This document shows positions 1 through 64,000 of a DNA stretch of 64,000 nucleotides, in pieces. The position numbers and the translations under genes are program-made. Source of the stretch: a virus; the IMG/VR virus record IMGVR_UViG_3300045988_183539, one strand, 5' to 3'. Within the stretch, counting starts at the first letter, position 1, and each line of letters opens with the position of its first letter. The notes beneath the pieces are model-generated. The model did no database searches and was not told where the DNA came from. It worked only from the letters and a program-made list of their open reading frames with translations.

Positions 1-1
1 A

Positions 2-83
2 ATTGTAATGTGTGGTTTAGGTGTAGCAATGGTAAGTGTAATGTTTAAGAGTATTGGTATTGTAAATGATGCTTTTGGTGGTT
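2..83 (+). CDS. C-terminal end of a hydrophobic protein truncated by the window start
   Basis: Open frame from the window edge to TAA at 81-83; hydrophobic residues (IVMCGLGVAMVSVMF...). Confidence 0.3.
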
Positions 84-102
84 AATTATAGATAATAAAA
101 AA

Positions 103-327
103 ATGGAGGAAATAAAGAAAATGGATAAAGACCTTCGTAAAGATAAAGATATTTTAGTGTGTAAGATAACTAAAGATATATTAAATAAAAATATTTGTAC
201 TTTTGATGATTTAGTTTTAGATGTTTCTAAAATATATGGAGATGAAGGTATTAATATTGTTGCAATGAAGACAACATATTTTAAAGAATTAATAGATAGT
301 AATTTTTCTAAGAAGATTACAAAATAG
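103..327 (+). CDS. hypothetical 74-aa protein
   Basis: ORF track; RBS-like GGAGG before ATG. Confidence 0.4.
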   Translation: MEEIKKMDKDLRKDKDILVCKITKDILNKNICTFDDLVLDVSKIYGDEGINIVAMKTTYFKELIDSNFSKKITK

Positions 328-338
328 GGGAGTTTGTT

Positions 339-728
339 ATGATTGGTATTCCTATAACACAAGACATTTTAAAATATGAAGCTAAATTTGCTCTTAATCT
401 AACAACAAGAAAATGTATTTTTTATGGATTAGGAGCTACAGCTGTATTAACAAGTTTCTTTTTATTATTTAAAGATTTTAGTTTTACATTTAGAGCGTGT
501 GCTTCTATTTGTATAGGAATTCCTTTATTTCTTTGGGGTGCAGTAAAACCTTTTGGTGTTAACCCAGAAAAGATTATAAGCCCTATAATTTTTGATAATT
601 TTATTGCACCTTCTGTACGAATTAAAGAAATCCATATGACAGTATATGATGATAAGAAAAAAATAGTAAAAGAAACAAAAAAGAAAAATAGAGCAAAAAT
701 AAGTAAAGAGTATAAACCTATATATTAA
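339..728 (+). CDS. small two-TM membrane protein directly upstream of the VirB4-like gene (TcpE/Orf17-like position)
   Basis: 129 aa with two hydrophobic helices and GGGGAG RBS. Its position before the VirB4-like ATPase is typical of Gram-positive conjugation loci. Confidence 0.45.
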   Translation: MIGIPITQDILKYEAKFALNLTTRKCIFYGLGATAVLTSFFLLFKDFSFTFRACASICIGIPLFLWGAVKPFGVNPEKIISPIIFDNFIAPSVRIKEIHMTVYDDKKKIVKETKKKNRAKISKEYKPIY

Positions 729-748
729 TATTACGAAAGGATATATTT

Positions 749-3217
749 ATGGGATTTGGTAAAAAAAATAAAAATAATATAAATACTGTTGATAATGAAC
801 AGAATAAAAATAAAAAGAAAACTAATAAAAAGAAGATTAAAATACCTAAAACAGTTCAAGATACTTTAGATTGGGAATGTGTTTTTGAAAATGGTGTTTT
901 TCAAATAGGTCCTAAAAGATTTTCTAAAACTTTTTATTTTGAAGATATTGCTTTTAAAACAAAATCTGATGAAGACCAGATGGCTATTTATCAGGCATAT
1001 TTAAGATTTCTTAATTCTATAAATCCTGATGAAGATTTATTTATTACTTTTGTTAATTATAAAGATGATGAAAATGCTAAGTTAGCGGCAATCCTTCCTA
1101 TAAATAAAGATGATGGCTTTAATAATTATAGAAAAGAATTAGGAACTATTTTAAGAAATAATATTAAATTAAGTAGAAATGCTATATCTACAAAAAGATA
1201 TATTACTGTTTATGTAAATGCAGATACAGTTGATAATGCAATGTTGAGACTAAATGAATTAGAAACAACTTTAGAAAATGCTTTTAAAAAAATATGTGGT
1301 GCAAAATTAACAGCCATATCTTTAGAAGAAAGATTAGAAGTTATTAATAATATTTTAAATGGCACAGATGAAGCAAACTATTGGTTTGTACACGATAAAA
1401 CAGGAAAAACAACTATAGATTTTAAAGAAATGGCAAGACAAAAGCTTACTACTAAAGATATTATAGCTCCTCAGTCTATGAAATTTTATAGTAATCGTTT
1501 TGAAATTAATGAAAGAATAGGACAGGGAATGTATCTTGATAATTTAGCAAACTGGATGGATACTAATTTTTTACCTAGTCTGATAGCTGTTAATTTTGAG
1601 TCAGTTTTTACTATTCATATATCTGCATTAGAGCAGACAGAAGCAATAAAGAAGGTACATAATAAATCTATTAATATAAATGCTGAAATAGAAGATAAAA
1701 TGGATGCAAGAGCAGCAAAAGGCAAAGACCCTACTTTTATTAATGCAGATTTAAGAAAAGCACAGGCTGAAATAGAAGATTTACAAAATGATATTCAAAA
1801 CAGAGACCAGAAATATTTCTTTATGGATATGTCTATTATTCATTTTGCAGAAAATAAGCAGATTTTAAAAGAACAAGAAAAAATAATAAAAAATAGTGCA
1901 AATAAATATATGTGTTCGATAAAACCAGCTTTAGAACAGCAGGAAAGATGTCTTATTAGTACATTACCTTTGGGTCATAACAAAATGTTCCAGACAAGAG
2001 GTCTTACTACAGAAAATTTAGGAGTTTTCTTACCTTTCGATGAGATAAACCAGTTTGATGTTAATGGTATTTATTATGGAGTAAATGCTATTAATAAATC
2101 TTTAATAGTTTATGACAGAACAAAAGGTATGAATTATAATGGTTTAATTTTTGGTGCTTCTGGTTCTGGTAAATCTTTTAGTGCTAAACGTGAAATAACA
2201 AGTGTTCTTCTTAATAAAAATGCAAATTGTTATATCATAGACCCAGATGATGAATATACACCTATTGCAGATGCATTTGGTGGAACTATAATTAAAATAT
2301 CACCTGGTAATGGTGTTTATATAAATCCCTTCGATTTAGATATAGATACATCTGCTGATAGTGATTTAAACCCTATTACTATGAAGATAGATTTTATTTG
2401 TGGTTTGCTGGAAACAATGATAGGAAATAATGCTAAATTATCTCCAACACAAATTTCTATTGTTACTAGATGTGTACAACAGATATATAGACCTTATTTA
2501 GAGCATTTACAGGAACTCCCTCCAGACGAAAATGGTAGAAAACGTACTATAGATAGAGATTATTGTCCTACAATGCAGAATTTATTTGATGCTTTAATTA
2601 ACCAGCCTCAATCAGAAGCTCAAAACCTTGCCTTAATTATGGAAACATATACAGCAGGAGCATTTGATACATTTGCTCATAGAACAAATGTAGATATAGA
2701 TAATAAGTTTATTATTTTTAATATATCTAACATTGGTACAAACTTAAAAGAATTAGGTCTTAAAATTTGTGTAAACCACGTCTGGAATAAAATGGTAGAA
2801 AACAGAAGAAATAAGAAATGGACTTGGTTTTATATAGATGAATTCCATTTACTTCTTAAGAGCCATTCGACATCAGATTTCATAATGTCTATTTTTAAGA
2901 GAGCTAGAAAGTTCTTAGGAGTTACTACAGGTATTACGCAAAATGTTGGAGATTTACTTAGAACAGAAGATGGACAAGCTATTATTAATAATACATCTTT
3001 CATTTATATGTTAAATCAATCAGCAATGGATAGATATGATTTACAAAAATTATTAAAACTGTCTGATGGAGATGTTGAATATGTTACAAATGTAGAACAA
3101 GGTCACGGTCTTATTTATACAGGAACACAGACAATACCATTTTCTGATGATTTCCCAGAAGATACTAAGTTATATGATATTATGACAACTAAACCTAAAC
3201 AAGAGGAAGTTGCGTAA
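749..3217 (+). CDS. VirB4-like conjugative transfer ATPase (TcpF/Orf16/TrsE class)
   Basis: 822 aa; Walker A GASGSGKSF, Walker B WFYIDEFHLLL, with size and domain order of Gram-positive VirB4 homologs. AAAGGA RBS. Confidence 0.8.
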   Translation: MGFGKKNKNNINTVDNEQNKNKKKTNKKKIKIPKTVQDTLDWECVFENGVFQIGPKRFSKTFYFEDIAFKTKSDEDQMAIYQAYLRFLNSINPDEDLFITFVNYKDDENAKLAAILPINKDDGFNNYRKELGTILRNNIKLSRNAISTKRYITVYVNADTVDNAMLRLNELETTLENAFKKICGAKLTAISLEERLEVINNILNGTDEANYWFVHDKTGKTTIDFKEMARQKLTTKDIIAPQSMKFYSNRFEINERIGQGMYLDNLANWMDTNFLPSLIAVNFESVFTIHISALEQTEAIKKVHNKSININAEIEDKMDARAAKGKDPTFINADLRKAQAEIEDLQNDIQNRDQKYFFMDMSIIHFAENKQILKEQEKIIKNSANKYMCSIKPALEQQERCLISTLPLGHNKMFQTRGLTTENLGVFLPFDEINQFDVNGIYYGVNAINKSLIVYDRTKGMNYNGLIFGASGSGKSFSAKREITSVLLNKNANCYIIDPDDEYTPIADAFGGTIIKISPGNGVYINPFDLDIDTSADSDLNPITMKIDFICGLLETMIGNNAKLSPTQISIVTRCVQQIYRPYLEHLQELPPDENGRKRTIDRDYCPTMQNLFDALINQPQSEAQNLALIMETYTAGAFDTFAHRTNVDIDNKFIIFNISNIGTNLKELGLKICVNHVWNKMVENRRNKKWTWFYIDEFHLLLKSHSTSDFIMSIFKRARKFLGVTTGITQNVGDLLRTEDGQAIINNTSFIYMLNQSAMDRYDLQKLLKLSDGDVEYVTNVEQGHGLIYTGTQTIPFSDDFPEDTKLYDIMTTKPKQEEVA

Positions 3218-3246
3218 TTATAAAATTATATATTTGTTTTAAAGAT

Positions 3247-3281
3247 TGTCACATTAAGGAATTAGTGTGACATCTTTTTTT
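3247..3281 (+). terminator. rho-independent terminator after the VirB4-like gene
   Basis: tgtcaca...tgtgaca hairpin followed by a T-run. Confidence 0.55.
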
Positions 3282-3365
3282 ATAGAATAAACATTTATTT
3301 ACAATTAATAAAAAAATAATAGGACATTATTCTATATATATAGTTTTTTTTGAAAGGAAGTTTTT

Positions 3366-4175
3366 ATGGAAAATTGGAATAAATATTTTAACGAAAATAC
3401 AGATGATGATAACAATATTGCAAGCAATGTTTATGCAAATAATGTTTCAGAAAACAATGTTACAAATGATTATGAACTTGAAGATAATTTAGAAATAAAT
3501 CAAAATAATGATAATATAGATGATAATGAGTTAGATAAATATTTAGAAAATGAGAATGATAATTTTAGTTTAACAGTAAGTGAGTATAAAACATTTTGTG
3601 ACAGATTATCTGGATTTAATGAAATAGATGAAACTAAAGCAGCTATAACATATCAGTCTTATAATATAAATCCACAAGATGTTAATGAAAATACAACAAA
3701 TGATATTGTATATAATTTAAATAATGCTGTAGCTGAAATTGCTTATGATGAGTTACATCCAGATTTAGCAGTATTATCTATTAAGTTTAAAAGTTTTGAT
3801 GACCCTGAACTTAGACTTTTCTGGTCAAGAATACAAAAATGGAGAACTTCTTTAAGTAGACCACAAGATAATGATGAAATTCCTGTTTTTGTTATTACTC
3901 TTATAGAAAAAGATAGTGTGAATTCTGTAAAAGATAAAGAGCATTATACAATATTATCTGCAAATATTGTAAATCCCTTAATTTGTTATATCACAAGAGA
4001 AATTCCTACAATTTCTGCTGAAAATATAATTAATGAGCGTGATGAAATTATGGGAGGAAATGTTATAAAAATGCTTTTAGCTACAGATTTTTTAACATTT
4101 GAAGTAAGAGATGATATTGATATTTTAAATGTAAAAGCAGAAGTTTTAAGAGAAAATGAAGAAGAAGCTTTATAG
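3366..4175 (+). CDS. hypothetical protein with acidic Asn/Asp/Glu-rich N-terminus
   Basis: 269 aa; GAAAGGAAG RBS. Confidence 0.5.
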   Translation: MENWNKYFNENTDDDNNIASNVYANNVSENNVTNDYELEDNLEINQNNDNIDDNELDKYLENENDNFSLTVSEYKTFCDRLSGFNEIDETKAAITYQSYNINPQDVNENTTNDIVYNLNNAVAEIAYDELHPDLAVLSIKFKSFDDPELRLFWSRIQKWRTSLSRPQDNDEIPVFVITLIEKDSVNSVKDKEHYTILSANIVNPLICYITREIPTISAENIINERDEIMGGNVIKMLLATDFLTFEVRDDIDILNVKAEVLRENEEEAL

Positions 4176-4201
4176 TTTCTTCTTAAAATATAGGAGAAAT
4201 T

Positions 4202-7200
4202 ATGAATAGTAAGGCAAATAATAGTAGTAATAATACAAAAAATCAGACACGACAGCAAAAAACTACTAATCAGAATAATACATCAAAATCATCAAATAAT
4301 AGTAATAATAGTAAACCATCTGCATCACAGACACAAAATAATGAAACAAAGACTTCAACTTCGTCTTCAACAAATTATAATACAAGACAGGCTGTAAATA
4401 CTATTGGCAGAGATATTTACAATTTAACAGATGGACGAATAAAATTAGGTTCATTTCAAGAAGGTGGAGGACGTGCTGGAGCTAGACAGGCTTTAGCTGA
4501 AACTGTATATAATTATACAACACAAGGTACAAGAGATAGAGAAAACAATTCCTTTTTTGATAATAAAATGAGGTTTAATAAAACAATAGCAGTTATGTCT
4601 GCTGTTGGTCATACAGCTAAAGAGAATGCTGTTATAAATACATATAATAATATTGATTGGAATAGTTCTAAAATACAGACCCAAATGACAAAAATGGGTA
4701 TCCTTTCTAATAACAGCCAGCAATACCTTAATAGCTTTTTAAGTTCTAATACTGTAGTTGTTCCTAATAATGAAATAAAGAATGTAAATGAAGACAAAAT
4801 TACATTAGGTGATTTAAAATTAAATAATTCACAAAAGGCTAGTTTAATAAATACAGGTAAGTTTACTTTTGAAGGACAAGAATATCATATAAAAGATAAA
4901 GAGTTGTCAGAAGTAAGAAAAGCCTATAATGCTGCAAAAATAGAAATAAAAAATAATAATAATATTACTAAAGCTCTTACAGGTAAAGATAAAGAATTAG
5001 TAATGCAGCAGATAAAAAGCAAACAGACAGATTATCTTAAAAAAATTAGTGTTACAGGTGGATTTAATGGTAGTTTAGCTTCTACTAAGAAAGAAATTAA
5101 AGCTATAGATTATAAGTTAGAGATATTAGAATGTAAATTAAAATCTGCTAATAATGCAACAGACTTACATAACTTTAAAAGCCAGATTGCAGAATTAAAA
5201 GATTATAAAGAGTCATTTATGTTATATAAAGAAACAGGAGCTATAACAGAAGACTTTGATAGAGGTGCTGGAAGAAAAAAATATGGCCGTTCTATAATTG
5301 CTCAAAATATCATTGGCAGTGATATGTATAGAGGAACTAAATTTATTCAAAATAGTAGTAAAGCTATTATTAGTGGTGCAAGATTAACAATTAAGACAAC
5401 AACAAAGGCTAGTGCTGGATTAGTTAGTGCAGCAACATATATTCCAAGAAAAACAAGTCCAAATTCTAAAGCAGGAATAATAAGCAATAATATTAATAAT
5501 AATGCACAGAAATATAAGAATAATATTAACGATAAGATAAGACATAAGACAAAAGAAGAAAAAAAAGCTCAGGCAAAAGAAAGAAAAGTTACTCATAAAG
5601 CAGAAGCTTTAGAAAAAAGAGAGAAAAGACTTGAAAGAACAGAAGCTAGAATTAATATTTTAAAAACAGGTAAATTAACTGATGCAGAAGAAAAAAGACT
5701 TCAAAAATTAACAGAAAAGATAAATAGTAAAAAAATAGTATCTAATAAAGAATTAAACGAATATAATGAGTTATTAAATAAAAAAGAAAAAGGTGTTTTA
5801 ACAAGAAAAGACCAGAAAGCTTTAACAAAACAGCAAAAAGTTTATAAAGCAAGAACAACATTATATAGTACTCCAGATAAAGTAAAAGAAACAGTAAAAG
5901 ATGGTTTAAAAAAATCTAAAGGTGTTGTTGTAAAAAAGGTAAAAACAACAAAGGCATATGATAAATATACACAGTTTAAAAATGGCAAATTCTATGGAAA
6001 TGCGATGAAAGTAAAAGGAAAGGTAAGAAATAGTAAGATTGGAAAAGCAAGTAAAGATATAAAATATACTATTTTACATCCTTTTAAAACTGTAAAAAAA
6101 ATAAAAGATATGATAATAGATAAGCCATTAATGTTCATTAAAAAGTATTTATTAAAAATCATTGGAACTGTTATAGCTTTATATCTTTTATTAATAGGTT
6201 TTGCTTTTATTATGTTATTACCTATATTAGGTATAGGTTCATTTTTTGACTCATTACCATCATCAACAATTTCTAATGAATTAGCACAAATAAATTATAT
6301 TCAATTAATTGTTAATGATACAGCTAATAATTTAGGTAAAGAACTTACAAAGACAGCAATAAAAGATGCGGAAACTCATTTTATATCAGAAAATGGAGCA
6401 GTTTCTTCTACAAAATATGATTGGAAGAAGAGTGTATCAGAAGGAAGTATAAAGCATATATGGGCTACAGAAGATTTAAATAAAGATGTCTGGGATAGAA
6501 CAGAACTTGCAGGAGTATCTGCTAATCTTTTACCTATTACAAGTATGATGCATTATAGATATAATCAATCAATTGATTTTGATAATTATTTAACTGCAAA
6601 AGCATATATATATTATATGTATGTAAGGTCACACGATACAGCCGCAGATGAAAATGGCAATATATATAGTTATGATACATTAGCAGATTGTTCAAACGAT
6701 AGTTTATATGTAACAAAACCTACATATGATATTGATAATAGTAAAGTAACAAGAGGAGTGGAAAGCTGTACTAATGTATATGTACACGGATATTCTTCCG
6801 ATTATAATAAAGCTATTAACAAAGCAAGGGCTGAATTAGGTGATTTTTTAAATATGGTTCAGAGTGCTTTAGGTATAGGACATCCAGATGGAACTAATGA
6901 AGATAATGGTGTATTTATAGACAAAAAACCTTATGATAGTAAAGGGGAATGTGACAACTATGAAGCATTTCAAGCTGGTGTAGGAAATAATTATACTAAT
7001 TGTGGAAAAGAAGAACACGACCATAATAAAGAAGGTTGTAGCAAAGCTTGGTATAATGGTGATGATATATGTACTATTGAGGAACATATACATAATGATG
7101 ATTGCTATATTCATAACAAAACATTTTTAGGTTATGATAATTGTGAATTTGGTGATATACACGAAGAAACAGCTGATTGTTATGAACTTCAATTTTTACC

Positions 7201-8647
7201 ACAGAAAACAAGAGTTTATTTTAATGAATGTTCACATAGTATCTTAATAGATATTAATGATTACAAGGAAAATGATGAATATTATTGTGAAGAATGTGAA
7301 CAGTATAGAACAGAAAACCGACATTTTGATGGTTATTTTGAGTGGGTAAATGTTCAAGTATGTAATGGACATCACGAACACAATGAAAATTGTGCTAAAT
7401 ATGATGAATATACTGAATTAATATGTACAAAAGAAGAGCATAGTCACGAAGCTAATGGAGAAACCTTAAATTGGACTTGTGGTAAAGAAGGTCATATACA
7501 TAATGCTTGGCATTCAGAAAATGACCCAGGCTGTTATAAGACAGCTTACATTTGTATGGGTCATTGTGGAGGACATATATCTCCAACAATAAATATATCA
7601 CAGGATATGAGCTATACTACATTAAGCAAATTAGATAATTTTAAAACACCAAAATTAATCACACAATCAGATTTTTCTCTTTGTCAAATTAAAGAAACAT
7701 ATAAAACTATAGATGCTTGGCAGAACCATTGGATAACAACATTTAATTCTTGGTATTATTTTCCACTTAGAGGACCAATACAATCTATAGAATGGAAAGC
7801 TAAAAAACTTACACAAGGAACTTTAACTTTTGCTAATTGGGCTGTAGGTAAAATAAATGGTTCAGAAATATCTTATAAAGATGATGATAAATATAAGATG
7901 GAAGGATATGATTTATTTGAATTTGAAGGCTGGACAAAAGAACAGAATGGTGATTGGGTAATTAAACAAGAAGTATTAGATGATTTAAAATTATTATATG
8001 GTGATTACTATGATGACAAATATGCAATGGGTATACAAAATTGGGATGCTTTTCAAGTAAGTTTTCCATCAGCAGTTAATGAAAGTCTTAGCAGTACACA
8101 GATAGATGATACTTTAACTAAGATAAAGAAAGAAAATTCATTAACTCCAAAACAAGAAGCTATAATAAAAGAAGGATTAAATGCAGTTGGAAATTATTAT
8201 TATTCTGAAAGCAAAAACAGTCCTAATGCACATCTTAATGCTGTGTATGGCAGAAAGATTGATGGACAGGATACTTATAATGGACCAGCAGATGCATCAG
8301 GATTTTTAATAGGTATAATCAGAAGAGGAATAATTTCTGTTAATGGTTATAATGGCTTAATAGATGAAAATACAGATTTTTATGGACAAGGATTTGTTAC
8401 TACAGATTATAAAGTAGGAGATATATTAAGTAGTGCTGATGGCAAATGTGCTATGTATTTAGGAGCATTGGAGAAAGGAATAGATAATTATTCTGTTTTA
8501 ACAATGAAATCACATAGTAGTAGTGATAAACAAAATAAAACAGGTTTTTATGTTTTAGAATGTTCTAAAGATTATGGTGGAGTTGTTGTCAGAAAAGTAA
8601 CAAAAAGTGAATTAGAAGCATCGTACACACATTGTTATAGAATTTAA
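4202..8647 (+). CDS. large multidomain surface/cell-wall protein: low-complexity N-terminus, Lys-rich coiled-coil, TM segment, Cys/His-rich repeat region, C-terminal NlpC/P60-like domain
   Basis: 1481 aa with AGGAG RBS. Central hydrophobic segment IIGTVIALYLLLIGFAFIMLLPILGIGSFF. Repeated C-x-x-EEH-x-H motifs. C-terminus resembles NlpC/P60 (VYGRKIDGQ...DASGFL...GDIL...GKCAMYLG). Position matches cell-wall hydrolases of Gram-positive T4SS. Confidence 0.65.
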   Translation: MNSKANNSSNNTKNQTRQQKTTNQNNTSKSSNNSNNSKPSASQTQNNETKTSTSSSTNYNTRQAVNTIGRDIYNLTDGRIKLGSFQEGGGRAGARQALAETVYNYTTQGTRDRENNSFFDNKMRFNKTIAVMSAVGHTAKENAVINTYNNIDWNSSKIQTQMTKMGILSNNSQQYLNSFLSSNTVVVPNNEIKNVNEDKITLGDLKLNNSQKASLINTGKFTFEGQEYHIKDKELSEVRKAYNAAKIEIKNNNNITKALTGKDKELVMQQIKSKQTDYLKKISVTGGFNGSLASTKKEIKAIDYKLEILECKLKSANNATDLHNFKSQIAELKDYKESFMLYKETGAITEDFDRGAGRKKYGRSIIAQNIIGSDMYRGTKFIQNSSKAIISGARLTIKTTTKASAGLVSAATYIPRKTSPNSKAGIISNNINNNAQKYKNNINDKIRHKTKEEKKAQAKERKVTHKAEALEKREKRLERTEARINILKTGKLTDAEEKRLQKLTEKINSKKIVSNKELNEYNELLNKKEKGVLTRKDQKALTKQQKVYKARTTLYSTPDKVKETVKDGLKKSKGVVVKKVKTTKAYDKYTQFKNGKFYGNAMKVKGKVRNSKIGKASKDIKYTILHPFKTVKKIKDMIIDKPLMFIKKYLLKIIGTVIALYLLLIGFAFIMLLPILGIGSFFDSLPSSTISNELAQINYIQLIVNDTANNLGKELTKTAIKDAETHFISENGAVSSTKYDWKKSVSEGSIKHIWATEDLNKDVWDRTELAGVSANLLPITSMMHYRYNQSIDFDNYLTAKAYIYYMYVRSHDTAADENGNIYSYDTLADCSNDSLYVTKPTYDIDNSKVTRGVESCTNVYVHGYSSDYNKAINKARAELGDFLNMVQSALGIGHPDGTNEDNGVFIDKKPYDSKGECDNYEAFQAGVGNNYTNCGKEEHDHNKEGCSKAWYNGDDICTIEEHIHNDDCYIHNKTFLGYDNCEFGDIHEETADCYELQFLPQKTRVYFNECSHSILIDINDYKENDEYYCEECEQYRTENRHFDGYFEWVNVQVCNGHHEHNENCAKYDEYTELICTKEEHSHEANGETLNWTCGKEGHIHNAWHSENDPGCYKTAYICMGHCGGHISPTINISQDMSYTTLSKLDNFKTPKLITQSDFSLCQIKETYKTIDAWQNHWITTFNSWYYFPLRGPIQSIEWKAKKLTQGTLTFANWAVGKINGSEISYKDDDKYKMEGYDLFEFEGWTKEQNGDWVIKQEVLDDLKLLYGDYYDDKYAMGIQNWDAFQVSFPSAVNESLSSTQIDDTLTKIKKENSLTPKQEAIIKEGLNAVGNYYYSESKNSPNAHLNAVYGRKIDGQDTYNGPADASGFLIGIIRRGIISVNGYNGLIDENTDFYGQGFVTTDYKVGDILSSADGKCAMYLGALEKGIDNYSVLTMKSHSSSDKQNKTGFYVLECSKDYGGVVVRKVTKSELEASYTHCYRI

Positions 8648-8664
8648 AATAAATTTTATTTTTA

Positions 8665-8703
8665 AAGAACCATTTTTAGTAGAGATACTAAGGTGGTTCT
8701 TTT
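8665..8703 (+). terminator. rho-independent terminator
   Basis: aagaacca...tggttctt hairpin plus T-run. Confidence 0.5.
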
Positions 8704-8869
8704 CTAATGTTGTTTTTAATAAAAACACTTATATTAAAAAAATAAATGGATTTTATATATTTTTAAATCTATATTTTTACTTTTCTACATTATTATTTTA
8801 TCTCTTAAAAATATTAAAAATAAACATTTTATTTACAATATTTATAATGTTTATAGAAAGGTAAAAAGA

Positions 8870-10468
8870 ATGAATAATGTAGAAATAAAGAAATATGATG
8901 CTAAAATCAAGGAAATTGATAAAATAATAAACACATATTCTGAGAGTAAAAATTTAGGTATAAAGTTATACTATGTTCCTGAAATATATTCAGAAAATAA
9001 GATTGATTATATAGCAATAAAATCTAATAATGAGTTTTATAAAATTCCTACGATTAAATACAATGATAATCCATTGTATTTAATGAATGTAATTACAAGA
9101 GATTTATGTAATCTGGACTTATTAGAAGTCTTAACAGATGATAAAGTAATAGATGCAATCAAATCTATTTATAAACAGGATATAACATTAAATGAAGCAT
9201 TAAACAACAAAAAAATTGAAAGATTTATAACTCCTATTAAAGAAAGATTAGATGATGTTTTGGAACATATAACATTACCTGCAAGAAGTAATAAGAAAGG
9301 TTTTTATGACAGAACAAAATTAGATGCAATAAAAAGATATGTTGCAGAAAATAGTAATTTTAAACCTGTTTATGAAAACGAATACTGTTTAATTTTTGGG
9401 AAAAAGATGCCAAGAAGTGATGAAAATATATTAATAAGCAGTCATTCTGATATTGTAAATACGATAACAAATGTAAACAGTTCTTATAAGAACGGATTTT
9501 ATCACGGAACATATGATAATTTAGGTACTAATGCGGCAGCAGTATCTATTATGTGTATGAATGAAAATAACTTATCAGATAATGTTTTTTTTGCTTTTAC
9601 TGCTGAAGAAGAGACAGGTAGATGTTTAGGAGCAAAATCAGCTTATCAATTTATGGAAAGAAATTCAAAATATCCAACATTATATGTATCTTTAGATGTA
9701 ACAGATGAAGGATATGATGATAATAGATTATGTTCAATAGAAGGATTACACGCTAACAATGATATTAAAAGTAAAATCGCAGATAGTATGATGATAACTG
9801 AAGGAGAAGAGCAATCATTCTGTGTTATAAAAGCAAAACATAAAGATAGTTCTCCTTTTAATAAAGATTATATTGATGGAAATTATACTGTTTTTGATGA
9901 AGGTGTTTATTATGGTCAGACTTTAAACCAAAATGCATTAAGCTTTTGTTTACCTACTGATGGAAGTATGCATAGTAATACAGGTTTAGATGTTAAAGAT
10001 AGTATATTTACAGGATATATTTTATCGCTTGATACTTTTATACACCAATACACTAATACTAAAAACTTTGAAATTGAAGATATAAAAGATTATAAGGATT
10101 ATCTTGTAAATAAAGCAAAAGAAACAAAGAAAGTCTATGCTTTTGATAATCTTAATTATAGACCTGATTTTAGTTATACGCTAGATGATTATTATGAAGA
10201 AGATGAAGATTTATATGCGGATTCTTTTAGTATTGCTGAATTATATGGAATTGATTTAGATGAAAAAGGAAAAATATCTTCAGATGATATACCATATGAA
10301 TTAGAATCAACATTATCAGAACTTGCAGAAGGATATGGTGCAACTGAAATATATGAATATTTAGCAGATATGGATTGTGAGTTTGGGGGAATTATACCTG
10401 AAGAAGTTTTAGTTCCGATTTTTAATAAATATCACGAACAGGAAGAGGAATTAGATTATACATCCTAA
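8870..10468 (+). CDS. M20/M28/M42-family dinuclear zinc peptidase-like protein with acidic C-terminal tail
   Basis: Motif order H-x-D (SSHSDIV), D-N-x-G (YDNLGTNAAAV), EE (FTAEEETG), D (SLDVTDEG), H (GSMHSNTG), as in M28/M42 aminopeptidases. Confidence 0.5.
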   Translation: MNNVEIKKYDAKIKEIDKIINTYSESKNLGIKLYYVPEIYSENKIDYIAIKSNNEFYKIPTIKYNDNPLYLMNVITRDLCNLDLLEVLTDDKVIDAIKSIYKQDITLNEALNNKKIERFITPIKERLDDVLEHITLPARSNKKGFYDRTKLDAIKRYVAENSNFKPVYENEYCLIFGKKMPRSDENILISSHSDIVNTITNVNSSYKNGFYHGTYDNLGTNAAAVSIMCMNENNLSDNVFFAFTAEEETGRCLGAKSAYQFMERNSKYPTLYVSLDVTDEGYDDNRLCSIEGLHANNDIKSKIADSMMITEGEEQSFCVIKAKHKDSSPFNKDYIDGNYTVFDEGVYYGQTLNQNALSFCLPTDGSMHSNTGLDVKDSIFTGYILSLDTFIHQYTNTKNFEIEDIKDYKDYLVNKAKETKKVYAFDNLNYRPDFSYTLDDYYEEDEDLYADSFSIAELYGIDLDEKGKISSDDIPYELESTLSELAEGYGATEIYEYLADMDCEFGGIIPEEVLVPIFNKYHEQEEELDYTS

Positions 10469-10576
10469 TATAATAAAAAAACAATATATCTTATAAAAAA
10501 TAATATTTTATAAGATATAAATAAAACACCTTAAATAATTTTAGACACCATTATTATTATTTGAGGTGATTTTTTT

Positions 10577-11443
10577 ATGAGAAAAATAATAAATAATTTT
10601 GTACAAATATCTATTCTGTTATGTTTTATTGTAATTTTTAGTTCAAATAAAATAAATGTATATGCTTCAGATGATATTCCAACAGTAACACTTGATGCTG
10701 GACACGATAGCTTTCATACAGGAGCAACAGCAAATGAATTATATGAAGAAAAATTAAATTTAATAATTACAAATTATTGTAAAGATTATTTAGAAAAACA
10801 TTCTAATATTATTGTGTATTTATCAAGGGATAATTTTACCTGTCCTTATCCAGACACACCATATAAAGATTGTAATTATGAAAGGTTAATAAAAGCAAAA
10901 GAAGTAAATACAGACCTTTTTTATAGCATTCATTGTAATTATAGTCCACACGAATATATGAATGGAGCTAGTGTTATAATTCCAAATACAAATTTTAAAC
11001 CATATTTTTATGAAGAAGGAAATATATTAGCAAATATTATAAAAAATAATTATAGTAATTTAATTCCTGTTACAGAAATATATACAAGAAATTCAGATGA
11101 AGATGAAGAAACAATAGATAATTTCTATCCAGATGAAACAAGGGCTGATTATTATAATGTAAATAGAACAAGTAAATATAATGATTTTTTAGGAATTATT
11201 GTTGAACACGGATTTCTTTCTAATACAAATAATGCAGAAATTTTAAAGAATACAGATATTTTAAAACAAATAGGTGAAGCTGATGCAAAGTCTATAATAG
11301 AGTATTTTAAAAATAAAGGATATGATTGTGAATTAGAATATATAGAACAAAAAACAACACCCGATATTGATAAAGTAAAAGATTTATTTATAAAAGAAAG
11401 ATACAAAAAATTCAAATTTTTTATAGAATTTTTAAATAAATAA
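10577..11443 (+). CDS. N-acetylmuramoyl-L-alanine amidase (Amidase_3/CwlD-like) with signal peptide
   Basis: N-terminal hydrophobic signal; motifs TLDAGHDSFHTGAT, SIHCNY, EHGFLSN typical of the Amidase_3 fold. Confidence 0.7.
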   Translation: MRKIINNFVQISILLCFIVIFSSNKINVYASDDIPTVTLDAGHDSFHTGATANELYEEKLNLIITNYCKDYLEKHSNIIVYLSRDNFTCPYPDTPYKDCNYERLIKAKEVNTDLFYSIHCNYSPHEYMNGASVIIPNTNFKPYFYEEGNILANIIKNNYSNLIPVTEIYTRNSDEDEETIDNFYPDETRADYYNVNRTSKYNDFLGIIVEHGFLSNTNNAEILKNTDILKQIGEADAKSIIEYFKNKGYDCELEYIEQKTTPDIDKVKDLFIKERYKKFKFFIEFLNK

Positions 11444-11526
11444 CAACGCTTTTTTACACTTAACTACATTATTATTATAAAACTGTTTAATGGTTTTATA
11501 TTTTAATGAATAAAGGAGTAAAATAT

Positions 11527-13353
11527 ATGAACAAAAATGAGTATGTATCATATTTTTTAGAGGACATTGAAGAACTTTTGGTAGATAACGCTAAAAGCTT
11601 TTATAATATTAGTGCAGCTAAGACATATGATGATGACAAAAGTCCAATATTATTAGTAGGTTATCCTAATTCTGCAATGAGAGCATATGAAATCCCATAT
11701 ATAAAAAGAGATATTAAAAATGCTAATGATTATAGAGATATTTTAACAATTTATAGAGATAAAATAAGAGATTTAAAAACAAATATTATTCTTGATATAG
11801 AAAATTATGAAAATACTCTTGATAATATTAATAATTTTAGGAATACTCCAACAAATGTAGAAAATACAGAAATAGCAGAGGAAATTCCTAGAACAAGATT
11901 ACATTCAGATGAATATTATGAAGAGTACGATACAGATTATTATTCTGAATTTATTGATACAGTAAAAGATTGGATTAGAGATTATGAAGTAGAACATAAT
12001 TGTCATATTGATGATGGTGATTATGGAGCATTGTATAATGATTACAATAATAATGATGATAGCTTTTTAGAAACTATGCTTAGTAATCTTGATAAATTTA
12101 ATATAACTTATAATACTGTTTCAGAAGATAGGCAGGAAGAATTTGATAATGCTGTTCAGGACTTAACAAGTACAGAGGAACAGGAGAGTGAAAATCCTTT
12201 AGATACTGATGAAAGAATAGTTCTTAATCATACAGAAGATTATTATGAAGACTTTGACCCTTATGATTTTGAAGAATTTAAGGATGTTGTAAATGATTAT
12301 ATTGAAGATTACAATAAAACAGTTAGTGAAGACAAAAAAGTTCAGAGAGAATCTATTAGTGAATTTATATTAGAAGACCTTTATGAAAATGATTATTTAG
12401 ATGAGCCATTAAGCTTTTATCATTCTTTTTTAGAAGTTATGGAAGATAATATTGGAAAAATTGATTTTGAAGCAATAGAAAGACATAATTTAATTCCAGA
12501 TGAAAATGAATATATACCTCATCATACAAGAGATTATTATGAAGATTATGATACAGATTATTTAGATGAATTCATTGAAACAGCTAAAGAATGGATTGAA
12601 GATTATGAGCATCTAAATAGTGTGACTATAATAATAGATGATGAGGAATTTGAAGACTTAAATGCTATTTATCAGGATAATGATTATAGTTTTAATGCAA
12701 CAATGCTTGATAATATGGGTAAAGTATTCTATGTTATTAATCATCCAGAAGAATATTATAATAGATTAGATGGACTTATTAGCAATAAAGAACATTTTGA
12801 AAAAAATGCTAAGGAATGGATTAATGATAATTTTAAATACTTAGTTATTTTGTCTAAATCTGATATAGATAATATAGATTATAGTGAGATATATAATAAT
12901 TATTGTAATAATGGTATATCATTTGTTGATACAATGCTTAATAGTATGATTAATTATGATTATTTGATAGAAGACCCAAGAGAAGGTATGGTCTTTACTC
13001 AACCTATTAGCCATATTGTAACACAGCAAAATACTATAAATGAAACTGTAAGCACAAATAGAAGAACTCCACAAGAGCTTAGAGAACTTTATAATCAGGC
13101 AAAAGATTTTGAAAATGTAAGAAATAATCTTGAAAAATTCTTACTAACAGATGAAGATAAAACTAATAATAATATTTATGAAAATTCTGACGGGTTTGGT
13201 TATAGAATTATTTTTGATGATAATACTAAATTAAAAGTACCTAAGTCTATGATTACTAAATGGATAGATGATTATGGTATTGATTATATTGAAGAAAACT
13301 TGTTTAATAAGTCATTTGAATGTCAAGATAATGACGAAATATCTTTAGATTAA
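11527..13353 (+). CDS. highly acidic protein with three internal repeats (possible DNA-mimic/anti-restriction-like)
   Basis: AAAGGAG RBS 7 nt before ATG 11527 (the track ORF starts at 11506). Repeats of YYE-[ED]-[YF]D-x-DY...EFI-x-T-x-K-[DE]WI-x-DYE. Very high Asp/Glu/Tyr content. Confidence 0.55.
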   Translation: MNKNEYVSYFLEDIEELLVDNAKSFYNISAAKTYDDDKSPILLVGYPNSAMRAYEIPYIKRDIKNANDYRDILTIYRDKIRDLKTNIILDIENYENTLDNINNFRNTPTNVENTEIAEEIPRTRLHSDEYYEEYDTDYYSEFIDTVKDWIRDYEVEHNCHIDDGDYGALYNDYNNNDDSFLETMLSNLDKFNITYNTVSEDRQEEFDNAVQDLTSTEEQESENPLDTDERIVLNHTEDYYEDFDPYDFEEFKDVVNDYIEDYNKTVSEDKKVQRESISEFILEDLYENDYLDEPLSFYHSFLEVMEDNIGKIDFEAIERHNLIPDENEYIPHHTRDYYEDYDTDYLDEFIETAKEWIEDYEHLNSVTIIIDDEEFEDLNAIYQDNDYSFNATMLDNMGKVFYVINHPEEYYNRLDGLISNKEHFEKNAKEWINDNFKYLVILSKSDIDNIDYSEIYNNYCNNGISFVDTMLNSMINYDYLIEDPREGMVFTQPISHIVTQQNTINETVSTNRRTPQELRELYNQAKDFENVRNNLEKFLLTDEDKTNNNIYENSDGFGYRIIFDDNTKLKVPKSMITKWIDDYGIDYIEENLFNKSFECQDNDEISLD

Positions 13354-13435
13354 AAAATAATAATATAAAGTCCTTTAAAGTAATAATAATTGCATTATTT
13401 TAAAGGGCTTATATTTATATATAGTACAATAATAA

Positions 13436-13495
13436 ATCGAACATCTGTTGGGTGTCGAAATTGACTAAACTAGGAAAGAAATTTTTAGGTATTTA
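13436..13495 (+). repeat. copy A of the conserved ~55-nt noncoding element (ATCGAAC...GGTGYCGAAA-N-TGACTAAACTAG-rAAAr-TTTTTAGG)
   Basis: Near-identity to 29661-29725 and 58285-58341 seen directly in the sequence. Confidence 0.7.
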
Positions 13496-13529
13496 ATCAA
13501 TAAAAAGACAGATTATAAGGAGAGAAAAT

Positions 13530-14300
13530 ATGTATTGGGAAAATATAGAAGAACAAGTATGGAATAATGCTAGTTTTGTAAATAGTAAAGAAATACAAGA
13601 GATTAGAAGTAAACAATTTAAAAATCCTGTTATTTATGTTGATATGGATGGTACATTGTTTCAATGGAATAGATTAAAAAGTAAAGAATACCCAGATGGT
13701 GTTACTTTAGAAATGGTTTATTCACCTGGTTATTTTAGAAATTTAAAACCTAATTTAGGTATTTTAGAATTAGTAAATGCTTTACACGATAAAGGATATG
13801 ATATAAAGATAGCATCTAAATCTAGTTATACAGCTATAAAAGAAAAATTTGATAGCTTAATGGAATATTTACCTTTTTTAAACAAAAATGATATTTATTT
13901 TATTCCTTTAAATGCAAATAAGTCAGATTTTCTTCCAAATATAAAATCTAATGATATTTTAATAGATGACTATAATCCTAATTTAGATGAATTTAAAGGA
14001 AGTGTTATAAAATGTGTTACAGATATTAATACAATAAATCCTAAATACCCTTGGATTGAAAATAATGCTCCAGTTTATAAAAATATAGATAAAATAACTT
14101 GGACTTTAATAAGAGAATGGAAGTTTTCACAAAATTCAGAAAATCCTTTAAACTTTACAGATTTAAAATACATTTTTGATAAAAGTGTTATGTCTTTTGA
14201 AGATTTTTATAATATATGTAATGGTTTTAATATTAATTTAGATGAGTTTGCTTTTTTAAAAACAGAAAATGAAAAAGATGAAGAAGAAATAGAAATATAA
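13530..14300 (+). CDS. HAD-superfamily 5'(3')-deoxyribonucleotidase-like protein
   Basis: N-terminal VIYVDMDGTLFQW (DxDGT HAD motif I in the NT5C-like context); 256 aa. Confidence 0.55.
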   Translation: MYWENIEEQVWNNASFVNSKEIQEIRSKQFKNPVIYVDMDGTLFQWNRLKSKEYPDGVTLEMVYSPGYFRNLKPNLGILELVNALHDKGYDIKIASKSSYTAIKEKFDSLMEYLPFLNKNDIYFIPLNANKSDFLPNIKSNDILIDDYNPNLDEFKGSVIKCVTDINTINPKYPWIENNAPVYKNIDKITWTLIREWKFSQNSENPLNFTDLKYIFDKSVMSFEDFYNICNGFNINLDEFAFLKTENEKDEEEIEI

Positions 14301-14329
14301 AATAACAAAAATATATAATTTGATTTTTA

Positions 14330-14363
14330 AGTAAGAAATATTATAAAATTTCTTACTTTTTTT
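14330..14363 (+). terminator. rho-independent terminator
   Basis: agtaagaaat...atttcttact hairpin followed by TTTTTTT. Confidence 0.6.
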
Positions 14364-14374
14364 ATACATTTTTT

Positions 14375-14420
14375 TAATGAATTTGTCTTACATTTTCGCA
14401 TTATTATTATAAATAAAAAA
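14375..14420 (+). promoter_or_regulatory. terminator-proximal promoter cassette (family member)
   Basis: cattttcgcaTTATTATTATAAATAAAA matches the recurrent TTtACTTT-n-CACAyTATTATT-rTAtAAA module. Confidence 0.4.
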
Positions 14421-14477
14421 TTAGAAAAATAGGAATGTCATTTGACACTACCATAATAAATTAGGAGATATAAAAAT

Positions 14478-14693
14478 ATGACAAAAACAGAAGCGGTTAT
14501 TCTTGGTATTGATATTTATGATGTTTGTAAGAAAAGTAAGAATGAAACAGAAGCAATAAATAAAATCATTAATTTATTAAAACAAGAGAAATTAATAAAA
14601 ATAGATAAAGAAAATCTTTATGAATGTAAAGGACAAATGAGTATAACAGATTATCCAGAATATTTACCAGATGGTTATGAAATGGATAGATAA
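14478..14693 (+). CDS. hypothetical 71-aa protein
   Basis: ORF track; AGGAG RBS. Confidence 0.45.
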   Translation: MTKTEAVILGIDIYDVCKKSKNETEAINKIINLLKQEKLIKIDKENLYECKGQMSITDYPEYLPDGYEMDR

Positions 14694-14704
14694 GGAAGGT
14701 AAAA

Positions 14705-15802
14705 ATGGGGAAAATAATATACACAAATATAAATGAGATTAATAGTAAAATAAAAAATATGACATATAGTTGTTGCGTTGGTAATTATATTTCGGATAGC
14801 TGGAATAATATAATATGTGCTTACGCTAAAAATGATAATAATATTCCTGTTAATTGGCTTAATGATTTAAGACGTATTAATAATATTTTAGAAAATAGTA
14901 TTTTAGAAAAAATGTTAGAAGATAAACATAGTTGTGGTTTATATGAGAAATGTAAAGATAATAAAGATAAATTGTTAGGAGTAATCTATAATAATTTTTT
15001 ATATATGCCTATAAATAAAGATAATACATATTATATTGAAACTATTTGTAAGAATAATAAATTAAATACAGCAGAAGATATTGAAATGAAAGAGTACAAA
15101 TGGAAAGATATAGAATTAAGTCTTAAAGTGTTAGATGATTTTAAGGAATATGGTTTTAATATTGATTTGGCTCAAAAATATTATAATTTAAAAGGTAAAG
15201 ATAAAAACTTACTTATTAAAATATTAGATAGTAAAACAATAAGATATAGTAAGAATAACAAACCATATATAAATAATGTTAAATTATATAAGGTTATTTA
15301 TGAATGTATAAATAAGAATGAATTAGAATTAGCTGTCTCTGTAAAAGATAGTTTTAATAAATTACATTTTCTGCCTAATTACATTAAAAAAGATAGTAAA
15401 GATTATATAGCAGACATATCTTTTATAACAAGTAATGTTTATGATAAAATATCACACTTTTATGGAGAAAATGGAAAGCAAATCTTTTTTGATAATATTA
15501 AATTTAATACATTTTTAGAACAATTTAGCCCTTATTATTTTGAAAATCCTATAACTAAGGAAAGAACATATTTACCTATAACAAAAGATATTAATACGAA
15601 TAAGTTTATTACTTTTAATGAGTTAAATGAAATAATTAAGGAAAATTTCTACATTAAAAGATATAGTAAAGATTTTAAACATTACGAATGTGTACATAAT
15701 TTAGAAGATATTATTGATATTGATATAAATGATTATATAGATTTAAAAGGATATTCTTATTATAAAGACAAAGAAAAAATAGATTATGAATTAGATAAGT
15801 AA
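14705..15802 (+). CDS. hypothetical 365-aa protein
   Basis: ORF track; GGAAGG RBS; no recognisable motifs. Confidence 0.5.
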   Translation: MGKIIYTNINEINSKIKNMTYSCCVGNYISDSWNNIICAYAKNDNNIPVNWLNDLRRINNILENSILEKMLEDKHSCGLYEKCKDNKDKLLGVIYNNFLYMPINKDNTYYIETICKNNKLNTAEDIEMKEYKWKDIELSLKVLDDFKEYGFNIDLAQKYYNLKGKDKNLLIKILDSKTIRYSKNNKPYINNVKLYKVIYECINKNELELAVSVKDSFNKLHFLPNYIKKDSKDYIADISFITSNVYDKISHFYGENGKQIFFDNIKFNTFLEQFSPYYFENPITKERTYLPITKDINTNKFITFNELNEIIKENFYIKRYSKDFKHYECVHNLEDIIDIDINDYIDLKGYSYYKDKEKIDYELDK

Positions 15803-15920
15803 TGATAAAAGGTAGTCTATATAATAGATTACCTTTACTTTTTGTAATAAATAGGATTATAATACAAACATTAAAAGTTTTTAGATAAAGTCGTAAATAT
15901 TAAATTAAGGAGAGTGAATT

Positions 15921-17450
15921 ATGTTATTTAAAAAAAGAAATAGAGGTTATTATGAACATTTAAAAGGCTTATATGAAGAGTCAGATGAAGCCTTAAAGGA
16001 AAGAAAAAGAAAAGAAGAAGAGCAATTAAAAAAGTTAGAACTATATGGACTTAGTGCAAAACCACCAGAACCAGAAAAATTTAAGCCAAAGTATTTTGAT
16101 ATGCCTAAAAGTATAGCTTGTAATTTTAATCCTAATAATTTTGCTATTGATTATTGGAGAAATATTGAAAAAGAAAAATTTGATGACCAAGCTTATGGGT
16201 TAATTGAAGACAAATTTATGGGAGATGCAGCTTATATTTCTGCGGATTATATAAAAGATGCAATATATTACATAATTAAAACGTATTGGCTTCGTCCTAA
16301 AGTAGCCAAGAAATATAAAAAAGAAATAGAATGGGCTAATTATTTTATTTCTGAAGATTTACCTCGTGTTTTAAATAACCAGCATATGTATGTAGACCAT
16401 TTAAATAAAGAAATTTATGCGGCAGATATAAATACTATCTATGAAGAAATGGAACGTAGGTTTAGGTATAATCCAATTTTAATTCCTAAAGATAGAAATG
16501 TAATAGATGATACCTATGAACATAAGGCTTTTTACAACAAATGTATTTTTAAAGATTATGTAAATCTTCAAAAATATAATGGTTATGACCCATATTATTT
16601 TGATTACATCAAATTTGGATATTCTATTGAAACAGCATTTATGCTTTTAAAAGATGCAGGAAGATATGGTTATGACCCAGGTCTTCAGGGAGTATATCTT
16701 GAAAGTGATTTAAGAGCTATATTAAGATATAGAGATACATTAAAAATAACCAAAGAAGAATTCTTAGCTTTAGATGATTTAGGTAAATCTCTTGTAATGA
16801 GAGCTGCAATAGAAAGTGATATAGGGTTATTTATGTTTCCTGCACCAATAAAAATAGAATACGAAAAAGCGAAAATATGGTTGTATAATGAATATGCGAA
16901 TACAATTAAAAAAGGTCGTAGAAAAATTAATGAAGAAATGTATTTAGAAGAGATATTTGAAACAAATTTTGGAGAAAATCCTATGATTTCAGACCTCATA
17001 CATCCTATTTTTTATTATGATGAAAATAATCATTTTAAAGAACTGCCAGGTTATTTTTTCCAAGATAAAGAAGGAAATATTGATAAACGAAGTTTTACTA
17101 CATTAGCGGAGATGAATTATGAAACAGCAAATACTATGGTATTTGTTCCAAAACCAAATTATGAAGATATAAAAGAGCCTGGTGTTAGTAAAAAAATAGG
17201 TACTCATATATGTGAAATGGAAAAAGATAAGCCAGTTAATACAGGAAAAGTATTTTCTATTAAGGATTTTTTTAATTATGAAAGATTATATGAAGACTTG
17301 ATGTATTATTACAATGATAAATTTAGAAAAGAAAAAGGAACAAATTACAAAGGTATAAAATGTCCTTCAGTAAAAATGACAAAAGAAGATGGTTATAAGG
17401 AAACTGACAACCAATATGGAAAAGTATTAGATTTGGATTTAAGATTATAA
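15921..17450 (+). CDS. hypothetical 509-aa protein
   Basis: ORF track; AAGGAG RBS. Confidence 0.5.
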   Translation: MLFKKRNRGYYEHLKGLYEESDEALKERKRKEEEQLKKLELYGLSAKPPEPEKFKPKYFDMPKSIACNFNPNNFAIDYWRNIEKEKFDDQAYGLIEDKFMGDAAYISADYIKDAIYYIIKTYWLRPKVAKKYKKEIEWANYFISEDLPRVLNNQHMYVDHLNKEIYAADINTIYEEMERRFRYNPILIPKDRNVIDDTYEHKAFYNKCIFKDYVNLQKYNGYDPYYFDYIKFGYSIETAFMLLKDAGRYGYDPGLQGVYLESDLRAILRYRDTLKITKEEFLALDDLGKSLVMRAAIESDIGLFMFPAPIKIEYEKAKIWLYNEYANTIKKGRRKINEEMYLEEIFETNFGENPMISDLIHPIFYYDENNHFKELPGYFFQDKEGNIDKRSFTTLAEMNYETANTMVFVPKPNYEDIKEPGVSKKIGTHICEMEKDKPVNTGKVFSIKDFFNYERLYEDLMYYYNDKFRKEKGTNYKGIKCPSVKMTKEDGYKETDNQYGKVLDLDLRL

Positions 17451-17634
17451 AATTAATCAAATTATAGTTAAAACATAAAAAAAGTAATAAAAAATTGTAA
17501 ATACTAAACAAAAAATATTATATTCTGTTAAAAATATTTATAATATTTTCACAAAAGCTATTGATTTTCCTTCATATATGTTATATTATAACACCACAAA
17601 ATATTTGTTAAAATATGGAAAAGAGGTAGGAAAT

Positions 17635-17994
17635 ATGGCTTCAAAAAAAAGGGACATTTATAATTTAAAATCCATAAAAGATGAATTAAATTCCTACAAT
17701 AGTGACGTTTGTAATTTAGTGGAAAAGGAACAAACTATTGTAAATAAGGCATTTTTTTATTTTTTAGAAGAGTACAGAAGAGAAGATTTTATTTCTGAAT
17801 TAGAAAGGACAAAATACAGCAGACTTGAACTTAATGAACTTAAAACACTCTTTAGTATGTATAATGAAGATAATTTCGACTTGAATACGGTAAGAAAGCT
17901 GGTCAGAGCTGTAAACCACATAGATGAAGCAAATAAGTATGAAAAGGAATGTGGAGATACTCTATTTAAAAAGATAGGAAGTAAAGGTTTTTAG
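17635..17994 (+). CDS. hypothetical protein
   Basis: Internal ATG with GAGGTAGG RBS preferred over the track start 17578. Confidence 0.4.
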   Translation: MASKKRDIYNLKSIKDELNSYNSDVCNLVEKEQTIVNKAFFYFLEEYRREDFISELERTKYSRLELNELKTLFSMYNEDNFDLNTVRKLVRAVNHIDEANKYEKECGDTLFKKIGSKGF

Positions 17995-18033
17995 GAATAA
18001 AGTTGTAGAAAGGTCATATAAAAAGGCTAAAAT

Positions 18034-18390
18034 ATGATGAATGAGTTAAATATATATATAAAGTTTGATTACGAAAAGTTCTTAACAAAGGTAAACAATT
18101 ATTTTAATGATAATGAAATAGATAGAAAGGAGTATAAACGGACAGTATTTGCCCCAGAAGATAAAGGGTATGTAATTTCAATAAACAGAAATAATATTTA
18201 TATTACTTATTTTAATGAAGAAGGACTTAATATCGTAAATCAATTTATTAATGAAAATATCGTGAACCAAGTAATAATATTACAATATAATAACCAAGTA
18301 GACGAAGTAATAACAAACCTAAAAAACAGAAATACTGTTATAAAAGAAGAGTGTAGTAATAGTAAAATACTAATAAGTTCAGGTGTATAA
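18034..18390 (+). CDS. hypothetical 118-aa protein
   Basis: ORF track. Confidence 0.45.
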   Translation: MMNELNIYIKFDYEKFLTKVNNYFNDNEIDRKEYKRTVFAPEDKGYVISINRNNIYITYFNEEGLNIVNQFINENIVNQVIILQYNNQVDEVITNLKNRNTVIKEECSNSKILISSGV

Positions 18391-18408
18391 ATATAGCGGA
18401 GTAACGAT

Positions 18409-18816
18409 ATGGATAATAAACAAAACAAAAATCCAATAAATTTATATGATATTTCTGAAATAGCAATCTTTATAATTATAGTTTTTTTAATATTTATCCG
18501 TATATTTTGCAGAGATAAAGACTATATTTGGATATGGGTTGTAAATTTCATAGGGATGATGATTTCTTTTATCAATTTATTTATAAATCGTATTAATTCA
18601 AAAGATGCAGAAAAAGAAAAGAGAATAATACAATCATTAGAAGGATTAATTTTTTGTTTATTATTTGTAGTCATATTTTTTATTTTTGTAGCATATTTTA
18701 ACAAAATTGTATATTCAGATACATTTAATGATGTTATTACATTGTTGGCTGTATTATTTAGTATTGGTAATAAAATATGGAATGTTATATTTAGTATAAT
18801 TGAAGAATATATATAA
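18409..18816 (+). CDS. small integral membrane protein
   Basis: Three or more hydrophobic helices. Confidence 0.45.
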   Translation: MDNKQNKNPINLYDISEIAIFIIIVFLIFIRIFCRDKDYIWIWVVNFIGMMISFINLFINRINSKDAEKEKRIIQSLEGLIFCLLFVVIFFIFVAYFNKIVYSDTFNDVITLLAVLFSIGNKIWNVIFSIIEEYI

Positions 18817-18832
18817 GATAGGAAAACATAAA

Positions 18833-19495
18833 ATGAAGATATTTAGTAAAAGATATACGGTATATGGTAAATTTTCAAAAATAAAATCATCACCTGCTTG
18901 TACAGAAAAAATATTTAATGTATTAAATAAAGATGATTTTTTACCATTTAATATTCAGGTTTTTCAAATAAACAAAGACAAAGACCAAATTGTAAAAACA
19001 TTACAACCAGGCTTTGTAAATAAAGAGAAAAATATAGAAATAACATTTATGCCTGATAAAATTGAGATAACAATAAAAAATAATTTTAGTGATATGCTTT
19101 CTATGGTTATTAATTATATTAATCAATTTAGTGAAATTTTTAATATAAAAATAGAAGCTTTTTCACTAGAAACAGTTTTACAGTTAAGAAATATTGATTT
19201 AAATTTAAGCAACTCAATAAAAAACAAAATAATACCTTCTAATTCATTATTTTATGAAGCAGATGATATAGTATGGCAGGTTGCACATAAAAAGAAAATA
19301 CACAAACAGGACAATGACATTATTATGTCTGAAAGAATAAATTGTTCAGAAGAAAGTGAAAGTTTAGCTAAGATAGAATATGATATAATTATGAATGTCA
19401 AGAAAAATAAAGATATATCAAATGAAGAACATCTTAAAGAATTAGATAGTATGACAAATACAAATATTTCTGATATAGAAAGGGTGTTAGGATAG
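18833..19495 (+). CDS. hypothetical protein
   Basis: Second ATG with AGGAAAA RBS; the track start 18800 overlaps the previous gene. Confidence 0.45.
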   Translation: MKIFSKRYTVYGKFSKIKSSPACTEKIFNVLNKDDFLPFNIQVFQINKDKDQIVKTLQPGFVNKEKNIEITFMPDKIEITIKNNFSDMLSMVINYINQFSEIFNIKIEAFSLETVLQLRNIDLNLSNSIKNKIIPSNSLFYEADDIVWQVAHKKKIHKQDNDIIMSERINCSEESESLAKIEYDIIMNVKKNKDISNEEHLKELDSMTNTNISDIERVLG

Positions 19496-20082
19496 TGATT
19501 TATATTTCAGAAGGTGACTTAAAAGTTATAAAGCCTACAGATATAATATTTTGTAGAAAACCAGATAAAGATTTAGAAAAATATTATATTTCTGTAGAAG
19601 AAAATGAGAAATTAACTATTATTTTTGAAAGAGCTGCACAAGAGATAATATCTTCTTTAAACTGGAATGATTTAAAGATAGGTGAGATTAATGAAATGGA
19701 AAATATTGTTCGTGAATTAATCTCAGCTACATCATATTCAAAGGTATTAGAATGGTTAAATCGTTTATATTTAGAGTATAATGAAAATAACTTATTCTTA
19801 TGCACATTATTTCATACATTATCACATATGGATTATGATGATATATACCCTACAGCACCAACAATGGCAATGTCAGCATTAAATAATAATAATGATATTG
19901 TTGTTAGATATGCCGTTAAAGCTTTTTCAAATTGGAACTCAAAAGATTGTATTAAATATATGCGTAATAATACGCCTAAACAAGATTGGGTTAGAAAAGA
20001 ATGGCAACAAGTAATAGACTATATAAAAATAAATGGTGATGAAGTAGATGAGTTACTTAATAAGGATGATTGGTCAGAATAA
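19495..20082 (+). CDS. hypothetical 195-aa protein
   Basis: ORF track; GTG-ATT overlap with the previous stop. Confidence 0.45.
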   Translation: MIYISEGDLKVIKPTDIIFCRKPDKDLEKYYISVEENEKLTIIFERAAQEIISSLNWNDLKIGEINEMENIVRELISATSYSKVLEWLNRLYLEYNENNLFLCTLFHTLSHMDYDDIYPTAPTMAMSALNNNNDIVVRYAVKAFSNWNSKDCIKYMRNNTPKQDWVRKEWQQVIDYIKINGDEVDELLNKDDWSE

Positions 20083-20701
20083 AGAGTGGGTTCAGACCGC
20101 AAAACAAATAAATAATTTAGGTTCAATCTCTGCTGATGCAATAAGTGATTTACATTCAACAGATAACTGTATATCAACGTGGGATGTTAATAATAAAAAT
20201 AAAGATGATGTAAAGAAAGGAATACAAGCTTTAACATCTGGATTTAGGGCATTAGAAGATATAAAAATAGTATATTTAGATTTTGATAAATTAATAACTT
20301 CAGGATTTAATATAATACAAACTAATGGTTTAACCAAAATAAAAAATTATGAAAAACTACATAGAGATATTTCAGATTTGAATTCTGATAAATTACAAAA
20401 TTTAGCAAAAATTATTTTAGAAGAAGTATGGAGCAAAAATACTGAAATAATACACAAACAGGATATTATTTGTTATTTAATAGAAGCTTTAAATGATGGG
20501 TTATTAGAATTTAATAGTTTAGAAAAAAATGTAAAACAGGAATTAGCTTCAAATATAAATAAACAGTTAAAAAAAGGTAAATTAAAAGAAAGTGATTTTG
20601 ATAAAAAGGTATTAGATGATATAAAAGAACAGATTAAAAAACAAAATAAAAAGACAAATTGTCGTTATGAAGAATTTTGTGAAAGATATAATAAAAAATA
20701 A
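20048..20701 (+). CDS. hypothetical 217-aa protein
   Basis: ORF track. Confidence 0.4.
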   Translation: MSYLIRMIGQNKEWVQTAKQINNLGSISADAISDLHSTDNCISTWDVNNKNKDDVKKGIQALTSGFRALEDIKIVYLDFDKLITSGFNIIQTNGLTKIKNYEKLHRDISDLNSDKLQNLAKIILEEVWSKNTEIIHKQDIICYLIEALNDGLLEFNSLEKNVKQELASNINKQLKKGKLKESDFDKKVLDDIKEQIKKQNKKTNCRYEEFCERYNKK

Positions 20702-20788
20702 TTTATGTACCATTTAACATCTATTAAGAATGAGTTTAAAAAACTATTTTCTTAATAGGTGTTTTTTTGTTGTTAAAAAAGTGTACAT

Positions 20789-20822
20789 TATTTTTACTTT
20801 TCCACATTACTAGATATAGAAA
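20789..20822 (+). promoter_or_regulatory. promoter cassette family member
   Basis: TTTTTACTTTTCCACATTACTAGATATAGAA. Confidence 0.35.
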
Positions 20823-20877
20823 CAAAAAAAATAAAACAACTATATATTGTTTTTTTATAGAAAGTGATGTGATTAGT

Positions 20878-21408
20878 ATGATGGGAAAACAGCATTTAAC
20901 ATTTGGATTAGCTACAGGAGTAATAACAATATTTACACTAAAAGAATTAGGTTTTACAGAAGTCTGGAATAATTCCTTTTGTTTATTAACACTTACAGGA
21001 TTAGGTTCATTACTTCCAGATATAGATTACCCTTACACAACATTAGGAAAGAAAGTAAAACCTATCAGTAATCTTTTATATAAGACTATAGGACATAGAA
21101 CTTATACCCACGACTTATTTTTAATGATAATAATAATGGCTTTAAGTATATATAAGTATAATAATATATTTATGTATTTTTTATGGCTTGGAATATTAGG
21201 ACATTTATTTTTAGATAGTCTTACAGCAAAGGGTATTCCTTTTTTATATCTTTTTAATAAGAAAAACATACATCTAACACCATACAGATTTAGATTTAAT
21301 TCAAACAGTTTTAGGGCAAAAATAATAACAATATTTTTTTGCTTTTTATATGGTTACATAAATTATTGTATTTTAAAATATTTAGATATTCCTTTAAGTA
21401 TTACTTAA
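20878..21408 (+). CDS. YdjM/DUF457-family membrane-bound metal-dependent hydrolase
   Basis: MMGKQHLTFGLATG start, HRTYTHDLF and GHLFLDSLT His motifs between TM helices. ATG at 20878 chosen over the TTG track start 20767. Confidence 0.55.
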   Translation: MMGKQHLTFGLATGVITIFTLKELGFTEVWNNSFCLLTLTGLGSLLPDIDYPYTTLGKKVKPISNLLYKTIGHRTYTHDLFLMIIIMALSIYKYNNIFMYFLWLGILGHLFLDSLTAKGIPFLYLFNKKNIHLTPYRFRFNSNSFRAKIITIFFCFLYGYINYCILKYLDIPLSIT

Positions 21409-21496
21409 GGGAATATTTTTTTTGTAAAAAATATTACTTTTTTTTGCTTAAAAAAAAATCAATTGCATTATTTTTATATAATCATTAATTAAATTA

Positions 21497-21517
21497 ATGA
21501 TTACTCCTTTCTTTTTG
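21497..21517. promoter_or_regulatory. perfect 9-bp inverted repeat ATCATTAAT-TAA-ATTAATGAT
   Basis: Seen directly; lies in the 260-bp intergenic region beside the tRNA-like fragment. Confidence 0.4.
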
Positions 21518-21561
21518 GTATTTTATTTTTAAAACTTTTCTAACTTATATATTAGAAAATA

Positions 21562-21611
21562 CGCACTACTTTTAAATGGAAGATATTTAGGTTCGAGTCC
21601 TAATAGTGTGT
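21562..21611 (+). other. tRNA 3'-half-like fragment (acceptor strand + T-arm GGTTCGAGTCC + 3' acceptor)
   Basis: ttagg-TTCGAGT-cctaa T-arm followed by tagtgtg, which pairs with the upstream cgcacta. D and anticodon arms are absent, so it is not a full tRNA. Confidence 0.45.
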
Positions 21612-21671
21612 TTTAGGTTTTTATTAATAATTTAAAATCTAAAATACAAAGATATTGAAAGGAATAAAAAA

Positions 21672-21878
21672 ATGCACGAAATAGTTGAACATTATGGAAA
21701 GGTTATTTTAGCTCTTTTTGCTATTGCCGCAATTCTTTTATTAGCAGGATATGTAGTTTTTACAATTACAAAGAAGACAAAGACATCTGTAGATAGTATT
21801 GATTACGAAGATGCTAAAACAAAGGTAAGCGAGGCTTGGGGAGACAACACAAATCCAACAACTCCAAATGGAAATTAA
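21672..21878 (+). CDS. Flp/Fap-type pilin-like small protein
   Basis: 68 aa; E-x-YG motif (IVEHYGKVILALFAIAAILLLAG) then a hydrophobic helix; sits upstream of the TadA-like ATPase. Confidence 0.5.
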   Translation: MHEIVEHYGKVILALFAIAAILLLAGYVVFTITKKTKTSVDSIDYEDAKTKVSEAWGDNTNPTTPNGN

Positions 21879-21989
21879 TAAATAACAGAAGACTAAAAAA
21901 AGAAAAAGAGAAAATAATTATATATTAATAAACAATTAGTATATTATTTAATTTTCTCTTTTTTTAAAAATTAAAGGGAGAAAAATTTA

Positions 21990-23105
21990 ATGGAAAATAC
22001 AAATACATCTTTAACATTAGATGAAATAATAGAAAAGAACAGAAAAGATTTATTTTCAGAATTAAATGAATTCTTAGATAATGAAAAGATAACAGATATT
22101 GAATGGGATGGCGAACATTTATGGATAACAGAGTTAGGAAAAGGCTGTTATCCTGTTGATAAAAAATTATCTATAGATTTTGTGAATAATTTAAGTATCA
22201 GATTATCAAATATAATGAAAACTAATTTTAATGCTTTAAACCCTATATTGGAAGCACATACAAAAGAATTAAGAATATCAATCTTTCACGAAAGCAGAAC
22301 TGGGGAAAAATCTATAACTATTAGGAAAATTCCTACAAATATAAGATATAACCACGAAAAATTAGTAAAAGATAATACAATCCCAGAAGAATTATTAAAC
22401 CTATTAGAAAATTGTGTTAAAGCACATTGTAATATAGTTGTTGGAGGAAGACCTCACGCAGGAAAAACAGAATTAGTTAAATACTTATCTAATTTTATAC
22501 CAGCAAATGAGAAAGTAGTGACATTAGAGGATAATGCAGAAATCCATTATAGAGAAATACATCCTAATAGAAAGAGTGTATCATTTTTAGTTGATGATAA
22601 AGTAACATATTCAGATGCTATTAAGGCTTGTTTGAGACATAATGCTGATTGGTTACTATTATCTGAAGCAAGAGGACCAGAGATTATTGAACTTCTTAAT
22701 GCACTTAGTACAGGAAGTTATTGTATGACGACAGTACACGTAGATGGAGCTAAAGACATTCCTGATAGAATGTATAATATGCTTAATAATAGTAGTATAA
22801 ATGAAAGATTTATCAATAACATATATCGTTATATGGATGTAGGAATAATAATAAAAGCTGATAAAAAAGAAAACAGAATTATATCAGAAGTTGGATTTTT
22901 TAACAGAGCAAATGTTAAGAATGAAGATGGAGAATATGAAATGCAGAACATTTATACACCTTTTTATAATACATTTGAAGGGTTAAAAGATAAAGATAAG
23001 TTACCTATAAATATCCAAAGAGCATTTGTAAGAGAAAATATTAAAAATCCATTTGAAAAACCAGAAATTACTGATGAAATAAAGGAAGTTTCTGTAAATG
23101 GTTAA
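21990..23105 (+). CDS. TadA/CpaF/VirB11-family secretion ATPase
   Basis: Walker A VVGGRPHAGKTE, Walker B/Asp box WLLLSEARGPE, 371 aa. Confidence 0.7.
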   Translation: MENTNTSLTLDEIIEKNRKDLFSELNEFLDNEKITDIEWDGEHLWITELGKGCYPVDKKLSIDFVNNLSIRLSNIMKTNFNALNPILEAHTKELRISIFHESRTGEKSITIRKIPTNIRYNHEKLVKDNTIPEELLNLLENCVKAHCNIVVGGRPHAGKTELVKYLSNFIPANEKVVTLEDNAEIHYREIHPNRKSVSFLVDDKVTYSDAIKACLRHNADWLLLSEARGPEIIELLNALSTGSYCMTTVHVDGAKDIPDRMYNMLNNSSINERFINNIYRYMDVGIIIKADKKENRIISEVGFFNRANVKNEDGEYEMQNIYTPFYNTFEGLKDKDKLPINIQRAFVRENIKNPFEKPEITDEIKEVSVNG

Positions 23106-24597
23106 TACATTTAATAAAATAAAAGATTATTTCTCTTTAAAGCAGATGAAAAAAGAAATCTATGGTTATGGTTATACTGTATCAGGAATAAAATATTTAT
23201 TAATGACAATTATAAGTATATTAATAACAATAGGTTTTAGCTTATTATATCAAATGCAGATTGGCTATACAATAATAGTTGCGTTCCTATCTTTTGCTGT
23301 TATTCCTTTACTAATAAGAGCAAAATTTATTAATTTATATCAGAAAAAACGATTTAATGAAGTAGATATATATTTACATCAGATGGTTTATTCATTTCAG
23401 AAAAAACCTAAGATATTAACAGCTCTTGAAGATACAGTAAAAGTAAGTACAGGTAAATTAAAAAAGACCTTAGAAATAGCTATTGAAAACTTATATACAA
23501 GTTCTTCTGAAAGTTTGTATGAAGAGTCATTTAAAATAATAGAAAAAGAATATAATAATTCCAGAGTAAAAGCGTTAAACAAATATATGTTAAATATAGA
23601 AAAAACAGGTGGAGAGTATTCTAATTCTATTAATATTATGCTTGTAGATATTGATAGCTGGATAAATAGAACATATATGGAACAAGCAGAAGTAGAACGT
23701 ATTAAATTTACCAATATGATAGGTTTATTAATAGGCTTTATAATGGGTAGCGTTTGTTCAATTTTTTCTTATTATATGAACCATAGCCAATATGTATCTG
23801 TAAATGGAAGTGTAGCTGATGATGTATTATATCAGATTGGATGTTTAGTATTTTTAGTTGTATGTGTATTATTTTATACATATACACAAGTTGGATATAA
23901 CAGAGATTGGGTATCCAAAGAATTAAATAAAAAAACAGTAATGAAAGATTATAAAACAGCAACAGAATTTAATCCTAACAAGCTTAGAATAATGAGTATA
24001 CCAATATATATATTTTTCATTATTTTAGCAATAGTTATATATTTTATAAAGGCAATTCCTTTTAGAGGATTTATTTCTATAGGTCTTATAGCTTTTGATA
24101 TATATTTAATAATATCACCTAAATTACAAAAAAATGGAGCTGTTGCAAGAACCAAAAAGAACATTCAGAATAGTTTCTCAGAATGGTTAAGAGATGTTTC
24201 ATTGAATTTACAAAAAGAACCATTGTTGTCTGCTATTCAGGATACATATGATGAATGTCCTGTAGTATTAAAACCAGAATTAGAATTATTTTTAACAAGA
24301 ATAGAAGAAAATCCAACAGCAGTAGAACCATATTATGAATTTTTAGCAAGATTTCGTATTTTAGATATAAGTTCTGCCATTAGAAATTTATATTCTATCT
24401 CAGACAATAATTCAGAAGATATGGATAAACAGTTAAATTCTTTAATAGAAAGAAATTATAGTATTATAAATAAAAATGAAATAGCATCATATGAAGATAG
24501 AAATGCAGCACTGCATTTTTCTGAAAACATTCCTATAATTATAGCCAGTATTAAGTTGGGAATTGATATGTTAGCTTTAATTTCAATATTTATTTAA
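23098..24597 (+). CDS. TadB/TadC (GspF-like) polytopic membrane protein
   Basis: 499 aa with two clusters of TM helices separated by cytoplasmic domains; overlaps the ATPase stop by 8 nt. Confidence 0.5.
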   Translation: MVNTFNKIKDYFSLKQMKKEIYGYGYTVSGIKYLLMTIISILITIGFSLLYQMQIGYTIIVAFLSFAVIPLLIRAKFINLYQKKRFNEVDIYLHQMVYSFQKKPKILTALEDTVKVSTGKLKKTLEIAIENLYTSSSESLYEESFKIIEKEYNNSRVKALNKYMLNIEKTGGEYSNSINIMLVDIDSWINRTYMEQAEVERIKFTNMIGLLIGFIMGSVCSIFSYYMNHSQYVSVNGSVADDVLYQIGCLVFLVVCVLFYTYTQVGYNRDWVSKELNKKTVMKDYKTATEFNPNKLRIMSIPIYIFFIILAIVIYFIKAIPFRGFISIGLIAFDIYLIISPKLQKNGAVARTKKNIQNSFSEWLRDVSLNLQKEPLLSAIQDTYDECPVVLKPELELFLTRIEENPTAVEPYYEFLARFRILDISSAIRNLYSISDNNSEDMDKQLNSLIERNYSIINKNEIASYEDRNAALHFSENIPIIIASIKLGIDMLALISIFI

Positions 24598-24674
24598 TGA
24601 TTTTATTATATTACTAACATAGTTATAAAATAGCTGTGTTAGTAATTATTATAAATAGAAAAGAGGAAAAATAA

Positions 24675-24785
24675 ATGCATACATTAATAGATAATTTTTC
24701 AGACATATTAGTTGCTTTAATAGTAAATAGTGGAGTAATAATAATATTTTTATATTGTTTATTTAAGGTTATGGGAGGTTTTTAG
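24675..24785 (+). CDS. 36-aa hydrophobic peptide (minor pilin-like)
   Basis: AAGAGGAAAA RBS; not in the ORF track because it is under 60 aa. Confidence 0.3.
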   Translation: MHTLIDNFSDILVALIVNSGVIIIFLYCLFKVMGGF

Positions 24786-24791
24786 AATTAT

Positions 24792-24929
24792 ATGAATGAA
24801 ATATTAGAAGTTTATGGAGAAAATTTAATAGAAATGCTGGGAGTTATTGCTGGAATTTCATTAGTTATTGTATTAATGATAAATTATGGGGAAACAATCC
24901 AGCAGATATTAAATGGCATTTTTATATAA
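24792..24929 (+). CDS. 45-aa Flp-type pilin-like peptide
   Basis: ILEVYGENLIEMLGVIAGISLVIVLMI repeats the E-x-YG plus hydrophobic pattern of 21672. Confidence 0.4.
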   Translation: MNEILEVYGENLIEMLGVIAGISLVIVLMINYGETIQQILNGIFI

Positions 24930-24950
24930 AAATAAAAGGATAAATGAAAT

Positions 24951-25442
24951 ATGAAAAGTATTATAGAAAGCAGTATTTATTTATTTCTTATGGCATTAAT
25001 TTGTGGTATCTCAGTACAATTTATTTTGATGAATGAAAGAGTAACAAAAGTAAATGAAGTAGCTTCATATATTGAAAATTATACAGAAGCTAATGGAATA
25101 TGTGAAACAGAAGAAGTAGAAATAGATGGTAAAAAGATAAATAAAATAATATATTACAAATATGATAATGCAAACAATATAGTAAAAGCAACAGAAGAAG
25201 AAATAAATAATAAGGATATTTTAACATTTCCTAAAATACAAGATGATAAAATAGAAGCATTAAAAAATATAACTAAAGATTATGGTTTTAAAATAGATTT
25301 TAAATATATTTCCCCAACAAGCAACTATGGATATATGGATTATACAGTAACATACTATTTAGGTAATAGCTTATTAGGATTTGGAAAAACACACACATAT
25401 TCAGGTTTAGCAAGATTTTCATTAGTAGAGCAGGGAGTGTGA
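24951..25442 (+). CDS. TadE/pseudopilin-like protein with N-terminal TM segment
   Basis: 163 aa with an N-terminal hydrophobic helix and a position after the Tad core. Confidence 0.4.
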   Translation: MKSIIESSIYLFLMALICGISVQFILMNERVTKVNEVASYIENYTEANGICETEEVEIDGKKINKIIYYKYDNANNIVKATEEEINNKDILTFPKIQDDKIEALKNITKDYGFKIDFKYISPTSNYGYMDYTVTYYLGNSLLGFGKTHTYSGLARFSLVEQGV

Positions 25443-25446
25443 TTTT

Positions 25447-25905
25447 ATGAGAACAACAATTACAACCTCTACTTTATTAGTATCATTAGTTATAATAGTA
25501 TTAATTCATTGTACATTAATAGGACATAATGCTAGAGAAAATGAAATATCATCTGGATTAAATAGTTCAATAGATTATGCTTATGGGAAAATGATGGACT
25601 ATTATGAGGATAAAGAGTTTATAGATAAATATGTAGAAACAGACCCTTTTGGGTTTGCTAAATATGATGAAAATAATAAGTTAATATTTAAAATAGATGT
25701 AGAAACTGTAAAGAAAGAATTAGTAAACAAATTCTGTGAAATCTTGCAACAAAGATTAGGTTCAGATGGAAAAATAAAAGTACAAGTATTATATATGGAT
25801 TTAGATGAAGGTACTTTTCAAGTAAATGTTACTGAATATTATGCTTATCCATTATCAAGTAAAACAGGAGCTTGTATGTACGAAAAAACATATACTTTAT
25901 ATTAA
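25447..25905 (+). CDS. pseudopilin-like protein with N-terminal TM segment
   Basis: 152 aa, N-terminal hydrophobic helix, 4-nt gap from the previous gene. Confidence 0.4.
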   Translation: MRTTITTSTLLVSLVIIVLIHCTLIGHNARENEISSGLNSSIDYAYGKMMDYYEDKEFIDKYVETDPFGFAKYDENNKLIFKIDVETVKKELVNKFCEILQQRLGSDGKIKVQVLYMDLDEGTFQVNVTEYYAYPLSSKTGACMYEKTYTLY

Positions 25906-26017
25906 GATTAGGAGTAATTAACTCTTAATCTTTTTTTATAATTTATTGTTAAAAGTCGCAATAATTAAATAAAACTACATTATTATATTTATATTAAAAA
26001 TAAAGAAAGGTGTAAAA

Positions 26018-27286
26018 ATGGAAAAAATAAAATATTCAGCTAGTGAAAAAAAGAATAGACATTTGTTATTTGAAACTAATAAAAATTTATTTATTACAGG
26101 AGCAGGAGGTACAGGAAAATCTACTTTTCTAAATGAATTTATAGAAAAGAACCCTAATACAATAGTAACAGCTCCAACAGGAATAGCGGCTGTAAATATA
26201 GGAGGAGTAACAACTTTTAATGCTTTTAGTATACCAATACCTTGTTTTGGAGCTACAACAAATAAACTGACTGAAGCAAAATTAAAGAAGATAATTATGG
26301 TTGATAATGTAATTATTGATGAAATAAGTATGTGCAGAGTAGATGCTTTTGTTTATATCACAAAGGTAATTAAAAAAGCTGAAAAGATAAAAGGTAAGAA
26401 GATAAGAATTATTGTTAGTGGGGATTTCTCACAGCTTCCTCCTGTAATTACAGATGAAGATGCTAAAATGTTAAAAAAATTTGGTTTTCATAAGTCTGGG
26501 TTGCCTTTTACTTGTAAAGAGTGGGAAAATTGTCATTTTACTACTATAGAGCTTACAGAAGTTAAAAGACAGGATAATCTTGAATTTATAGAAAACTTAA
26601 ATAAAGCCAGATTAGCAGATAAAAAATGTATAACATATTTTAATCAGTTTGTAACAGATGAAATTCCAGATGATTGTATTCATATATGTGGAACTAACGC
26701 AGAAAGTTCTAAACTTAATAAAGAATATTTGGACTCATTAGAGGGTATGCCATATGCGTATCAGGCAGTAAAACAAGGAAGAACTACAGGAGCATATGTA
26801 GATGATATTATTATTCTTAAAGATGGAGCAAATGTATATTTTACAGTCAATGATATATACGAGCATAAATATGTTAATGGAACATTTGGAAAAATACATA
26901 AATGTTTTAATGACCATATAGAAGTAGAAGTTGATGAAGAAATAATAGATGTTTACCCACACAGATATTCGGTTTATAATTATAAAATTATAAATGGAGT
27001 ATTAAAGAAAGAAGAAATTGGTTCAGTTTTACAAATGCCTTTAAAATTAGCTAAAGCAATTACTGTGCATAAATCCCAAGGCAAAACTTTTAATAAAGAA
27101 GTGTTTACACCTAAAATATTCGCAGCAGGACAGGCTTATGTTGCATTAAGCAGAGTAAGAAATCCTGAAGGTTTATTTTTAACAGAACCTTTACTTCCAG
27201 AACAATTAATGTCAGACAGAACAGTACTTAAATTTTATAAAAATAATTATAAATTTGAAAGTAATCGTAAAAAAACAGAAAAATAA
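26018..27286 (+). CDS. Pif1/RecD-family (AAA_30 + UvrD_C_2) DNA helicase
   Basis: ITGAGGTGKST Walker A, APTGIAAVNIGG, IIDEISM Walker B, TVHKSQGKTF, AAGQAYVALSRVRNPEGLF C-terminal motif. Confidence 0.75.
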   Translation: MEKIKYSASEKKNRHLLFETNKNLFITGAGGTGKSTFLNEFIEKNPNTIVTAPTGIAAVNIGGVTTFNAFSIPIPCFGATTNKLTEAKLKKIIMVDNVIIDEISMCRVDAFVYITKVIKKAEKIKGKKIRIIVSGDFSQLPPVITDEDAKMLKKFGFHKSGLPFTCKEWENCHFTTIELTEVKRQDNLEFIENLNKARLADKKCITYFNQFVTDEIPDDCIHICGTNAESSKLNKEYLDSLEGMPYAYQAVKQGRTTGAYVDDIIILKDGANVYFTVNDIYEHKYVNGTFGKIHKCFNDHIEVEVDEEIIDVYPHRYSVYNYKIINGVLKKEEIGSVLQMPLKLAKAITVHKSQGKTFNKEVFTPKIFAAGQAYVALSRVRNPEGLFLTEPLLPEQLMSDRTVLKFYKNNYKFESNRKKTEK

Positions 27287-27312
27287 TACAAATATATTGA
27301 TGAAAATTATAA

Positions 27313-27355
27313 AAGACCTTTAAAGTATATTTAACTTTAGAGGTCTTATTTTTTA
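27313..27355. terminator. bidirectional hairpin terminator between convergent genes
   Basis: aagacct...aggtctt stem with a T-run. Confidence 0.5.
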
Positions 27356-27363
27356 ATAAGTTT

Positions 27364-27507
27364 TTAATGTGTATTTTTAAGATATAGCTTAATATATTCT
27401 CTTGTTTTAGGGTCACAATGTAATTCATCAATAGATTTCTTTCCTGATTTTACATCTTCAACAGCTTGTTTGAAAAATTCATCTTTAATTAAATCATTAT
27501 TATCCAT
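27364..27507 (-). CDS. hypothetical 47-aa protein
   Basis: GGAGA RBS 8 nt upstream on the - strand; not in the track (under 60 aa). Confidence 0.3.
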   Translation of the reverse strand: MDNNDLIKDEFFKQAVEDVKSGKKSIDELHCDPKTREYIKLYLKNTH

Positions 27508-27526
27508 ATAAAAAATCTCCTTATTT

Positions 27527-28558
27527 TTACTCTAATTCATAATTACAATCATCATTATGAGTAATATTTATATCTATAATATTGTTATTACAATTTTTTT
27601 TAGCTGTTTTTTGGTCTTGTAACAATTTTTTTGCTTTATATAAAAACGTAGGATTATTTTTAATTTGAGCTTTATTCATATTGTTAATTATATCATTAAT
27701 TTCATTCATAGATAGTATAGTAATATCATATTTTTTACTAAAGCTATTGTTAGGTATAAAATTAGGATTGTATGTATTATATTCTTGTGTTTCTAATATT
27801 TCCTGTTTCGTTTCTTTATTAAGATATTTTGATACTTCTTTTTCGTTAAGGGATTTTCCCTGATATAATGCTAATATACATATATCATACATAATAGTAG
27901 CTTCTAAGTCATTAGCTGGCTTTATATGGTCATATATATTAAGATAACAAGTATCTATTAAAGTAAATATTTCTTTGTCAGATAAGGATATATTATATAA
28001 TTCTCGAAAGTTTTGTAATTTAATTTGAACTATGTCATCATATTTTTCTGTTATTTTTAAAACATTTTCATAGGCATAGTTAAAAGCTTCACGTTCTAAT
28101 GAACATAAAACATAAAAACATAAAGCAATTTCTTTACTCTTTATATATAGATTGTTATAATCATTTATATATAAATATGCTTTTTTAGACTGTATATAAA
28201 ATACATCATTAAATTGTATTATTTTGTTAAGTTTAAAAAACGAATTAGTTTCTATTAATTTATTTTGATGACTGTGATATAATTCGTGATATAAGGTGTT
28301 ATATAATACATAACAATTGTCATCTCTATTAGATGTTAAAAGGTCTGCATTAATTTTTATAATCTTATCATCATAAGAAAAAAATCCATTTATATCTGGA
28401 GAATTAAAGTTTTTAATAATAAGTTTAGAACAGTTATTTGGAATATTTTTCTTTATTTTATCAAAAAGGGAAAAAGTTATTTTTTCTTTACGATTAATAG
28501 ATAATATTTTCCAATTTTTAGAAGTGAAATAATCTTCAAGCTTACGTTTAAAAAACAT
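27527..28558 (-). CDS. hypothetical protein with HExxH motif (possible zinc metalloprotease-like)
   Basis: 343 aa; YHELYHSHQN contains HELYH. Confidence 0.45.
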   Translation of the reverse strand: MFFKRKLEDYFTSKNWKILSINRKEKITFSLFDKIKKNIPNNCSKLIIKNFNSPDINGFFSYDDKIIKINADLLTSNRDDNCYVLYNTLYHELYHSHQNKLIETNSFFKLNKIIQFNDVFYIQSKKAYLYINDYNNLYIKSKEIALCFYVLCSLEREAFNYAYENVLKITEKYDDIVQIKLQNFRELYNISLSDKEIFTLIDTCYLNIYDHIKPANDLEATIMYDICILALYQGKSLNEKEVSKYLNKETKQEILETQEYNTYNPNFIPNNSFSKKYDITILSMNEINDIINNMNKAQIKNNPTFLYKAKKLLQDQKTAKKNCNNNIIDINITHNDDCNYELE

Positions 28559-28570
28559 AATAGTTCTCCT

Positions 28571-28912
28571 TTATACATATAAATAAAAAAACGAATGTAA
28601 ATATTTTTCTTTATCTTTGTAATTATTTTTACAATAATCATTAAAATAAGGCAAACACATTATAAAATCGTGAATTTGGTTAAAATTATAATCTGAATAC
28701 ATTATATCCCTAATAGATAATCCTTTCACCTTAATATCACTAATATTTTTATTATTTAGCCATTCATAAAAATTAGGAAGGCATTTATCTGGTATATATT
28801 CAGTTCTATTTTTTATAAGCCTTATGGCTTCATCTTCATCATAATCATATCCATCATCATAGGATTGTAATTTTAATATCATTCTTTCTTTTAAATCTTT
28901 AGGTATGGTCAT
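28571..28912 (-). CDS. hypothetical 113-aa protein
   Basis: ORF track. Confidence 0.45.
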   Translation of the reverse strand: MTIPKDLKERMILKLQSYDDGYDYDEDEAIRLIKNRTEYIPDKCLPNFYEWLNNKNISDIKVKGLSIRDIMYSDYNFNQIHDFIMCLPYFNDYCKNNYKDKEKYLHSFFYLYV

Positions 28913-29013
28913 AATTTTTATTTCTCCTTTTATTTTTTATTAAATTGTTTATATGTCTGGTATTATTTTTTCTGTATTTTGTTATCATAATATCTTGATT
29001 AAAATATAAATAA

Positions 29014-29580
29014 TTACTTATTATTGATTTCCTTTTCTTTATTAAAAAATGCTAACCCTATACAAATACTGTCAGCAATATCGTCACTAACATCTATATC
29101 GTATATTTGTTTTACTAATTCGATAGCTCTATTTTTTAATTCTTTTCTTTTTAATTTTACTTTATTTTCTGAATTAGGTATTCCTACAGCTTTTCTCCAA
29201 ACAGTAGGAGAGTAGAAATATATCAAACATCTCTTATGTTCTATTGAATAACTAAGAACTAAGCCTTGTATATGACATAACTTTTTATAAGCATATCCAT
29301 CTTTTCCCATATAAGTATCTTCAATAACTATTACTTTAGGTTTATATTTTTTTAGATAAATATTAATTCCTTTTATCATTTCAATTATTCGATAATCCAT
29401 ATTTTTCTTTTTTATTTCATTTTCCTCTTGTTTATTCATATTTTTATTTGTTTCATAAGGATTATCTGGTTTAATATAAGTGTAATCTATAAGTTCTTTT
29501 GTATTATAATCAAAAACAGCAATACCAGTATTTGTTGTACTTCCATCTATGCTGATTAAATATTGCTTTATTTTATTCAT
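29014..29580 (-). CDS. RuvC-family Holliday junction resolvase-like protein
   Basis: N-terminal ISIDGSTTNTGIAVFD (RNase H-like first Asp motif), C-terminal DIADSICIGLAF. Confidence 0.6.
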   Translation of the reverse strand: MNKIKQYLISIDGSTTNTGIAVFDYNTKELIDYTYIKPDNPYETNKNMNKQEENEIKKKNMDYRIIEMIKGINIYLKKYKPKVIVIEDTYMGKDGYAYKKLCHIQGLVLSYSIEHKRCLIYFYSPTVWRKAVGIPNSENKVKLKRKELKNRAIELVKQIYDIDVSDDIADSICIGLAFFNKEKEINNK

Positions 29581-29660
29581 TTGTTTTTATTCCTTTTTTA
29601 ATAATATATATTATCTTTTTTATTTTTAATTTAATGAAAATCAAAAGTAATTTTATATAA

Positions 29661-29725
29661 ATCGAACGGTTGTTCCGGTGCCGAAAATGACTAAACTAGA
29701 TAAAAAGTTTTTAGGGTTTATTTAG
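29661..29725 (+). repeat. copy B of the conserved ~55-nt element
   Basis: ATCGAACggttgttccGGTGCCGAAAaTGACTAAACTAGaTAAAAAGTTTTTAGGG; overlaps the stop of the - strand gene 29711-30001. Confidence 0.7.
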
Positions 29726-30001
29726 AAATAATTCTATAGTATTAATAGCACTACCATTTATAGATATAATTTCTAATTCTTCTAATTCTTTTTTTATATC
29801 AGTAGACATTCTTTTACTAAAAAAATCTTTTGTTCTAAAATCAATAGGATTGTTTAAATATTGCTCTATTTCAATAATACCTAACCTTTTATTGGTTTCT
29901 ATTTCATATAAAACAATATGTGTTGGAGCTATTCTTGAATATGATGAACCATATTTTATTATTAAATTTTCTAAAAATACTATATAATCTTTTAATTTCA
30001 T
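29711..30001 (-). CDS. hypothetical 96-aa protein
   Basis: ORF track. Confidence 0.45.
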   Translation of the reverse strand: MKLKDYIVFLENLIIKYGSSYSRIAPTHIVLYEIETNKRLGIIEIEQYLNNPIDFRTKDFFSKRMSTDIKKELEELEIISINGSAINTIELFLNKP

Positions 30002-30303
30002 ATTAATAAAATACCTTTCTTTGTGTAATAAATATATGTATATGTATGTTTTATATATTTTAAATTATAATAATAATGTCTTTTATTTTATAAATTGTTT
30101 AAATTTTGATGTATATTTTTTGACATTTTTACATTATTATTAAAAACAAAAAATATGATATAAAATATTATTATTTAATTAAGAAAGAAAAATATTATAA
30201 TTATATTTGACAGTAGTAAAATACAGATTTATAAATATAATTAAAGATATTTAATATAAAAATATCCCAAACTATTAATTATATAAAAAGAAAGGAAAAT
30301 ATT

Positions 30304-30783
30304 ATGAGACCTTTTTATGAAATAGAACAAATGATTATTGCTCATTATAATAATGATGATGATAGTTTTAATAGTTTTGCAAGAGCAGTAATAGACTATT
30401 ATAGAAAAGATGGAAATATATTAGGTGCAGAAGAATTAGAAGAAATTATGACAACAGGTCATTTAGAACCAAGAACTAACAGACCTAAATTTTTACAAGA
30501 GACAACTCCTATTTATCCAGAAAAAGATAATAGTGTTTCTGACAATACAAATGATGTTTCTAACATAGAAACAGTAGAAGAAAAGAAAAATGATATTACA
30601 GAAAGTATAGAAGATAATGATATTCAAGAAAAACCTAAAAGGCATAGAAGAACAAAGGCTGAAATGTTATTAGCAAAACAGCAGGAAGAAAATTCTGTTA
30701 AACAAGATAGTACTGTTAAAACTAAGAGACATAGACGTACTAAATCCGAATTACTAGCTGCTGGATATTATAATAATAAATAA
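30304..30783 (+). CDS. hypothetical protein with duplicated KRHRRTK-[AS]E-[ML]L segment
   Basis: 159 aa; AAAGGAAAA RBS; internal direct repeat. Confidence 0.45.
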   Translation: MRPFYEIEQMIIAHYNNDDDSFNSFARAVIDYYRKDGNILGAEELEEIMTTGHLEPRTNRPKFLQETTPIYPEKDNSVSDNTNDVSNIETVEEKKNDITESIEDNDIQEKPKRHRRTKAEMLLAKQQEENSVKQDSTVKTKRHRRTKSELLAAGYYNNK

Positions 30784-30889
30784 ATATCTTTATAAAGAAA
30801 GACTGTATATTGATTATTTAAATAAAATCAATAACACAGTCTTTTTATTATTTTTACAAAAAAGTGGTTTTTATTATCTTAAAAGTGTG

Positions 30890-30930
30890 CTTTTTTTTCA
30901 CTTTAGCACAATATTATTTTATATTAAAAA
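30890..30930 (+). promoter_or_regulatory. promoter cassette family member
   Basis: TTTTTTTTCACTTTAGCACAATATTATTTTATATTA. Confidence 0.4.
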
Positions 30931-30945
30931 TGAAAGGAGCAAACA

Positions 30946-31197
30946 GTGAATGAGGTACTAAAAATAAAAAAAGAATATAATACGCTTAAAGAAAAATTTT
31001 TAAGCAATGGGATTGGAGAATATAAAATATTATTAGAAGAAATATGGGATAAAATGATAATAGGAGATGAAAATATTATACAAGTTCCATTCAGATATAA
31101 TAAATATATATCCTCTTTATCTCATATAGGTTTTAATGCAACTTTAACAATGGATTTAGATTGTTTAGTTGTGCAGATTACTATGCAGGAAAATTAA
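30946..31197 (+). CDS. hypothetical 83-aa protein
   Basis: AAAGGAG RBS. Confidence 0.45.
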   Translation: MNEVLKIKKEYNTLKEKFLSNGIGEYKILLEEIWDKMIIGDENIIQVPFRYNKYISSLSHIGFNATLTMDLDCLVVQITMQEN

Positions 31198-31219
31198 AAA
31201 AAAGAAAGGTAATTAAAGA

Positions 31220-32788
31220 ATGAGTATTGGAATATTTATAGCTGTAGTAGTTGTAGCTTTATTATTAATGAGTTATATAAAAGCACCAACAGATAAGGCT
31301 TTTATTGTATCAGGCTTAAGGAAGAAGCCTAAGTATGTAATAGGAAGGTCAGCACTTCGTATTCCATTTTTACAGAGAGTAGATAAGCTTGATTTAAAAA
31401 TGATTAGTGTTGATGTAAAAACTAAAGAGTCAGTTCCTACAAATGAATATATTAATGTAAATATTGATTCAGCAGTTAAAATTAAGGTTGGTTTATCACC
31501 AGATATGTTAGAAAAGGCAGCTAATAACTTCTTAAATAAAAATGATTTATATATTAGAGACCAGGTTGTTGATGTACTTGAAGGTAATGTTCGTGAAATT
31601 ATTGGGCAGATGAAGCTTGAAGAAATTGTTCAGGATAGAAAGTTATTTGCTGAAAAGGTACAGGAAAACGCTGCTCCAGATATGGAAAAGATGGGTCTTG
31701 AAATAGTAAGTTTTAATGTACAGAATGTTACTGATGAAGGCAATGTTATTGAAAACTTAGGTATTGATAGAGTAGTAAGTATTTCTAAGTCAGCACAGAT
31801 TTCAAGAGCAGAAAGTGAAAGAGATATTGCTGTTGCTAAAGCTAATGCTGAAAAACAGGCTAATGATGCAAGAATTGAAGCAGAAACAGCTATTGCAGAA
31901 AGAAATAACGAACTTGAAATTAAAAAGCAGGAGTTAAAGAAGGCTGCTGATATTAGAAAAGCTGAAGCAGATGCCGCTTATGAAATTCAGGAACAGGAAC
32001 AACGAAAGACTATTGAAATCACAACTGCAAATGCTAATATAGCAAAGCAGGAAAAGGAGATTGAACTTAGAGAAAAGGAAATTGCTGTTAAGGAAAAGAC
32101 ACTTGATGCTGAAATCCGTAAACAGGCAGAAGCAGAAAAGTATGCCGCACAGCAGAAGGCAGATGCAGACCTTTATTTAAGACAGAAGGAAGCAGAAGCA
32201 AAGCAGTTTGAAATTGTTAAACAAGCTGAGGCTAAGAAATCACAGGCAGAAGCAGATAGATTTGCTAAGGAACAGGAAGCAGAAGCTATTAAGGCACAGG
32301 GATTAGCAGAAGCAGAGAGCATTAAGGCTAAAGGTGTTGCTGATGCTGAAAGTATTAAGGCAAAGGGTATGGCAGAAGCAGAAGCTATGGAAAAGAAGGC
32401 AACTGCCTATGAGAAGTATGGTAAGGCTGCTATGACTGATATGATTATTAAGATACTTCCAGAAATGGCAGGACAGATTGCTAAACCTCTTGAAGCCATT
32501 GATAAGGTTACTATTATTGATGGTGGTAATGGTGAAACAGGGGTAGGTTCATTTAGTGGTAATGTTCCTTCAGTACTTGCAAAGACTATTGAATCTGTTA
32601 AGGAAACAACAGGATTTGACCTTACAGAGGTTATGAAAGCTAATACATATGATGCTAAAACAACTAAGAATGTTAATTTTACAGGACTTCCTAATGAAGT
32701 TAATGTAGATGCTTCTAATGTTTCTGATATAGAAGATGTGTTTGAAAATACTGATTTTGATAAGGCTATGAAAAAGCTTTCTGATTAA
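31220..32788 (+). CDS. flotillin-like SPFH/band-7 protein
   Basis: N-terminal TM helix, SPFH-like region, long Ala/Glu/Lys coiled-coil with EA repeats typical of FloT/YqiK. Confidence 0.7.
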   Translation: MSIGIFIAVVVVALLLMSYIKAPTDKAFIVSGLRKKPKYVIGRSALRIPFLQRVDKLDLKMISVDVKTKESVPTNEYINVNIDSAVKIKVGLSPDMLEKAANNFLNKNDLYIRDQVVDVLEGNVREIIGQMKLEEIVQDRKLFAEKVQENAAPDMEKMGLEIVSFNVQNVTDEGNVIENLGIDRVVSISKSAQISRAESERDIAVAKANAEKQANDARIEAETAIAERNNELEIKKQELKKAADIRKAEADAAYEIQEQEQRKTIEITTANANIAKQEKEIELREKEIAVKEKTLDAEIRKQAEAEKYAAQQKADADLYLRQKEAEAKQFEIVKQAEAKKSQAEADRFAKEQEAEAIKAQGLAEAESIKAKGVADAESIKAKGMAEAEAMEKKATAYEKYGKAAMTDMIIKILPEMAGQIAKPLEAIDKVTIIDGGNGETGVGSFSGNVPSVLAKTIESVKETTGFDLTEVMKANTYDAKTTKNVNFTGLPNEVNVDASNVSDIEDVFENTDFDKAMKKLSD

Positions 32789-32904
32789 TATTAAATATAT
32801 AATTTTGATTATAGGCACTAATTAATATTTTAGTTAGTGTCTATTTTTATATTTATATAAAAGATTGAAAATTTTTTTTACTTTAGAAAAATTAAAATAT
32901 ACTA

Positions 32905-32940
32905 TTTTTTATCTTTTTTACACTATTATATAAAACAATA
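32905..32940 (+). promoter_or_regulatory. promoter cassette family member
   Basis: TCTTTTTTACACTATTATATAAAACAATA. Confidence 0.4.
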
Positions 32941-32959
32941 AAAATTGAGGATTTATATT

Positions 32960-33847
32960 ATGAAAGATTGGATAAAAAATATTCATACCATTGATAAGAC
33001 TTGTGTAAATTCTGAAGGGGAATATTATAAATATACAGAATTTAACAGAAAGCCAATATCTTTATATATCGTTGTAACAAGAGATTGTAATGCCAGATGT
33101 CCTTTTTGTGAATATAGAGGAAAACTAAAAAAAATCAATATCAATAAATTTGAAGAAATTTTTATTGAGTTAAGTAAATATTATGATATTACAACAGTTC
33201 ATTTTACAGGTGGAGAACCTACCTTAGAATTAGATACAATTAATGTATTAAGCAAAGTCATAAAAGAAATTTCTCCTTTAACTAAAACAAGCGTTAACAC
33301 CAATGGAATATTCTTAAATGAATTGTCTAATATAGATACAATAGATAATATTGCTTTAAGCAGACACACTATTATAGATAAAGATAATTTTAATATTTTT
33401 AGAACCAATAATATCGCTACATATGAAAATATTTATAATAATAATTATAAGGAAAAAATTCATTTAAGCTGTAATCTTATAAAAGGATATATAGATAGTA
33501 GTGATAAAATATTAGAATATCTTGAAATGGCATCTAAATTAGATATTAATGATGTAGGTTTTGTTAGTCTTATGCATATAAATAATTATTGTGAAGAAAA
33601 TTTTGTAGAATTTAGTAATATAATTCCAAAGGAAAAGGATTTTTTTAATAAAACAAGAGATTATAAATGTATTAATAATAAAAATATAATTACTTGCAAG
33701 TGTGAAAATTATCTTTATAGAGCTAAAAATATGAATTTTATATCAATGTATCATAGATATGCTATTAAGAATAATGAAAAAGCAGATTTTCTTGTTTATG
33801 AAAACAATCATTTAAAACAAGGCTTTAATGGAAATATATTAATATAA
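32960..33847 (+). CDS. radical SAM enzyme
   Basis: CNARCPFCEY (CxxxCxxC) near the N-terminus and a GGEP motif (HFTGGEPTL). GAGGA RBS before ATG 32960 (track start 32945). Confidence 0.6.
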   Translation: MKDWIKNIHTIDKTCVNSEGEYYKYTEFNRKPISLYIVVTRDCNARCPFCEYRGKLKKININKFEEIFIELSKYYDITTVHFTGGEPTLELDTINVLSKVIKEISPLTKTSVNTNGIFLNELSNIDTIDNIALSRHTIIDKDNFNIFRTNNIATYENIYNNNYKEKIHLSCNLIKGYIDSSDKILEYLEMASKLDINDVGFVSLMHINNYCEENFVEFSNIIPKEKDFFNKTRDYKCINNKNIITCKCENYLYRAKNMNFISMYHRYAIKNNEKADFLVYENNHLKQGFNGNILI

Positions 33848-33862
33848 AATAAGGAGATAATA

Positions 33863-34201
33863 ATGAATAATATAAGAGAATATTTTTATGAGGTATATAA
33901 GAGAGATTGGATTAATACACATATATCCAATGAAAGATATATAGGGACTATGAATGAATATTATAAGGAAAAGAAAGATAATATAAATTATCCTGATTTT
34001 CCTTCATTTAAAGACTATATAGAAGAAAATGGTTTTGATTTTGGAGAAATTTATTGTAGTTATGATGAATTTTTGGATTTTGAATATCAACAGAAAAATT
34101 ATTGGAAAAGTTTAATTAATGATGAAGAGATTTATGGTGAATATTTAGAAGATTTAGAGATATTAAAAGAAGAAGAAAAAACGGATAATTTAGAAATATA
34201 G
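33863..34201 (+). CDS. hypothetical 112-aa protein
   Basis: AAGGAG RBS. Confidence 0.45.
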   Translation: MNNIREYFYEVYKRDWINTHISNERYIGTMNEYYKEKKDNINYPDFPSFKDYIEENGFDFGEIYCSYDEFLDFEYQQKNYWKSLINDEEIYGEYLEDLEILKEEEKTDNLEI

Positions 34202-34213
34202 AAAGGAAAAGAT

Positions 34214-34426
34214 ATGGAAGAAAATGTAACAGAAGAAATGATAGACCTGTTAAAAAAAGTAGCTGATTTATGTTGCAAGGCAAGTGAAGAAGTTTATGAT
34301 GATGATAAAGAAAATGGAACAGCAAATATATTAAATTTATGTGATAAGTTACAGGAAGCTATAGATGAATATGTTTTAGATTATGACTGTAAAAAAATAT
34401 TAGAAAATAATGAATTAGAGTATTAA
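34214..34426 (+). CDS. small acidic Cys-containing protein, paralog of 40936-41160
   Basis: EEMIDLLKKVADLCCKASEEVYDDDKENGTANILNLCDKLQEAIDEY aligns with QEMIDILKNISDLCYKASNEVYEDDDKEKGTAKILILCDNLNEVIDDY. Confidence 0.5.
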   Translation: MEENVTEEMIDLLKKVADLCCKASEEVYDDDKENGTANILNLCDKLQEAIDEYVLDYDCKKILENNELEY

Positions 34427-34454
34427 ACAATATATTATTACAAGGAGAAAAAAT

Positions 34455-34601
34455 ATGGAAAAGATTATTAAGGAATTAAAAGAAGCAGGATATGATTATG
34501 GAGTAGCTATTGCAACTAAAGCAGAAATTAAAGCTGGAGCTGATTGTGGTCAATTAAGTTTAATAGTTGAAAAGAGTTCAGACAAAGTGATGAACTATTA
34601 A
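34455..34601 (+). CDS. hypothetical 48-aa protein
   Basis: AAGGAGAAAAAATATG RBS; absent from the track because of size. Confidence 0.3.
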   Translation: MEKIIKELKEAGYDYGVAIATKAEIKAGADCGQLSLIVEKSSDKVMNY

Positions 34602-34617
34602 GATAAGGAGTTTTAAT

Positions 34618-35319
34618 ATGAAACATAATTCAAAAATGATTAATTTAGCACATAGCATATTAGGGACTGATAATAAAAACATTAATTGGAAAAAAATAGA
34701 CAAGCATTTAGATGAATATATAAAAACAATAAATAAAGTTCACACCATTAAAAATAAAGAAACAATTTTTTATATTGTAGATGATTTAAGGAATACTAAT
34801 TCAATTTCGGAAAAAACTAAGAAGATTGTATTAGAAACTTTAGATATAGATGAAAGTCTTTATAAAAATAGTATAACTAAAGACACTAATGATTTTGAAA
34901 GTTATACTTTTGATAGAAATACAAATATAAGTGATTCTGAAATAGATAAATATAAAGAGATAATTGAAGGTAATAATCATTCGGATATAAGAATTAAAAA
35001 TGAAGATATTCAGTCTGCTCATAATAAAAAATATTATGAATATGAATTAAAAGATTTTTTAAATGTATTTACTGATAATATAGAAGGAAATAATGCATTA
35101 AAAGCTTTAAGAGATGGTGATTTCGTTATAGGCGAAAATAAATATGAATGTAAGACAGGAAATATTTGCGGCACACTTTCAAAAGATTTTGTTGTAAAGT
35201 TTAAAAAAGATGATGAGCTTAGAGCTAAATTTTTAACTATCAATTGGACTAAAATAATTAACGAAGTAAACAGTATAAATAAAGAAAAACACAATGATGA
35301 TTTTGATTATGATTATTAA
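34618..35319 (+). CDS. hypothetical protein, paralog of 35361-35801
   Basis: Shared segment INWKKIDKHLDEYIKTINKVHTIKNKETIFYIVDDL...KKIVLETLDI versus IDWIKLNKNLNEYIETMSKVVNIKNKDSVYYLLTD...KKVIFRTLDI. Confidence 0.5.
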   Translation: MKHNSKMINLAHSILGTDNKNINWKKIDKHLDEYIKTINKVHTIKNKETIFYIVDDLRNTNSISEKTKKIVLETLDIDESLYKNSITKDTNDFESYTFDRNTNISDSEIDKYKEIIEGNNHSDIRIKNEDIQSAHNKKYYEYELKDFLNVFTDNIEGNNALKALRDGDFVIGENKYECKTGNICGTLSKDFVVKFKKDDELRAKFLTINWTKIINEVNSINKEKHNDDFDYDY

Positions 35320-35360
35320 TTATTTTATAAAAATAATTATATTAATATAAGGAGTTTGAT

Positions 35361-35801
35361 ATGAAACATAATATAAAGCAAATATCTTTTATGATAGCGT
35401 CTTTTAAAGATATTACTGATTCTTTTGGAGAAAATAAGAAATCTATAGAATTTTTTAAAAGGCAGGTTGAAGGTCTTGTTAATATAGGTCAGTTAAATTA
35501 TTTAGATGTTATTTTATTCTATAATATATTAGATATATATAATACTAATTTAGAAGAAATAGACTGGATTAAATTAAATAAGAATTTAAACGAATACATA
35601 GAAACTATGAGTAAGGTTGTAAATATAAAAAATAAAGATAGCGTGTATTATTTATTAACAGATAATAATAATATATCTAAGCAGACTAAAAAAGTTATAT
35701 TTAGGACATTAGATATAAAAGATGAAGATTATAAAATAAGTTCAAAGGATAATGATATATCTTTTGGTAGTTATGAAAAGAATAATTCATTTTTATATTA
35801 G
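35361..35801 (+). CDS. hypothetical protein, paralog of 34618-35319
   Basis: See above; GGAG RBS. Confidence 0.5.
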   Translation: MKHNIKQISFMIASFKDITDSFGENKKSIEFFKRQVEGLVNIGQLNYLDVILFYNILDIYNTNLEEIDWIKLNKNLNEYIETMSKVVNIKNKDSVYYLLTDNNNISKQTKKVIFRTLDIKDEDYKISSKDNDISFGSYEKNNSFLY

Positions 35802-36489
35802 AGATTGTATTAATGAACATACTAATGAATTAAGAGAAGATATTTTAGGTTCAAGAAAAGAAAGATGGATGATTGGTGTTAGTTGTATGAGTGGTTGTCC
35901 TGTAAGATGCCAGTTTTGTAATACTGGAAAATTAAAAAGGTATAGAAATCTATCTGCAAAAGAGATATATGAACAGGTTGTTTTTATATTAGACAAGCAT
36001 CCAGAGATAAAAGAGATTGATAGTAAGGAATTTAAGATTAATTATACAAGAATGGGAGAACCTTTTCTTAATATTGAAGCTGTAAAAGAAGCTATCACTC
36101 TTATAGACAATGAGCCAAGATTAAAGAATGTCAAGATACATCATTATATAAGCACAATAGGACTTAAAGGTAGTGATTTTAGTTTTGTAAAGGATAATAT
36201 TACTTTACAAATTAGCTTACATAGTCTTAATGAAGATAGAAGACACAATCTTATTCCTATAGATGGACTTATGAGTATAAAAGAACTTGGCGAAATAAGA
36301 ACAGAAAGTAATCTTAAGACAACTGTTAATATGACGCTTGTAGACACAAAAGACTTTGATATTGATATTATGAAAAAGTATTTTGACCCTAAGTATTTTT
36401 TTATTAAGCTTAGTCCTATTAATGAGAATGAGGTTAGTAAGGAACATAATATGGGTAAAGGTATTATTCATAGAGAAAATTTAATATAA
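35773..36489 (+). CDS. RlmN/Cfr-family radical SAM protein, trimmed form lacking the N-terminal domain and the C-terminal Cys-bearing tail
   Basis: GVSCMSGCPVRCQFCNTG...RNLSAKEIYEQV, TRMGEPFLN, ISTIGL and LQISLHSLNEDRRHNLIPI align with the RlmN core. No Cys after the cluster. Start uncertain (35752, 35773 or 35866). Confidence 0.6.
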   Translation: MKRIIHFYIRDCINEHTNELREDILGSRKERWMIGVSCMSGCPVRCQFCNTGKLKRYRNLSAKEIYEQVVFILDKHPEIKEIDSKEFKINYTRMGEPFLNIEAVKEAITLIDNEPRLKNVKIHHYISTIGLKGSDFSFVKDNITLQISLHSLNEDRRHNLIPIDGLMSIKELGEIRTESNLKTTVNMTLVDTKDFDIDIMKKYFDPKYFFIKLSPINENEVSKEHNMGKGIIHRENLI

Positions 36490-36608
36490 CATTTTTTTAT
36501 TATATCTTCTTAAGTTCTTATTTTTAGGATTTAAGAAGATATTTTTTTATATTCTTTTATTGTATTCTATCCCATAAATAGGGTATAATTAATTATAAGA
36601 GATTGAAT

Positions 36609-36698
36609 ATGAATAAATATATATTAATGCATAAAAATATTGAAGTAGCTTTAATGGATTTAGATGAAAATGATAGAAATGCAAAACCAATAAAATAG
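36609..36698 (+). pseudogene. truncated duplicate of the hipA-like N-terminus
   Basis: MNKYILMHKNIEVALMDLDENDRNAKPIK* versus the N-terminus of 39528 (MKDYILMHKNIEVALMKLDENDANSKPSK). Confidence 0.55.
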
Positions 36699-36750
36699 AA
36701 AATATTATTAATTTAGATTAAAAGTAAAAGAACTCTTGAAAAAAAGGGTT

Positions 36751-36790
36751 CTTTTTTTTACTTTTACCACACTATTATAGTATAGATAAA
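36751..36790 (+). promoter_or_regulatory. promoter cassette family member after a hairpin terminator
   Basis: TTTTTTTTACTTTTACCACACTATTATAGTATAGATAAA. Confidence 0.4.
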
Positions 36791-37003
36791 ACTTAATGAA
36801 AAAGTAGAAATATGTGTTTCACTAGAAAGGAGACATAACAATGTATAGAGTCGAATGGTTAGATATGGATGGAGAAATTAAGATAGTTAGAGGGTTTAAA
36901 ACAAGTGGAAAAATGGATTAGAACACACTGTTTTGATTTAGATTTTGAACATCCTATGGTGCTTTATGACGAAAAATAATGAAATGTCTTTGATTGGAAA
37001 GGA

Positions 37004-37192
37004 ATGATAAAAATGGATATTAGAATTTATGATATTGAAAATCTTCCATTAGGTACAAGGGTGACTTTAGTTACTTGTGATGGATTAAAATATCCAGCAG
37101 TTGTATTTGGAAATAGATTTGGATTTGGAAATGGAAGTTATATGGAAATGGAAATTTGCAAAGAAAAAAATATGGCTGTATTTCTGTCTTAG
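37004..37192 (+). CDS. hypothetical 62-aa protein
   Basis: ORF track. Confidence 0.35.
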   Translation: MIKMDIRIYDIENLPLGTRVTLVTCDGLKYPAVVFGNRFGFGNGSYMEMEICKEKNMAVFLS

Positions 37193-37213
37193 AATACATA
37201 TTCCATAGGAGGA

Positions 37214-37420
37214 TTGGAGGAAATCATTATGGTATGGGAAGTAATTATTCACAATACAAAAACTGATAAAATTTATATTGGTGGCATTTTTTCAACATCA
37301 GAAGAAGCAAGACAGATTGTTGAATTATGGAACAAGAAATATCAAACTTCAGAGAAATGGGCTGATTCCATTGGAGTAACGATTGGGGATAGATATATTC
37401 TTGATTGTAAATGCGATTAG
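37214..37420 (+). CDS. hypothetical 68-aa protein
   Basis: AGGAGG RBS. Confidence 0.4.
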   Translation: MEEIIMVWEVIIHNTKTDKIYIGGIFSTSEEARQIVELWNKKYQTSEKWADSIGVTIGDRYILDCKCD

Positions 37421-37524
37421 AATGAAACTAAGATTTACAAGGAAGGAGCAAAAGTAAATGTATAAATATCTATTAGACCGCATAAGAGATGGTAGAGATT
37501 AATAACAGAAAAGGAATAAACAGT

Positions 37525-37914
37525 ATGAATATTTTAACTTTTGAGAATATTGCATTAATAATTATTGTCTGTAGCGTACTTCTTGCTATAGGAATGACAG
37601 TATTTAACCTGCCTAAAATATTAAGCAAAATTTTCTTTATAATACTTATAGTATTAGTATTAGTATTAGTATCTTCTGAAGCATTATTTAAAAATGCAGT
37701 TCCAACAGAAAGCAGGACTGAAATACAGGAAATAATAAGTAAAGAAAGCATAACAACTGTAGAATATAAGGACTTAGAGGGTAATACCCAAAAGACTTTT
37801 ATCAGTGGAATAAAGACCTCTGATGAATATATTCCTTATTCGTATATAGAAACTAAAACTTATAGCATAGGATTCTTCTATAAAGATGTAAATACACTGT
37901 GTCTTAAAAAGTGA
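37525..37914 (+). CDS. membrane protein (two TM helices)
   Basis: AAAAGGAAT RBS before the second ATG; contains the short TATTAG hexamer tandem repeat. Confidence 0.4.
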   Translation: MNILTFENIALIIIVCSVLLAIGMTVFNLPKILSKIFFIILIVLVLVLVSSEALFKNAVPTESRTEIQEIISKESITTVEYKDLEGNTQKTFISGIKTSDEYIPYSYIETKTYSIGFFYKDVNTLCLKK

Positions 37915-38114
37915 AAATAAAGGAGAAATATTTATCCTAGTACTAATAATTTTAGCAGTAATCATCTTAATTATTATAGGAATTATTTATAATCCTAATA
38001 TACCTACTTTAGTAAAAGTGTGGTTATTATCTTAAGTCATTAATATTAATAGAAATTATATAAAATAAAGCAAAATATATTAAAAATAAAAGATTAAAAT
38101 AGGAGAATACGATT

Positions 38115-38357
38115 ATGGATGGCCAAAAATTAATGAATAAATTAAATTACTTAGGTATGGATAATAAAATTAGATTATTAGCTTTAAAGGATAAGTTAGC
38201 AACAGCAAATGATTTAGCTGTTATGAATGAATTAGAAGTATGCAATCTTATTGTTACAAAATATACACTTGTTTATGCTGAAGATGAAGAAATTGGTTTA
38301 GTAGAAACAGAAAAGTTAGATGAATATAAAACCCTGGTAAAAGTAATCAGTAGATAG
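38115..38357 (+). CDS. hypothetical 80-aa protein
   Basis: AGGAGAA RBS. Confidence 0.45.
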   Translation: MDGQKLMNKLNYLGMDNKIRLLALKDKLATANDLAVMNELEVCNLIVTKYTLVYAEDEEIGLVETEKLDEYKTLVKVISR

Positions 38358-38374
38358 AAAGGAAAGTATCTATA

Positions 38375-38911
38375 ATGGGAAGATTAGTAGATATAGATGA
38401 TGTAAAAGCACTTATTGATGATATTTATAAAAGAGAAAAAGACATTATAAATATGGATTATAAAAGAAATGTTATTAAAGACAGAATAGATGAATTAGAT
38501 ACATCTGTTGATATAAATAGTATTGTAAGTCAATTAGAAGATTATGGTAATGAAGAATGTTCTTATTATGAAGGTACTCCATATAAGGGTGTTATTACAG
38601 AATGTATTGGGAAAGCACTTGAAATTGTAAAATCTAATACAAATAGAATTGTTAAAAAAGATAAAAATATTAATAATAATAATAATTCTAAAACTATGAC
38701 TAAAGAGTATATGATGTCTGTAGATGAATTAAAGATGAAATTCCCTATTGGGAGTAAACAGACTATTAATGATAAGGATTATATTGTTAAGAGTATTAAT
38801 GAACCAGTATCATCTAATTGTATGGCATCATTTCCAACAATTACATATGAAGAATGCAATAATAAAGAAATAGATAATGAAACGGATATTGAGGAATATT
38901 TTAGTTTATAA
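38375..38911 (+). CDS. hypothetical 178-aa protein
   Basis: ORF track. Confidence 0.45.
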   Translation: MGRLVDIDDVKALIDDIYKREKDIINMDYKRNVIKDRIDELDTSVDINSIVSQLEDYGNEECSYYEGTPYKGVITECIGKALEIVKSNTNRIVKKDKNINNNNNSKTMTKEYMMSVDELKMKFPIGSKQTINDKDYIVKSINEPVSSNCMASFPTITYEECNNKEIDNETDIEEYFSL

Positions 38912-39075
38912 ATGGATTAATTTATATGAAGGAATGAAATCAAAACGACAGAAATAATTTACATATCACATCAAAAAATGATTGGTGTGGTATTTTTTTA
39001 CTTGTAATGCATCTCCAATTTGGATATAATATAATAAAGAATAGATTATAGTATAAAAGAAAAAGAGGGATTTTT

Positions 39076-39510
39076 ATGTGTAATAATATTTCAAATAATA
39101 TAAAAGAATTAAGAGAAATGACAGGATTATCACAAAGTGAATTTGCTTCTAAATATAAAATACAAAAGAGAACCTTACAAAATTGGGAGCAAGGTATATC
39201 AAAAGCACCAGAATATTTTATAGACCTATTATCAAAAGATATTCTAAAGGCAAATGATATAGAAAAAATATACTCTATTATTGGAAAAAAAGGAAAATAT
39301 ATCTATAATGATTGTAAAGAATGTCTTATAGACGATAAAGGAAACGATATTAATATAAAAATACCTGATTTTGATAAGATAAACAAACATAACTTAGGTT
39401 TATATTGTGACTTTTTATTTGAAGACTATAAAAATAGTGTTGAAGATTTTATAAATCAATGTAAGGGAGATATTAAATCAGATATGATATGGACTACATT
39501 TGATGATTAA
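39076..39510 (+). CDS. XRE-family HTH protein (HipB-like antitoxin position)
   Basis: IKELREMTGLSQSEFASKYKIQKRTLQNWEQG HTH; immediately upstream of the HipA-like kinase. Confidence 0.6.
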   Translation: MCNNISNNIKELREMTGLSQSEFASKYKIQKRTLQNWEQGISKAPEYFIDLLSKDILKANDIEKIYSIIGKKGKYIYNDCKECLIDDKGNDINIKIPDFDKINKHNLGLYCDFLFEDYKNSVEDFINQCKGDIKSDMIWTTFDD

Positions 39511-39527
39511 TTGATGAAAGGAAGAAT

Positions 39528-40781
39528 ATGAAAGATTATATATTAATGCATAAAAATATTGAAGTGGCATTAATGAAGTTAGATGAAAATGATGCTAATT
39601 CAAAGCCATCAAAGATATATTTGAATGAAAAAGAACAAGACCATATTCCTATCGGAGCAAGAATGAATAATATTAAATTCATTAACTGGTGGCAGGATAG
39701 GGCAATCCCTAAAACAAGGCAGGGAGCAAGAACAGCTTTACAAAGATTAGGATATAGTTCAGTTACAAATGCTATGATAAATAATCTGGCTTTAAGTCTT
39801 AATGATTGTTATTGGATAAAACCCAGATATTCAGAATTAACTTGGGAAGAAGTTAATTTATTTTCAAATAATTTTGTTGATGCTTTTGGAGAACTCACCT
39901 TTAACCAAACAGAGGATTTAGATTTAAGAAAATATACTAAGTTTTTAAGTGCTGTTTCACAAGGAGAAGTTCAAAAGAAATGGTGTATAGATAAGGATAA
40001 TCATAGGTATCTTGTAAAAGGTAATTATGGCAATTCTTATCAACAAAGCATTAATGAAGTATTTGCCAGCAATTTTCATAAAGACCAAAATTTTAATAAT
40101 TACACACCTTATTATTTTTGCAATATTGAACTTACAAATAACAGAAAAGGATTAGGATGTTTTTCTTATAACTTTTGTAATGAAAATATTGAAAGTATTT
40201 CAGCTTGGGAATTATTACAAACTAGAAAGATTAAACAAAATGAAAGCTTATACTATCCTTTCAAAGATATATGCTTATCGCTAGGAATCAAAGAAGATGA
40301 TTTTGATAATTTTATTGATTATGAGATTTGTAGTGATTTTTTATTTACAAATTTAGATAGACATATGAATAATATAAGTATTTTAAGAAATCCAGACACA
40401 TTAGAAATATTAGGGTTCGCTCCTATATATGATACTGGAAATAGTATGTTTTATAATGTTTCTACTAATGAATTAAATAATGTTAAGTTAGGACAAGATA
40501 AAACACATTCATTTATAACATCAAAAGAAAATAGATTGCTAAAGTATGTTAGAAATAAAGAGATTATAAACATAGATAAAATTAATACTGATTTCTCAAT
40601 ATACGAAAAGGATATTTATGATGATTTAAGGATTTCTTTATTAAAAGAAAAATTTGAAAGAAAAATAGATTTGTTGCTGTCTTTTCAAAAAGGCAATAAT
40701 ATCTGGGAAGATAATTATAATAAAATATATATACAGAATTATAATAATTCAATAGAAACTGATGAAATAGACTTAGATTAA
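39528..40781 (+). CDS. HipA-family Ser/Thr kinase-like toxin
   Basis: C-terminal catalytic motif LDRHMNN (D-x-H-x-x-N) and FAPIYDTGNS (DFG-like) as in the HipA fold; 417 aa. Confidence 0.65.
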   Translation: MKDYILMHKNIEVALMKLDENDANSKPSKIYLNEKEQDHIPIGARMNNIKFINWWQDRAIPKTRQGARTALQRLGYSSVTNAMINNLALSLNDCYWIKPRYSELTWEEVNLFSNNFVDAFGELTFNQTEDLDLRKYTKFLSAVSQGEVQKKWCIDKDNHRYLVKGNYGNSYQQSINEVFASNFHKDQNFNNYTPYYFCNIELTNNRKGLGCFSYNFCNENIESISAWELLQTRKIKQNESLYYPFKDICLSLGIKEDDFDNFIDYEICSDFLFTNLDRHMNNISILRNPDTLEILGFAPIYDTGNSMFYNVSTNELNNVKLGQDKTHSFITSKENRLLKYVRNKEIINIDKINTDFSIYEKDIYDDLRISLLKEKFERKIDLLLSFQKGNNIWEDNYNKIYIQNYNNSIETDEIDLD

Positions 40782-40792
40782 ATATAAAGAGA

Positions 40793-40832
40793 GCTTATTT
40801 TTTTATAAATAGGCTCTTTTTTTTATATTTAA
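40793..40832 (+). terminator. rho-independent terminator (same hairpin sequence as 44004-44042)
   Basis: gagcttat...ataggctc + T8. Confidence 0.55.
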
Positions 40833-40935
40833 TTTATTTTAAGGAAATTTTAAAATAATGATTAAAAATAAGAATTCTATATATCCATTATTATTATATA
40901 TTTCAATTGTATAAAAAAAGGAGTGAACTTTAATT

Positions 40936-41160
40936 ATGTTTAAAAAAAATGAAAATTTAAGAGAAAATAATAATAATATGACACAAGAAATGATAGATAT
41001 ATTAAAAAATATATCAGATTTATGTTATAAGGCAAGTAATGAAGTCTATGAGGATGATGATAAAGAAAAAGGAACTGCAAAGATATTAATTTTATGTGAT
41101 AATCTAAATGAAGTTATTGATGATTATATAGATAATTATGAAGATATAGAATTAGATTAA
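40936..41160 (+). CDS. small acidic Cys-containing protein, paralog of 34214-34426
   Basis: See 34214. Confidence 0.5.
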   Translation: MFKKNENLRENNNNMTQEMIDILKNISDLCYKASNEVYEDDDKEKGTAKILILCDNLNEVIDDYIDNYEDIELD

Positions 41161-41180
41161 GTAGTAGGTGATATAGATAT

Positions 41181-41645
41181 ATGTTTGATAGATATAAAAG
41201 AAAAAAATATCCTGCTGGATATGTTGATTTATGTAAGTTTGTAAGATTTTATGATGACTGTAGTTATAATGAAAACGGCATAACAAATAAAGATAAATAT
41301 CATTATGAATATCGTAGTTTTTATTTACAAGGCGTTTCAAATGAAGATTGGACTGTTATTAGTCTTAGTCAAGAAAGAGCAATGGATAAAATTTTAAAAT
41401 TTATGTCTGAACATCCAGAAGCAAGAAAAACAGGTTACATAATAGACGAAGAAAGTAAAGAAAAAGATATTCGTTTAACGAAGGCACTTCATAAACTTAA
41501 TATAAATTATAAAGAAGCTTATGAATACAATAAATATTTGGATAATCAAATAATAGCTGCACTAGATATGGCACTAGAACGACAATATTCTTCTGATAAT
41601 GAGAATAATATGAAAGATAATGATGAATATGATTATGATAGATAA
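41181..41645 (+). CDS. hypothetical 154-aa protein
   Basis: ORF track. Confidence 0.45.
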   Translation: MFDRYKRKKYPAGYVDLCKFVRFYDDCSYNENGITNKDKYHYEYRSFYLQGVSNEDWTVISLSQERAMDKILKFMSEHPEARKTGYIIDEESKEKDIRLTKALHKLNINYKEAYEYNKYLDNQIIAALDMALERQYSSDNENNMKDNDEYDYDR

Positions 41646-41727
41646 ATTTAGATAATAATATTTAAAGCAAATAACAATAAAATAAAAACTTATAAAAGAC
41701 ATCTATAAAAAATATAGATGTTTTTTT

Positions 41728-41770
41728 GTATTTTTTTTAACTTTTTCCCATTATTATTATAAGAATTTTT
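41728..41770 (+). promoter_or_regulatory. promoter cassette family member after a hairpin terminator
   Basis: TTTTTTTTAACTTTTTCCCATTATTATTATAAGAATTTT; a second extended -10 TGGTATAAT lies at 41806. Confidence 0.4.
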
Positions 41771-41827
41771 ACAGAAAAAGAGAATATTTGTATTTTTGTT
41801 TTAATATGGTATAATGGAGGAAAGTTT

Positions 41828-43972
41828 ATGTTTAGTAAAAGAGAGACAGAACTTAATAAAAGGTATATATATACAGAAAGAGGATATATGCACTTAAATG
41901 ATGTACTTAGTAAAATAAATCAAAAAGGTCAGATATTTTCATTAAATCCTAATTTTACAACAATAAGATATATAGATAAAAACGAATATGATAATGATGT
42001 ATATGAATATGTTGAACCAACATTTTTTGAGGAAAATGAAGATAATAGTAATGAAGACAATCCTAAATTTATAATTATTTCAGCTCCAGGAGCAACAGGT
42101 AAAACTGCATTAGCAAAACATATATGTCGTAAATATAATGGAATATATTGGGATTTGCCAGATACAAAAGTAGCTGAATATAGTTTTCAGGGAACAATTA
42201 TGGAAGCTGTTGGCAATGATAAAATTAGTTCCTTTATTCAAAGCTTAATAGATGGTTCTAGTTTTCTGGTTATAGATGCATTTGATGAAGCCGAAACAGG
42301 TTCAGGAAGAACAGGTATTGAATTTTTTTTAAGAGATTTTAATAATATTACTATAAATAATAAAGAAACTTGTGCTGTATTATTAGCAAGAACCGAAAGT
42401 GCATTATTTATAAAGAAATATTTTCAGGATAATAATATCTCTTATAATCATTATGAGGTAAGTTATTTTGAAGAAGATAATGCAAAAACATATATAAAAA
42501 ATGGATTAAAAAAGAGAAATATTCCAATTACTAATATTGTAAATGAATGTATAGAAGCTCAGTTTGAAGAAATTAAACGAATATTAATGAATAAAAATAC
42601 TAATTCATTTTTAGGGTATGCTCCAGTATTAAATGCTTTGTCAGCTTCATATGATGAAGAAAGAAATACTTTAAATTTACTTAAAAATACATATAATTCA
42701 GAAAGTAACTGTCATTTATTAAAAGCTATTATGGACTCTTTATTAACAAGAGAACGTGACAAATTTATAAAATCTTTAAAAATAAAGCTATCTAATGAAA
42801 TAAATAATTTTTCTGATGAAGTTTATGGCCCTAAAGAACAGATTTTAAGAATTTTTGGACAGGTTTTGTATAATGATAGTAATTTCTTCATAGAGTCTCA
42901 TAAGGAAATACCTGCTCAATATTATGAAGAATATTTAGAAGCTGTTAATGCACAATTACCTCAACACCCATTCATAAAATCAAAAGACAAAAATGGTCAG
43001 ATTAATTATGAATTTACAGGAATTGTTTTTAGTGATTACATAATATCTTATATGTTGTCATTAGATGATTATAAAGATTTTGCAGAAGAATATGTTTCAG
43101 AAAGAAAATATAATCCTTCTCCATTATTGATAGAGTTTTATACTATTTTTTCTAAAAATACAATATCAGGTAAAAATATAGCTCTTATGTATAATTCATT
43201 AAAAGCACATACACAGACAGGAGATAAAACATATATTTATATAAATGGTGATAAAAATGATTGTTCTGTTGAATTTTTGCTTGAAAGAAAAAATGTAAAA
43301 TACCTTTCTATTGAATTTAATATATATGATATTCAAAAAGGAATTTATATAAATCAGTTATCAAATTGTTATATTGATATTGGGTCTGATGTTTATGTAG
43401 GAGCTGTTAATAGTGAGTCACGTATTTGCAATTCAATAATTAATTGTAATAGAATAATATGGGGTAGTGAGTATGTCTCAATTGAAGCTTACTCTCCAGG
43501 AGAGACTTCTTTAATCTGTGAAGAAATGGGCTATATAACCCAGACTATTCCTAAATTTGAAATAAAAACAGATTATGATAAGAATTTTAAAGTGTATTGT
43601 CCATCATTAAAAGGATATTATAGATTATTACCTTATCTTAATGAAGAAAACAATAATGATAATACTGATGATTTTATTGTTTTTGCAAATGTACTTAGAA
43701 GAATTTTTAGTTGCTTGCGTTCTCATAGTAAAGATGCTCCTGCAAGAAAAATGGATTTCATTGATAATCGTATTATTAATAATAATGAAGCAAAATTAAA
43801 CATTTTAAAATTCCTTATAAATATAGGTTTATTATATACAGATGAACAGGATTGGCTTTATAAACTAAAAACAGATGAATTATCAACATATTCTATAAAA
43901 TGGAATAATGTTCGTGATGGAGATTTTGCTTCTTTGGAGACATTATATAATAAGTATACTGCTAATAAATAA
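41828..43972 (+). CDS. P-loop NTPase, NACHT/STAND-like
   Basis: Walker A ISAPGATGKTA, Walker B LVIDAFDEAETG (hhhhD[GA]hDE pattern of NACHT), long C-terminal region, 714 aa. Confidence 0.5.
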   Translation: MFSKRETELNKRYIYTERGYMHLNDVLSKINQKGQIFSLNPNFTTIRYIDKNEYDNDVYEYVEPTFFEENEDNSNEDNPKFIIISAPGATGKTALAKHICRKYNGIYWDLPDTKVAEYSFQGTIMEAVGNDKISSFIQSLIDGSSFLVIDAFDEAETGSGRTGIEFFLRDFNNITINNKETCAVLLARTESALFIKKYFQDNNISYNHYEVSYFEEDNAKTYIKNGLKKRNIPITNIVNECIEAQFEEIKRILMNKNTNSFLGYAPVLNALSASYDEERNTLNLLKNTYNSESNCHLLKAIMDSLLTRERDKFIKSLKIKLSNEINNFSDEVYGPKEQILRIFGQVLYNDSNFFIESHKEIPAQYYEEYLEAVNAQLPQHPFIKSKDKNGQINYEFTGIVFSDYIISYMLSLDDYKDFAEEYVSERKYNPSPLLIEFYTIFSKNTISGKNIALMYNSLKAHTQTGDKTYIYINGDKNDCSVEFLLERKNVKYLSIEFNIYDIQKGIYINQLSNCYIDIGSDVYVGAVNSESRICNSIINCNRIIWGSEYVSIEAYSPGETSLICEEMGYITQTIPKFEIKTDYDKNFKVYCPSLKGYYRLLPYLNEENNNDNTDDFIVFANVLRRIFSCLRSHSKDAPARKMDFIDNRIINNNEAKLNILKFLINIGLLYTDEQDWLYKLKTDELSTYSIKWNNVRDGDFASLETLYNKYTANK

Positions 43973-44003
43973 TGATAATATAAATAATACAATTGTGAGC
44001 TTA

Positions 44004-44042
44004 TTTTTATAAAAAAATAGGCTCTTTTTTTATATTTGCAAC
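44004..44042 (+). terminator. rho-independent terminator
   Basis: gagcttat...ataggctc + T7. Confidence 0.55.
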
Positions 44043-44098
44043 AATATTATTATATAAATTAATTATTTAAATATGTCTAATGGAAAGGAAGATATAAT

Positions 44099-44449
44099 AT
44101 GTTTAATAGTGTTCCTTTAACATTATTTACAAATACATATAATAGAAAATCAAATAATAAGAGCTTTTTTAATAATGAAAAAAAGATTAACAAAAATATC
44201 AAAAATTTTATATTAGAAGGAGATATTTATATGGATATAAAGACAGATGAAACAGTATTAATGTTTATTGCTGACAATAAATATAGTACTTGGATTTTAC
44301 GAAAGAATGAAGAAACAATAAGTACTGGAGATATATCTGAATGCTTACAGACAATTTTTTCAAATTATGATGTAAAGGGAATTGATTTAGTCCCAACACA
44401 ATTTAGTGAAAGTTGTGTATTGCAGTATTTAATTATGGCTAAAATCTAA
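44099..44449 (+). CDS. hypothetical protein (alternative start at 44231 with AGGAG RBS)
   Basis: ORF track; two candidate starts. Confidence 0.4.
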   Translation: MFNSVPLTLFTNTYNRKSNNKSFFNNEKKINKNIKNFILEGDIYMDIKTDETVLMFIADNKYSTWILRKNEETISTGDISECLQTIFSNYDVKGIDLVPTQFSESCVLQYLIMAKI

Positions 44450-44545
44450 ATGGAGAATACTATGCATACTAACATATAAGCTTTTTATGTTTAAGTATGC
44501 CATATATAAACAGATAAAATAATTTTATTAGAGAGATGAAAAATA

Positions 44546-45136
44546 ATGAATATCGAATATAATATTACTCTAAAATACACAAAAAACAATATTATAGATT
44601 TTTTGTGTAGAGAGGATGATAAAAAATGGTTTTTACATAAGAATGATTTAAAAAATTATATAGAAAAATATATTTCAAAAATTCCTGAACCAATATTAAA
44701 AGCTTTTGATAAAGAAGGATGGAAAATAATTTTAACAAATGAAAACTTAGAAGATAAGTTTGGTTATGATTTTGAAATATATGGAGTTACAGATAAAAAT
44801 TACAAAACAATATATACTTATGCATATCCTGTAGCAATAACTTACGGTTTGGGTCACGAAATAGGCCATTTTGTTGATATATTTTTAGGAAATATTTCAA
44901 GAACTAACCAATGGAAGAATATATGTAAACAACATAAAGAATTATCAGATATGCCAATATATTATTTTACATTAAATAAATGCGAATTTTATGATGAAGA
45001 ATATTTTGCAGATAGCTTTTTATTATTTCTTAATGACAAGACATTGCTTAAAAGATGTAATGAAAGTGCATATAATTTATTTGATAGGTTATTTAATAAT
45101 ATAGATATAATTATAGATATAATATCAAAAGGTTAA
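44546..45136 (+). CDS. HExxH zinc-metalloprotease-like protein
   Basis: GLGHEIGHFVD contains HEIGH; 196 aa. Confidence 0.5.
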   Translation: MNIEYNITLKYTKNNIIDFLCREDDKKWFLHKNDLKNYIEKYISKIPEPILKAFDKEGWKIILTNENLEDKFGYDFEIYGVTDKNYKTIYTYAYPVAITYGLGHEIGHFVDIFLGNISRTNQWKNICKQHKELSDMPIYYFTLNKCEFYDEEYFADSFLLFLNDKTLLKRCNESAYNLFDRLFNNIDIIIDIISKG

Positions 45137-45153
45137 TAAAAAAAGGAGAAAAT

Positions 45154-45684
45154 ATGAACTATAATATTATTATTACTTTAATGTTAATTATTCCTATACT
45201 AATGTTTTGTATTTATTATTGTTTTGCAGGAATAAAAGAAGAAAATATATGGGATAATCCATCAATAGATAGAGGATGTATATGTGCAATTATTGGTTTT
45301 ATTAACTTTGTATGTTTTGTAGCATTTGAGATTAATAATAGTATTTTTACAACCATACTGATTATTATTGAAGTTCCTATTTTAATATGGACTGTATTTA
45401 CAAAATGTTTTAATAAATTTGAAAATAAAAAAAGGTTATATAACGAATTGTTATATATATATAATCAGGAAGATTTAACTGATTTTAAAAAGCATATGAC
45501 ACGAAAAGAACAAATAGAGTTTCTTAAAAGTATTAAGATTGAATGTTTGGATAGAACCAGAGAAGAAAATATAAATAGTGATGGAGAAAAAGTTGTTACA
45601 ACTAAGGATATTTACCAATATATCCCATTAATCGAAAATGAAGAAGATTTAGAATATTGGGAAGATATTTTAAGAAAGGAATAA
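45154..45684 (+). CDS. membrane protein (three TM helices) with soluble C-terminal domain
   Basis: AAAGGAG RBS. Confidence 0.45.
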   Translation: MNYNIIITLMLIIPILMFCIYYCFAGIKEENIWDNPSIDRGCICAIIGFINFVCFVAFEINNSIFTTILIIIEVPILIWTVFTKCFNKFENKKRLYNELLYIYNQEDLTDFKKHMTRKEQIEFLKSIKIECLDRTREENINSDGEKVVTTKDIYQYIPLIENEEDLEYWEDILRKE

Positions 45685-45687
45685 CTT

Positions 45688-45981
45688 ATGACTTTTAAAG
45701 AAGCAAGAAAACAAGCAAGAGAAATAGCTATCAAAATAGACCATTGGTGTTATATGTATAAAGATAGTGGAAAAAATAATTATTACGTTTCAAAGAATGT
45801 AGATTATAGTGCTGACCCCAAAACAAGTTATTATGTACATAAAAGCGGAAAAATTATAAATATGTATCTTTATGAAAAAATAAATAAAAACCTTAAAAAA
45901 AGAGGTATATACACTTATCCATTCTCTCCTGTAATTATGTATCAAGTAAAAAGCTTTAGAAAAGAAGTTTTAGGTAAGTGA
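45688..45981 (+). CDS. hypothetical 97-aa protein
   Basis: ORF track. Confidence 0.45.
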   Translation: MTFKEARKQAREIAIKIDHWCYMYKDSGKNNYYVSKNVDYSADPKTSYYVHKSGKIINMYLYEKINKNLKKRGIYTYPFSPVIMYQVKSFRKEVLGK

Positions 45982-46256
45982 AGGAGCGTTTTATGATAAA
46001 AGACAAAATAGAAGAAATTATAAAAAAATATTATCATTTATCAGATGATTATTATAGTGAATATAGATATGATAAGAATAATATAGAATATAATATTAAA
46101 GATGAATTAGAACAGTTTTGTATTAAAAATAGACTTCTATATAAAGTTAAAAAATGTGTTGACCCAGATAAAGAAGCATATAGTAGTGATTTACTTATAT
46201 TAACATTTATAGATAAAAATAATGAACTTCAATTATATACTATTTATATAATTTAG
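45978..46256 (+). CDS. hypothetical 92-aa protein
   Basis: 4-nt overlap with the previous gene. Confidence 0.4.
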   Translation: MKERFMIKDKIEEIIKKYYHLSDDYYSEYRYDKNNIEYNIKDELEQFCIKNRLLYKVKKCVDPDKEAYSSDLLILTFIDKNNELQLYTIYII

Positions 46257-46743
46257 AAAAATTTTTACAAAAAAGAAAAAATTATGAATAAAAATGATAT
46301 AAAAAAGTACTACATACTACAGTGTGTTTTATTGTATATGGTTTATTAGAGAAAATGGATAATGATTATGTAAGAATTTACGAAAATTCAAAAGATGATA
46401 AATATAGTTTTAAAGGTTCTTATTGGATACATTTTAAAGACATATATAAAACTCAAGATGAGTGTATTAAGGGGTATTAAAATTAAAGATAATATTATTG
46501 TTGATAAATATAAAGCTGAAATTGTTGATTTATATAGTTTTATTAAATTTCCACTTGAATATTCTTTTAAAAATGAAGAATTTACTGATTATAATGCTAT
46601 CAGAGCTTATAAGAAAAGAGCTGCTGGTTTTATATGAGTAATTATATAAGTAAAGATGACAAAAAATATATTTATATCTATTTTATAGAAGAGATGTGTT
46701 ATTAGTAGATTTATGGTTTATTTTTGAAAGGAAAATATAATTT

Positions 46744-47051
46744 ATGAAAGATGAAAATAATAAAAAGATATTGGTTATTTTAATAATTATATTATAAGCA
46801 GCATAATAGGGTTTACTTATTTTATTTATAACTCAAAGAAAACAGCTAAAGAGAATGCTATAAAATATGAAGAAGAAAAAGACAAACCAGAATTTAACGC
46901 TCTTACTAAAGAAAATATTTCTATTTATAAATTATCAGATACAGAAAATACAGAATATTTTATAAAATTCTCTGATACATATTTTGGCTCTAGTAATTAT
47001 TATCCAATAGGTACAAAATTGCCTGAAGATATTATTTTATCAAAAAATTAA
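46744..47051 (+). pseudogene. small secreted/membrane-anchored protein gene disrupted by a frameshift near 46790-46800
   Basis: MKDENNKKILVILIIIL* continues in the +1 frame as SIIGFTYFIYNSKKTAKENAIKYEEEKDKPEF...ILSKN*. Confidence 0.35.
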
Positions 47052-47069
47052 AAAAATAAAGCTCAATTA

Positions 47070-47285
47070 ATGATTATTAATGACAAAGTATTTATGATTG
47101 AAAGTAGAAGAATATCTGGTAGTGCAGGTGATGGTCATAATTGTAGTGTTGGATTATGGAATATAACTGAAATAATAAATGAAACAGATAAGAATAATAT
47201 TATCAATGAATTATTAAAAGATAATAATAATTATTATAAAATAAATACATCTGATTTAGTAAAAGATGAAACATTATTAAAATAA
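47070..47285 (+). CDS. hypothetical 71-aa protein
   Basis: ORF track. Confidence 0.35.
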   Translation: MIINDKVFMIESRRISGSAGDGHNCSVGLWNITEIINETDKNNIINELLKDNNNYYKINTSDLVKDETLLK

Positions 47286-47330
47286 TTATAATACATTTTT
47301 AGAAAGGGATTATTATTAAAAATAATCTCT

Positions 47331-47365
47331 TTTTTTATACTTTAATACACTATTATTAAAAGATG
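47331..47365 (+). promoter_or_regulatory. promoter cassette family member
   Basis: TTTTTTTATACTTTAATACACTATTATTAAAAGAT. Confidence 0.4.
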
Positions 47366-47393
47366 AAAAACTTATTTAAGGAGAAGTTAAGAT

Positions 47394-47603
47394 ATGAATT
47401 TATTAGAGTGTTATGTTGAAAAGATATATTCAAAAACAGATATTACAGAAGAATATCGTAAAAAGGTAAATAACGCTATTACAGAAAAATATTATCTTGT
47501 TGATATGACTTATAATAGTTATGGTTCAGTTACCAGAACAAAAAAGATGATGAGTGAAAGTGAGTATAATAAGATGATAGAAAAAGGATATTTTATAGGA
47601 TAA
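47394..47603 (+). CDS. hypothetical 69-aa protein (first gene of a 4-gene operon)
   Basis: AAGGAGAAG RBS. Confidence 0.45.
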   Translation: MNLLECYVEKIYSKTDITEEYRKKVNNAITEKYYLVDMTYNSYGSVTRTKKMMSESEYNKMIEKGYFIG

Positions 47604-47613
47604 GGAGAAAAAT

Positions 47614-47865
47614 ATGGAATTTAATAACGAAATAGTAGAATTTATTAACAGATATAGCAATATAAAAGTAGAGTACAATAATACAGAAAATGTAATTAAA
47701 AATATAGATATGTTGCATAAAGATATTTTAAAAAATTTAGATTTACAGAAAGAAATTTCAAGAGAAGAAAGAAATATTATTTGCGATGAAATAATTCTTG
47801 CTACAGGAGCTTTGGAAAGAATTAAGAATATATTAAATGATAATTTAAATGATAGTATAGATTAA
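47614..47865 (+). CDS. hypothetical 83-aa protein
   Basis: AAGGAGAAAAATATG RBS. Confidence 0.45.
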   Translation: MEFNNEIVEFINRYSNIKVEYNNTENVIKNIDMLHKDILKNLDLQKEISREERNIICDEIILATGALERIKNILNDNLNDSID

Positions 47866-47882
47866 AAGGAATATATAATTTT

Positions 47883-48362
47883 ATGAAAACTAAGAAAACA
47901 CTAAAATTAGAACAAGATATATATAATGCTACAAAGAAAGTGGGAGTCTTTGGATGTTTTGAAGTGACAATAGGTTTCTTTGGTAAAGAAAGAGTAGATT
48001 ATATGACATATGATACAAAAGGTATTTTTAGATGTTATGAAATAAAAGTAAGTAAGTCTGATTTTCATAGCAATGCTAAATTAAGTTTTGTAGGTCATTA
48101 TAATTATTATGTCCTTACAAGAAAATTATACGAAGAGGTTAAAGATGAAATACCTGATTGGGTTGGTGTTTATGTAGGAGAGAACCTTGTAAAATCACCT
48201 AAAAAGCAAGATATAGACGAAAAGGTATATAAATATAGAAGAACAATAAATGGTCGCTCTAGTGAGCTTACAATACCTTATAAAGAGATGTTAAAAGAAA
48301 GTATTATTAGGTCTCTATACAGAGATGCAAATAAATGGTATATTTATAATTATCAATTATAA
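47883..48362 (+). CDS. PD-(D/E)xK nuclease-fold protein (VRR-NUC/Hjc-like)
   Basis: GVFGCFEVTIGFFGKERVDYMTYD...FRCYEIKVSKSDF has the core beta-strand order with D...E-x-K. Confidence 0.45.
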   Translation: MKTKKTLKLEQDIYNATKKVGVFGCFEVTIGFFGKERVDYMTYDTKGIFRCYEIKVSKSDFHSNAKLSFVGHYNYYVLTRKLYEEVKDEIPDWVGVYVGENLVKSPKKQDIDEKVYKYRRTINGRSSELTIPYKEMLKESIIRSLYRDANKWYIYNYQL

Positions 48363-48378
48363 AGGTGGTATATATACT

Positions 48379-49176
48379 ATGATGATAGCTTTAACATATA
48401 GATGTAATATGGGATGCACTCATTGTATTTCAGATTGCAAACCAGATGGAATAGATATGAGTAAAGACACTCTTATTGATAGTCTTGATTTTATAAATAA
48501 ACATAAAATAAAAGCAATATTGTTTTCTGGCGGTGAACCATTTGAGCATCCAGATATTATATCTTTACTTGATGTTATAGAAGAAAAATTAGATAAGAAT
48601 ACCCCTATTACCTTTGCTACAAATGGAAGAGTTTTAGCAGATAATATTGAAATTTATGAAAAAGTATCTGAATTAGTTAAGAAGAATAAGAAAAGAATAA
48701 TCATACAGGTAACAGATGATGATAGATTTTACCCTACTAAACTTAATGAAAAGCAAAGATATAGACTAGAAAAGATAGGTGCTGTTATAGAAGGTGTTCC
48801 TAGCTATGTTTCTGATAGAAATAAATGTTTATATCCACAAGGTAGAGCTTTAGATAATTTTGATGAATCTTTTTATTATACTATTGCACCTAAATGCGTT
48901 AATATACGATTATTAGTAAGACAGAATATAAATAAAATATCTAATATATGTGATACATTGCTTATGAGAGGAAAGATGTGTACTCCAGTAATTGCTCCTA
49001 ATGGTATGCTAAAAATAGGAGAGTCAGCCTTGTGTCCTGAAGTAGCTTCAATTTATGATAATGAAAAAGATATTATAAATAAAATATCTCATTTTAATTG
49101 TAATAAATGTACATATGCACTTGAACAATTAAAGAAAAATAATCTACCTGCTTATAATCTATTAATAAAGGAGTAA
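48379..49176 (+). CDS. radical SAM enzyme with Cys-rich SPASM/twitch-like C-terminal domain
   Basis: CNMGCTHC (CxxxCxxC), FSGGEPFEHPD, C-terminal CVNIRLL...CDTLLMRGKMCTPV...ALCPEV...NCNKCTYA. AAAGGTGG RBS before ATG 48379. Confidence 0.6.
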   Translation: MMIALTYRCNMGCTHCISDCKPDGIDMSKDTLIDSLDFINKHKIKAILFSGGEPFEHPDIISLLDVIEEKLDKNTPITFATNGRVLADNIEIYEKVSELVKKNKKRIIIQVTDDDRFYPTKLNEKQRYRLEKIGAVIEGVPSYVSDRNKCLYPQGRALDNFDESFYYTIAPKCVNIRLLVRQNINKISNICDTLLMRGKMCTPVIAPNGMLKIGESALCPEVASIYDNEKDIINKISHFNCNKCTYALEQLKKNNLPAYNLLIKE

Positions 49177-49178
49177 TT

Positions 49179-49700
49179 ATGGGAAATTATTATAAAGGAA
49201 ACATCCGATTTATATTAAGAAAAGATTTACCAGAGTTTATAATAGATGCTTTATTATTTATACAAGATAAAGATTTTAAAATGCCTAAAAAATAATCAGG
49301 AATAGATATTTTTAATGAAGAAAATAGAAATAAGGTCAATATTGATTTTTCTGCTATAATAGATGATATAGATAATACTATGTTTATAGATAAAGATAAT
49401 TATAAATATATTACTAATATATATAAAAATCAAATTGTTGGATATGAATTATTTGTTTCAGTAATACTCAATGGTAAAAATAATTATAATGATTTAATTG
49501 ACAAATGGTATTCTTTCTTTAAAGATTACATAGATATTTCTTTAAGCAAAGAATGCTTTACAGTTAAAAATGATAATATTCTATTAGGAGAAGTTCACGA
49601 TGAAGATGGTACTTATGATAGATATTATCTTCTAAATACCCCATATATTATTTCAAATTTACAAAAATATATAAATTATGAAAATGATTATGAGGTATAA
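49179..49700 (+). pseudogene. gene with strong RBS interrupted by an in-frame TAA at 49293-49295
   Basis: AAGGAG RBS before ATG 49179. 49179 and the track ORF 49380-49700 share a frame (difference 201 nt). Only one stop separates MGNYYKGNIRFILRKD...KMPKK from SGIDIFNEEN... Confidence 0.4.
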
Positions 49701-49719
49701 ATAAGCTTAAAATATGTCT

Positions 49720-49760
49720 TTTTTTTCACTCTTTCGCATTATTATTGTATAAATAAAAAA
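49720..49760 (+). promoter_or_regulatory. promoter cassette family member (clearest copy: TTCACT-17-TGTATAAAT)
   Basis: TTTTTTTCACTCTTTCGCATTATTATTGTATAAATAAAAAAGGAG. Confidence 0.45.
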
Positions 49761-49772
49761 GGAGATAAAAAG

Positions 49773-49952
49773 ATGAAAAAGATTAGATATGCGATTGAAA
49801 AAGTAATAGAAGTTCCTGAAACAGAAGGGGAAGAGTCAATTAATAATATAATCCGCAGAAGATGTGAAGAAGAAGGTGGATTAGATTATATTTATACAAC
49901 AGAAGATGATATGAAGAAAAATAGATGTAAAAGTTTGTTTGATAATATTTAA
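49773..49952 (+). CDS. hypothetical 59-aa protein
   Basis: AAGGAG RBS; just under the track cutoff. Confidence 0.4.
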   Translation: MKKIRYAIEKVIEVPETEGEESINNIIRRRCEEEGGLDYIYTTEDDMKKNRCKSLFDNI

Positions 49953-50005
49953 GAATTGTTTTACAAAAAGCCGCAGGAATAAGAATAAAAAAAGGAATAT
50001 AAAAA

Positions 50006-50284
50006 ATGATAAAATTAAAAATAGGTAGAAAAATCTATGAATTAGATAGTAAAGATATAATTTTAGACAATGGTGTCAGCTATCAGATTATTACTCAAAA
50101 AGATACAAAAGGATTTAGTTGGTCTTATCCTGTAATGAGTAAGAAACTTTTCAATAATTTAAAAAAATCTGAATTGATTTTTACAAATGAAGAGTTACAA
50201 CAGGCAGCTATAGAAGAATATAATACTCAAATTATAACTTATTGGAAATTCAATATAACCAAAATGAAAGAATTAGGTTATTAA
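50006..50284 (+). CDS. hypothetical 92-aa protein
   Basis: AAAGGAATAT RBS. Confidence 0.45.
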   Translation: MIKLKIGRKIYELDSKDIILDNGVSYQIITQKDTKGFSWSYPVMSKKLFNNLKKSELIFTNEELQQAAIEEYNTQIITYWKFNITKMKELGY

Positions 50285-50313
50285 AAAATCACTTTTTAAT
50301 GAAAGGAAAATAT

Positions 50314-50706
50314 ATGACATTAAAAGAATTAGAGTTTCTTAAGAATATAAATAAAATCAATGAATTAATAACAGCAAAGGATTTACTAAATACAAAAGAC
50401 AGAACATTACTTTATGGCTATATGTGTACAAGAGAAACATTTCACGTATATTTAAAAAATAATGAAATTCATACTGTTATATACAGTAGAGATTATAGTG
50501 AAAATAGTATAAAACCTAAAAATATGAGAGAAATATCAATAAAATCAAACGATAATTATATACCAGATAAAAGGCTATACCCTGAAACTTGTGATTATGA
50601 ATTTTGTGTATTATTAAAAGAAAGAGATATTTATTTACCATTCACTACCTACGATGAAAAAAGACCTTTGCGTAACTACTATGGATTTACTTTAGAGGAT
50701 ATATAA
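50314..50706 (+). CDS. hypothetical protein
   Basis: AAAGGAAAATATATG RBS; track start 50242 lacks an RBS. Confidence 0.45.
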   Translation: MTLKELEFLKNINKINELITAKDLLNTKDRTLLYGYMCTRETFHVYLKNNEIHTVIYSRDYSENSIKPKNMREISIKSNDNYIPDKRLYPETCDYEFCVLLKERDIYLPFTTYDEKRPLRNYYGFTLEDI

Positions 50707-50811
50707 TGAAAGATTGTTTTTAATAACAGAGTGAAGAAATAAAATAGGCAATATTCAAAAAATAGAAGAGTTATGTTATTAAAAAATTATTTTTAATAGG
50801 AGGTTTGTATT

Positions 50812-51108
50812 ATGAATATATTATTATCTGATGATGAAATTATACAAAAAATAAAAATGTATCCTGTTCCTAACTGGATATGGATTGAAATATGGGAAAT
50901 GTCTCAATATGAGATACAAGTTGTAATTACTGTGAACAAAGAAGAAATGTGTCATCTGGCAGACCATATAGTTATTCATACTTGTTCGGCTCAAACAGAT
51001 AATGAGAATGATATAATTGAATTAAAAACATATGGAGGATTAATAGTAAAACTAATAAGAAAGAATTTTCCGAATAGTAATGTTCATAGCAGACTTTATT
51101 ATAGATAA
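50812..51108 (+). CDS. hypothetical 98-aa protein
   Basis: GGAGG RBS. Confidence 0.45.
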   Translation: MNILLSDDEIIQKIKMYPVPNWIWIEIWEMSQYEIQVVITVNKEEMCHLADHIVIHTCSAQTDNENDIIELKTYGGLIVKLIRKNFPNSNVHSRLYYR

Positions 51109-51585
51109 AAAATGTTTTTATATAAAATAGTAGAAGGCGATAAATATGAAATGTAAATGTGTAAAAAACTCACATAATAATAGTAATTTTAATTTAGAGC
51201 ATATTTATAAAGTTGAAGAAAATATTGGCATATAGCCTCCAATATTATGCAGATTTAGGTATTGAGATAATCCCAGCACATTATTTAAAAGAATGATTTT
51301 TGAATTTGCTATGTGTAAATTTGAAGTAATATAATAATATTTATGATATTTTATGAATATTATACATTAAATAAAGTAAGGAATGATTTATATATAGAGT
51401 AATTTATAAATTTTACAGTGGTGGTTATAAAATAAGTGATAAAATGAGCTTAGAAGATGCCAGAATTTTTAAACTAAAATGTTTAGAAATGTATTATAAA
51501 GAAGATGAAGTTTATATTATACAAATAATAGAATAAAAATATATTAAAAATCCAGTTTTATACGAAAAGGAGAACTAAAAATAAA

Positions 51586-51924
51586 ATGAATAAACCTCCA
51601 ATATATGAATGTTCAAATTGTTATAATGAATTTTCAGAACAATTATATCCTGTAAATATATCGAATGTCAGATGGGTGAATCTGATATGCGACAAATACC
51701 CAAACGGTTGTATTCAGATAAGCTGTTATGATGCTCAAGAAAATGCTTATTATGCAACGAAACTTTTAAAATGTTATGTGAGTAAGAAAGGCAGATATGC
51801 AATTTGGGGTAAACATAGATTTTATGAAGGATATAGCGGTGGTCTTATATTGAGAGGTGTTCCGTATAAGTCTATTGAAACTATAAGAGATGCGGCTAAA
51901 CCGTATGGAACGATAGTAGAATGA
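51586..51924 (+). CDS. hypothetical 112-aa protein with N-terminal CxxC...C pattern
   Basis: AAAGGAGAA RBS; YECSNCYNEF. Confidence 0.45.
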   Translation: MNKPPIYECSNCYNEFSEQLYPVNISNVRWVNLICDKYPNGCIQISCYDAQENAYYATKLLKCYVSKKGRYAIWGKHRFYEGYSGGLILRGVPYKSIETIRDAAKPYGTIVE

Positions 51925-51943
51925 AAGAATGATTTAAAAGAAG

Positions 51944-52258
51944 GTGTTTAAAATTAGAACAGAAACAAAAGTAATAAAGTTATTATTAAAAGAATTATAT
52001 CCAAATGAAACATTTTCAGTACATCTAAAACAACCTTATTCATATATTAGTAACTCAGACAAAATAAAAATAAAATGTCCTAAATCAACAAATAAAAAAG
52101 ATGTAATTAGTATATTGAAAAAATATGTATATGGTATTGATGTTTATGAAAAAGGAAGTTTTGGGTATATAAAACATATTGATAATACACCATATATCAT
52201 CTTAATGAATGGTGAAAAAATAGATATGGATATGGTTGAATTTATTGAAGTAGAGTAA
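51944..52258 (+). CDS. hypothetical 104-aa protein
   Basis: ORF track. Confidence 0.4.
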   Translation: MFKIRTETKVIKLLLKELYPNETFSVHLKQPYSYISNSDKIKIKCPKSTNKKDVISILKKYVYGIDVYEKGSFGYIKHIDNTPYIILMNGEKIDMDMVEFIEVE

Positions 52259-52281
52259 GGCAATAAAAGAGGTGATTAAAA

Positions 52282-52569
52282 TTGTGGAAAAGGTCTTTAG
52301 ATATTTTTCCTAGTGAATACATTAATCCAGAACACGAAAACGAATTAAATAACGAATTAGAGCTTGGAGATTTTGCAAAAGTTATAGTTGACTCTCAATT
52401 TCAAGATAAATATGAAGATGGTTCTCAATTTCCAAGATTTTTAGGATTAATAGGAAAGGTGATTAATATTAATATATCTGATGAATGGTCTTATCAATTA
52501 TTATTTGAAGATGGATTAACAAATTGGTTTAAAAGATATATTTTAGAAAAACAAATAATAGATGTTTAA
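52282..52569 (+). CDS. hypothetical 95-aa protein (TTG start); truncated paralog at 53083-53184
   Basis: AGAGGTGA RBS. KRSLDIFPSEYI is repeated as KRPLDIFPEEWI in the 33-aa ORF at 53083. Confidence 0.4.
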   Translation: MWKRSLDIFPSEYINPEHENELNNELELGDFAKVIVDSQFQDKYEDGSQFPRFLGLIGKVININISDEWSYQLLFEDGLTNWFKRYILEKQIIDV

Positions 52570-52639
52570 AATAAAAATAGAAGTAAAGATATTGTTAAAA
52601 TAACCTTTATTTTATGTTTTTTAAAATAAAAGGATGATA

Positions 52640-52887
52640 TATGAAAATTATAGAGACAGATTTGAAAGATTTTTCAGATAATGATACTAAAGCCTTTTAT
52701 TTAGAAAAAAGAAGGACAATATACAATCTCTGAATTCATAGAGCTTTTACAGGCGGCTAAAGAAAAATTTGGTGATAAAGAAATTTTAATCCACGATATG
52801 AATGATGGATGTTTATACGGATTTTCTCATATATATTTAAATAAAGGAAATAATGAAGAAGATAGTGCTATATGTATATATGCATAA
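52640..52887 (+). pseudogene. small gene disrupted by a frameshift in an A6 run near 52700
   Basis: MKIIETDLKDFSDNDTKAFYLEK... stops, then continues in the +1 frame as GQYTISEFIELLQAAKEKFGDKEILIHDMNDGCLYGFSHIYLNKGNNEE... Confidence 0.3.
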
Positions 52888-53249
52888 ATTAAAAAGGAGA
52901 AAAAAATGGATTTATAGATATATTATAAAATAGATAATGATTTATATTTTGATAAATATGAAGTGACTTGTTCTTGTTCTGATAATTTGTATTACGCATC
53001 TAATATAAATGATAATCAGTATCGTATAAAAACATAATAATATTGATTTAGACTAATAGTTTGGTTAAGATTGGAGTATCATATGGATAAGTTAGATAAA
53101 AAAACATACATAAATATTGTTAGAAAAATTATGAAAAGACCTTTAGATATTTTCCCTGAAGAATGGATAATAAGTGTTTTATAATAAGCTGATGATAAGA
53201 TTTATAATAAAAAGTGATAAAGAGAGATTTAATACAGGTTTCTCTTTAT

Positions 53250-53285
53250 TTTTTTTTACTTTTTCACACTATTATATATAGATTA
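53250..53285 (+). promoter_or_regulatory. promoter cassette family member
   Basis: TTTTTTTTTACTTTTTCACACTATTATATATAGATT. Confidence 0.4.
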
Positions 53286-53407
53286 AGAAAATTAAGATTT
53301 ATGGAGAGTCAAAAGTAAGCCAGCAATTTAGATTTGAAAGATATTTCGGATGATAATAATAATAAATTAAATAAAAACTGAAACTATTAGAAACAAGAAA
53401 ATCTTAT

Positions 53408-53470
53408 CTAACAGAAAGGAGAATCGCTTCTCCCCTCAGCTAAAGCTAAGGGGTTTCAGCGATTAATTGA
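53408..53470 (+). ncRNA. GC-rich nested hairpin element in the 5' leader of 53478
   Basis: GGAGAATCGCTTCTCCCCTCAGCTAAAGCTAAGGGGTTTCAGCGATT holds mutually exclusive stems (ggagaa/ttctcc; cccct/agggg; aatcgct/agcgatt) in 28% GC DNA. Confidence 0.35.
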
Positions 53471-53477
53471 TGGAGTT

Positions 53478-54146
53478 ATGAAAAATATAAGTAAAAAGAA
53501 ATCATTCTGGAAGGAATTTTTTAATGAGTGTTATGGAGTGATAGCATTCGGAGCAATTACGATATCTATTGTTTTATCTGCCATTGTAGGAAATCTGATA
53601 TTGCCATGTATAAATAATGGAGAGGCAATAAATCCGTATATAGAAGATGTAAGCGGTAAGTTTACATTATTTGTAATAAAAACAGCCATAGGCGGTTTGT
53701 ATTTATTTGGTGTTATTTTCATACTATTAACTGCTTTTTCTATTATAGGCATAATTGTAATAAACTTAGTAACTGGAATAACGCATATACTAGCTGTAAA
53801 AAGATATACATACCTGCCATTAACAATAGATGAAGTAAAAGAAGCTATAAATGTAGGATTATTTGAAGATACTCCTGAAAGCTATACAGATTATCTTGCA
53901 AAACAGATGAAGTATTTTGGTGGCAGTGTAACCTTTTCAGTTGATGATATGAAAATGATAATAAAAACAATAAAAGCAATATGGAATCAATCCTTTAAGC
54001 TTAATAAAGATTTTCTTATTAGAAATAAAATAGAAAGTTATCATCAGCTTCCATTTGGACTTAAGGATGACAGAGCCGATTTATTTTGCAAATTAGAGAA
54101 AAACCAAACAGTATCTTTTGATATGAACGACGTTTATTTCATTTAG
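53478..54146 (+). CDS. polytopic membrane protein
   Basis: 222 aa, four or more TM helices. Confidence 0.5.
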   Translation: MKNISKKKSFWKEFFNECYGVIAFGAITISIVLSAIVGNLILPCINNGEAINPYIEDVSGKFTLFVIKTAIGGLYLFGVIFILLTAFSIIGIIVINLVTGITHILAVKRYTYLPLTIDEVKEAINVGLFEDTPESYTDYLAKQMKYFGGSVTFSVDDMKMIIKTIKAIWNQSFKLNKDFLIRNKIESYHQLPFGLKDDRADLFCKLEKNQTVSFDMNDVYFI

Positions 54147-54237
54147 AACATCAGGTGAAAAGCTGTTTGCATTTAGGCATGAAATTAAGGAAGTTCGTGC
54201 TTTTGTTGCTAGTAAGAGAAAGGAGAAACAATATAAA

Positions 54238-54624
54238 ATGATACATACTTTATCAAAGATATTTATGAATTATGGAGAATCTAATTGGACCGTAGGCGTA
54301 TTAATAGGATTTTTAATGATTACAGCATGCATTATTTTATTTGCAATAGGAATATGTAGTAAAGGAAAGTTAAATATTGCTCTAATAGGACTAATGTTAA
54401 TTATAATTGGAGCAATAATTCTTATTATATCCTCTGTAAATTGTGAAAATGATAATACAAAAAATATAAATGAAGCAATTAGAAAAGAATATGAAGACGC
54501 TTCCTTTATTAAGAGAGACAACAAGTTTACAAGCAATAATATAACATATATTTATTACGTTAAAAATAGAAAAATAGTAGTGTATTCATTATCAAATAAT
54601 GAGAATATTAAAATTATTGAATAA
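54238..54624 (+). CDS. membrane protein (two TM helices)
   Basis: ORF track. Confidence 0.45.
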   Translation: MIHTLSKIFMNYGESNWTVGVLIGFLMITACIILFAIGICSKGKLNIALIGLMLIIIGAIILIISSVNCENDNTKNINEAIRKEYEDASFIKRDNKFTSNNITYIYYVKNRKIVVYSLSNNENIKIIE

Positions 54625-54721
54625 TTTGTATAAAGAGAAAGAAACTATGATTTTTGCAACAGGAGAAAATAATACTCTTATAGATAATATAACCATAGAT
54701 TAATAGAAAGGTAAAACTATT

Positions 54722-55109
54722 ATGACCAGGAATAAAAAGATAGAAATTTGTAAGATTAATTATAATGCTATAAAAAAATCATATAAACATGAACAAATAA
54801 TGAAAATTATATTTATAATTTTATGTTTGATATTATTTTCTTTATTTTTATGCTTGATATATAAAGAAAACGAAAAAGTTCCTTTTTAAAGCAGGACTAA
54901 TATTAGCTATATTCTTTATTTTCCTTTTAGCAATAATAATAACAAGTATTATAGTAGATAAAAAAGTATTAGGAATCGTTAAAGATAGTATTAATAATAA
55001 CGATTATGACATAATTTTAAAAGATGATAATAAGTATTATACATCTATAGACAATGGATTAATTTTATTTACATATGATGGAATAGTTCACAATAATGTA
55101 AAAATATAA
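54722..55109 (+). pseudogene. two-TM membrane protein gene disrupted by a frameshift in a T5 run near 54870
   Basis: MTRNKK...FSLFLCLIYKENEKVPF* then -1 frame KFLFKAGLILAIFFIFLLAIIITSIIVDKK...NVKI*. Confidence 0.3.
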
Positions 55110-55130
55110 GATAGAAAAGGAAAAATAAAT

Positions 55131-55610
55131 ATGAATACGAAAACATTAAAGAAAGAAATATTAAAATTTATCATAAAAGATGGATTATATATAATAATAG
55201 GGTTTATGATTATAGCTATATTTACTTATTTTGTAGTGAAAGATATATTCTCACCAACAATGATAATTCTTAGTATAGTAGGTTTTTTTGTAATATTTGT
55301 AATACTTCAATCATTTTTGTTATATAATGATGAGATAGATGAAATAGATGAAATAGATACAAGGCTTTATATTAAAGAGTTAATAGATAAGGATATACCT
55401 TTAGATATACAATTATGTCCAGATAATTTTAATCAATGTATTGAAATTAAACATTTTGCTATTGACTATTATGGTGAATTAAAGTTAAGAATAGATACTT
55501 TATATGATTATGGTACTGAGTTATCAATTATAATGAAACCTATTGATAAAGATAATAAGAAAATAGAAATAGATAATGAATTAAATGTTTATGTTTATTT
55601 AAAAATATGA
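55131..55610 (+). CDS. membrane protein (two TM helices) with EIDEIDEID repeat
   Basis: ORF track; AAAGGAAAAATAAATATG RBS. Confidence 0.45.
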   Translation: MNTKTLKKEILKFIIKDGLYIIIGFMIIAIFTYFVVKDIFSPTMIILSIVGFFVIFVILQSFLLYNDEIDEIDEIDTRLYIKELIDKDIPLDIQLCPDNFNQCIEIKHFAIDYYGELKLRIDTLYDYGTELSIIMKPIDKDNKKIEIDNELNVYVYLKI

Positions 55611-55814
55611 TAGGATTAAGATAATATGAATATAAAAGTGAGGAAGAAGACATATGACAGATATATTAAAATTAAGATGTTATATGGATGAAACATCTAC
55701 TCCTTATAATGAAAATGAAATTCAAACATTAAATATTAAAGAAGATGATTAATTTAAAAATTTTATCAATATAATTTTAAAGCTGGTGTAAAAGATATAT
55801 ACATCAGCTTTTAT

Positions 55815-55850
55815 TTTATTTTTATACACTATTATTATAAAGATATAAAT
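55815..55850 (+). promoter_or_regulatory. promoter cassette family member
   Basis: TTTTATTTTATTTTTATACACTATTATTATAAAGATAT after the agctggtg...catcagct hairpin. Confidence 0.4.
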
Positions 55851-55872
55851 TTGAAAAATGAAAGGAAAAATA

Positions 55873-56019
55873 ATGTTTGGTAATATTTTATATGTTCTAT
55901 TAATATTATCTTTGATATCTTTTGTTATAAAAGGTATTAGAGATAAAGATATTATTATTTGTTTGTTTAATGTGATGGTCGCTTTTATGATAAGCGTTAT
56001 ATACTTTTGTATATTTTAA
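55873..56019 (+). CDS. 48-aa highly hydrophobic peptide (small membrane protein; type I toxin-like)
   Basis: AAAGGAAAAATAATG RBS; MFGNILYVLLILSLISFVIKGIRDKDIIICLFNVMVAFMISVIYFCIF. Confidence 0.4.
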   Translation: MFGNILYVLLILSLISFVIKGIRDKDIIICLFNVMVAFMISVIYFCIF

Positions 56020-56039
56020 TAATAGGGGTAAGAATAATA

Positions 56040-56328
56040 AATGCAAAAATTTGTAAAAATTAATAACGAAGTGGACACGCCTGTAAGAATAAGGATTGCC
56101 TGAGTTGCCAGGTGGAAACTTAAATATCAAACTTCTTAAATAGGGGCACAGCCCCTTAGAAGCCCATTACCTTTAGGTGATGGGGAGTTCACATGTAATC
56201 TATTTTGTTGCAGAAGACTGTTTAAGCCAGAAAACTTTTGTAAAAAATATGGCTGGAATAAAACTTGTAGAACTTGCCAGCAAAAAGGAAGTTATAAATT
56301 ATTTGAATAATAGTATGAATGATAAAAG
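56040..56328 (+). ncRNA. candidate structured RNA / long structured 3' region ending at a terminator
   Basis: Locally GC-enriched with GGGGCACAGCCCC and CCCAT...ATGGG hairpins and a repeated TTGCCAG. No convincing + strand ORF. Ends at the intrinsic terminator 56329-56358. Confidence 0.3.
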
Positions 56329-56358
56329 ATGTTCTTAAGAATAAGGACATCTTTTTTT
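56329..56358 (+). terminator. rho-independent terminator
   Basis: gatgttctta-agaa-taaggacatc + T7. Confidence 0.55.
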
Positions 56359-56685
56359 ATGACCTTATTTTTATAAAGTACTTTATAAGAAATTATTCAT
56401 TAAAATATAAAAAATTATAGCATAAAGATACTAACTTTTTGTTATTAGGATAAAAAATAATATATATTTTTTGTAAAAATCTATATGTAAATTTAAAATT
56501 TATTACACAAAAGGTTATTTTTAATATAATCACAAAAATTATTAAACACGCTAAATAAAACATAAGGGATTTTATAAATAGACATACTTTAAAATCTATT
56601 ATATTAAACATTTAAGGCTACTAAAATTTCAACAATATAATATCTATTTGTGTAATAAATTAATAATATATACTCTTTATTTTTA

Positions 56686-56745
56686 TTTCTAAAAAAATTT
56701 CTAAAATTCTAAAAAAGTCTAATAAATACTCTAAAAAGATTTCAC
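56686..56745. repeat. iteron-like direct repeats (TCTAAAA(A) x4) upstream of the primase-helicase gene; candidate replication origin
   Basis: TTTCTAAAAAAATTTCTAAAATTCTAAAAAAGTCTAATAAATACTCTAAAAAG. Confidence 0.4.
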
Positions 56746-56812
56746 TTTATAACATTATTTTTATAAAAGAAAAAATAACAGAAGTAAAAAAATAAGAAAG
56801 GAAAGATTTATT

Positions 56813-56956
56813 ATGATTGATTTAAATAATATGCCAATAGATGAACTTAAAAAATATTTATCAGAAAATAATTTATCTATCGTATGTGAAGATGGAAAGA
56901 TTGTTTCTACTGTTTTAGAAAAAGAAGCTGATTTTGAAGACGAAAAAGAAATTTAA
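56813..56956 (+). CDS. hypothetical 47-aa acidic protein
   Basis: AAGAAAGGAAAG RBS; absent from the track because of size. Confidence 0.3.
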   Translation: MIDLNNMPIDELKKYLSENNLSIVCEDGKIVSTVLEKEADFEDEKEI

Positions 56957-57001
56957 CAACATTATTATTAAAAAAAATACAAATGAGAGGAGTATCTGCT
57001 A

Positions 57002-59674
57002 ATGAATAGTAATAATATTGTTGAATGTATGTTTTTTGGTCAGAGATTTAATGAAAAGCCTTCTAAAATGGAAACAGGATATATACAGAAGAATATAACG
57101 ATTGCAAACATAACAATAGAAAATTTAGCAGAAGCTCTTGTTAATGGTGCTTCTTTTAGACCAAGCATATTAATAGGGGGACGTACAAAAGATGATTGGA
57201 AAAGACAACAGCTTTTTGGTTTAGATTTTGATAGTGGTGTTTCTATTGATGCATCATACAATAAAGCTATATCATTAGGTCTTATTCCTGTATTTATGTA
57301 TACTACATTTAGTCATACTCCAGAACATCACAAATATAGAATGATTTTTTGTACAGATAAAGTCATTACAGATATGGCTTTAAGAGACAAATTCCAAGCT
57401 ACTCTTATGGGTTTAATGGGAGATATAGATAAAGTATGTTTTAACAGAGATAGATTATTTTTTGGAGGAAAAGGTAAAGAAATACTTTTTCCTAATTTCA
57501 ATGCAAAACTTAATGCAGAAGAAATTATAGATAAGTATTGGAAAGATGATTTTGAAGTATATATAAAAGGACAAACTAAGTCAAAAAAAAGAAAATTAAA
57601 GAAAACAACAGAACCTAAGCAAAATAATTCATTTACTGTTATAAATTATGAACCAGATATTGATGAAATACCTTATGCAAGTTATCCAGTAAGATGTGTT
57701 ACCTTAGGTAATTTACGTTGTCTAAAAAAATATTATGATAGTATTATTTGGGCAGAAGGAATGCACAGAGAAAGATTTATTTTTATTTACTACAATTGTG
57801 TTAAATTACTTTATGGTTCAGATAGAGCTTATAAAGAATGTATAGAATTAAATAATAGTATGGAAGAACCATTAACAACATATGAATTAAAATCTGCAAT
57901 AATACATACAGATGAACATATGGAAAATAAAGATTGGTATAGAAAAGCATTACACGGAGATGGATGTTTTATTTTTAGACCTGAAACAATTATTTCAGAT
58001 AAATGGTTAAATATAGATGAAGAAACAGCTATAAAATGTGGATTTTTTGATAATAAAATAAGAAAAGAAAAAATAGAAGAAAATAAAAAGTTAGATACTC
58101 TTAGAGATAAAGAAGTAGCTAGATTATATTTATCTGGATTAGGTTATAAAAAAATAGTTAATAACCTTTCTAAGGAATATAAATGTAGTGCATCTACAGT
58201 TAAAAGAACTATAGAGAGATTAGGAATAAAAGAAAGAAATATTTCTTTAGAAGATATAGAGTTTAATGAAAATAAGAAGTATGCCAAACATTCGTTTGGG
58301 GTGCCGAAAGTGACTAAACTAGAAAAAGAAGTTTTTAAGGTAAAGTCTAAAAAAGAAATATCAGATAATAAAGAAGATAATATAGTATTTTTAAATGAAG
58401 ACTGTAAGAGATTATATGAAACGTCTAAAAATGCAGGGTCAGAAAGTAATATTAATGAACAGGAGATAGCTATTGAAACAATATTAAATAATCCTACAGT
58501 TAATTACTGTTTAAAAGGTAAAGCTGGTACAGGTAAAAGTTATTGTATTAATAGTTTATTACAGAGATTAACAGAAGAAGAAAGAAAAAAGACATTAGTA
58601 GTAGCTCCAACAGGAGTAGCTGCTTCTAATATTACATATACAACAGCTCATACAATACATTCAATATTTGAGTTATATACATTCGTACAAAGACAAGATG
58701 AACATATTAGGATACCTAAGATTTTATTAAATGTAGATAGAATTATCATTGATGAAATAGGTATGGTAAGAAAAGATGTATTTAATCAGTTAGTACGAAT
58801 TATTAATAATGCTCAAAAATTAACAGGTAATAAAATACAGTTAATATTAGCAGGAGATTTTGGACAGATTTCCCCTGTTGTTACAAAAGAAGATAAAACT
58901 GTAATGGATATTTATTACAAGGGAAGTGAAGATAAATATTTCTGTTTTGATAGTCCTTTATGGGATAGTTTAGATATTCATACAATAGTATTAAGAAATA
59001 ATCATAGACATAATAATGATGATTGCGATGAATTACAGAAAGAATTTATTAATATATGTGATGAGATTAAATTTGGAGCTATATCAGGATTAAAATGGTT
59101 AAATAATAACTTAAAACATACTGCTATAGAAGATGGAATATATCTTTGTGCTAATAATAAACAGGTTGATGTTTATAATAAAATGTATACAGATAAATTC
59201 ACAGATAAAAAGACATATAATGCTGTATGTTTTGGAATTACATCTGAAAGAAAATTACCTGTAAAGCTTAGTTTAGAATTAGCAGTAGGTATGAAAATAA
59301 TGACTCTTGTTAATACAAAGAAATACAAGAATGGTAGTTTAGGAGTAATAACAAAGCTTTATAAGGATAAGATTAAAGTAAAGTTAGATAATACAGGAAA
59401 AGAGATTACTGTAAAATATACTGAATTTAAGATAAATGAAGAAACTGATGAAGTATTATATCAGTTACCAATAGCTATAGCATATGCTATTACTGTAAAT
59501 AAAGCACAAGGATTAACATTAGAGAAAGTAAATATTGTTCCTGGCTTTTTTGCGGCAGGACAATTATATACAGCTATAACAAGAATAAAGAATGTACATA
59601 ATATTAGTATTATTGGTGAATTAAAAGAAACTGATTTAGTTGTAGATACAAGAGCATTAAGTTTTATTGCTTAA
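57002..59674 (+). CDS. replication protein: N-terminal AEP-type Prim-Pol + PriCT-like region + HTH, fused to a C-terminal Pif1/RecD-like helicase
   Basis: N-terminal LFGLDFDSG (DxD) and TTFSHTPEHHKY (SxH) primase-polymerase motifs; HTH ASTVKRTIERLG. Helicase motifs LKGKAGTGKSY, VVAPTGVAASNI, IIDEIGMV, ITVNKAQGLT, AAGQLYTAITRIKN. GAGAGGAG RBS. Confidence 0.7.
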   Translation: MNSNNIVECMFFGQRFNEKPSKMETGYIQKNITIANITIENLAEALVNGASFRPSILIGGRTKDDWKRQQLFGLDFDSGVSIDASYNKAISLGLIPVFMYTTFSHTPEHHKYRMIFCTDKVITDMALRDKFQATLMGLMGDIDKVCFNRDRLFFGGKGKEILFPNFNAKLNAEEIIDKYWKDDFEVYIKGQTKSKKRKLKKTTEPKQNNSFTVINYEPDIDEIPYASYPVRCVTLGNLRCLKKYYDSIIWAEGMHRERFIFIYYNCVKLLYGSDRAYKECIELNNSMEEPLTTYELKSAIIHTDEHMENKDWYRKALHGDGCFIFRPETIISDKWLNIDEETAIKCGFFDNKIRKEKIEENKKLDTLRDKEVARLYLSGLGYKKIVNNLSKEYKCSASTVKRTIERLGIKERNISLEDIEFNENKKYAKHSFGVPKVTKLEKEVFKVKSKKEISDNKEDNIVFLNEDCKRLYETSKNAGSESNINEQEIAIETILNNPTVNYCLKGKAGTGKSYCINSLLQRLTEEERKKTLVVAPTGVAASNITYTTAHTIHSIFELYTFVQRQDEHIRIPKILLNVDRIIIDEIGMVRKDVFNQLVRIINNAQKLTGNKIQLILAGDFGQISPVVTKEDKTVMDIYYKGSEDKYFCFDSPLWDSLDIHTIVLRNNHRHNNDDCDELQKEFINICDEIKFGAISGLKWLNNNLKHTAIEDGIYLCANNKQVDVYNKMYTDKFTDKKTYNAVCFGITSERKLPVKLSLELAVGMKIMTLVNTKKYKNGSLGVITKLYKDKIKVKLDNTGKEITVKYTEFKINEETDEVLYQLPIAIAYAITVNKAQGLTLEKVNIVPGFFAAGQLYTAITRIKNVHNISIIGELKETDLVVDTRALSFIA
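58285..58341 (+). repeat. copy C of the conserved ~55-nt element, embedded in the primase-helicase CDS at the linker between HTH and helicase domains
   Basis: AAACATTCGTTTGGGGTGCCGAAAGTGACTAAACTAGAAAAAGAAGTTTTTAAGG; encodes ...KHSFGVPKVTKLEKEVFKV... Confidence 0.7.
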
Positions 59675-59735
59675 ATAAAAAGCAGTTAAAAAATACAATA
59701 CATAAATTAAGATTATATGAAAGGAAATTAAAATT

Positions 59736-60209
59736 ATGGATAAAAGAAAAGTAATGACAGGACATTATCAGGAAAATATGTTTGGAGATTTAATGGATAG
59801 AGAAGATTATTTTCATAAGCTGCCGAACCTTTCAAGAAGACAGGTAGAACTTCCTAAGGAAAAAGAGAAAGTATTTTTTATAAAAGAAGATGAAATTGAT
59901 TGGGGATTAAGAAGCCAAGAGCTATTAGATGAAGAAAAAAATACGATATATGAAGTATATGATTTAACTGAATGTCCAGAAGATGCAACAATATATAGAG
60001 ATTTATTTAACGCTAATGATTATATTGCTGCATTAAAATTAGGAATGAAATTAGCAAAAGAAGGTTACACATCTATAAAAGTTATGGATATAGATAAATT
60101 AAATGAATATCTTGAAAGTAAGAATAAAGAGAAGGCTGTAGAAAATACTAAAGAAACAACAAAAGAAATAGCTGATAAAGAAATAGAAGATTTGTTCATA
60201 TTAGATTAA
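59736..60209 (+). CDS. hypothetical 157-aa protein
   Basis: AAAGGAAAT RBS. Confidence 0.45.
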   Translation: MDKRKVMTGHYQENMFGDLMDREDYFHKLPNLSRRQVELPKEKEKVFFIKEDEIDWGLRSQELLDEEKNTIYEVYDLTECPEDATIYRDLFNANDYIAALKLGMKLAKEGYTSIKVMDIDKLNEYLESKNKEKAVENTKETTKEIADKEIEDLFILD

Positions 60210-60283
60210 AGATATAAATATCTTTTCTGTAATGTTCTTATGTAGATATTAAATTATCAAGAAAAGAAGGAAAGTAAATATTA

Positions 60284-60604
60284 ATGGAGTTTGCAGTACA
60301 AAGCAATGTTATTAGAGGACTTTCAAAACAGCAATATCAGACATTAATGGAATTATGTCAGTATTCAAACAATCTTTACAATGTCGCACTTTACAATATC
60401 AGACAATATTTCTTTAATGAGAAACAGTTTTTAACTTACGAGAGTAATTATCACGAGTGTAAAGAAAATGAAAACTATGCTTTGTTACAAGCAGGAGTTG
60501 CACAACAGACTTTAAAAGTCGCTGATAGAAGTTTTAAATCATTCTTTAATCTGTTAAAGAAATGTAAAACTGGTGATTATCGTTACCATAAAGTTCACAA
60601 GTAG
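60284..60604 (+). pseudogene. N-terminal fragment of an IS200/IS605-family TnpB (OrfB)-like protein
   Basis: 106 aa resembling the TnpB N-terminal helical region (LSKQQYQTLMELCQYSNNLYNVALYN...LLQAGVAQQTLKVADRSFKSFFNLLKK...YHKVHK*), then a stop; RuvC-like and zinc-finger parts are absent. Confidence 0.4.
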
Positions 60605-60633
60605 CAATAGAGATTTCAATTTCTAATAAAAGA

Positions 60634-60855
60634 ATGCGAAATACTAATTTTGATATTTTACCTGACGAATATACAAAAATACTAATAACAAAAGATAATA
60701 AAGATGAAAATAATAATATTGAAAAGCTACCATATTATGATTTCATATATGAGTTATCTAAAGGCAAACAATTATTAGAGTACAAGAGAACTCCTATAAA
60801 AGTAAATGAACCTAATATAGAGCAAGAAAAAATATGTGATATAAAAACACAATAA
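60634..60855 (+). CDS. hypothetical 73-aa protein
   Basis: ORF track. Confidence 0.3.
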   Translation: MRNTNFDILPDEYTKILITKDNKDENNNIEKLPYYDFIYELSKGKQLLEYKRTPIKVNEPNIEQEKICDIKTQ

Positions 60856-60872
60856 TAAAATATTTTTAAAAT

Positions 60873-60909
60873 AAGGGCTGTTTTTTAAGACAGAACCCTT
60901 ATTTTTTTT
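60873..60909 (+). terminator. rho-independent terminator
   Basis: aagggctg...cagaaccctt + T8. Confidence 0.55.
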
Positions 60910-60945
60910 CACTTTGAGACAATATTATTGTATAAAGTGATATTG
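60905..60945 (+). promoter_or_regulatory. promoter cassette family member
   Basis: TTTTTTTTCACTTTGAGACAATATTATTGTATAAAGTGA. Confidence 0.4.
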
Positions 60946-60971
60946 TTGTAATTATAAAAAAGGAGCGAAAA

Positions 60972-61223
60972 ATGTTTAATATTCGTAAAAAGAAACTAAA
61001 AAAGATATTAGATAGACAATATGAGTGTTCTTCATTAAGAGATTATTTAAGAAATATAACACATAAAGAATTACATATACTTGCAGAAGAAATAATATGG
61101 AAAAATTATGATGGTTATAATACAGAAGCTTGTTTATCAAAACAAAAGCATTATGATTATATGGATAGAGATAGTAAAGAATTTTTTATATATGAAAATA
61201 GTTCTCTATTAGGATTATATTAG
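60972..61223 (+). CDS. hypothetical 83-aa protein
   Basis: AAGGAGCGAAAAATG RBS. Confidence 0.45.
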   Translation: MFNIRKKKLKKILDRQYECSSLRDYLRNITHKELHILAEEIIWKNYDGYNTEACLSKQKHYDYMDRDSKEFFIYENSSLLGLY

Positions 61224-61252
61224 TTTTTTATTAATATAAGGAGCATATAACA

Positions 61253-61810
61253 ATGAAAAAGAAAAGTTTTATAAAAGAGTTTATAAAAAGAAATGAAGAA
61301 TATTATGCAGAGTTTCTTGTATTTTTAGATGTTACTATTTCTTTTATTATAGGAGGAGTAATAACATTTTTAACAAATAATCATTCAGAAAATAATTGTT
61401 ATTTTTTTATTAATTTACTTGAAAATATAATTATTGTGTTAATTATAAGTTTTTTAATAATGTATTGTTTATTTTTAGTATTTGTAAAAATAATTCCTAA
61501 TGTTATTAATTTTGTAAATAAACAGAAAGCAATTTATAAATATGTTCGTTTATTTAATGAACTTGAAAATAGAAAATTTTTAGATACAGCTTTAGATGTT
61601 ACAGCATATATTATAAAAATATTAAATTATAAAAAAGCAGATGGTTCTTTTTCAGTTATAAAATTAACAAAGGAAGATACATATAAGTTATCAGATTTTT
61701 ATAAAAAAAGATTTAATGAGCCTATAATGATAGAAGATAAAATGTTTAAGAAAATTGGATATAAAAATCCATTTCCATATAGCGAAGTTATATGGTGTTC
61801 TAATCCTTAA
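61253..61810 (+). CDS. membrane protein (two TM helices)
   Basis: AAGGAGCAT RBS. Confidence 0.45.
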   Translation: MKKKSFIKEFIKRNEEYYAEFLVFLDVTISFIIGGVITFLTNNHSENNCYFFINLLENIIIVLIISFLIMYCLFLVFVKIIPNVINFVNKQKAIYKYVRLFNELENRKFLDTALDVTAYIIKILNYKKADGSFSVIKLTKEDTYKLSDFYKKRFNEPIMIEDKMFKKIGYKNPFPYSEVIWCSNP

Positions 61811-61907
61811 AAAATAAAGCTTCAATATTGTTTTTTATAAAAATATGACAATATATATAAAATAATTAATTTATTTCTTACCAATAAAGAAAAGAGGATA
61901 AAAAGCT

Positions 61908-62798
61908 ATGGATAATACAGCTTTAGCAAAGAGAATGAAAAAATATTATGAAGAAGTACCTAAAACAAGATTAATAAGAAGAATGCCAGTATGTATAAGA
62001 TTAGATGGAAAAGCATTTCATACGTTTTTAAAGGGATTTAAAAAGCCATTTGATGATATATTTATAAAAACAATGCAGGATACTATGAGATACTTATGTC
62101 AGAATATACAGGGATGTGTATTAGGTTATTCACAATCAGATGAAATCAGTTTAATACTTATAGATTATCAAAAACTCACAACAAGTGCCTGGTTTGATTA
62201 TAATGTTCAAAAGATATGTAGTGTGTCATCAAGTATGGCTACATTAACCTTTAATAAGCTATTAAAAAACAATGTTGATAAATATAAGGTTGAAAAATGG
62301 GATGGAGTTTCAAAGTATAAAAATGGAGAAGATGAATATATTGAGACATTATTAAGAGCAGTTGATAAAGGTGCAATGTTTGATAGTAGATGTTTTAATA
62401 TACCAAAGGAAGAGGTTGCTAATTTAATATTCTGGAGACAATTTGATGCAAGCAATAATTCAGTACAAATGGTAGGACAGGCTTATTTTACGCAAGAAGA
62501 ACTTAATAACAAGAATACTAATCAGATACAGGATATGTTAATGACACAGAAAGGCATTAACTGGAATGATTATCCTATTTATCAGAAGAGAGGAAGTTGC
62601 TGTATTAAACGAAAATTCTGGATTGATAAAAATGATGGGTGTGAATTTAGTGAAGAATATTCTTGTGAATTAGAAAAAGCAGGCGTTAATAGTGATAATG
62701 CTATTAAAAAAACAGAATGGATTATAGATAAAAACATTCCTATATTCAAAGGAGAAAACAGAAAATATATAAATGAATTAATACTTTTTAAGGAGTAA
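61908..62798 (+). CDS. Thg1-like protein (TLP): tRNA-His guanylyltransferase-family 3'-5' nucleotidyltransferase
   Basis: PVCIRLDGKAFHTFLKGFKKPFD and VLGYSQSDEISLIL match the Thg1 RLDG-x-FH-x-F and GQSDEYSF catalytic motifs; C-terminal ANLIFWRQFDASNN matches the Thg1 WRQ region; 296 aa. Confidence 0.65.
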   Translation: MDNTALAKRMKKYYEEVPKTRLIRRMPVCIRLDGKAFHTFLKGFKKPFDDIFIKTMQDTMRYLCQNIQGCVLGYSQSDEISLILIDYQKLTTSAWFDYNVQKICSVSSSMATLTFNKLLKNNVDKYKVEKWDGVSKYKNGEDEYIETLLRAVDKGAMFDSRCFNIPKEEVANLIFWRQFDASNNSVQMVGQAYFTQEELNNKNTNQIQDMLMTQKGINWNDYPIYQKRGSCCIKRKFWIDKNDGCEFSEEYSCELEKAGVNSDNAIKKTEWIIDKNIPIFKGENRKYINELILFKE

Positions 62799-62804
62799 AA
62801 ATAA

Positions 62805-63002
62805 ATGGATAATGTGTGGCATATATTTGACAAAGAATATCCAGATAAAAAATTAATAAAAGGGAAAAGATATTTGATTTGCACTTGGAGTAATGAGTAT
62901 TTTTGTGCTGAATTTACAGGTGAAGATTTTTTTGGATATCCATTATTAACAAAAGCTTGGGCTGAATTTGAAAGATTTGAAGAAAAAGAATATAAAAAAT
63001 AA
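62805..63002 (+). CDS. hypothetical 65-aa protein
   Basis: ORF track; 6 nt after the previous gene. Confidence 0.4.
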   Translation: MDNVWHIFDKEYPDKKLIKGKRYLICTWSNEYFCAEFTGEDFFGYPLLTKAWAEFERFEEKEYKK

Positions 63003-63112
63003 GTTTGAAAAATAAAAGGAGAATTTTAGATATGGGAAGTTATACAAATTATAGTATGGAAGTAATAGATATTGATAATTAAGGATATAATGCATATAAA
63101 ATTGCAAAATAT

Positions 63113-63298
63113 ATGTTAGACAAAAATAATGAAGCTGAAAAATATTATGCTTTTTATAATAGTTTAGAAAATTTTATAGAAAATATTGACCCTACATTAA
63201 AAATAGATTATTTCCTGATATACTTTTTAAATTACACGAAGAAGGTGAAAGAAATGAAGATATATTGGATAAAGTATTTTATAAATGGAAAAATGTAA
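63113..63298 (+). CDS. hypothetical 61-aa protein
   Basis: ORF track. Confidence 0.3.
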   Translation: MLDKNNEAEKYYAFYNSLENFIENIDPTLKIDYFLIYFLNYTKKVKEMKIYWIKYFINGKM

Positions 63299-63390
63299 CA
63301 TTGCCCAGCAGAAATACATATTCCAGAATTTGATGGAAACAAATTAGAAGGAATAAGTCAAGATAATATAGAAATGGATAGGTAAAGATT

Positions 63391-63615
63391 ATGGAAAAAG
63401 GAACAGATATATGTTTAGCAGAGATAGCTTTTTTAATATTAAGAAATATTCCTAATGGGTATTCAAAAGAAGAAAAAGACTGTTTTGGAAATGGTGTTAT
63501 TACTATGTTAAACACTTTACAAAGTACACTTGATATATTAAAAGAAAATTCTAATATAAGTATGGAAGATATTGAAAATATTATAAAAAAAGAGATTTTA
63601 TTGGGGAAGGAATAA
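63391..63615 (+). CDS. hypothetical 74-aa protein
   Basis: ORF track. Confidence 0.35.
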   Translation: MEKGTDICLAEIAFLILRNIPNGYSKEEKDCFGNGVITMLNTLQSTLDILKENSNISMEDIENIIKKEILLGKE

Positions 63616-63621
63616 ATATAT

Positions 63622-64000
63622 ATGGTCAAAAAAATAAGATTAATTGGAGACAAAACAACTAATTTATTTTGTATGAATTTAAAACAATATTTTAATTTTA
63701 TAGGTACTTATGTTGAAATAGATTATGTGTATGATTATATTTATAAAAACGATTTTATAGATAAAGAGTTATTAAATGATTTATTTATAATAACAGATAA
63801 TAAAGAAAATAATATAAATATTGAGTATGATTTAGTAATTTCAACAATTAAAAATACAGGTAGTGACATTTATATTATAGAAGACAGTATAAATCAAATA
63901 AAATACAATTATGAAGAAGACATAAATATTATTTTATCTCTATTATTAAAAAATAATTATATTACAGAAGATGAATATGATGTTTTAAATATATTAAATC
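63622..64000 (+). CDS. hypothetical protein, 5' portion (continues beyond the window)
   Basis: GGGGAAGGAATAAATATATATG RBS; open frame to the window end. Confidence 0.35.
   Translation, partial: MVKKIRLIGDKTTNLFCMNLKQYFNFIGTYVEIDYVYDYIYKNDFIDKELLNDLFIITDNKENNINIEYDLVISTIKNTGSDIYIIEDSINQIKYNYEEDINIILSLLLKNNYITEDEYDVLNILN

What the first reader, a model, noticed from the sequence alone, without database searches (positions are those of the whole stretch)
56686..59674. Candidate replication origin (iterons) plus Prim-Pol-helicase fusion Rep protein
Four closely spaced TCTAAAA(A) direct repeats in an AT-rich gap sit 250 bp upstream of a gene fusing an AEP primase-polymerase (DxD, SxH motifs), a PriCT-like region, an HTH and a Pif1-like helicase. 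This fits an iteron-type oriV with a self-priming replicative helicase, and it identifies the element as an autonomous replicon (plasmid or phage-plasmid) rather than only an ICE.
Basis: partly seen in the sequence, partly recalled or inferred. Interest (0 to 1): 0.55.

Follow-up and report, generated by a model that had tools for sequence, protein, structure and literature searches.

The report
Primase-helicase replication gene with upstream repeats
The gene really is a four-part DNA primase, origin-binder and helicase fusion that most likely copies a very large plasmid-like element of an uncultured gut Clostridiaceae, but the short repeats upstream are not classical iterons and the origin itself remains unproven.

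Summary
Observation confirmed. Four exact TCTAAAA copies, plus one degenerate copy, lie at 56688-56736. That clustering never arose in simulations.
- a divergent PriCT-1 bundle, supported only through homologs that pass Pfam's threshold;
- an HTH;
- a Pif1/RecD2/Dda-like SF1B helicase (Pfam 87 bits).

Interpretation partly supported. A replicase role is likely. The first three domains match the ColE2 Rep and RepE/RepS initiator primases. A 37%-identical homolog is the only recognisable replication gene on a circular 14.5-kb plasmid contig.

The TCTAAAA units are not iterons. They are 7 bp long and 8-12 bp apart, about one helical turn (phased A-tracts). Their number falls 4, 2, 1, 0 across relatives. 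More distant homologs have no iterons.

The better conserved cis-feature is a perfect 15-bp inverted repeat (56497-56511 / 56647-56661). It flanks 135 bp of 18% GC and is kept in four lineages.

Homologs also occur beside integrases, so the gene does not rule out an ICE. GC skew shows no switch here. Verdict: a new variant of a known kind.

The parts
56497..56511 (+). Left arm of a perfect 15-bp inverted repeat, AATTTATTACACAAA. It is a candidate protein-binding site, for Rep or a regulator.
   Evidence: Perfect inverted repeat found. The core ATTTATTACACAA has only 3 exact copies in 64 kb. An inverted pair sits in the same intergenic region of L001, L002 and L005 and nowhere else in those loci.
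56512..56646 (.). 135-bp spacer between the inverted-repeat arms, 17.8% GC. It is a candidate DNA-unwinding region. Its length varies between lineages and its sequence is poorly conserved.
   Evidence: GC content. The gap between arms is 135, 227 and 212 bp in the window, L001 and L005; the L002 arms start 169 bp apart. The three-way alignment of this region is poor.
56647..56661 (-). Right arm of the inverted repeat; reads TTTGTGTAATAAATT on the + strand.
56688..56736 (+). The mean spacing is 10.5 bp, so these are helically phased A-tracts, not classical iterons.
   Evidence: Positions. Clustering is beyond chance. Copy number is 4/2/1/0 in the window, L001, L005 and L002. L001 and L005 keep A-tracts 10-14 bp apart at the same place.
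56813..56956 (+). Conserved 47-aa ORF with a ribosome-binding site, immediately upstream of rep. It is a probable accessory or regulatory protein of the rep operon.
   Evidence: It was called as a gene at the same position in every close locus. The protein alignment has the invariant pattern LN..P..EL...L...EDGKI..V. The only Pfam hint is weak: SAP, E 0.007, below threshold.
57002..57571 (+). rep, aa 1-190: AEP primase-polymerase domain, with D75-F-D77, S104-H105 and N148-R-D150-R.
57683..57919 (+). rep, aa ~228-306: four-helix bundle with the invariant motif W250..EG.HRERFIFIYYN265. It is a divergent PriCT-1-like domain.
58064..58237 (+). rep, aa ~355-412: helix-turn-helix DNA-binding domain (RD..IA.LYLSGLGY...CS..TVKRTIERLGI). 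It is the presumed origin or operator reader.
58454..59665 (+). rep, aa 485-888: SF1B helicase of the Pif1/RecD2/Dda type. Walker A is GKAGTGKS (506-513) and Walker B is DEIG (584-587).
   Evidence: Pfam PIF1 1.5e-24, 87.3 bits. phrog_325 Dda-like helicase 4e-59. NCBIfam RecD2 1.3e-25 and TraA_Ti helicase part 1.5e-16. Invariant motif residues.
30021..30033 (-). Third exact copy of ATTTATTACACAA. It lies just upstream of the ribosome-binding site of the minus-strand gene 29711-30001, at the edge of the most AT-rich stretch of the window (8-11% GC).
   Evidence: My own composition-based estimate is about 0.04 exact copies per window by chance. Its link to the rep locus is inferred, not shown.

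Best explanation
ORF 57002-59674 encodes a single-chain initiator, primase and helicase. It is most likely the replicase of a large, low-GC element that carries Gram-positive type IV secretion genes, in an uncultured Clostridiaceae host. The same protein occurs on contigs up to 243 kb.

Proposed mechanism (inferred):
1. The HTH and the PriCT-1-like bundle recognise and open a specific site, as in ColE2 Rep.
2. The C-terminal Pif1/RecD2-like SF1B helicase unwinds 5'-3' from that opening.
3. The N-terminal AEP domain makes the primer.
4. Host polymerases then take over.

The gene forms a probable operon with a conserved 47-aa protein. The cis-acting site is probably in the 474-bp leader (15% GC) upstream. 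The conserved elements there are a perfect 15-bp inverted repeat flanking 135 bp of 18% GC, followed by helically phased A-tract repeats. Those A-tract repeats are the TCTAAAA units. They are more likely a bent or UP-like promoter-origin element than Rep-binding iterons.

Shown: the domain identities, the conservation of the inverted repeat and the small ORF, and the statistical reality of the repeat cluster. Inferred: the replication role, the origin location, and which protein binds the inverted repeat.
For: Domain evidence:
- AEP fold with intact catalytic residues.
- PriCT-1 and HTH supported through homologs.
- PIF1 helicase above Pfam threshold with all motifs.
- AEP-PriCT-1-HTH is the architecture of the ColE2 Rep, RepE/RepS and PrimHYQ initiator primases (PMC5862659).

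Relatives on replicons:
- Homolog P0010 lies on a 14,587-bp contig with a 55-bp terminal overlap, so the contig is circular.
- Its other identified genes are a methyltransferase plus IceA-like pair, ParA, a SymE-like gene, DUF1643, a resolvase, a coupling protein, a Mob_Pre relaxase and DUF5688. No other Rep was recognised; its small ORFs without Pfam hits were not examined further.
- The AEP domain has sequence relatives in B. licheniformis plasmid pTAB7B (next to ParA), in phage Deep-Purple, in Paenibacillus phage VirE primase-helicases, and in cyanobacterial plasmid proteins annotated PriCT-2 or CyRepA1.
- No other Rep family was found among about 45 of the larger window ORFs scanned against Pfam.

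Cis-elements:
- The inverted repeat is conserved in four lineages while the DNA around it diverges.
- The HTH recognition helix, TV(K/R)RT(I/V)ERLGI, is shared by exactly those four lineages and differs in the others.
- The leader is the second most AT-rich region of the window.
- The 690 bp upstream of rep are identical in the six loci that encode the identical Rep, whereas sequence further upstream differs between them.
Against: - There is no experimental link between this family and replication.
- GC skew and gene orientation do not switch at 56.7 kb. A bidirectional origin here is therefore unlikely; only a unidirectional mode would fit.
- In the characterised ColE2 and pAMbeta1 systems the origin lies downstream of rep (my own knowledge). 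Here the downstream gap is 28-61 bp and not conserved.
- Only 64 kb of an element of at least 243 kb was seen, so another replicon may exist elsewhere.
- In C. difficile pJMR5-4, an AEP ORF with a repeat-dense region failed to support replication (bioRxiv 10.1101/2022.07.10.499461).
- Homolog P0009 has N at both motif I aspartates, so priming is dispensable in at least one member.
- Two homologs sit next to a relaxase and coupling protein, which also fits a conjugation role.
- The inverted repeat could be an operator rather than an origin.
Confidence: 0.6

Rival explanations
1. The protein is the replicase, but the upstream leader is only the promoter and operator of the small-ORF and rep operon. 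The phased A-tracts act as a bent, UP-like element. The 15-bp inverted repeat is an autoregulatory or repressor operator. The origin lies elsewhere: inside rep, in the 30.0-30.3 kb AT-rich divergent region, or outside the window.
For: - The repeats end 77 bp before the small ORF's ATG, which is a typical promoter-proximal position.
- A-tract spacing averages one helical turn.
- A third copy of the 13-mer lies in the 5' leader of an unrelated minus-strand gene, as expected for a shared operator.
- The left arm overlaps a promoter-like site, ATTACA-17-TATAAT, scoring 10 of 12.
- There is no skew switch at this locus.
- The lowest GC in the window is at 30.0-30.3 kb.
Against: - Promoter-like hits are no more frequent than in shuffled sequence: 9 against 8.4 expected.
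- An operator pair 135-227 bp apart that flanks a spacer of variable length is unusual for simple repression.
- Promoter and origin functions often overlap in plasmid rep leaders, so this rival is not exclusive of the best explanation.
Confidence: 0.35
2. The protein serves conjugation rather than vegetative replication. It would act as a relaxosome-associated or transferred primase-helicase that unwinds the transferred strand and primes complementary-strand synthesis in the recipient. Known examples of that kind of role are RP4 TraC, ColIb Sog, the MobA-RepB' fusion and the helicase half of TraA/TraI relaxases.
For: - In L006 the homolog lies between a NikA/MobC plus relaxase pair and the coupling protein.
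- In L008 it lies about 1.4 kb from a coupling protein and Mob_Pre relaxase.
- In L007 a Mob_Pre relaxase is nearby.
- The helicase part matches the helicase region of Ti-type TraA relaxases at 1.5e-16.
- The window carries type IV secretion genes: PrgI, a VirB4-like ATPase and a VirB11-like ATPase.
- RepB'-family primases are sometimes fused to relaxases (PMC5862659).
Against: - In the window the gene is more than 30 kb from the secretion genes and no relaxase was recognised.
- The sequence-specific HTH plus PriCT-1 module is the hallmark of origin-specific initiator primases.
- L008 would be left without any recognisable Rep.
- pTAB7B, which carries a related AEP protein, is typed non-mobilizable.
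Confidence: 0.2
3. One reading: the four TCTAAAA repeats are iterons bound by Rep, and they form a classical iteron-type oriV.
For: - The clustered same-strand repeats are beyond chance.
- They lie in an AT-rich gap upstream of a rep-like gene.
- L001 keeps two copies at the same relative place.
Against: - The units are 7 bp long and 8-12 bp apart, not 17-22 bp at a regular spacing.
- Copy number is 4, 2, 1 and 0 in lineages that share the same HTH recognition helix.
- More distant homolog loci have no iteron arrays.
- There are no DnaA boxes.
- The repeats are mostly A-tracts, which fits a structural rather than sequence-specific role.
Confidence: 0.1
4. The protein is a repair or defence enzyme (a PrimPol-helicase for damage tolerance, or an anti-phage system) and not a replicase.
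For: - In L007 the homolog follows UmuC-like Y-family polymerase genes, and that homolog has lost the motif I aspartates.
Against: - The best structural matches are replicative enzymes (S-2L PrimPol, RepB').
- The protein carries an origin-binder-type PriCT-1 plus HTH module.
- Its genomic contexts are plasmid or ICE backbones with ParA and mobilisation genes.
Confidence: 0.05

Closest known systems
ColE2-P9 Rep, and the related RepE/RepS (pAMbeta1, pSM19035) and PrimHYQ initiator primases
   Same: The domain order is the same: AEP primase, then PriCT-1, then HTH (PMC5862659). In these proteins the PriCT-1 and HTH part binds and opens a specific origin, and the AEP domain makes the primer.
   Different: The protein here adds a C-terminal SF1B helicase that those proteins lack. 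It has no direct Pfam match to the Replicase or PriCT_1 models. No conserved site was found downstream of rep, which is where those systems keep their origin (my own knowledge).
RSF1010 RepB' primase, working with RepA helicase and RepC iteron-binding protein
   Different: RSF1010 splits the three functions over three proteins and uses true iterons. Its helicase is a hexameric RepA-type enzyme, not SF1B. RepB' has Gln in motif II, whereas this protein has His (PMC5862659).
pRN1 ORF904, phage NrS-1 and cyanophage S-2L primase-polymerases
   Different: From my own knowledge, the helicase partners in those proteins are SF3, D5 or VirE-type ATPases. The published survey of AEP fusions lists RepA, DnaB, MCM, VirE, DUF927, DUF3987 and SF2, but no SF1B or Pif1 fusion.
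Herpesvirus helicase-primase (UL5 SF1B helicase, UL52 AEP primase, UL8)
   Same: It pairs the same two enzyme classes: an AEP primase with a Pif1-like SF1B helicase. The Pfam Herpes_Helicase model hits this protein at 7.7e-08. Literature listed.
   Different: The herpesvirus enzyme is a three-subunit complex that needs a separate origin-binding protein (my own knowledge). Here all parts, including an HTH, sit in one chain of a bacterial element. A direct evolutionary link was not tested.
The ~610-645-aa family of Firmicutes mobile elements with an AEP domain and a CHC2 zinc ribbon (Lachnospiraceae MAG proteins, pTAB7B WP_119954044, phage Deep-Purple gp002)
   Same: The N-terminal AEP domain is 54-62% identical over about 190-235 aa to the Lachnospiraceae members. 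It is about 31% identical to the pTAB7B and Deep-Purple proteins.
   Different: After the AEP domain those proteins carry a DnaG-type zinc ribbon and an unrelated C-terminal region, instead of PriCT-1, HTH and helicase. They are uncharacterised.

Membership tests
AEP (archaeo-eukaryotic primase) superfamily, Prim-Pol-like | AEP catalytic fold | tested here: met
AEP (archaeo-eukaryotic primase) superfamily, Prim-Pol-like | Motif I (hhhDhD), motif II (sxH) and motif III (hD) | tested here: met
   LFGLD75FD77 is nearly invariant. S104-H105 is invariant. N148-R-D150-R is invariant across 98 sequences. The motif II context is FSH rather than strict SxH. P0009 has N at both motif I positions.
AEP (archaeo-eukaryotic primase) superfamily, Prim-Pol-like | Match to a curated sequence model (Pfam Prim-Pol, Replicase and similar; NCBIfam) | tested here: not met
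   No Pfam, NCBIfam or PDB sequence hit for aa 1-210. PHROGs gave only families of unknown function or a generic 'DNA helicase' family.
PriCT-1 domain (PF08708) | Match to the Pfam model | tested here: inconclusive
   The query itself has no hit at E <= 0.1. Homolog P0151 (E 1.7e-13 to our aa 221-428) scores 25.2 bits, above the 21.1-bit cut-off, at residues aligned to our aa 256-306. P0172 scores 28.7 bits directly before the part that aligns to our HTH. Only 2 of 58 relatives hit the model.
PriCT-1 domain (PF08708) | Helical bundle immediately after an AEP domain | tested here: met
Pif1/RecD2/Dda-like SF1B helicases | Pfam PIF1 model above the gathering score, with Walker A, Walker B and the later helicase motifs | tested here: met
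   87.3 bits against 25.9. phrog_325 at 4e-59. GKAGTGKS, DEIG, GDFGQ, TVNKAQG and YTAITR are conserved. The 5'-3' polarity is inferred from the family, not tested.
Iteron-type plasmid origin (oriV) | Three or more direct repeats of about 17-22 bp at regular spacing | tested here: not met
   The units are 7 bp long with spacings of 12, 8, 10 and 12 bp. No longer multi-copy family was found in 56300-57010.
Iteron-type plasmid origin (oriV) | Repeats conserved in number and position next to homologous rep genes | tested here: not met
   4/2/1/0 copies in the window, L001, L005 and L002. No arrays in L004, L006, L007 or L008.
Iteron-type plasmid origin (oriV) | Adjacent AT-rich unwinding region | tested here: met
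   The leader is 15.2% GC and the spacer between the inverted-repeat arms is 17.8% GC.
Iteron-type plasmid origin (oriV) | DnaA boxes | tested here: not met
   No TTATCCACA with up to 1 mismatch between 56339 and 56812.
Iteron-type plasmid origin (oriV) | Rep binds the repeats, and the fragment replicates autonomously | not testable with these tools
   This needs gel-shift or footprinting assays and a replication assay.
ColE2 Rep / RepE-RepS type initiator primases | AEP, PriCT-1 and HTH in one chain | tested here: met
   The architecture is described in PMC5862659.
ColE2 Rep / RepE-RepS type initiator primases | Sequence membership (Pfam Replicase PF03090 or the RepE/RepS cluster) | tested here: not met
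   No such Pfam hit. The tblastn search of plasmids finds other AEP lineages: pTAB7B-like, and cyanobacterial PriCT-2 or CyRepA1 proteins.
Autonomous plasmid, as opposed to an ICE | Circular extrachromosomal contig with no integrase | tested here: inconclusive
   The window has no terminal overlap. No integrase was found among the ORFs scanned. Only 64 kb of an element of at least 243 kb was seen. Homologs occur both on a circular plasmid contig (L008) and beside recombinases (L006, L013).

The most novel reading that the evidence does not exclude
A single polypeptide that combines an AEP primase, a PriCT-1 plus HTH origin reader and a Pif1-like SF1B helicase is the sole, self-sufficient initiator of a megaplasmid-like conjugative element of at least 243 kb. 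It would start replication unidirectionally at a two-part origin made of two inverted 15-bp Rep sites flanking an unwinding region. That would make it a bacterial, one-chain counterpart of the herpesvirus UL5/UL52 helicase-primase with built-in origin recognition. This fusion type is absent from the published survey of AEP fusions that I read.
Probability: 0.3. Interest if true: 0.6.

Novelty: new variant of a known kind. Interest (0 to 1): 0.45.

Why it matters
Primase-helicase fusion replicases of mobile elements are a known kind. This one joins the origin-specific AEP-PriCT-1-HTH module to an SF1B Pif1-like helicase. The published AEP survey I read does not list that combination.

The family is rare: 67 representatives among 1.84 billion protein clusters. 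No curated sequence model recognises its first 470 residues.

If it is the replicase, it gives a compact candidate replicon (leader, 47-aa ORF and rep, about 3.4 kb) for a very large, almost entirely unannotated element that recurs in metagenome assemblies from many samples. It could also serve as a vector backbone for low-GC Clostridia.

It also gives a simple bacterial model for how an AEP primase and an SF1B helicase cooperate, which is otherwise studied in the herpesvirus helicase-primase.

The practical lesson for annotation is that the conserved inverted 15-mer, not the eye-catching A-tract repeats, is the feature to test first.

Tried and rejected
- DNA searches (blastn) of 56300-59700 against the plasmid and phage collections found nothing.
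- Full-length tblastn found only helicase-half matches.
- Rfam found nothing, at gathering threshold over the window or at E <= 1 over 55600-57050. No tRNAs were found.
- Direct Pfam, NCBIfam and PDB sequence searches of aa 1-470 gave nothing usable.
- CodY-box idea for the TCTAAAA block: no match in the block, and window-wide counts equal chance. Rejected.
- DnaA boxes: none in the leader.
- A shared k-mer motif upstream or downstream of all nine distinct homolog loci: none found.
- GC skew as an origin locator: no switch at 56.7 kb. In the circular plasmid L008 the skew simply follows gene orientation. Uninformative, except that it argues against a bidirectional origin here.
- Folding the inverted-repeat region as single-stranded DNA only recovers the arm pairing: z -2.7 in the window and -0.9 in L001. 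There is no evidence for a conserved internal hairpin.
- The minus-strand ORF 56393-56611 (72 aa) inside the leader has no Pfam hit and a poor ribosome-binding site. I treated it as spurious.
- The MAFFT alignment of the leaders was unreliable in AT-rich DNA, so I used anchored motif positions instead.


Full report
**1. What is in the sequence**

The window is about 25% GC. Almost all genes are on the + strand, and GC skew is positive throughout except in a small minus-strand block at 27.5-30.0 kb. The finding lies in a 474-bp gap (56339-56812, 15.2% GC), followed by a 47-aa ORF (56813-56956) and an 890-aa ORF (57002-59674).

Exact TCTAAAA copies start at 56688, 56700, 56708 and 56730, all on the + strand. 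A degenerate TCTAATA starts at 56718. The heptamer is not enriched across the window (51 found, 47 expected). A cluster of four within 50 bp never appeared in 300 Markov simulations of the whole window, nor in 10,000 simulations trained on the local AT-rich sequence.

**2. The protein**

- *Helicase.* The C-terminal half (aa 485-888) is a Pif1/RecD2/Dda-like SF1B helicase: Pfam PIF1 at 87.3 bits against a 25.9-bit cut-off, and phrog_325 at 4e-59. All helicase motifs are invariant across homologs.
- *Assigning the middle region.* An exhaustive phmmer search of 1.84 billion representative proteins found only 67 relatives of this region. Of 58 relatives scanned, 41 carry a PIF1 helicase.
  - Relative P0151 passes Pfam's PriCT_1 threshold at the residues aligned to our aa 256-306.
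  - Relative P0172 has PriCT_1 directly before the part that aligns to our HTH.
  - Relatives P0183 and P0179 hit HTH_23, GerE and Sigma70_r4 at the position of our aa ~360-410.

The PriCT-1 call is transitive rather than direct.

**3. Relatives and their contexts**

About ten full-length homolog clusters were found in the 90%-identity cluster database, at 37-99% identity. The AEP domain alone is 54-62% identical to a very large family of ~610-645-aa proteins that carry a DnaG-type zinc ribbon instead of the middle and helicase parts. That family is mostly in Lachnospiraceae MAGs. More distant members (about 31% identity) occur in B. licheniformis plasmid pTAB7B, next to ParA, and in phage Deep-Purple.

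Contexts of the full-length homologs:

| Locus | Homolog | Context |
|---|---|---|
| L008 | P0010 | 14,587-bp contig with a 55-bp terminal overlap, so circular. Carries a restriction-modification pair, ParA, resolvase, coupling protein and Mob_Pre relaxase. No other recognisable Rep. |
| L006 | P0008 | Between a relaxase and a coupling protein, on a contig that also has a tyrosine integrase |
| L004 | P0005 | Follows ParA, ParB and DUF6017 |
| L007 | P0009 | Follows UmuC-like genes; this homolog has lost both motif I aspartates |
| L013 | remnant | Broken copy beside a large serine recombinase in a 522-kb chromosomal contig |

The exact window protein occurs on 13 contigs, the longest 242,898 bp. 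A 98%-identical fragment lies in an uncultured Clostridiaceae MAG. No relative was found among 2.9 million IMG/VR viral contigs. The large window proteins gave no hits to phage structural families.

The window carries Gram-positive type IV secretion genes: PrgI, a VirB4-like ATPase and a VirB11-like ATPase. Among the ORFs scanned I found no integrase, no relaxase and no other Rep family.

**4. The non-coding leader**

I compared the window with three lineages whose Rep is 56-62% identical (L001, L005, L002). TCTAAAA is present 4, 2, 1 and 0 times.

What is conserved at that place is a run of A-tracts about one helical turn apart. The spacings are 12, 8, 10 and 12 bp in the window and 10-14 bp in L001 and L005. 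More distant homolog loci show no iteron arrays, and no DnaA box lies in the leader. These are not classical iterons.

The strongly conserved element is a perfect inverted repeat.
- In the window, AATTTATTACACAAA lies at 56497-56511 and its complement at 56647-56661, 135 bp apart.
- L001 has 17-bp arms 227 bp apart, and L005 has 15-bp arms 212 bp apart.
- L002 has a 13-bp pair whose arms start 169 bp apart.
- In each of those three loci the 11-mer core occurs exactly twice, only there, and always as an inverted pair.
- The spacer is 16-22% GC and its length and sequence are not conserved.

The four lineages that share the repeat also share the HTH recognition helix TV(K/R)RT(I/V)ERLGI, which differs in the other homologs. 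This fits Rep binding the arms, but it may only reflect their closer relatedness.

A third exact copy of the 13-mer lies at 30021-30033, in the leader of a minus-strand gene. It sits at the edge of the most AT-rich stretch of the window, 8-11% GC. The 47-aa ORF is conserved as a protein.

**5. Interpretation**

AEP-PriCT-1-HTH is the architecture of the ColE2 Rep, RepE/RepS and PrimHYQ initiator primases. In ColE2 Rep the PriCT-1 and HTH part unwinds the origin duplex (PMC5862659). The protein here adds an SF1B helicase. The most economical reading is a self-contained initiator, primase and helicase, supported by the L008 plasmid and by the plasmid and phage relatives of the AEP domain.

The origin is probably in the upstream leader, with the inverted 15-mers as recognition sites around an unwinding region and the phased A-tracts as a bent element. 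This is inferred. The same features fit a promoter and operator.

Neither GC skew nor gene orientation switches at this position. That argues against a bidirectional origin here and leaves only a unidirectional mode.

A conjugation-linked role remains possible, given the relaxase and coupling-protein neighbours in L006 and L008 and the similarity of the helicase to that of TraA relaxases.

The C. difficile pJMR5-4 result is a direct caution. There, an AEP ORF with a repeat-dense region did not support replication (bioRxiv 10.1101/2022.07.10.499461).

**6. Comparison with known systems, and novelty**

- Closest in function and architecture: ColE2 Rep and RepE/RepS, which lack the helicase.
- Closest in structure: the S-2L PrimPol and RepB'.
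- Closest in enzyme pairing: the herpesvirus UL5 (SF1B) and UL52 (AEP) helicase-primase. The Pfam Herpes_Helicase model hits this protein at 7.7e-08 (literature).

The published survey of AEP fusions lists RepA, DnaB, MCM, VirE, DUF927, DUF3987 and SF2 partners, but no SF1B partner. I rate this as a new variant of a known kind.

**7. Verdict**

The domain architecture is confirmed. The replicase role is likely (about 0.6-0.7). An origin in the leader is possible (about 0.35-0.4). TCTAAAA as iterons is unlikely (about 0.1). The claim that the gene proves an autonomous plasmid rather than an ICE is not supported. Interest is 0.45.

Noticed in passing
whole window; L020-L025: The element is very large. 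The identical Rep lies on contigs up to 242,898 bp (ERZ28617915 scaffold_15), with two contigs in the 0.2-1 Mb class. Almost all genes are co-oriented and most have no Pfam or PHROG hit, including proteins of 1481, 714, 615, 509 and 499 aa. It looks like an uncharacterised megaplasmid-like element of an uncultured Clostridiaceae.
   Followed up: partly
window 339-3217 and 21990-23105: Gram-positive type IV secretion genes: a PrgI-family protein (339-728), a VirB4/TraG-like ATPase (749-3217) and a VirB11/T2SSE-like ATPase (21990-23105). An Amidase_3 cell-wall hydrolase lies at 10577-11443. No relaxase or coupling protein was recognised.
   Followed up: partly
window 26018-27286: A second, stand-alone PIF1/Dda-like helicase of 422 aa (phrog_325 at 9e-66). 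It is 32% identical to the helicase half of Rep.
   Followed up: partly
window 27527-30303: The only minus-strand block in the window has four genes, one of them RuvC-like (29014-29580). It ends at a 302-bp divergent gap of 8-11% GC, the most AT-rich DNA in the window. That gap holds the third exact copy of the Rep-leader 13-mer (30021-30033) and a good TTGACA-17-TATAAA promoter-like site facing right (about 30208).
   Followed up: partly
window 56071-56193: A GC-richer island that folds into a compact multi-branched RNA structure: -45.6 kcal/mol, z -3.8, reached by 1 of 200 shuffles. It has no Rfam match. It is present only in the window, L020, L022 and L023 variant. In L021, L024 and L025 the sequence more than about 690 bp upstream of rep differs, and genes of about 193-195 aa and 79 aa lie there instead. 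It may be an uncharacterised small RNA or a scar of a mobile insertion.
   Followed up: partly
window 32945-33847, 35752-36489, 48325-49176, 61908-62798; L001, L005, L020: There are three radical-SAM proteins and a Thg1-like tRNA-His guanylyltransferase. In the extended loci there are also weak (faint) Pfam hits to RNA 2'-phosphotransferase (PTS_2-RNA) and RLIG1, an RtcB-family hit on a 143-aa product (L002), an ADP-ribosyl glycohydrolase and a TnpB. RNA-repair and modification genes are unusually frequent for a plasmid-like element.
   Followed up: no
window 31220-32788 and 44546-45136: A flotillin / SPFH (Band_7) protein of 522 aa, and a small protein with an anthrax lethal-factor-like (ATLF) metalloprotease domain.
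   Followed up: no
L008 6374-6420: On the circular 14.5-kb plasmid contig, a 14-bp direct repeat TGTACCAAATTTAA occurs twice, 30 bp apart, immediately after the rep stop codon. This is where ColE2 and pAMbeta1-type origins would be expected.
   Followed up: no
window 56356-56377 and 56746-56767: A 22-nt direct repeat, TTTATGACCTTATTTTTATAAA and TTTATAACATTATTTTTATAAA, with 20 of 22 positions identical. It brackets almost the whole leader, 390 bp apart. I did not test whether this is beyond chance in such AT-rich DNA.
   Followed up: no
P0009 (L007 10001-12574): This full-length homolog has Asn in place of both motif I aspartates (LNFND) but keeps the helicase motifs. It follows UmuC-like Y-family polymerase genes. 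It may be a primase-dead member with a different role.
   Followed up: no

What the first reader, a model, noticed from the sequence alone, without database searches (positions are those of the whole stretch)
58285..58341. Copy C of the conserved element sits inside the primase-helicase CDS, at the domain linker
The motif lies in the frame encoding KHSFGVPKVTKLEKEVFKV, between the HTH/PriCT part and the Pif1-like helicase part of the 890-aa replication protein. A stand-alone helicase paralog exists at 26018-27286, which suggests the fusion is modular and that the motif marks the seam. It could be a recombination junction that created the fusion. It could also be a cis site (ssi/ori) placed inside the gene for its own product, as in some plasmid rep genes.
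Basis: partly seen in the sequence, partly recalled or inferred. Interest (0 to 1): 0.7.

Follow-up and report, generated by a model that had tools for sequence, protein, structure and literature searches.

The report
Conserved nucleic-acid element inside replication gene
A roughly 60-base element that also occurs between genes sits in frame inside the linker of a plasmid primase-helicase gene, is kept at the nucleotide level in very rare codons, and reads like a ribosome-binding site plus start codon that could yield a helicase-only protein, although a DNA priming signal is not excluded.

Summary
Three same-strand copies of a ~57-nt element lie at 13437-13492, 29661-29718 and 58279-58341. The third lies in frame in the 890-aa gene, between its HTH and its Pif1 helicase domain.

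The anatomy is a 5' hairpin, an exposed tract (Y)CGAAA-NTG-ACTAAA, then an A-run/T-run hairpin.

The in-gene core is written in very rare codons (GGG, GTG, CCG, CTA). It is kept 23/23 in a homolog with 56% protein identity that was found by protein search.

It is not the seam that created the fusion. More distant fused homologs lack it. It lies in a clade-specific ~29-codon insertion. The real modular break is at residues ~190-230.

The replicon looks like a conjugative megaplasmid or ICE (VirB4-like and VirB11-like ATPases). About 15 further loci in related gut contigs carry the element, but the search that found them required the core.

Best reading (about 0.4): a portable translation-initiation module, with GGGTG as Shine-Dalgarno, a 6-nt spacer and an A/T/G-TG start. 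In the rep gene it would give a helicase-only isoform, residues 437-890.

Main rival (about 0.2-0.25): a RepB'/ssiA-type priming signal, since the N-terminal domain folds like RepB'.

Function is inferred, not shown.

The parts
58279..58341 (+). Copy C of the element, in frame inside the rep gene. Hairpin 1 is 58279-58304 (loop 58290-58293; the 3' arm contains GGGGTG). The single-stranded tract CGAAAGTGACTAA is 58305-58317. Hairpin 2 (A-run/T-run) is 58318-58341.
   Evidence: Sequence. RNA fold -15 kcal/mol, z -2.5. Core coordinates. Rare codons.
58300..58322 (+). 23-nt core GGTGCCGAAAGTGACTAAACTAG. It reads as a Shine-Dalgarno-like GGGGTG (58298-58303), a 6-nt spacer, an in-frame GTG (58310-58312, codon 437), then ACT AAA CTA G.
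   Evidence: Anti-SD duplex -8.4 kcal/mol, against a median of -8.2 for real genes; top ~4% of random positions.
58310..59674 (+). Putative nested in-frame ORF (454 aa) that would give a helicase-only isoform, residues 437-890. This is an inference.
   Evidence: Frame check. It aligns over its helicase core with the 422-aa stand-alone paralog and with stand-alone relatives that start ~27 residues downstream of the NTG.
57002..59674 (+). 890-aa replication protein: AEP primase-like domain (res 1-190), disordered K-rich stretch (191-213), helical bundle (228-345), HTH (~365-410), linker with the element (~420-470), Pif1 SF1B helicase (480-890).
13437..13492 (+). Copy A, intergenic: core 13451-13473, TTG at 13461, 11-codon mini-ORF to 13496. 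It lies 38 nt upstream of the NT5C-like ORF 13530..14300.
29661..29718 (+). Copy B, plus-strand, between two minus-strand ORFs (RuvC-like 29014..29580 and a 96-aa ORF 29711..30001). Core 29677-29699, ATG at 29687, 12-codon mini-ORF to 29725. It shares an extra 5' stretch (TTTAATGAAAAT.A.AAGTA) with copy C.
26018..27286 (+). Stand-alone Pif1-like helicase paralog (422 aa). It is not preceded by the element.

Best explanation
The element acts as single-stranded plus-strand nucleic acid, most likely RNA, and is a portable translation-initiation module.

How it is built. A 5' hairpin carries a Shine-Dalgarno-like GGGTG in its 3' arm. A fixed 6-nt spacer follows, then a start codon that varies only between TTG, ATG and GTG. 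Next come the invariant early codons ACT AAA CTA G, and then a weak A-run/U-run hairpin.

What it does in the rep gene. There it lies in the only frame that is open through it. It would let ribosomes start at codon 437 and make a helicase-only isoform (res 437-890) beside the full primase-helicase. T7 gene 4 does the same (gp4A and gp4B).

What the other copies do. Intergenic copies start mini-ORFs of 6 to about 34 codons whose peptides are not conserved. Their role (leader, ribosome loading, mRNA protection or titration) is unknown.

Shown: the anatomy, the nucleotide-level constraint, the typical Shine-Dalgarno strength and spacing, the contexts, and the exchange of sequence between copies.

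Inferred: that the element is translated, and that an isoform exists.
For: 1. Shine-Dalgarno strength. The anti-SD duplex of the 18 nt before the NTG is -8.1 kcal/mol (A) and -8.4 (C). The median of 51 real genes is -8.2, and these values are in the top ~4% of random positions. GGTG-type Shine-Dalgarno sites with 5-9 nt spacing are used by real genes here.

2. The one free position. In the core it is A, T or G in all 29 copies and never C. Orthologous copies flip T/G.

3. Diverged copies. L002/L003, L008:1208 and L006(-) keep GGGT(G), the spacer length and TTGACTAAACTAG, while the spacer letters change.

4. Promoter-proximal copies. Five loci have the replicon's canonical promoter at a fixed distance upstream. 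The NTG then sits about 47 nt after CACTT, against 42 nt for a real gene (30946 GTG).

5. Structure. Folds put the NTG in an unpaired tract between two hairpins, with the Shine-Dalgarno site in the 3' arm of hairpin 1. G.U pairs mean that only the plus strand forms these hairpins.

6. Frames. The other two frames hit TGA/TAG and TAA inside the core. The in-gene copy therefore has its NTG in frame with a complete Pif1 domain.

7. Constraint in the gene. GGG is used at 5%, GTG at 4%, CCG at 1.3% and CTA at 3.7% of synonymous choices. P(codon string | peptide) = 4.5e-9. The core is 23/23 identical in L004, found by protein search, at 56% protein identity.

8. Precedent. T7 gp4B starts at internal codon 64 of gene 4 (PMC1616965).
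Against: - There is no expression or proteomic data.
- A start site does not explain why ACTAAACTAG and CCGAAA are nearly invariant.
- Intergenic copies only open short ORFs with non-conserved, frame-shifting peptides (L015 against L020). It is unclear why such a module is kept there.
- Copy B and L006(-) point against their neighbouring genes.
- Two unrelated loci hold inverted pairs with a fixed 45/46-nt spacing. This fits a DNA-level or bidirectional-unit reading at least as well.
- More distant fused homologs have no comparable internal start.
- Most extra copies were found by exact match to the core, so their 'invariance' is partly ascertainment.
Confidence: 0.4

Rival explanations
1. It is a single-strand initiation signal (ssi) for the replicon's own RepB'-like primase. 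The plus-strand ssDNA hairpin, followed 4-5 nt later by xTG, would be recognised by the AEP and helical-bundle domains. Primer synthesis would start at the T of NTG. Solitary copies would prime complementary-strand synthesis (after conjugative entry, or on the lagging-strand template). The inverted pairs would act like ssiA/ssiB of RSF1010 oriV. The copy in the gene's linker would be a cis site kept next to its protein.
For: - ssiA is a 6-nt tail, a hairpin at nt 7-27, and a start at T32 of a GTG triplet. ssiA and ssiB are 40-nt inverted repeats (PMC8567376).
- Here hairpin 1 ends 4-5 nt before an invariant TG.
- All three window copies are on one strand whatever the local gene direction (copy B).
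- Inverted pairs with arms of 43-46 nt and 45/46 nt between them occur in two loci whose flanking proteins are unrelated.
- Origins inside rep coding regions at a dispensable linker are known (pSK41, pT181: PMC5703833).
Against: - Five loci lack hairpin 1. Instead they carry a canonical promoter at a fixed distance upstream, which an ssi does not predict.
- A priming signal would resemble a start region (Shine-Dalgarno strength in the top 4%, correct spacing, start-codon-only variation) only by roughly 1% coincidence. That figure is my rough estimate, combining the top-4% value with an assumed chance of about 0.25 of an NTG at the right spacing.
- The 5' tail before the hairpin is not conserved, whereas RepB' reads that tail.
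- There are 5-8 dispersed copies, against two in RSF1010.
Confidence: 0.22
2. It is a family of small sibling transcription units (sRNA-like), or a shared binding site for one trans-acting regulator (protein or RNA). The exposed 14-nt tract between the hairpins would be the recognised part. The in-gene copy would place rep mRNA under the same regulator, or the intergenic copies would titrate it.
For: - Several copies have their own promoter and are followed by the next gene's own canonical promoter, so they look like stand-alone short units.
- Copies pointing against their neighbours (B, L006-) and divergent pairs fit autonomous units.
- Orthologous copies differ more than their flanks and share variants with paralogs. 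This indicates gene conversion, as in sibling RNA families.
- Downstream genes are mostly DNA-metabolism genes: C5 methylase, UvrD-like helicase, SNase, NT5C, T5orf172.
Against: - No Rfam family matches.
- There is no convincing terminator: hairpin 2 is all A-U/G-U, and no terminator was called.
- No complementary partner of 10 nt or more to the plus-strand element exists in the window.
- RNAalifold finds no covarying consensus structure.
- An sRNA gene embedded in frame in a coding sequence is awkward.
Confidence: 0.18
3. It is the fossil start region of a once separate helicase gene, and so marks the seam of the gene fusion. The intergenic copies would be stubs left by recombination.
For: - The core looks like a gene start.
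- Copy B carries about 20 nt of flanking rep coding sequence (FNENKKY region), so at least B was copied from the gene.
- Stand-alone helicases begin within ~30 residues of the site.
Against: - The fusion is older and wider than the motif.
- The motif lies in a clade-specific insertion.
- A fossil would not keep rare codons and 23/23 nt across 44% protein divergence.
- The swapped module breaks at ~190-230.
Confidence: 0.05

Closest known systems
Nested in-frame start in a replicative primase-helicase gene (T7 gene 4: gp4A and gp4B)
   Same: One coding sequence for a primase-helicase carries an internal ribosome-binding site and an in-frame start. This yields a shorter protein with helicase activity only (PMC1616965). 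From my own knowledge, not checked here: RSF1010 makes RepB' from an internal start within mobA/repB.
   Different: - In T7 only the zinc-binding part (63 residues) is dropped. Here the whole primase, helical-bundle and HTH part (436 residues) would be dropped.
- The helicase is SF1B Pif1-like, not a DnaB-like hexamer.
- The start module is also present in several intergenic copies, which T7 does not have.
- No protein evidence exists here.
RSF1010 ssiA/ssiB priming signals read by primase RepB'
   Same: - The signal is a hairpin followed a few nt later by an xTG start triplet.
- Inverted pairs on opposite strands occur.
   Different: - There is no sequence similarity to ssiA.
- The 5' tail is not conserved.
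- Some copies have no hairpin.
- Copies are dispersed over tens of kb and one is inside a coding sequence.
- Primase, DNA-binding and helicase functions are fused in one 890-aa protein, instead of RepB', RepC and RepA.
Origins located inside rep coding regions at a dispensable linker (pSK41 RepA_N Rep boxes; pT181 dso)
   Same: The cis DNA site is encoded in the central, variable linker part of the initiator gene of Firmicute plasmids (PMC5703833).
   Different: Those origins are tandem Rep boxes or nick sites, present once and bound as dsDNA. Here there is a single non-palindromic unit, with further copies elsewhere in the replicon and no tandem iterons next to it.
Promoter/leader sequences propagated upstream of unrelated genes within one genome ('mobile promoters'; my own knowledge, not checked in the library)
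   Same: Near-identical 50-100-nt upstream modules sit in front of non-homologous genes and show signs of recombinational spread. Examples are the 27-nt direct repeats of promoter sequence flanking L008:1208 and gene conversion between copies.
   Different: One copy lies in frame inside a gene. The downstream genes keep their own promoter and ribosome-binding site.

Membership tests
Internal in-frame translation start (nested gene) in a replication protein | A Shine-Dalgarno site at proper spacing upstream of an in-frame ATG/GTG/TTG inside the coding sequence | tested here: met
   GGGGTG, 6 nt, then GTG at codon 437. Duplex -8.4 kcal/mol, against a gene median of -8.2. The same layout with TTG is seen in L004, L007, L011 and L002.
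Internal in-frame translation start (nested gene) in a replication protein | The shorter product is a complete functional domain | tested here: met
   Residues 437-890 contain the whole Pif1 core. They align with the 422-aa paralog and with stand-alone relatives.
Internal in-frame translation start (nested gene) in a replication protein | The shorter protein is actually made | not testable with these tools
   This needs proteomics, ribosome profiling or western blotting.
RepB'-type single-strand initiation signal (ssi) | The cognate primase has the RepB'/AEP fold with a helical-bundle domain | tested here: met
   [not shown]
RepB'-type single-strand initiation signal (ssi) | A stable hairpin followed within a few nt by the start triplet, in every functional copy | tested here: inconclusive
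   Present and strong in copy C, L007 and the L008 copies (z -2.5 to -5.6). Weak in A, B and L009. Absent in five promoter-proximal copies.
RepB'-type single-strand initiation signal (ssi) | A conserved 5' single-stranded tail that the catalytic domain binds | tested here: not met
   The sequence 5' of hairpin 1 differs between copies: ATAAAT in A and B, AGTAT in C, others elsewhere.
RepB'-type single-strand initiation signal (ssi) | Strand- and orientation-specific priming activity | not testable with these tools
   This needs an M13 ssDNA conversion assay.
Origin inside the rep gene (iteron / Rep-box type) | Tandem repeated initiator-binding sites within the linker-coding DNA | tested here: not met
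   Only one unit lies in the gene. No repeat of the linker occurs in or near the gene, other than copies A and B 29-45 kb away.
Known structured RNA families (Rfam 15) | A match to a covariance model | tested here: not met
   No hit at gathering threshold in the window. Only chance-level hits at E > 0.4 around copies. No tRNA or tmRNA.
Gene-fusion seam / recombination junction | The motif co-occurs with the fused architecture, and split versions break at the motif | tested here: not met
   Fused homologs without the motif. The motif is an insertion relative to all other relatives. The domain swap point is at ~190-230.

The most novel reading that the evidence does not exclude
The element is a dispersed, strand-specific priming signal for a single-polypeptide RSF1010-like replication machine, in which a RepB'-fold primase, a DNA-binding HTH and a Pif1 helicase are fused. 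One signal is kept, in rare codons, inside the protein's own linker. The inverted pairs with fixed 45/46-nt spacing would be the vegetative origins. The same bases may also double as an internal translation start, so that one 23-nt core is read at the DNA, RNA and protein levels.
Probability: 0.2. Interest if true: 0.7.

Novelty: new variant of a known kind. Interest (0 to 1): 0.5.

Why it matters
If the internal start is real, this uncultivated gut megaplasmid family sets the ratio of primase-helicase to helicase-only protein with a hairpin-gated start site. That would be a new instance of the T7 gene 4 logic, in an unrelated fusion (AEP primase with Pif1 helicase).

If it is a priming signal instead, it would extend RepB'/ssi-type sequence-specific priming from small IncQ plasmids to very large Firmicute elements.

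Either way it is a clear case of a coding sequence constrained by a non-coding function. The element is also a practical sequence marker for this family of AT-rich conjugative elements, which has no match in the phage or plasmid reference collections searched here.

Tried and rejected
- Known RNA. Rfam at gathering threshold and at permissive E-values, and tRNA/tmRNA scans, found nothing.
- Reference collections. Phage and plasmid collections hold no relative of the gene's DNA or of the element. The plasmid collection gave protein-level hits only, to the helicase half or to the first ~175 residues.
- IMG/VR. The strict pattern gave 0 hits. The relaxed pattern gave 5 hits. At least two of them (L029, L030) read as ordinary gene starts (MTKLE/MTKLD) in contigs of 32-37% GC, and the number fits my rough estimate of chance for a 17-base pattern.
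- Linker repeats in distant homologs (L022-L025): none.
- A trans-acting complement of the plus-strand element in the window: none of 10 nt or more that could pair with it.
- Conserved peptide: rejected. The A/T-run length is not frame-preserving (L015 against L020; L006 against L014) and ORF lengths vary from 6 to about 34 codons.
- Sigma-70 promoter within the element: rejected. The distance from TTGACT to TAGG varies from 17 to 23 nt.
- Reverse-strand promoter (TAGTCA-N17-TATAAT). It fits the five promoter-proximal copies only, not the hairpin copies (and inspection).
- Intrinsic terminator: not called in two of the three regions scanned. The only call is a minus-strand site over hairpin 1 in the copy C region. 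Divergent pairs have no incoming transcription.
- Resemblances recalled from memory: the 3' end of the Cas13a repeat, the Tn3-family inverted repeat (GGGG...TAAG), integron attC R''/R' boxes, and the sigma-28 -10 box (GCCGATAA). Each fails on the defining stem, pairing or spacing, and all were dropped as leads.
- L001 (the MAG contig that looked like a 'split' version) is a mosaic. Only positions 116-2103 match the window, there is no start codon, and I read its 3' side by eye as a formate-tetrahydrofolate ligase gene. It is probably an assembly chimera.
- RNAalifold consensus: only 6 invariant pairs and no covariation.
Full report
**1. Observation**

The 23-nt core GGTGCCGAAAGTGACTAAACTAG is at 58300-58322. 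It lies inside ORF 57002..59674 (890 aa), in the frame that reads KHSFGVPKVTKLEKEVFKV.

Two more copies lie on the same strand.
- Copy A has its core at 13451-13473. It is intergenic, 38 nt before an NT5C-like ORF.
- Copy B has its core at 29677-29699. It lies between a RuvC-like ORF and a 96-aa ORF, both on the minus strand.

This is more than chance.
- Short-word BLAST of the linker finds copy B at E 1.3e-6 and copy A at E 0.005.
- The same element recurs in many related contigs.

**2. What the replicon and the protein are**

The window is 25% GC and nearly all genes are on the plus strand.

It encodes a VirB4/TraG-like ATPase, a VirB11-like ATPase, a cell-wall amidase and a flotillin-like protein. 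It has almost no PHROG matches. It therefore looks like a conjugative megaplasmid or ICE, not a phage. Related contigs reach 107 and 273 kb. No relaxase was seen in the window.

The 890-aa protein has these parts.
- A Pif1-family SF1B helicase at 480-890 (Pfam 1.5e-24; PDB profile 1e-77).
- A weak LuxR-type HTH at ~365-410.
- An N-terminal domain that sequence libraries do not recognise.

An AlphaFold model of residues 1-430 (pLDDT 85.6) shows four regions.
- An alpha/beta domain at 1-190.
- A disordered stretch at 191-213.
- A helical bundle at 228-345.
- The HTH.

**3. Anatomy of the element**

Alignment of 15 hairpin-bearing copies, the listing of all 29 copies and single-sequence folds agree on four parts.
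- **Hairpin 1.** Its loop and upper stem vary freely. Its 3' arm is GTT(T)GGGTG(Y)C. It is strong in copy C (-15 kcal/mol, z -2.5), in L007 (z -2.7) and in two L008 copies (11 bp, z -4.8 and -5.6). It is weak in A, B and L009.
- **An unpaired tract**, (Y)CGAAA-NTG-ACTAAA.
- **Hairpin 2**, CUAG(A)n / (U)nAG. It is built only of A-U and G.U pairs and its length varies.
- **A 3' flank**, seen in intergenic copies only. It is a loosely conserved TTTATTTAAT-AAAAA-TATTAT stretch that resembles the replicon's own promoter.

Some changes are compensatory. The Y position is C paired with G in L008:9159 and in copy C. It is T paired with A in L008:11311 and L007. That is too few cases for statistics, and RNAalifold finds no covarying consensus.

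Because of the G.U (G.T) pairs, only the plus strand can form these hairpins. This points to RNA or plus-strand ssDNA, not to a duplex operator.

Five loci (L013/L018, L019, L021, L006 minus strand, L008:1208) lack hairpin 1. Instead they have the replicon's canonical promoter (TTTTTTCACTT..ACAATATTAT..TATA, many copies in the window) at a fixed distance upstream.

**4. Nucleotide-level constraint in the gene**

The in-gene core uses GGG (5% of Gly codons), GTG (4%), CCG (1.3%, 4 of 315 Pro codons), GTG again and CTA (3.7%). The probability of this codon string given the peptide is 4.5e-9.

L004/L005 were retrieved by protein similarity alone. They are 56% identical in protein and 69% in DNA. 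They keep the core 23/23, inside a linker that otherwise barely aligns.

L002/L003 (62-65% identical) keep GGGGTG and TTGACTAAACTAGAAAAAG. They have changed the six bases between and have lost both hairpins.

Between the window and L007 (96% identical overall), 54 of 112 mismatches fall in 58200-58450. Yet the 37-nt core has 3 mismatches against 32 in the 87 flanking nt (Fisher p 0.0009).

Caveat. L006-L021, including L007, were found by exact match to the core. Invariance among them is therefore partly ascertainment. The evidence free of this bias is L002-L005 and the codon usage.

**5. Is it the seam of the fusion?**

No.
- Homologs at 37-45% identity have the same domain order without the motif and without any linker repeat nearby. 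They sit in plasmid or ICE contexts with relaxase, coupling protein, ParA or resolvase genes.
- In an alignment with ~645-aa relatives (helical domain + HTH + Pif1) and with stand-alone helicases, the window has about 29 extra residues (YAKHSFGVPKVTKLEKEVFKVKSKKEISD) exactly at the motif. The motif is thus a clade-specific insertion into an existing linker.
- The module that is really exchanged is the AEP domain. It is shared at 54-62% identity with hundreds of 625-645-aa Lachnospiraceae proteins, and the break is at ~190-230.
- L001, which looked like a split version, is a mosaic contig without a start codon.

**6. Contexts of the other copies**

Of 13 intergenic loci, 11 point the same way as the next gene and lie 38-308 nt before its start. 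The exceptions are copy B and L006 (minus strand).

The next genes are often DNA-metabolism genes: NT5C, a C5 methylase with an intein, a UvrD-like helicase, SNase, T5orf172 and YpsA/DUF488. Most of them keep their own canonical promoter and ribosome-binding site downstream of the element.

Two loci with unrelated flanking proteins carry inverted pairs. Their arms are 43-46 nt long and 45 or 46 nt apart.

Orthologous copies differ more than their 97%-identical flanks. The differences fall at the loop, at Y, at N and in the A/T run. The variants are shared with paralogs, which indicates gene conversion between copies.

Copy B also carries about 20 nt of the rep coding sequence (FNENKKY region) that is ancestral to the gene. 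At least B was therefore copied from C.

**7. Mechanism: best reading**

The core reads as a translation start region.
- GGGTG pairs with the anti-Shine-Dalgarno sequence as well as the median real gene does (-8.1 and -8.4 against -8.2 kcal/mol; top ~4% of random positions).
- The spacer is 6 nt.
- The only free base gives TTG, ATG or GTG, and never CTG, in 29 copies.
- Diverged copies keep both blocks and the spacer length while changing the spacer letters.
- In promoter-proximal copies the NTG sits where a real gene's start sits relative to the promoter.

The other two frames contain TGA/TAG and TAA. An in-gene copy must therefore use this frame, which puts the NTG in frame with a complete helicase.

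I therefore favour a portable, hairpin-gated translation-initiation module. In rep it would make a helicase-only isoform, as in T7 gene 4 (PMC1616965).

Three things remain unexplained:
- the invariance of ACTAAACTAG and CCGAAA;
- the purpose of mini-ORFs whose peptides are not conserved;
- the inverted pairs.

**8. Rivals**

The strongest rival is a RepB'/ssiA-type priming signal.
- For it: the primase fold; the ssiA-like geometry of hairpin, a few nt, then xTG (PMC8567376); the single-strand logic; copy B's independence from local transcription; the inverted pairs; and the precedent for origins in rep linkers (PMC5703833).
- Against it: the hairpin-less, promoter-proximal copies; the unconserved 5' tail; and the improbable coincidence of a full start-site look.

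A sibling small-RNA or common-regulator site explains the autonomous-looking units. It has no terminator, no partner and no Rfam relative.

The fusion-seam fossil is largely refuted.

**9. Comparison and novelty**

The element's sequence matched nothing in Rfam or in the phage, plasmid and IMG/VR collections.

By mechanism it is closest to nested in-frame starts of replication proteins, or alternatively to IncQ ssi signals. It is not shown to be a member of either class (see the membership table).

I rate it a new variant of a known kind, with moderate interest. It is a clear dual-constraint sequence in an uncharacterised family of gut conjugative elements, but its function is only inferred.

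Noticed in passing
window 30852-30923, 36480-36551, 43985-44056, 49680-49751, 60863-60934, and many more (e.g. 53248-53294, 47329-47361): A highly stereotyped intergenic module occurs in front of many genes: a terminator-like hairpin, a T-run, then CACTTT-N3-ACA(A/C)TATTAT-N2-TATA. It is far more uniform than ordinary sigma-70 promoters. This suggests a dedicated sigma factor or RNAP specificity, or recombinational spread of the module.
   Followed up: partly
L008:9443-11266: A C5 cytosine DNA methylase gene carries an intein/Hint domain (Pfam Intein_splicing, Hint_2). The gene is flanked on both sides by direct copies of the element (cores at 9148-9170 and 11300-11322).
   Followed up: no
L006:3291-3428 and L008:1100-1230: Two loci with unrelated flanking genes hold back-to-back inverted copies of the element. 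The spacing between the arms is nearly the same (46 and 45 nt). In L008 the pair sits at a divergent gene junction, next to ~300 nt of extremely AT-rich DNA. It is a candidate origin or a bidirectional unit.
   Followed up: partly
L001 (CAJKDR010000057.1) 1-115 and 2104-6517: This MAG contig, binned as Clostridiaceae, matches the window only at 58056-60055. Upstream it joins unrelated sequence. Downstream it joins what I read by eye as a formate-tetrahydrofolate ligase gene. It is probably an assembly chimera and not evidence for the host.
   Followed up: partly
window 11902-12608: Three ~86-nt in-frame repeats (69-79% identical), spaced ~300 nt apart, lie inside the 615-aa ORF 11506..13353. 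That ORF has no family match.
   Followed up: no
window 34223-34399 vs 40975-41154, and 36605-36694 vs 39524-39613: Paralogous gene segments (75-84% identical) lie about 3 and 6.7 kb apart, which indicates local gene duplications.
   Followed up: no
L002:20891-22126; L003:3392-4633; L002/L003/L004 flanks: The neighbourhoods of the homologous rep genes carry a TnpB (OrfB_IS605) gene and an HNH endonuclease insertion. They also carry a set of RNA-repair-type genes (Thg1-like, RtcB, Tpt1-like, an RNA-ligase-like gene, ADP-ribosylglycohydrolase).
   Followed up: no
window 27619-28910: This ~1.3-kb stretch holds two minus-strand ORFs (343 aa and 113 aa). It is absent from the otherwise 97%-identical contig OGHJ01000475 (L015), so it is an indel within the small minus-strand block next to copy B.
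   Followed up: no
L023:8329-8347: The linker-coding region of a distant homolog (P0008) contains a 19-nt near-perfect palindrome. It has no similarity to the element.
   Followed up: no

Follow-up and report, generated by a model that had tools for sequence, protein, structure and literature searches.

Bacterial Thg1-like proteins (TLPs) have a clear activity in vitro, the repair of tRNA 5′ ends, and their biological role is not established. In the 64-kb stretch of DNA analysed here (the window), an initial annotation had placed a gene for such a 3′-5′ nucleotidyltransferase on a mobile element and had suggested that it serves as counter-defence against tRNA-targeting nucleases. The locus raises the questions of whether the gene encodes a genuine TLP, what kind of element carries it, and which RNA the enzyme may act on and to what end.

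Identification of the gene product as a bacterial-type Thg1-like protein

The open reading frame was found exactly where it had been called, with a Shine-Dalgarno-like sequence in front of it, and was assigned from the ORF list together with Pfam, PHROG, PDB and AlphaFold (AF2) comparisons:

61893..61898, + strand, Shine-Dalgarno-like AGAGGA, 9 nt before the TLP ATG, read from the sequence
61908..62798, + strand, Thg1-like protein (TLP) gene, ATG start, TAA stop, 296 aa

All of the signature motifs previously quoted for the protein (hereafter the query) are present, namely RLDG at aa 31–34, FHTF at aa 37–40, GYSQSDE at aa 73–79 and WRQ at aa 176–178, but the spacing given as RLDG-x-FH was off by one, the true reading being RLDG-KA-FH-T-F. 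The Pfam profile PF04446 (Thg1) recovered the query far above its gathering cutoff of 29.2 (102.4 bits, E = 2.3e-29, profile positions 2–130 of 130), and the PHROG 4717 profile, annotated as 'tRNA-His guanylyltransferase', matched it with E = 4.6e-82. Among solved structures, the best match by sequence was PDB 4kgk, the TLP of Bacillus thuringiensis (BtTLP, E = 4.5e-59), followed at lower significance by the archaeal TLP 5axk (MaTLP, 9e-11) and by the yeast, human and Candida Thg1 enzymes (2e-9 to 8e-6). A family match this far beyond chance confirms the product of 61908..62798 as a bacterial-type Thg1-like protein.

The gene evolves under purifying selection. Its dN/dS came to 0.16 and 0.36 in comparisons with two diverged variants of this element, and to 0.13–0.21 with phage homologues.

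The active site is that of a TLP-type enzyme

In BtTLP, the catalytic carboxylates are D30, D75 and E76, equivalent to D29, D76 and E77 of hTHG1, and E12, R28 and R131 belong to the NTP site (PMC3701042). Alignment placed BtTLP D30, D75, E76, E12, R28 and R131 at D33, D78, E79, E15, R31 and R161 of the query, and two clusters of codons carry the core of the site, their positions taken from the alignment and their roles from PMC3701042:

61998..62006, + strand, codons R31-L32-D33, NTP-binding arginine and first catalytic carboxylate (BtTLP R28/D30)
62136..62144, + strand, codons S77-D78-E79, activation-step serine and second and third catalytic carboxylates (BtTLP S74/D75/E76)

The three carboxylates D33, D78 and E79 are thus all in place; they are invariant in two smaller alignments and kept in 95–99 of the 100 sequences of the family alignment, as is N184. 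The other residues with assigned roles in Thg1/TLP chemistry (PMC3701042, PMC4820378) were found as well, K46, S77 and N184 for the activation step (hTHG1 K43, S74 and N158) and R31, K102 and R161 for nucleotidyl transfer (ScThg1 R27, K96 and R133), giving a full catalytic and NTP-binding set of E15, R31, D33, K46, S77, D78, E79, K102, R161 and N184. The product is very probably an active TLP-type 3′-5′ nucleotidyltransferase.

HINNLYN, the eukaryote-specific anticodon-recognition motif of Thg1 (PMC6471195), is replaced in the query by DASNNSVQM (aa 180–188), and because of this replacement we classify the query, at the level of its sequence, as a TLP-type enzyme and not as a tRNA-His-specific Thg1. 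With eukaryotic Thg1, the tRNA-His G-1 adding enzyme, it shares the Pfam domain, the catalytic carboxylates and the fold, but it lacks HINNLYN, is far closer to BtTLP (E = 4.5e-59) than to any eukaryotic Thg1 (about 1e-9 to 1e-5), and would be expected to act in a template-dependent manner without specificity for tRNA-His.

Predicted structure and an enlarged β-hairpin

The AF2 model, built on a 100-sequence alignment, reached a pLDDT of 93.7 and a pTM of 0.90 and contains the polymerase-like palm fold of the solved Thg1/TLP structures. Every one of the 32 Foldseek matches in the PDB at E ≤ 1e-3 was a Thg1 or TLP, headed by 4kgm and 4kgk with target-normalised TM scores of 0.90–0.92, and the MaTLP structures were matched with E of about 1e-14 to 1e-16. 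BtTLP (4kgk/4kgm) has the same fold, identical catalytic residues and 45% sequence identity; it differs in length, 245 aa against 296 aa, the query being some 50 residues longer through two insertions, the second of which (aa ~236–266) is what enlarges the C-terminal β-hairpin:

62271..62372, + strand, insertion 1 relative to BtTLP, aa ~122–155, modelled as a helical extension (H100-130 and H141-154)
62595..62729, + strand, enlarged β-hairpin, aa 230–274, AF2 strands 230–240 and 265–274 with a tip helix at 249–257, at the site of MaTLP R198–R215

The hairpin was placed by the alignment of query residues 151–235 to MaTLP residues 104–196 in the PDB sequence search. In the MaTLP–tRNA complex, the R198–R215 hairpin binds the tRNA elbow, and it has been proposed to gauge how long the acceptor stem is so that polymerisation stops correctly (PMC4820378). 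By analogy with this Methanosarcina acetivorans enzyme (5axk–5axn), the query may share the two-site 3′-5′ chemistry and the dimer-based recognition of acceptor stem and elbow through the β-hairpin (PMC4820378), but the two proteins are ~24% identical and the hairpin of the query is about 25–30 residues longer. The conserved hairpin residue R215 of MaTLP aligns with K266/K267 of the query, a position held by arginine in most of the query's relatives.

With 41 residues separating G229 from W271, where many relatives have 8–20, the hairpin lies at the long extreme of the family, and its length may alter the substrate range of the enzyme. We considered the insertions as a discrete new domain or architecture and rejected this, since the lengths of both vary continuously across the family, that of insertion 1 over a range of 13–62 residues.

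The carrier is probably a large element with a conjugation-type module

The window has a GC content of ~25% and carries nearly all of its genes on the + strand. Recoding of TAG or TGA under an alternative genetic code gained little ORF length, and code 11 therefore stands. Three genes at one end of the window bear on the nature of the carrier:

339..728, + strand, PrgI (VirB3-like), PF12666
749..3217, + strand, VirB4-like ATPase, PF19044 TraG P-loop, ~35% identity to 'VirB4-like conjugal transfer ATPase, CD1110 family' of Firmicutes plasmids
10577..11443, cell-wall amidase, T4SS module member

PrgI, VirB4 and the amidase can be read from their sequences as a Gram-positive-type type IV secretion system (T4SS) module and thus as the mark of a conjugative-type carrier, and their presence in the window bears out the earlier assignment of the gene to a mobile element, a plasmid or ICE. 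Further genes of the window encode a T2SSE-type ATPase, two PIF1/Dda-like helicases, three radical-SAM proteins, a flotillin, HipA-like kinases, a RuvC-like nuclease and an ATLF-like protease. No relaxase, coupling protein or integrase was recognised in the 64-kb window, and PHROG and Pfam scans of its large ORFs gave no match to capsid, tail or terminase.

An identical TLP protein occurs on 33 contigs, the longest of 668 kb, and no contig above 1 Mb was indexed for either the TLP or the PrgI protein. No housekeeping gene was recognised in ~82 kb, made up of the window and its flanks, the upstream flank being read for ~9.7 kb before the window start (L220/L221). The lack of recognised housekeeping genes over this distance suggests that the carrier may be a very large element, extrachromosomal or integrative, and not the small chromosome of a bacterium.

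Near-identical DNA was found neither in GenBank phages (queries 25001–50000 and 55000–64000) nor in PLSDB (queries 1–25000 and 55000–64000), and the sole DNA matches were a 76-nt TnpB-related segment and one of 677 nt to a faecal 'Bacteriophage sp.' fragment. The gene order around the TLP gene is kept in six contexts and in two diverged variants of the element; the TLP gene itself is retained in every variant seen, and the genes flanking it are swapped between variants. The TLP gene is thus part of the backbone conserved in this T4SS-bearing, uncultured element of ~25% GC.

Searches for non-coding features gave little. No Rfam family reached threshold in the window, and none matched at E ≤ 0.1 around the TLP gene. 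Owing to the AT-richness of the DNA, scans for promoters (50 promoter-like sites, 40 being expected) and for terminators (0 returned) were both uninformative, and repeats noticed around the TLP gene were discarded as low-complexity noise.

TLP genes are common on large phages and plasmids

A TLP gene on a mobile element is nothing unusual, many large phages and plasmids being already known, and annotated, to carry one. By tblastn, the family was found in 161 GenBank phage records, most of them annotated 'tRNA-His guanylyltransferase' and including Bacillus Bastille-like phages, Lak megaphages, Caulobacter and Erwinia jumbo phages, Pseudomonas 201phi2-1 and Fusobacterium Fnu1, as well as in 29 PLSDB plasmids and in 323 stretches of IMG/VR contigs; the whole family comprises 5,297 clusters at 50% identity (E ≤ 1e-3). 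Outside the query's own element family, the closest TLPs are 60–66% identical and lie on predicted viral contigs of 90–430 kb beside SPbeta-like replication genes, and no TLP more than 66% identical was found in IMG/VR contigs or GTDB genomes. Large gut phages and other sizeable mobile elements are the main carriers of the query's clade.

The phage clade of PHROG 4717 resembles the query closely in the protein. Gp147 of Fusobacterium phage Fnu1 is 48% identical to it and the gut viral contigs reach 60–66%, the gut members sharing both insertions, and the neighbours of the Fnu1 gene (a Dda/ExoV helicase, HipA and a prohibitin) belong to families also found in the window. The clade differs from the query in its carrier, the window having PrgI, VirB4 and the amidase and no recognised phage structural genes.

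The model bacterial enzyme has a similar provenance. BtTLP repairs 5′-truncated tRNA in vitro (PMC3061083), and the sequence of its crystal structure corresponds to WP_000377210, encoded on a 235-kb plasmid of B. thuringiensis israelensis (Bti), with which it is identical over 201 aligned residues in two stretches; the TLP that serves as the bacterial model thus comes from a mobile element as well. From its size of 235 kb and the host serovar, we take this plasmid to be pBtic235, a circular jumbo prophage (PMC9700832). BtTLP and the query thus have in common a large mobile element as carrier, but the neighbours of the BtTLP gene (SLOG and GIY-YIG) are unlike those of the query, and all 29 TLP-bearing PLSDB plasmids were typed as non-mobilizable whereas the query's carrier has a T4SS. 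BtTLP is also the sole phage- or plasmid-borne TLP with activity data, and our literature search turned up no experimental study of a TLP from a phage.

Neighbourhood of the TLP gene

Bacterial Thg1 genes have been associated with genes for polynucleotide kinase, Macro-domain protein and RNA ligase (PMC2904730, 2010), and a partner kinase, ligase or tRNA gene near the TLP had been suggested as a check on its function. When the neighbours within 6 kb of the TLP gene were clustered over 119 homologous loci, no conserved kinase, ligase or tRNA partner emerged, and the most frequent neighbour family occurred in no more than 32 of the 119. The commonest annotated neighbours are SSB-like, adenylosuccinate-synthetase-like and metallophosphoesterase proteins, the others being without annotation; they are lineage-specific phage early genes and not an RNA-repair cassette. 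In the window, the neighbours of the TLP gene likewise contain no kinase, Macro or RNA ligase domain, and the gene directly downstream is small:

62805..63002, + strand, 65-aa ORF starting 7 nt past the TLP stop, no family match, in the slot of an unrelated RLIG1-like ligase in a sister variant of the element

This sister variant (L139) has a TLP 85% identical to the query and the same backbone order, and there a gene for a 189-aa RLIG1-family RNA ligase starts 15 nt after the TLP stop. The assignment is borne by Pfam PF17720 (26.1 bits, cutoff 25) and by a match to PDB 9c6l, 'RNA ligase1', with E = 4.2e-12 and the KxDG motif aligned. RLIG1, a 5′-3′ RNA ligase, can join fragments of tRNA in vitro (PMC11494293). 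The RLIG1-like family is common in gut viral contigs, and none of the 80 best viral ligase loci had a TLP within 4 kb, which led us to reject the ligase as a general TLP partner; the adjacency in L139 is a hint from a single supportive case and not a rule.

The claim that the gene lies beside many defence or counter-defence-like genes was not supported. A few generic domains of this kind occur (HipA-like, GNAT, a Tpt1-like/ADP-ribosylglycohydrolase pair and radical SAM), but most neighbours have no recognisable function. Just beyond the downstream end of the window lie genes for a GNAT acetyltransferase and a HipA-like kinase, and a Tpt1/KptA-like C-terminal fragment (25.7 bits, cutoff 26) is paired there with an ADP-ribosylglycohydrolase (ARH, 126 bits). 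Neither the window nor its flanks showed a recognisable tRNA-targeting toxin, and no PADLOC model matches the TLP. As a side observation, the GNAT, Tpt1/KptA, ADP-ribosylglycohydrolase and HipA families are frequent in conflicts over translation and nucleic acids; they show no tie to the TLP.

Proposed function in tRNA 5′-end repair

By homology, the query would activate the 5′-monophosphate of a tRNA with ATP or GTP, or use a 5′-triphosphate end directly, and would then add nucleotides in the 3′-5′ direction with the 3′ strand of the acceptor stem as template. 5′-Truncated tRNAs could be rebuilt in this way, with the β-hairpin on the tRNA elbow sensing the completed stem. The likeliest use of such 5′-end repair or quality control would be to maintain a usable tRNA pool on the element's behalf, and the setting in which tRNAs are damaged would plausibly be a conflict between host and element. 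We infer both substrate and reaction here, and judge that the TLP probably repairs tRNA 5′ ends to the benefit of the element that carries it.

That the repair is directed against a tRNA-targeting nuclease, as the initial annotation had it, is where inference reaches furthest, and we regard this counter-defence purpose as possible but doubtful. The idea is not new, because RNA repair by phage Thg1 against host defences was already proposed in 2010 (PMC2904730) and taken up again, with jumbo phages in view, in 2021 (PMC7824862); counter-defence is a hypothesis already in print. A 2019 review of the enzymology makes no mention of phages or plasmids (PMC6471195).

Characterised tRNA-targeting defence nucleases cut anticodon loops or 3′ ends, and none that trims the 5′ end of a tRNA is known to us. 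One might go further and suppose that TLPs of the long-hairpin clade are counter-defence enzymes that rebuild the 5′ ends of tRNAs, or of some tRNA-like RNA belonging to the element, once these have been attacked by a new class of nucleases directed at the acceptor stem or 5′ end, the enlarged 'ruler' hairpin serving for deeper truncations or a non-canonical substrate, perhaps together with an RLIG1-type ligase as in L139. We consider this extended scheme a long shot.

Alternative substrates and roles

The enzyme could instead mature tRNA-His, adding the position -1 nucleotide to a tRNA-His of element or host that lacks the canonical bacterial G-1:C73. G-1 addition is the founding function of the family, and TLPs can add G-1 to a tRNA-His lacking one (PMC4820378). 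Two phages with a TLP have a tRNA-His that would suit such a role: in one (L078) it abuts a tRNA-Pro and has U at -1 and U73, and in Fnu1 it has A73, against which a G at -1 would be unpaired, and adjoins an 'RNA ligase/metallophosphoesterase' gene. The surroundings of the query argue otherwise, for neither the 64-kb window nor, in six contexts, the 10 kb on the downstream side of the TLP gene (L001–L006, to ~8.8 kb past the window end) yielded a tRNA gene. Over 134 loci with TLP or related genes, a tRNA gene lay within 10 kb in 19 and a tRNA-His in a single one, and the query is without the HINNLYN motif for anticodon recognition. Many TLP phages, moreover, infect alphaproteobacteria (Caulobacter, Brevundimonas, Sinorhizobium), whose tRNA-His is naturally without G-1. 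We conclude that tRNA-His maturation is an unlikely role for the query.

Extension or repair of the 5′ end of some other structured RNA, as has been suggested for Dictyostelium TLP4, is in our estimate less probable again. TLPs recognise a shape, acceptor stem plus elbow, and not the anticodon (PMC4820378), the hairpin that would read the elbow is unusually long in the query, and the same element contains a candidate RNA:

21562..21611, + strand, tRNA-like acceptor stem and T-arm motif, perfect T-arm GGTTCGAGTCC (TTAGG-TTCGAGT-CCTAA), 8-bp acceptor-like stem

The tRNA minihelix-like fragment reported at this position does exist, but its statistics are weak, it lies 40 kb from the TLP gene, and no link between the two was seen. 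One match to the T-loop pattern was counted where 0.06 were expected, a number that 5 of 100 shuffles also attained; the fold was no better than that of shuffled sequences (z-score -1.0). ARAGORN called no tRNA at 21562–21611, and the best Rfam match there was SpF41 sRNA, with 27.8 bits against a threshold of 52. The motif is invariant in all eight copies retrieved from related contigs, hence no covariation signal is possible, and its acceptor-like stem is fully paired, so that there is nothing to repair. The length of the hairpin, being continuous across the family, also defines no separate class of enzyme.

It is very improbable that the gene is a passenger of no use to the element, or that it encodes a palm-domain enzyme with another job such as nucleotide signalling, since, despite the kinship of the Thg1 palm domain with GGDEF and CRISPR polymerases such as Cas10 (PMC2904730) and the swapping of the flanking genes between variants, the TLP gene is kept in every variant at a dN/dS of 0.13–0.36, all residues specific to the two-site chemistry are retained and the closest structural matches are exclusively Thg1/TLP.

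Implications for the TLP family

The query gene is one more example of a TLP on a mobile element, in this case an uncultured one bearing a T4SS, and the picture is unchanged by the query alone. The most useful point is that this TLP clade resides overwhelmingly on large phages and other big mobile elements, the textbook enzyme BtTLP itself being encoded on a jumbo plasmid-prophage, which suggests that the natural functional context of these proteins is host-element conflict or element-driven translation and not cellular housekeeping.

Gene slot and ADP-ribosylation-like pair downstream of the TLP gene

The slot downstream of the gene for the Thg1-like protein (TLP) differs between the window and the sister variant of the element, L139, in which an RNA ligase homologue was detected next to the TLP gene.

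L139 5627..6196: RLIG1-family RNA ligase homologue, 189 aa, following the TLP gene after a gap of 15 nt
Window 63031-63361: 135-aa gene in a disrupted copy

The ligase homologue contains the KxDG motif and was matched to PF17720 (26.1 bits) and to PDB 9c6l (E=4e-12). Its minimal ligase family is common in gut viral contigs of 20-60 kb (151 stretches). In the disrupted gene of the window an in-frame TAA comes after MGSYTNYSMEVIDIDN and is followed by a frameshift, and its unbroken 135-aa counterpart is present in two diverged variants of the element, L138 (10963..11370) and L139.

Just past the window end, at a distance equivalent to ~4-5.5 kb from the TLP gene in the downstream direction, two further genes were found in L001, a context of the same element.

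L001 16134..17424: Tpt1/KptA-like fragment and ADP-ribosylglycohydrolase

The first is a C-terminal fragment of 118 aa (PF01885, 25.7 bits; cutoff 26), immediately followed by the 302-aa glycohydrolase (126.6 bits), and together they resemble an ADP-ribosyltransferase/hydrolase pair. The two genes are kept in all variants, with a HipA-like kinase coming next.

Carrier element and its variable segment

The element represented by the window and by the contigs behind L001-L006, L127-L134 and L220-L221 is apparently an uncultured replicon of very large size. Its DNA has a GC content of ~25%, one strand holds nearly all of the genes, and the majority of its ORFs are without a family match. A Gram-positive T4SS (PrgI, VirB4 and an amidase) is encoded on it, as are a T2SSE ATPase and a pilin-like 68-aa gene. 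Contigs bearing identical proteins reach 668 kb, and none above 1 Mb was present in the index for the proteins looked up. Searches of PLSDB and GenBank phages using ~50 kb of the window returned no near match to the element, and none was found among the TLP-encoding loci from GTDB representatives and IMG/VR.

Three separate small radical-SAM proteins are encoded in the window, all within 16 kb.

Window 32945..33847: radical-SAM protein
Window 35752..36489: radical-SAM protein
Window 48325..49176: radical-SAM protein

Comparison of the window at ~41.8-57.7 kb with L002, another context of the element, revealed that one 265-aa gene stands in place of what lies between the 154-aa gene (41181..41645) and the PIF1 helicase's C-terminal two-thirds; the helicase has 637 aa in L002 versus 890 aa in the window. 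Replacement by a single gene together with the shorter helicase marks a variable accessory segment of ~16 kb.

Two possible TnpB-related traces were also noted. Window 56068-56143 (76 nt), located in an ORF-poor gap of ~780 nt, shares 91% identity with the interior of a TnpB gene carried by a plasmid from Butyrivibrio proteoclasticus. The 106-aa ORF at 60284..60604 looks by eye like a truncated TnpB N-terminus, and a Pfam search of it gave no match. Both may be IS605/TnpB or omega-RNA remnants.

tRNA-His genes and recurrent neighbours of TLP genes elsewhere

The canonical bacterial G-1:C73 is absent from the tRNA-His genes of two TLP-carrying phages, the L078 locus and phage Fnu1 (L137).

L078 5478-5627: tRNA-His with U-1/U73 and tRNA-Pro, with no spacer between them
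L137 9195-9268: tRNA-His with A73, CCA encoded

An adenylosuccinate-synthetase-like gene (~363 aa; PF00709, E=3e-34) lies ~3 kb upstream of TLP genes in the viral locus L106 (4987..6078) and 22 others, recurring in one gut phage lineage; it may encode an enzyme of the PurZ type that serves 2-aminoadenine genomes. Proteins of the SLOG/YpsA family, of which some carry DUF488-N3a, were also found near TLP genes.

L122 5836..6822: SLOG/YpsA-family protein
L124 11424..12313: SLOG/YpsA-family protein
L220 1786..2898: SLOG/YpsA-family protein, in the flank upstream of the window

They recur across unrelated contexts, namely the 235-kb plasmid of B. thuringiensis israelensis, a ~300-kb phage contig and, thirdly, ~8 kb upstream of the window, a recurrence that may reflect either coincidence or a shared nucleotide-related module.
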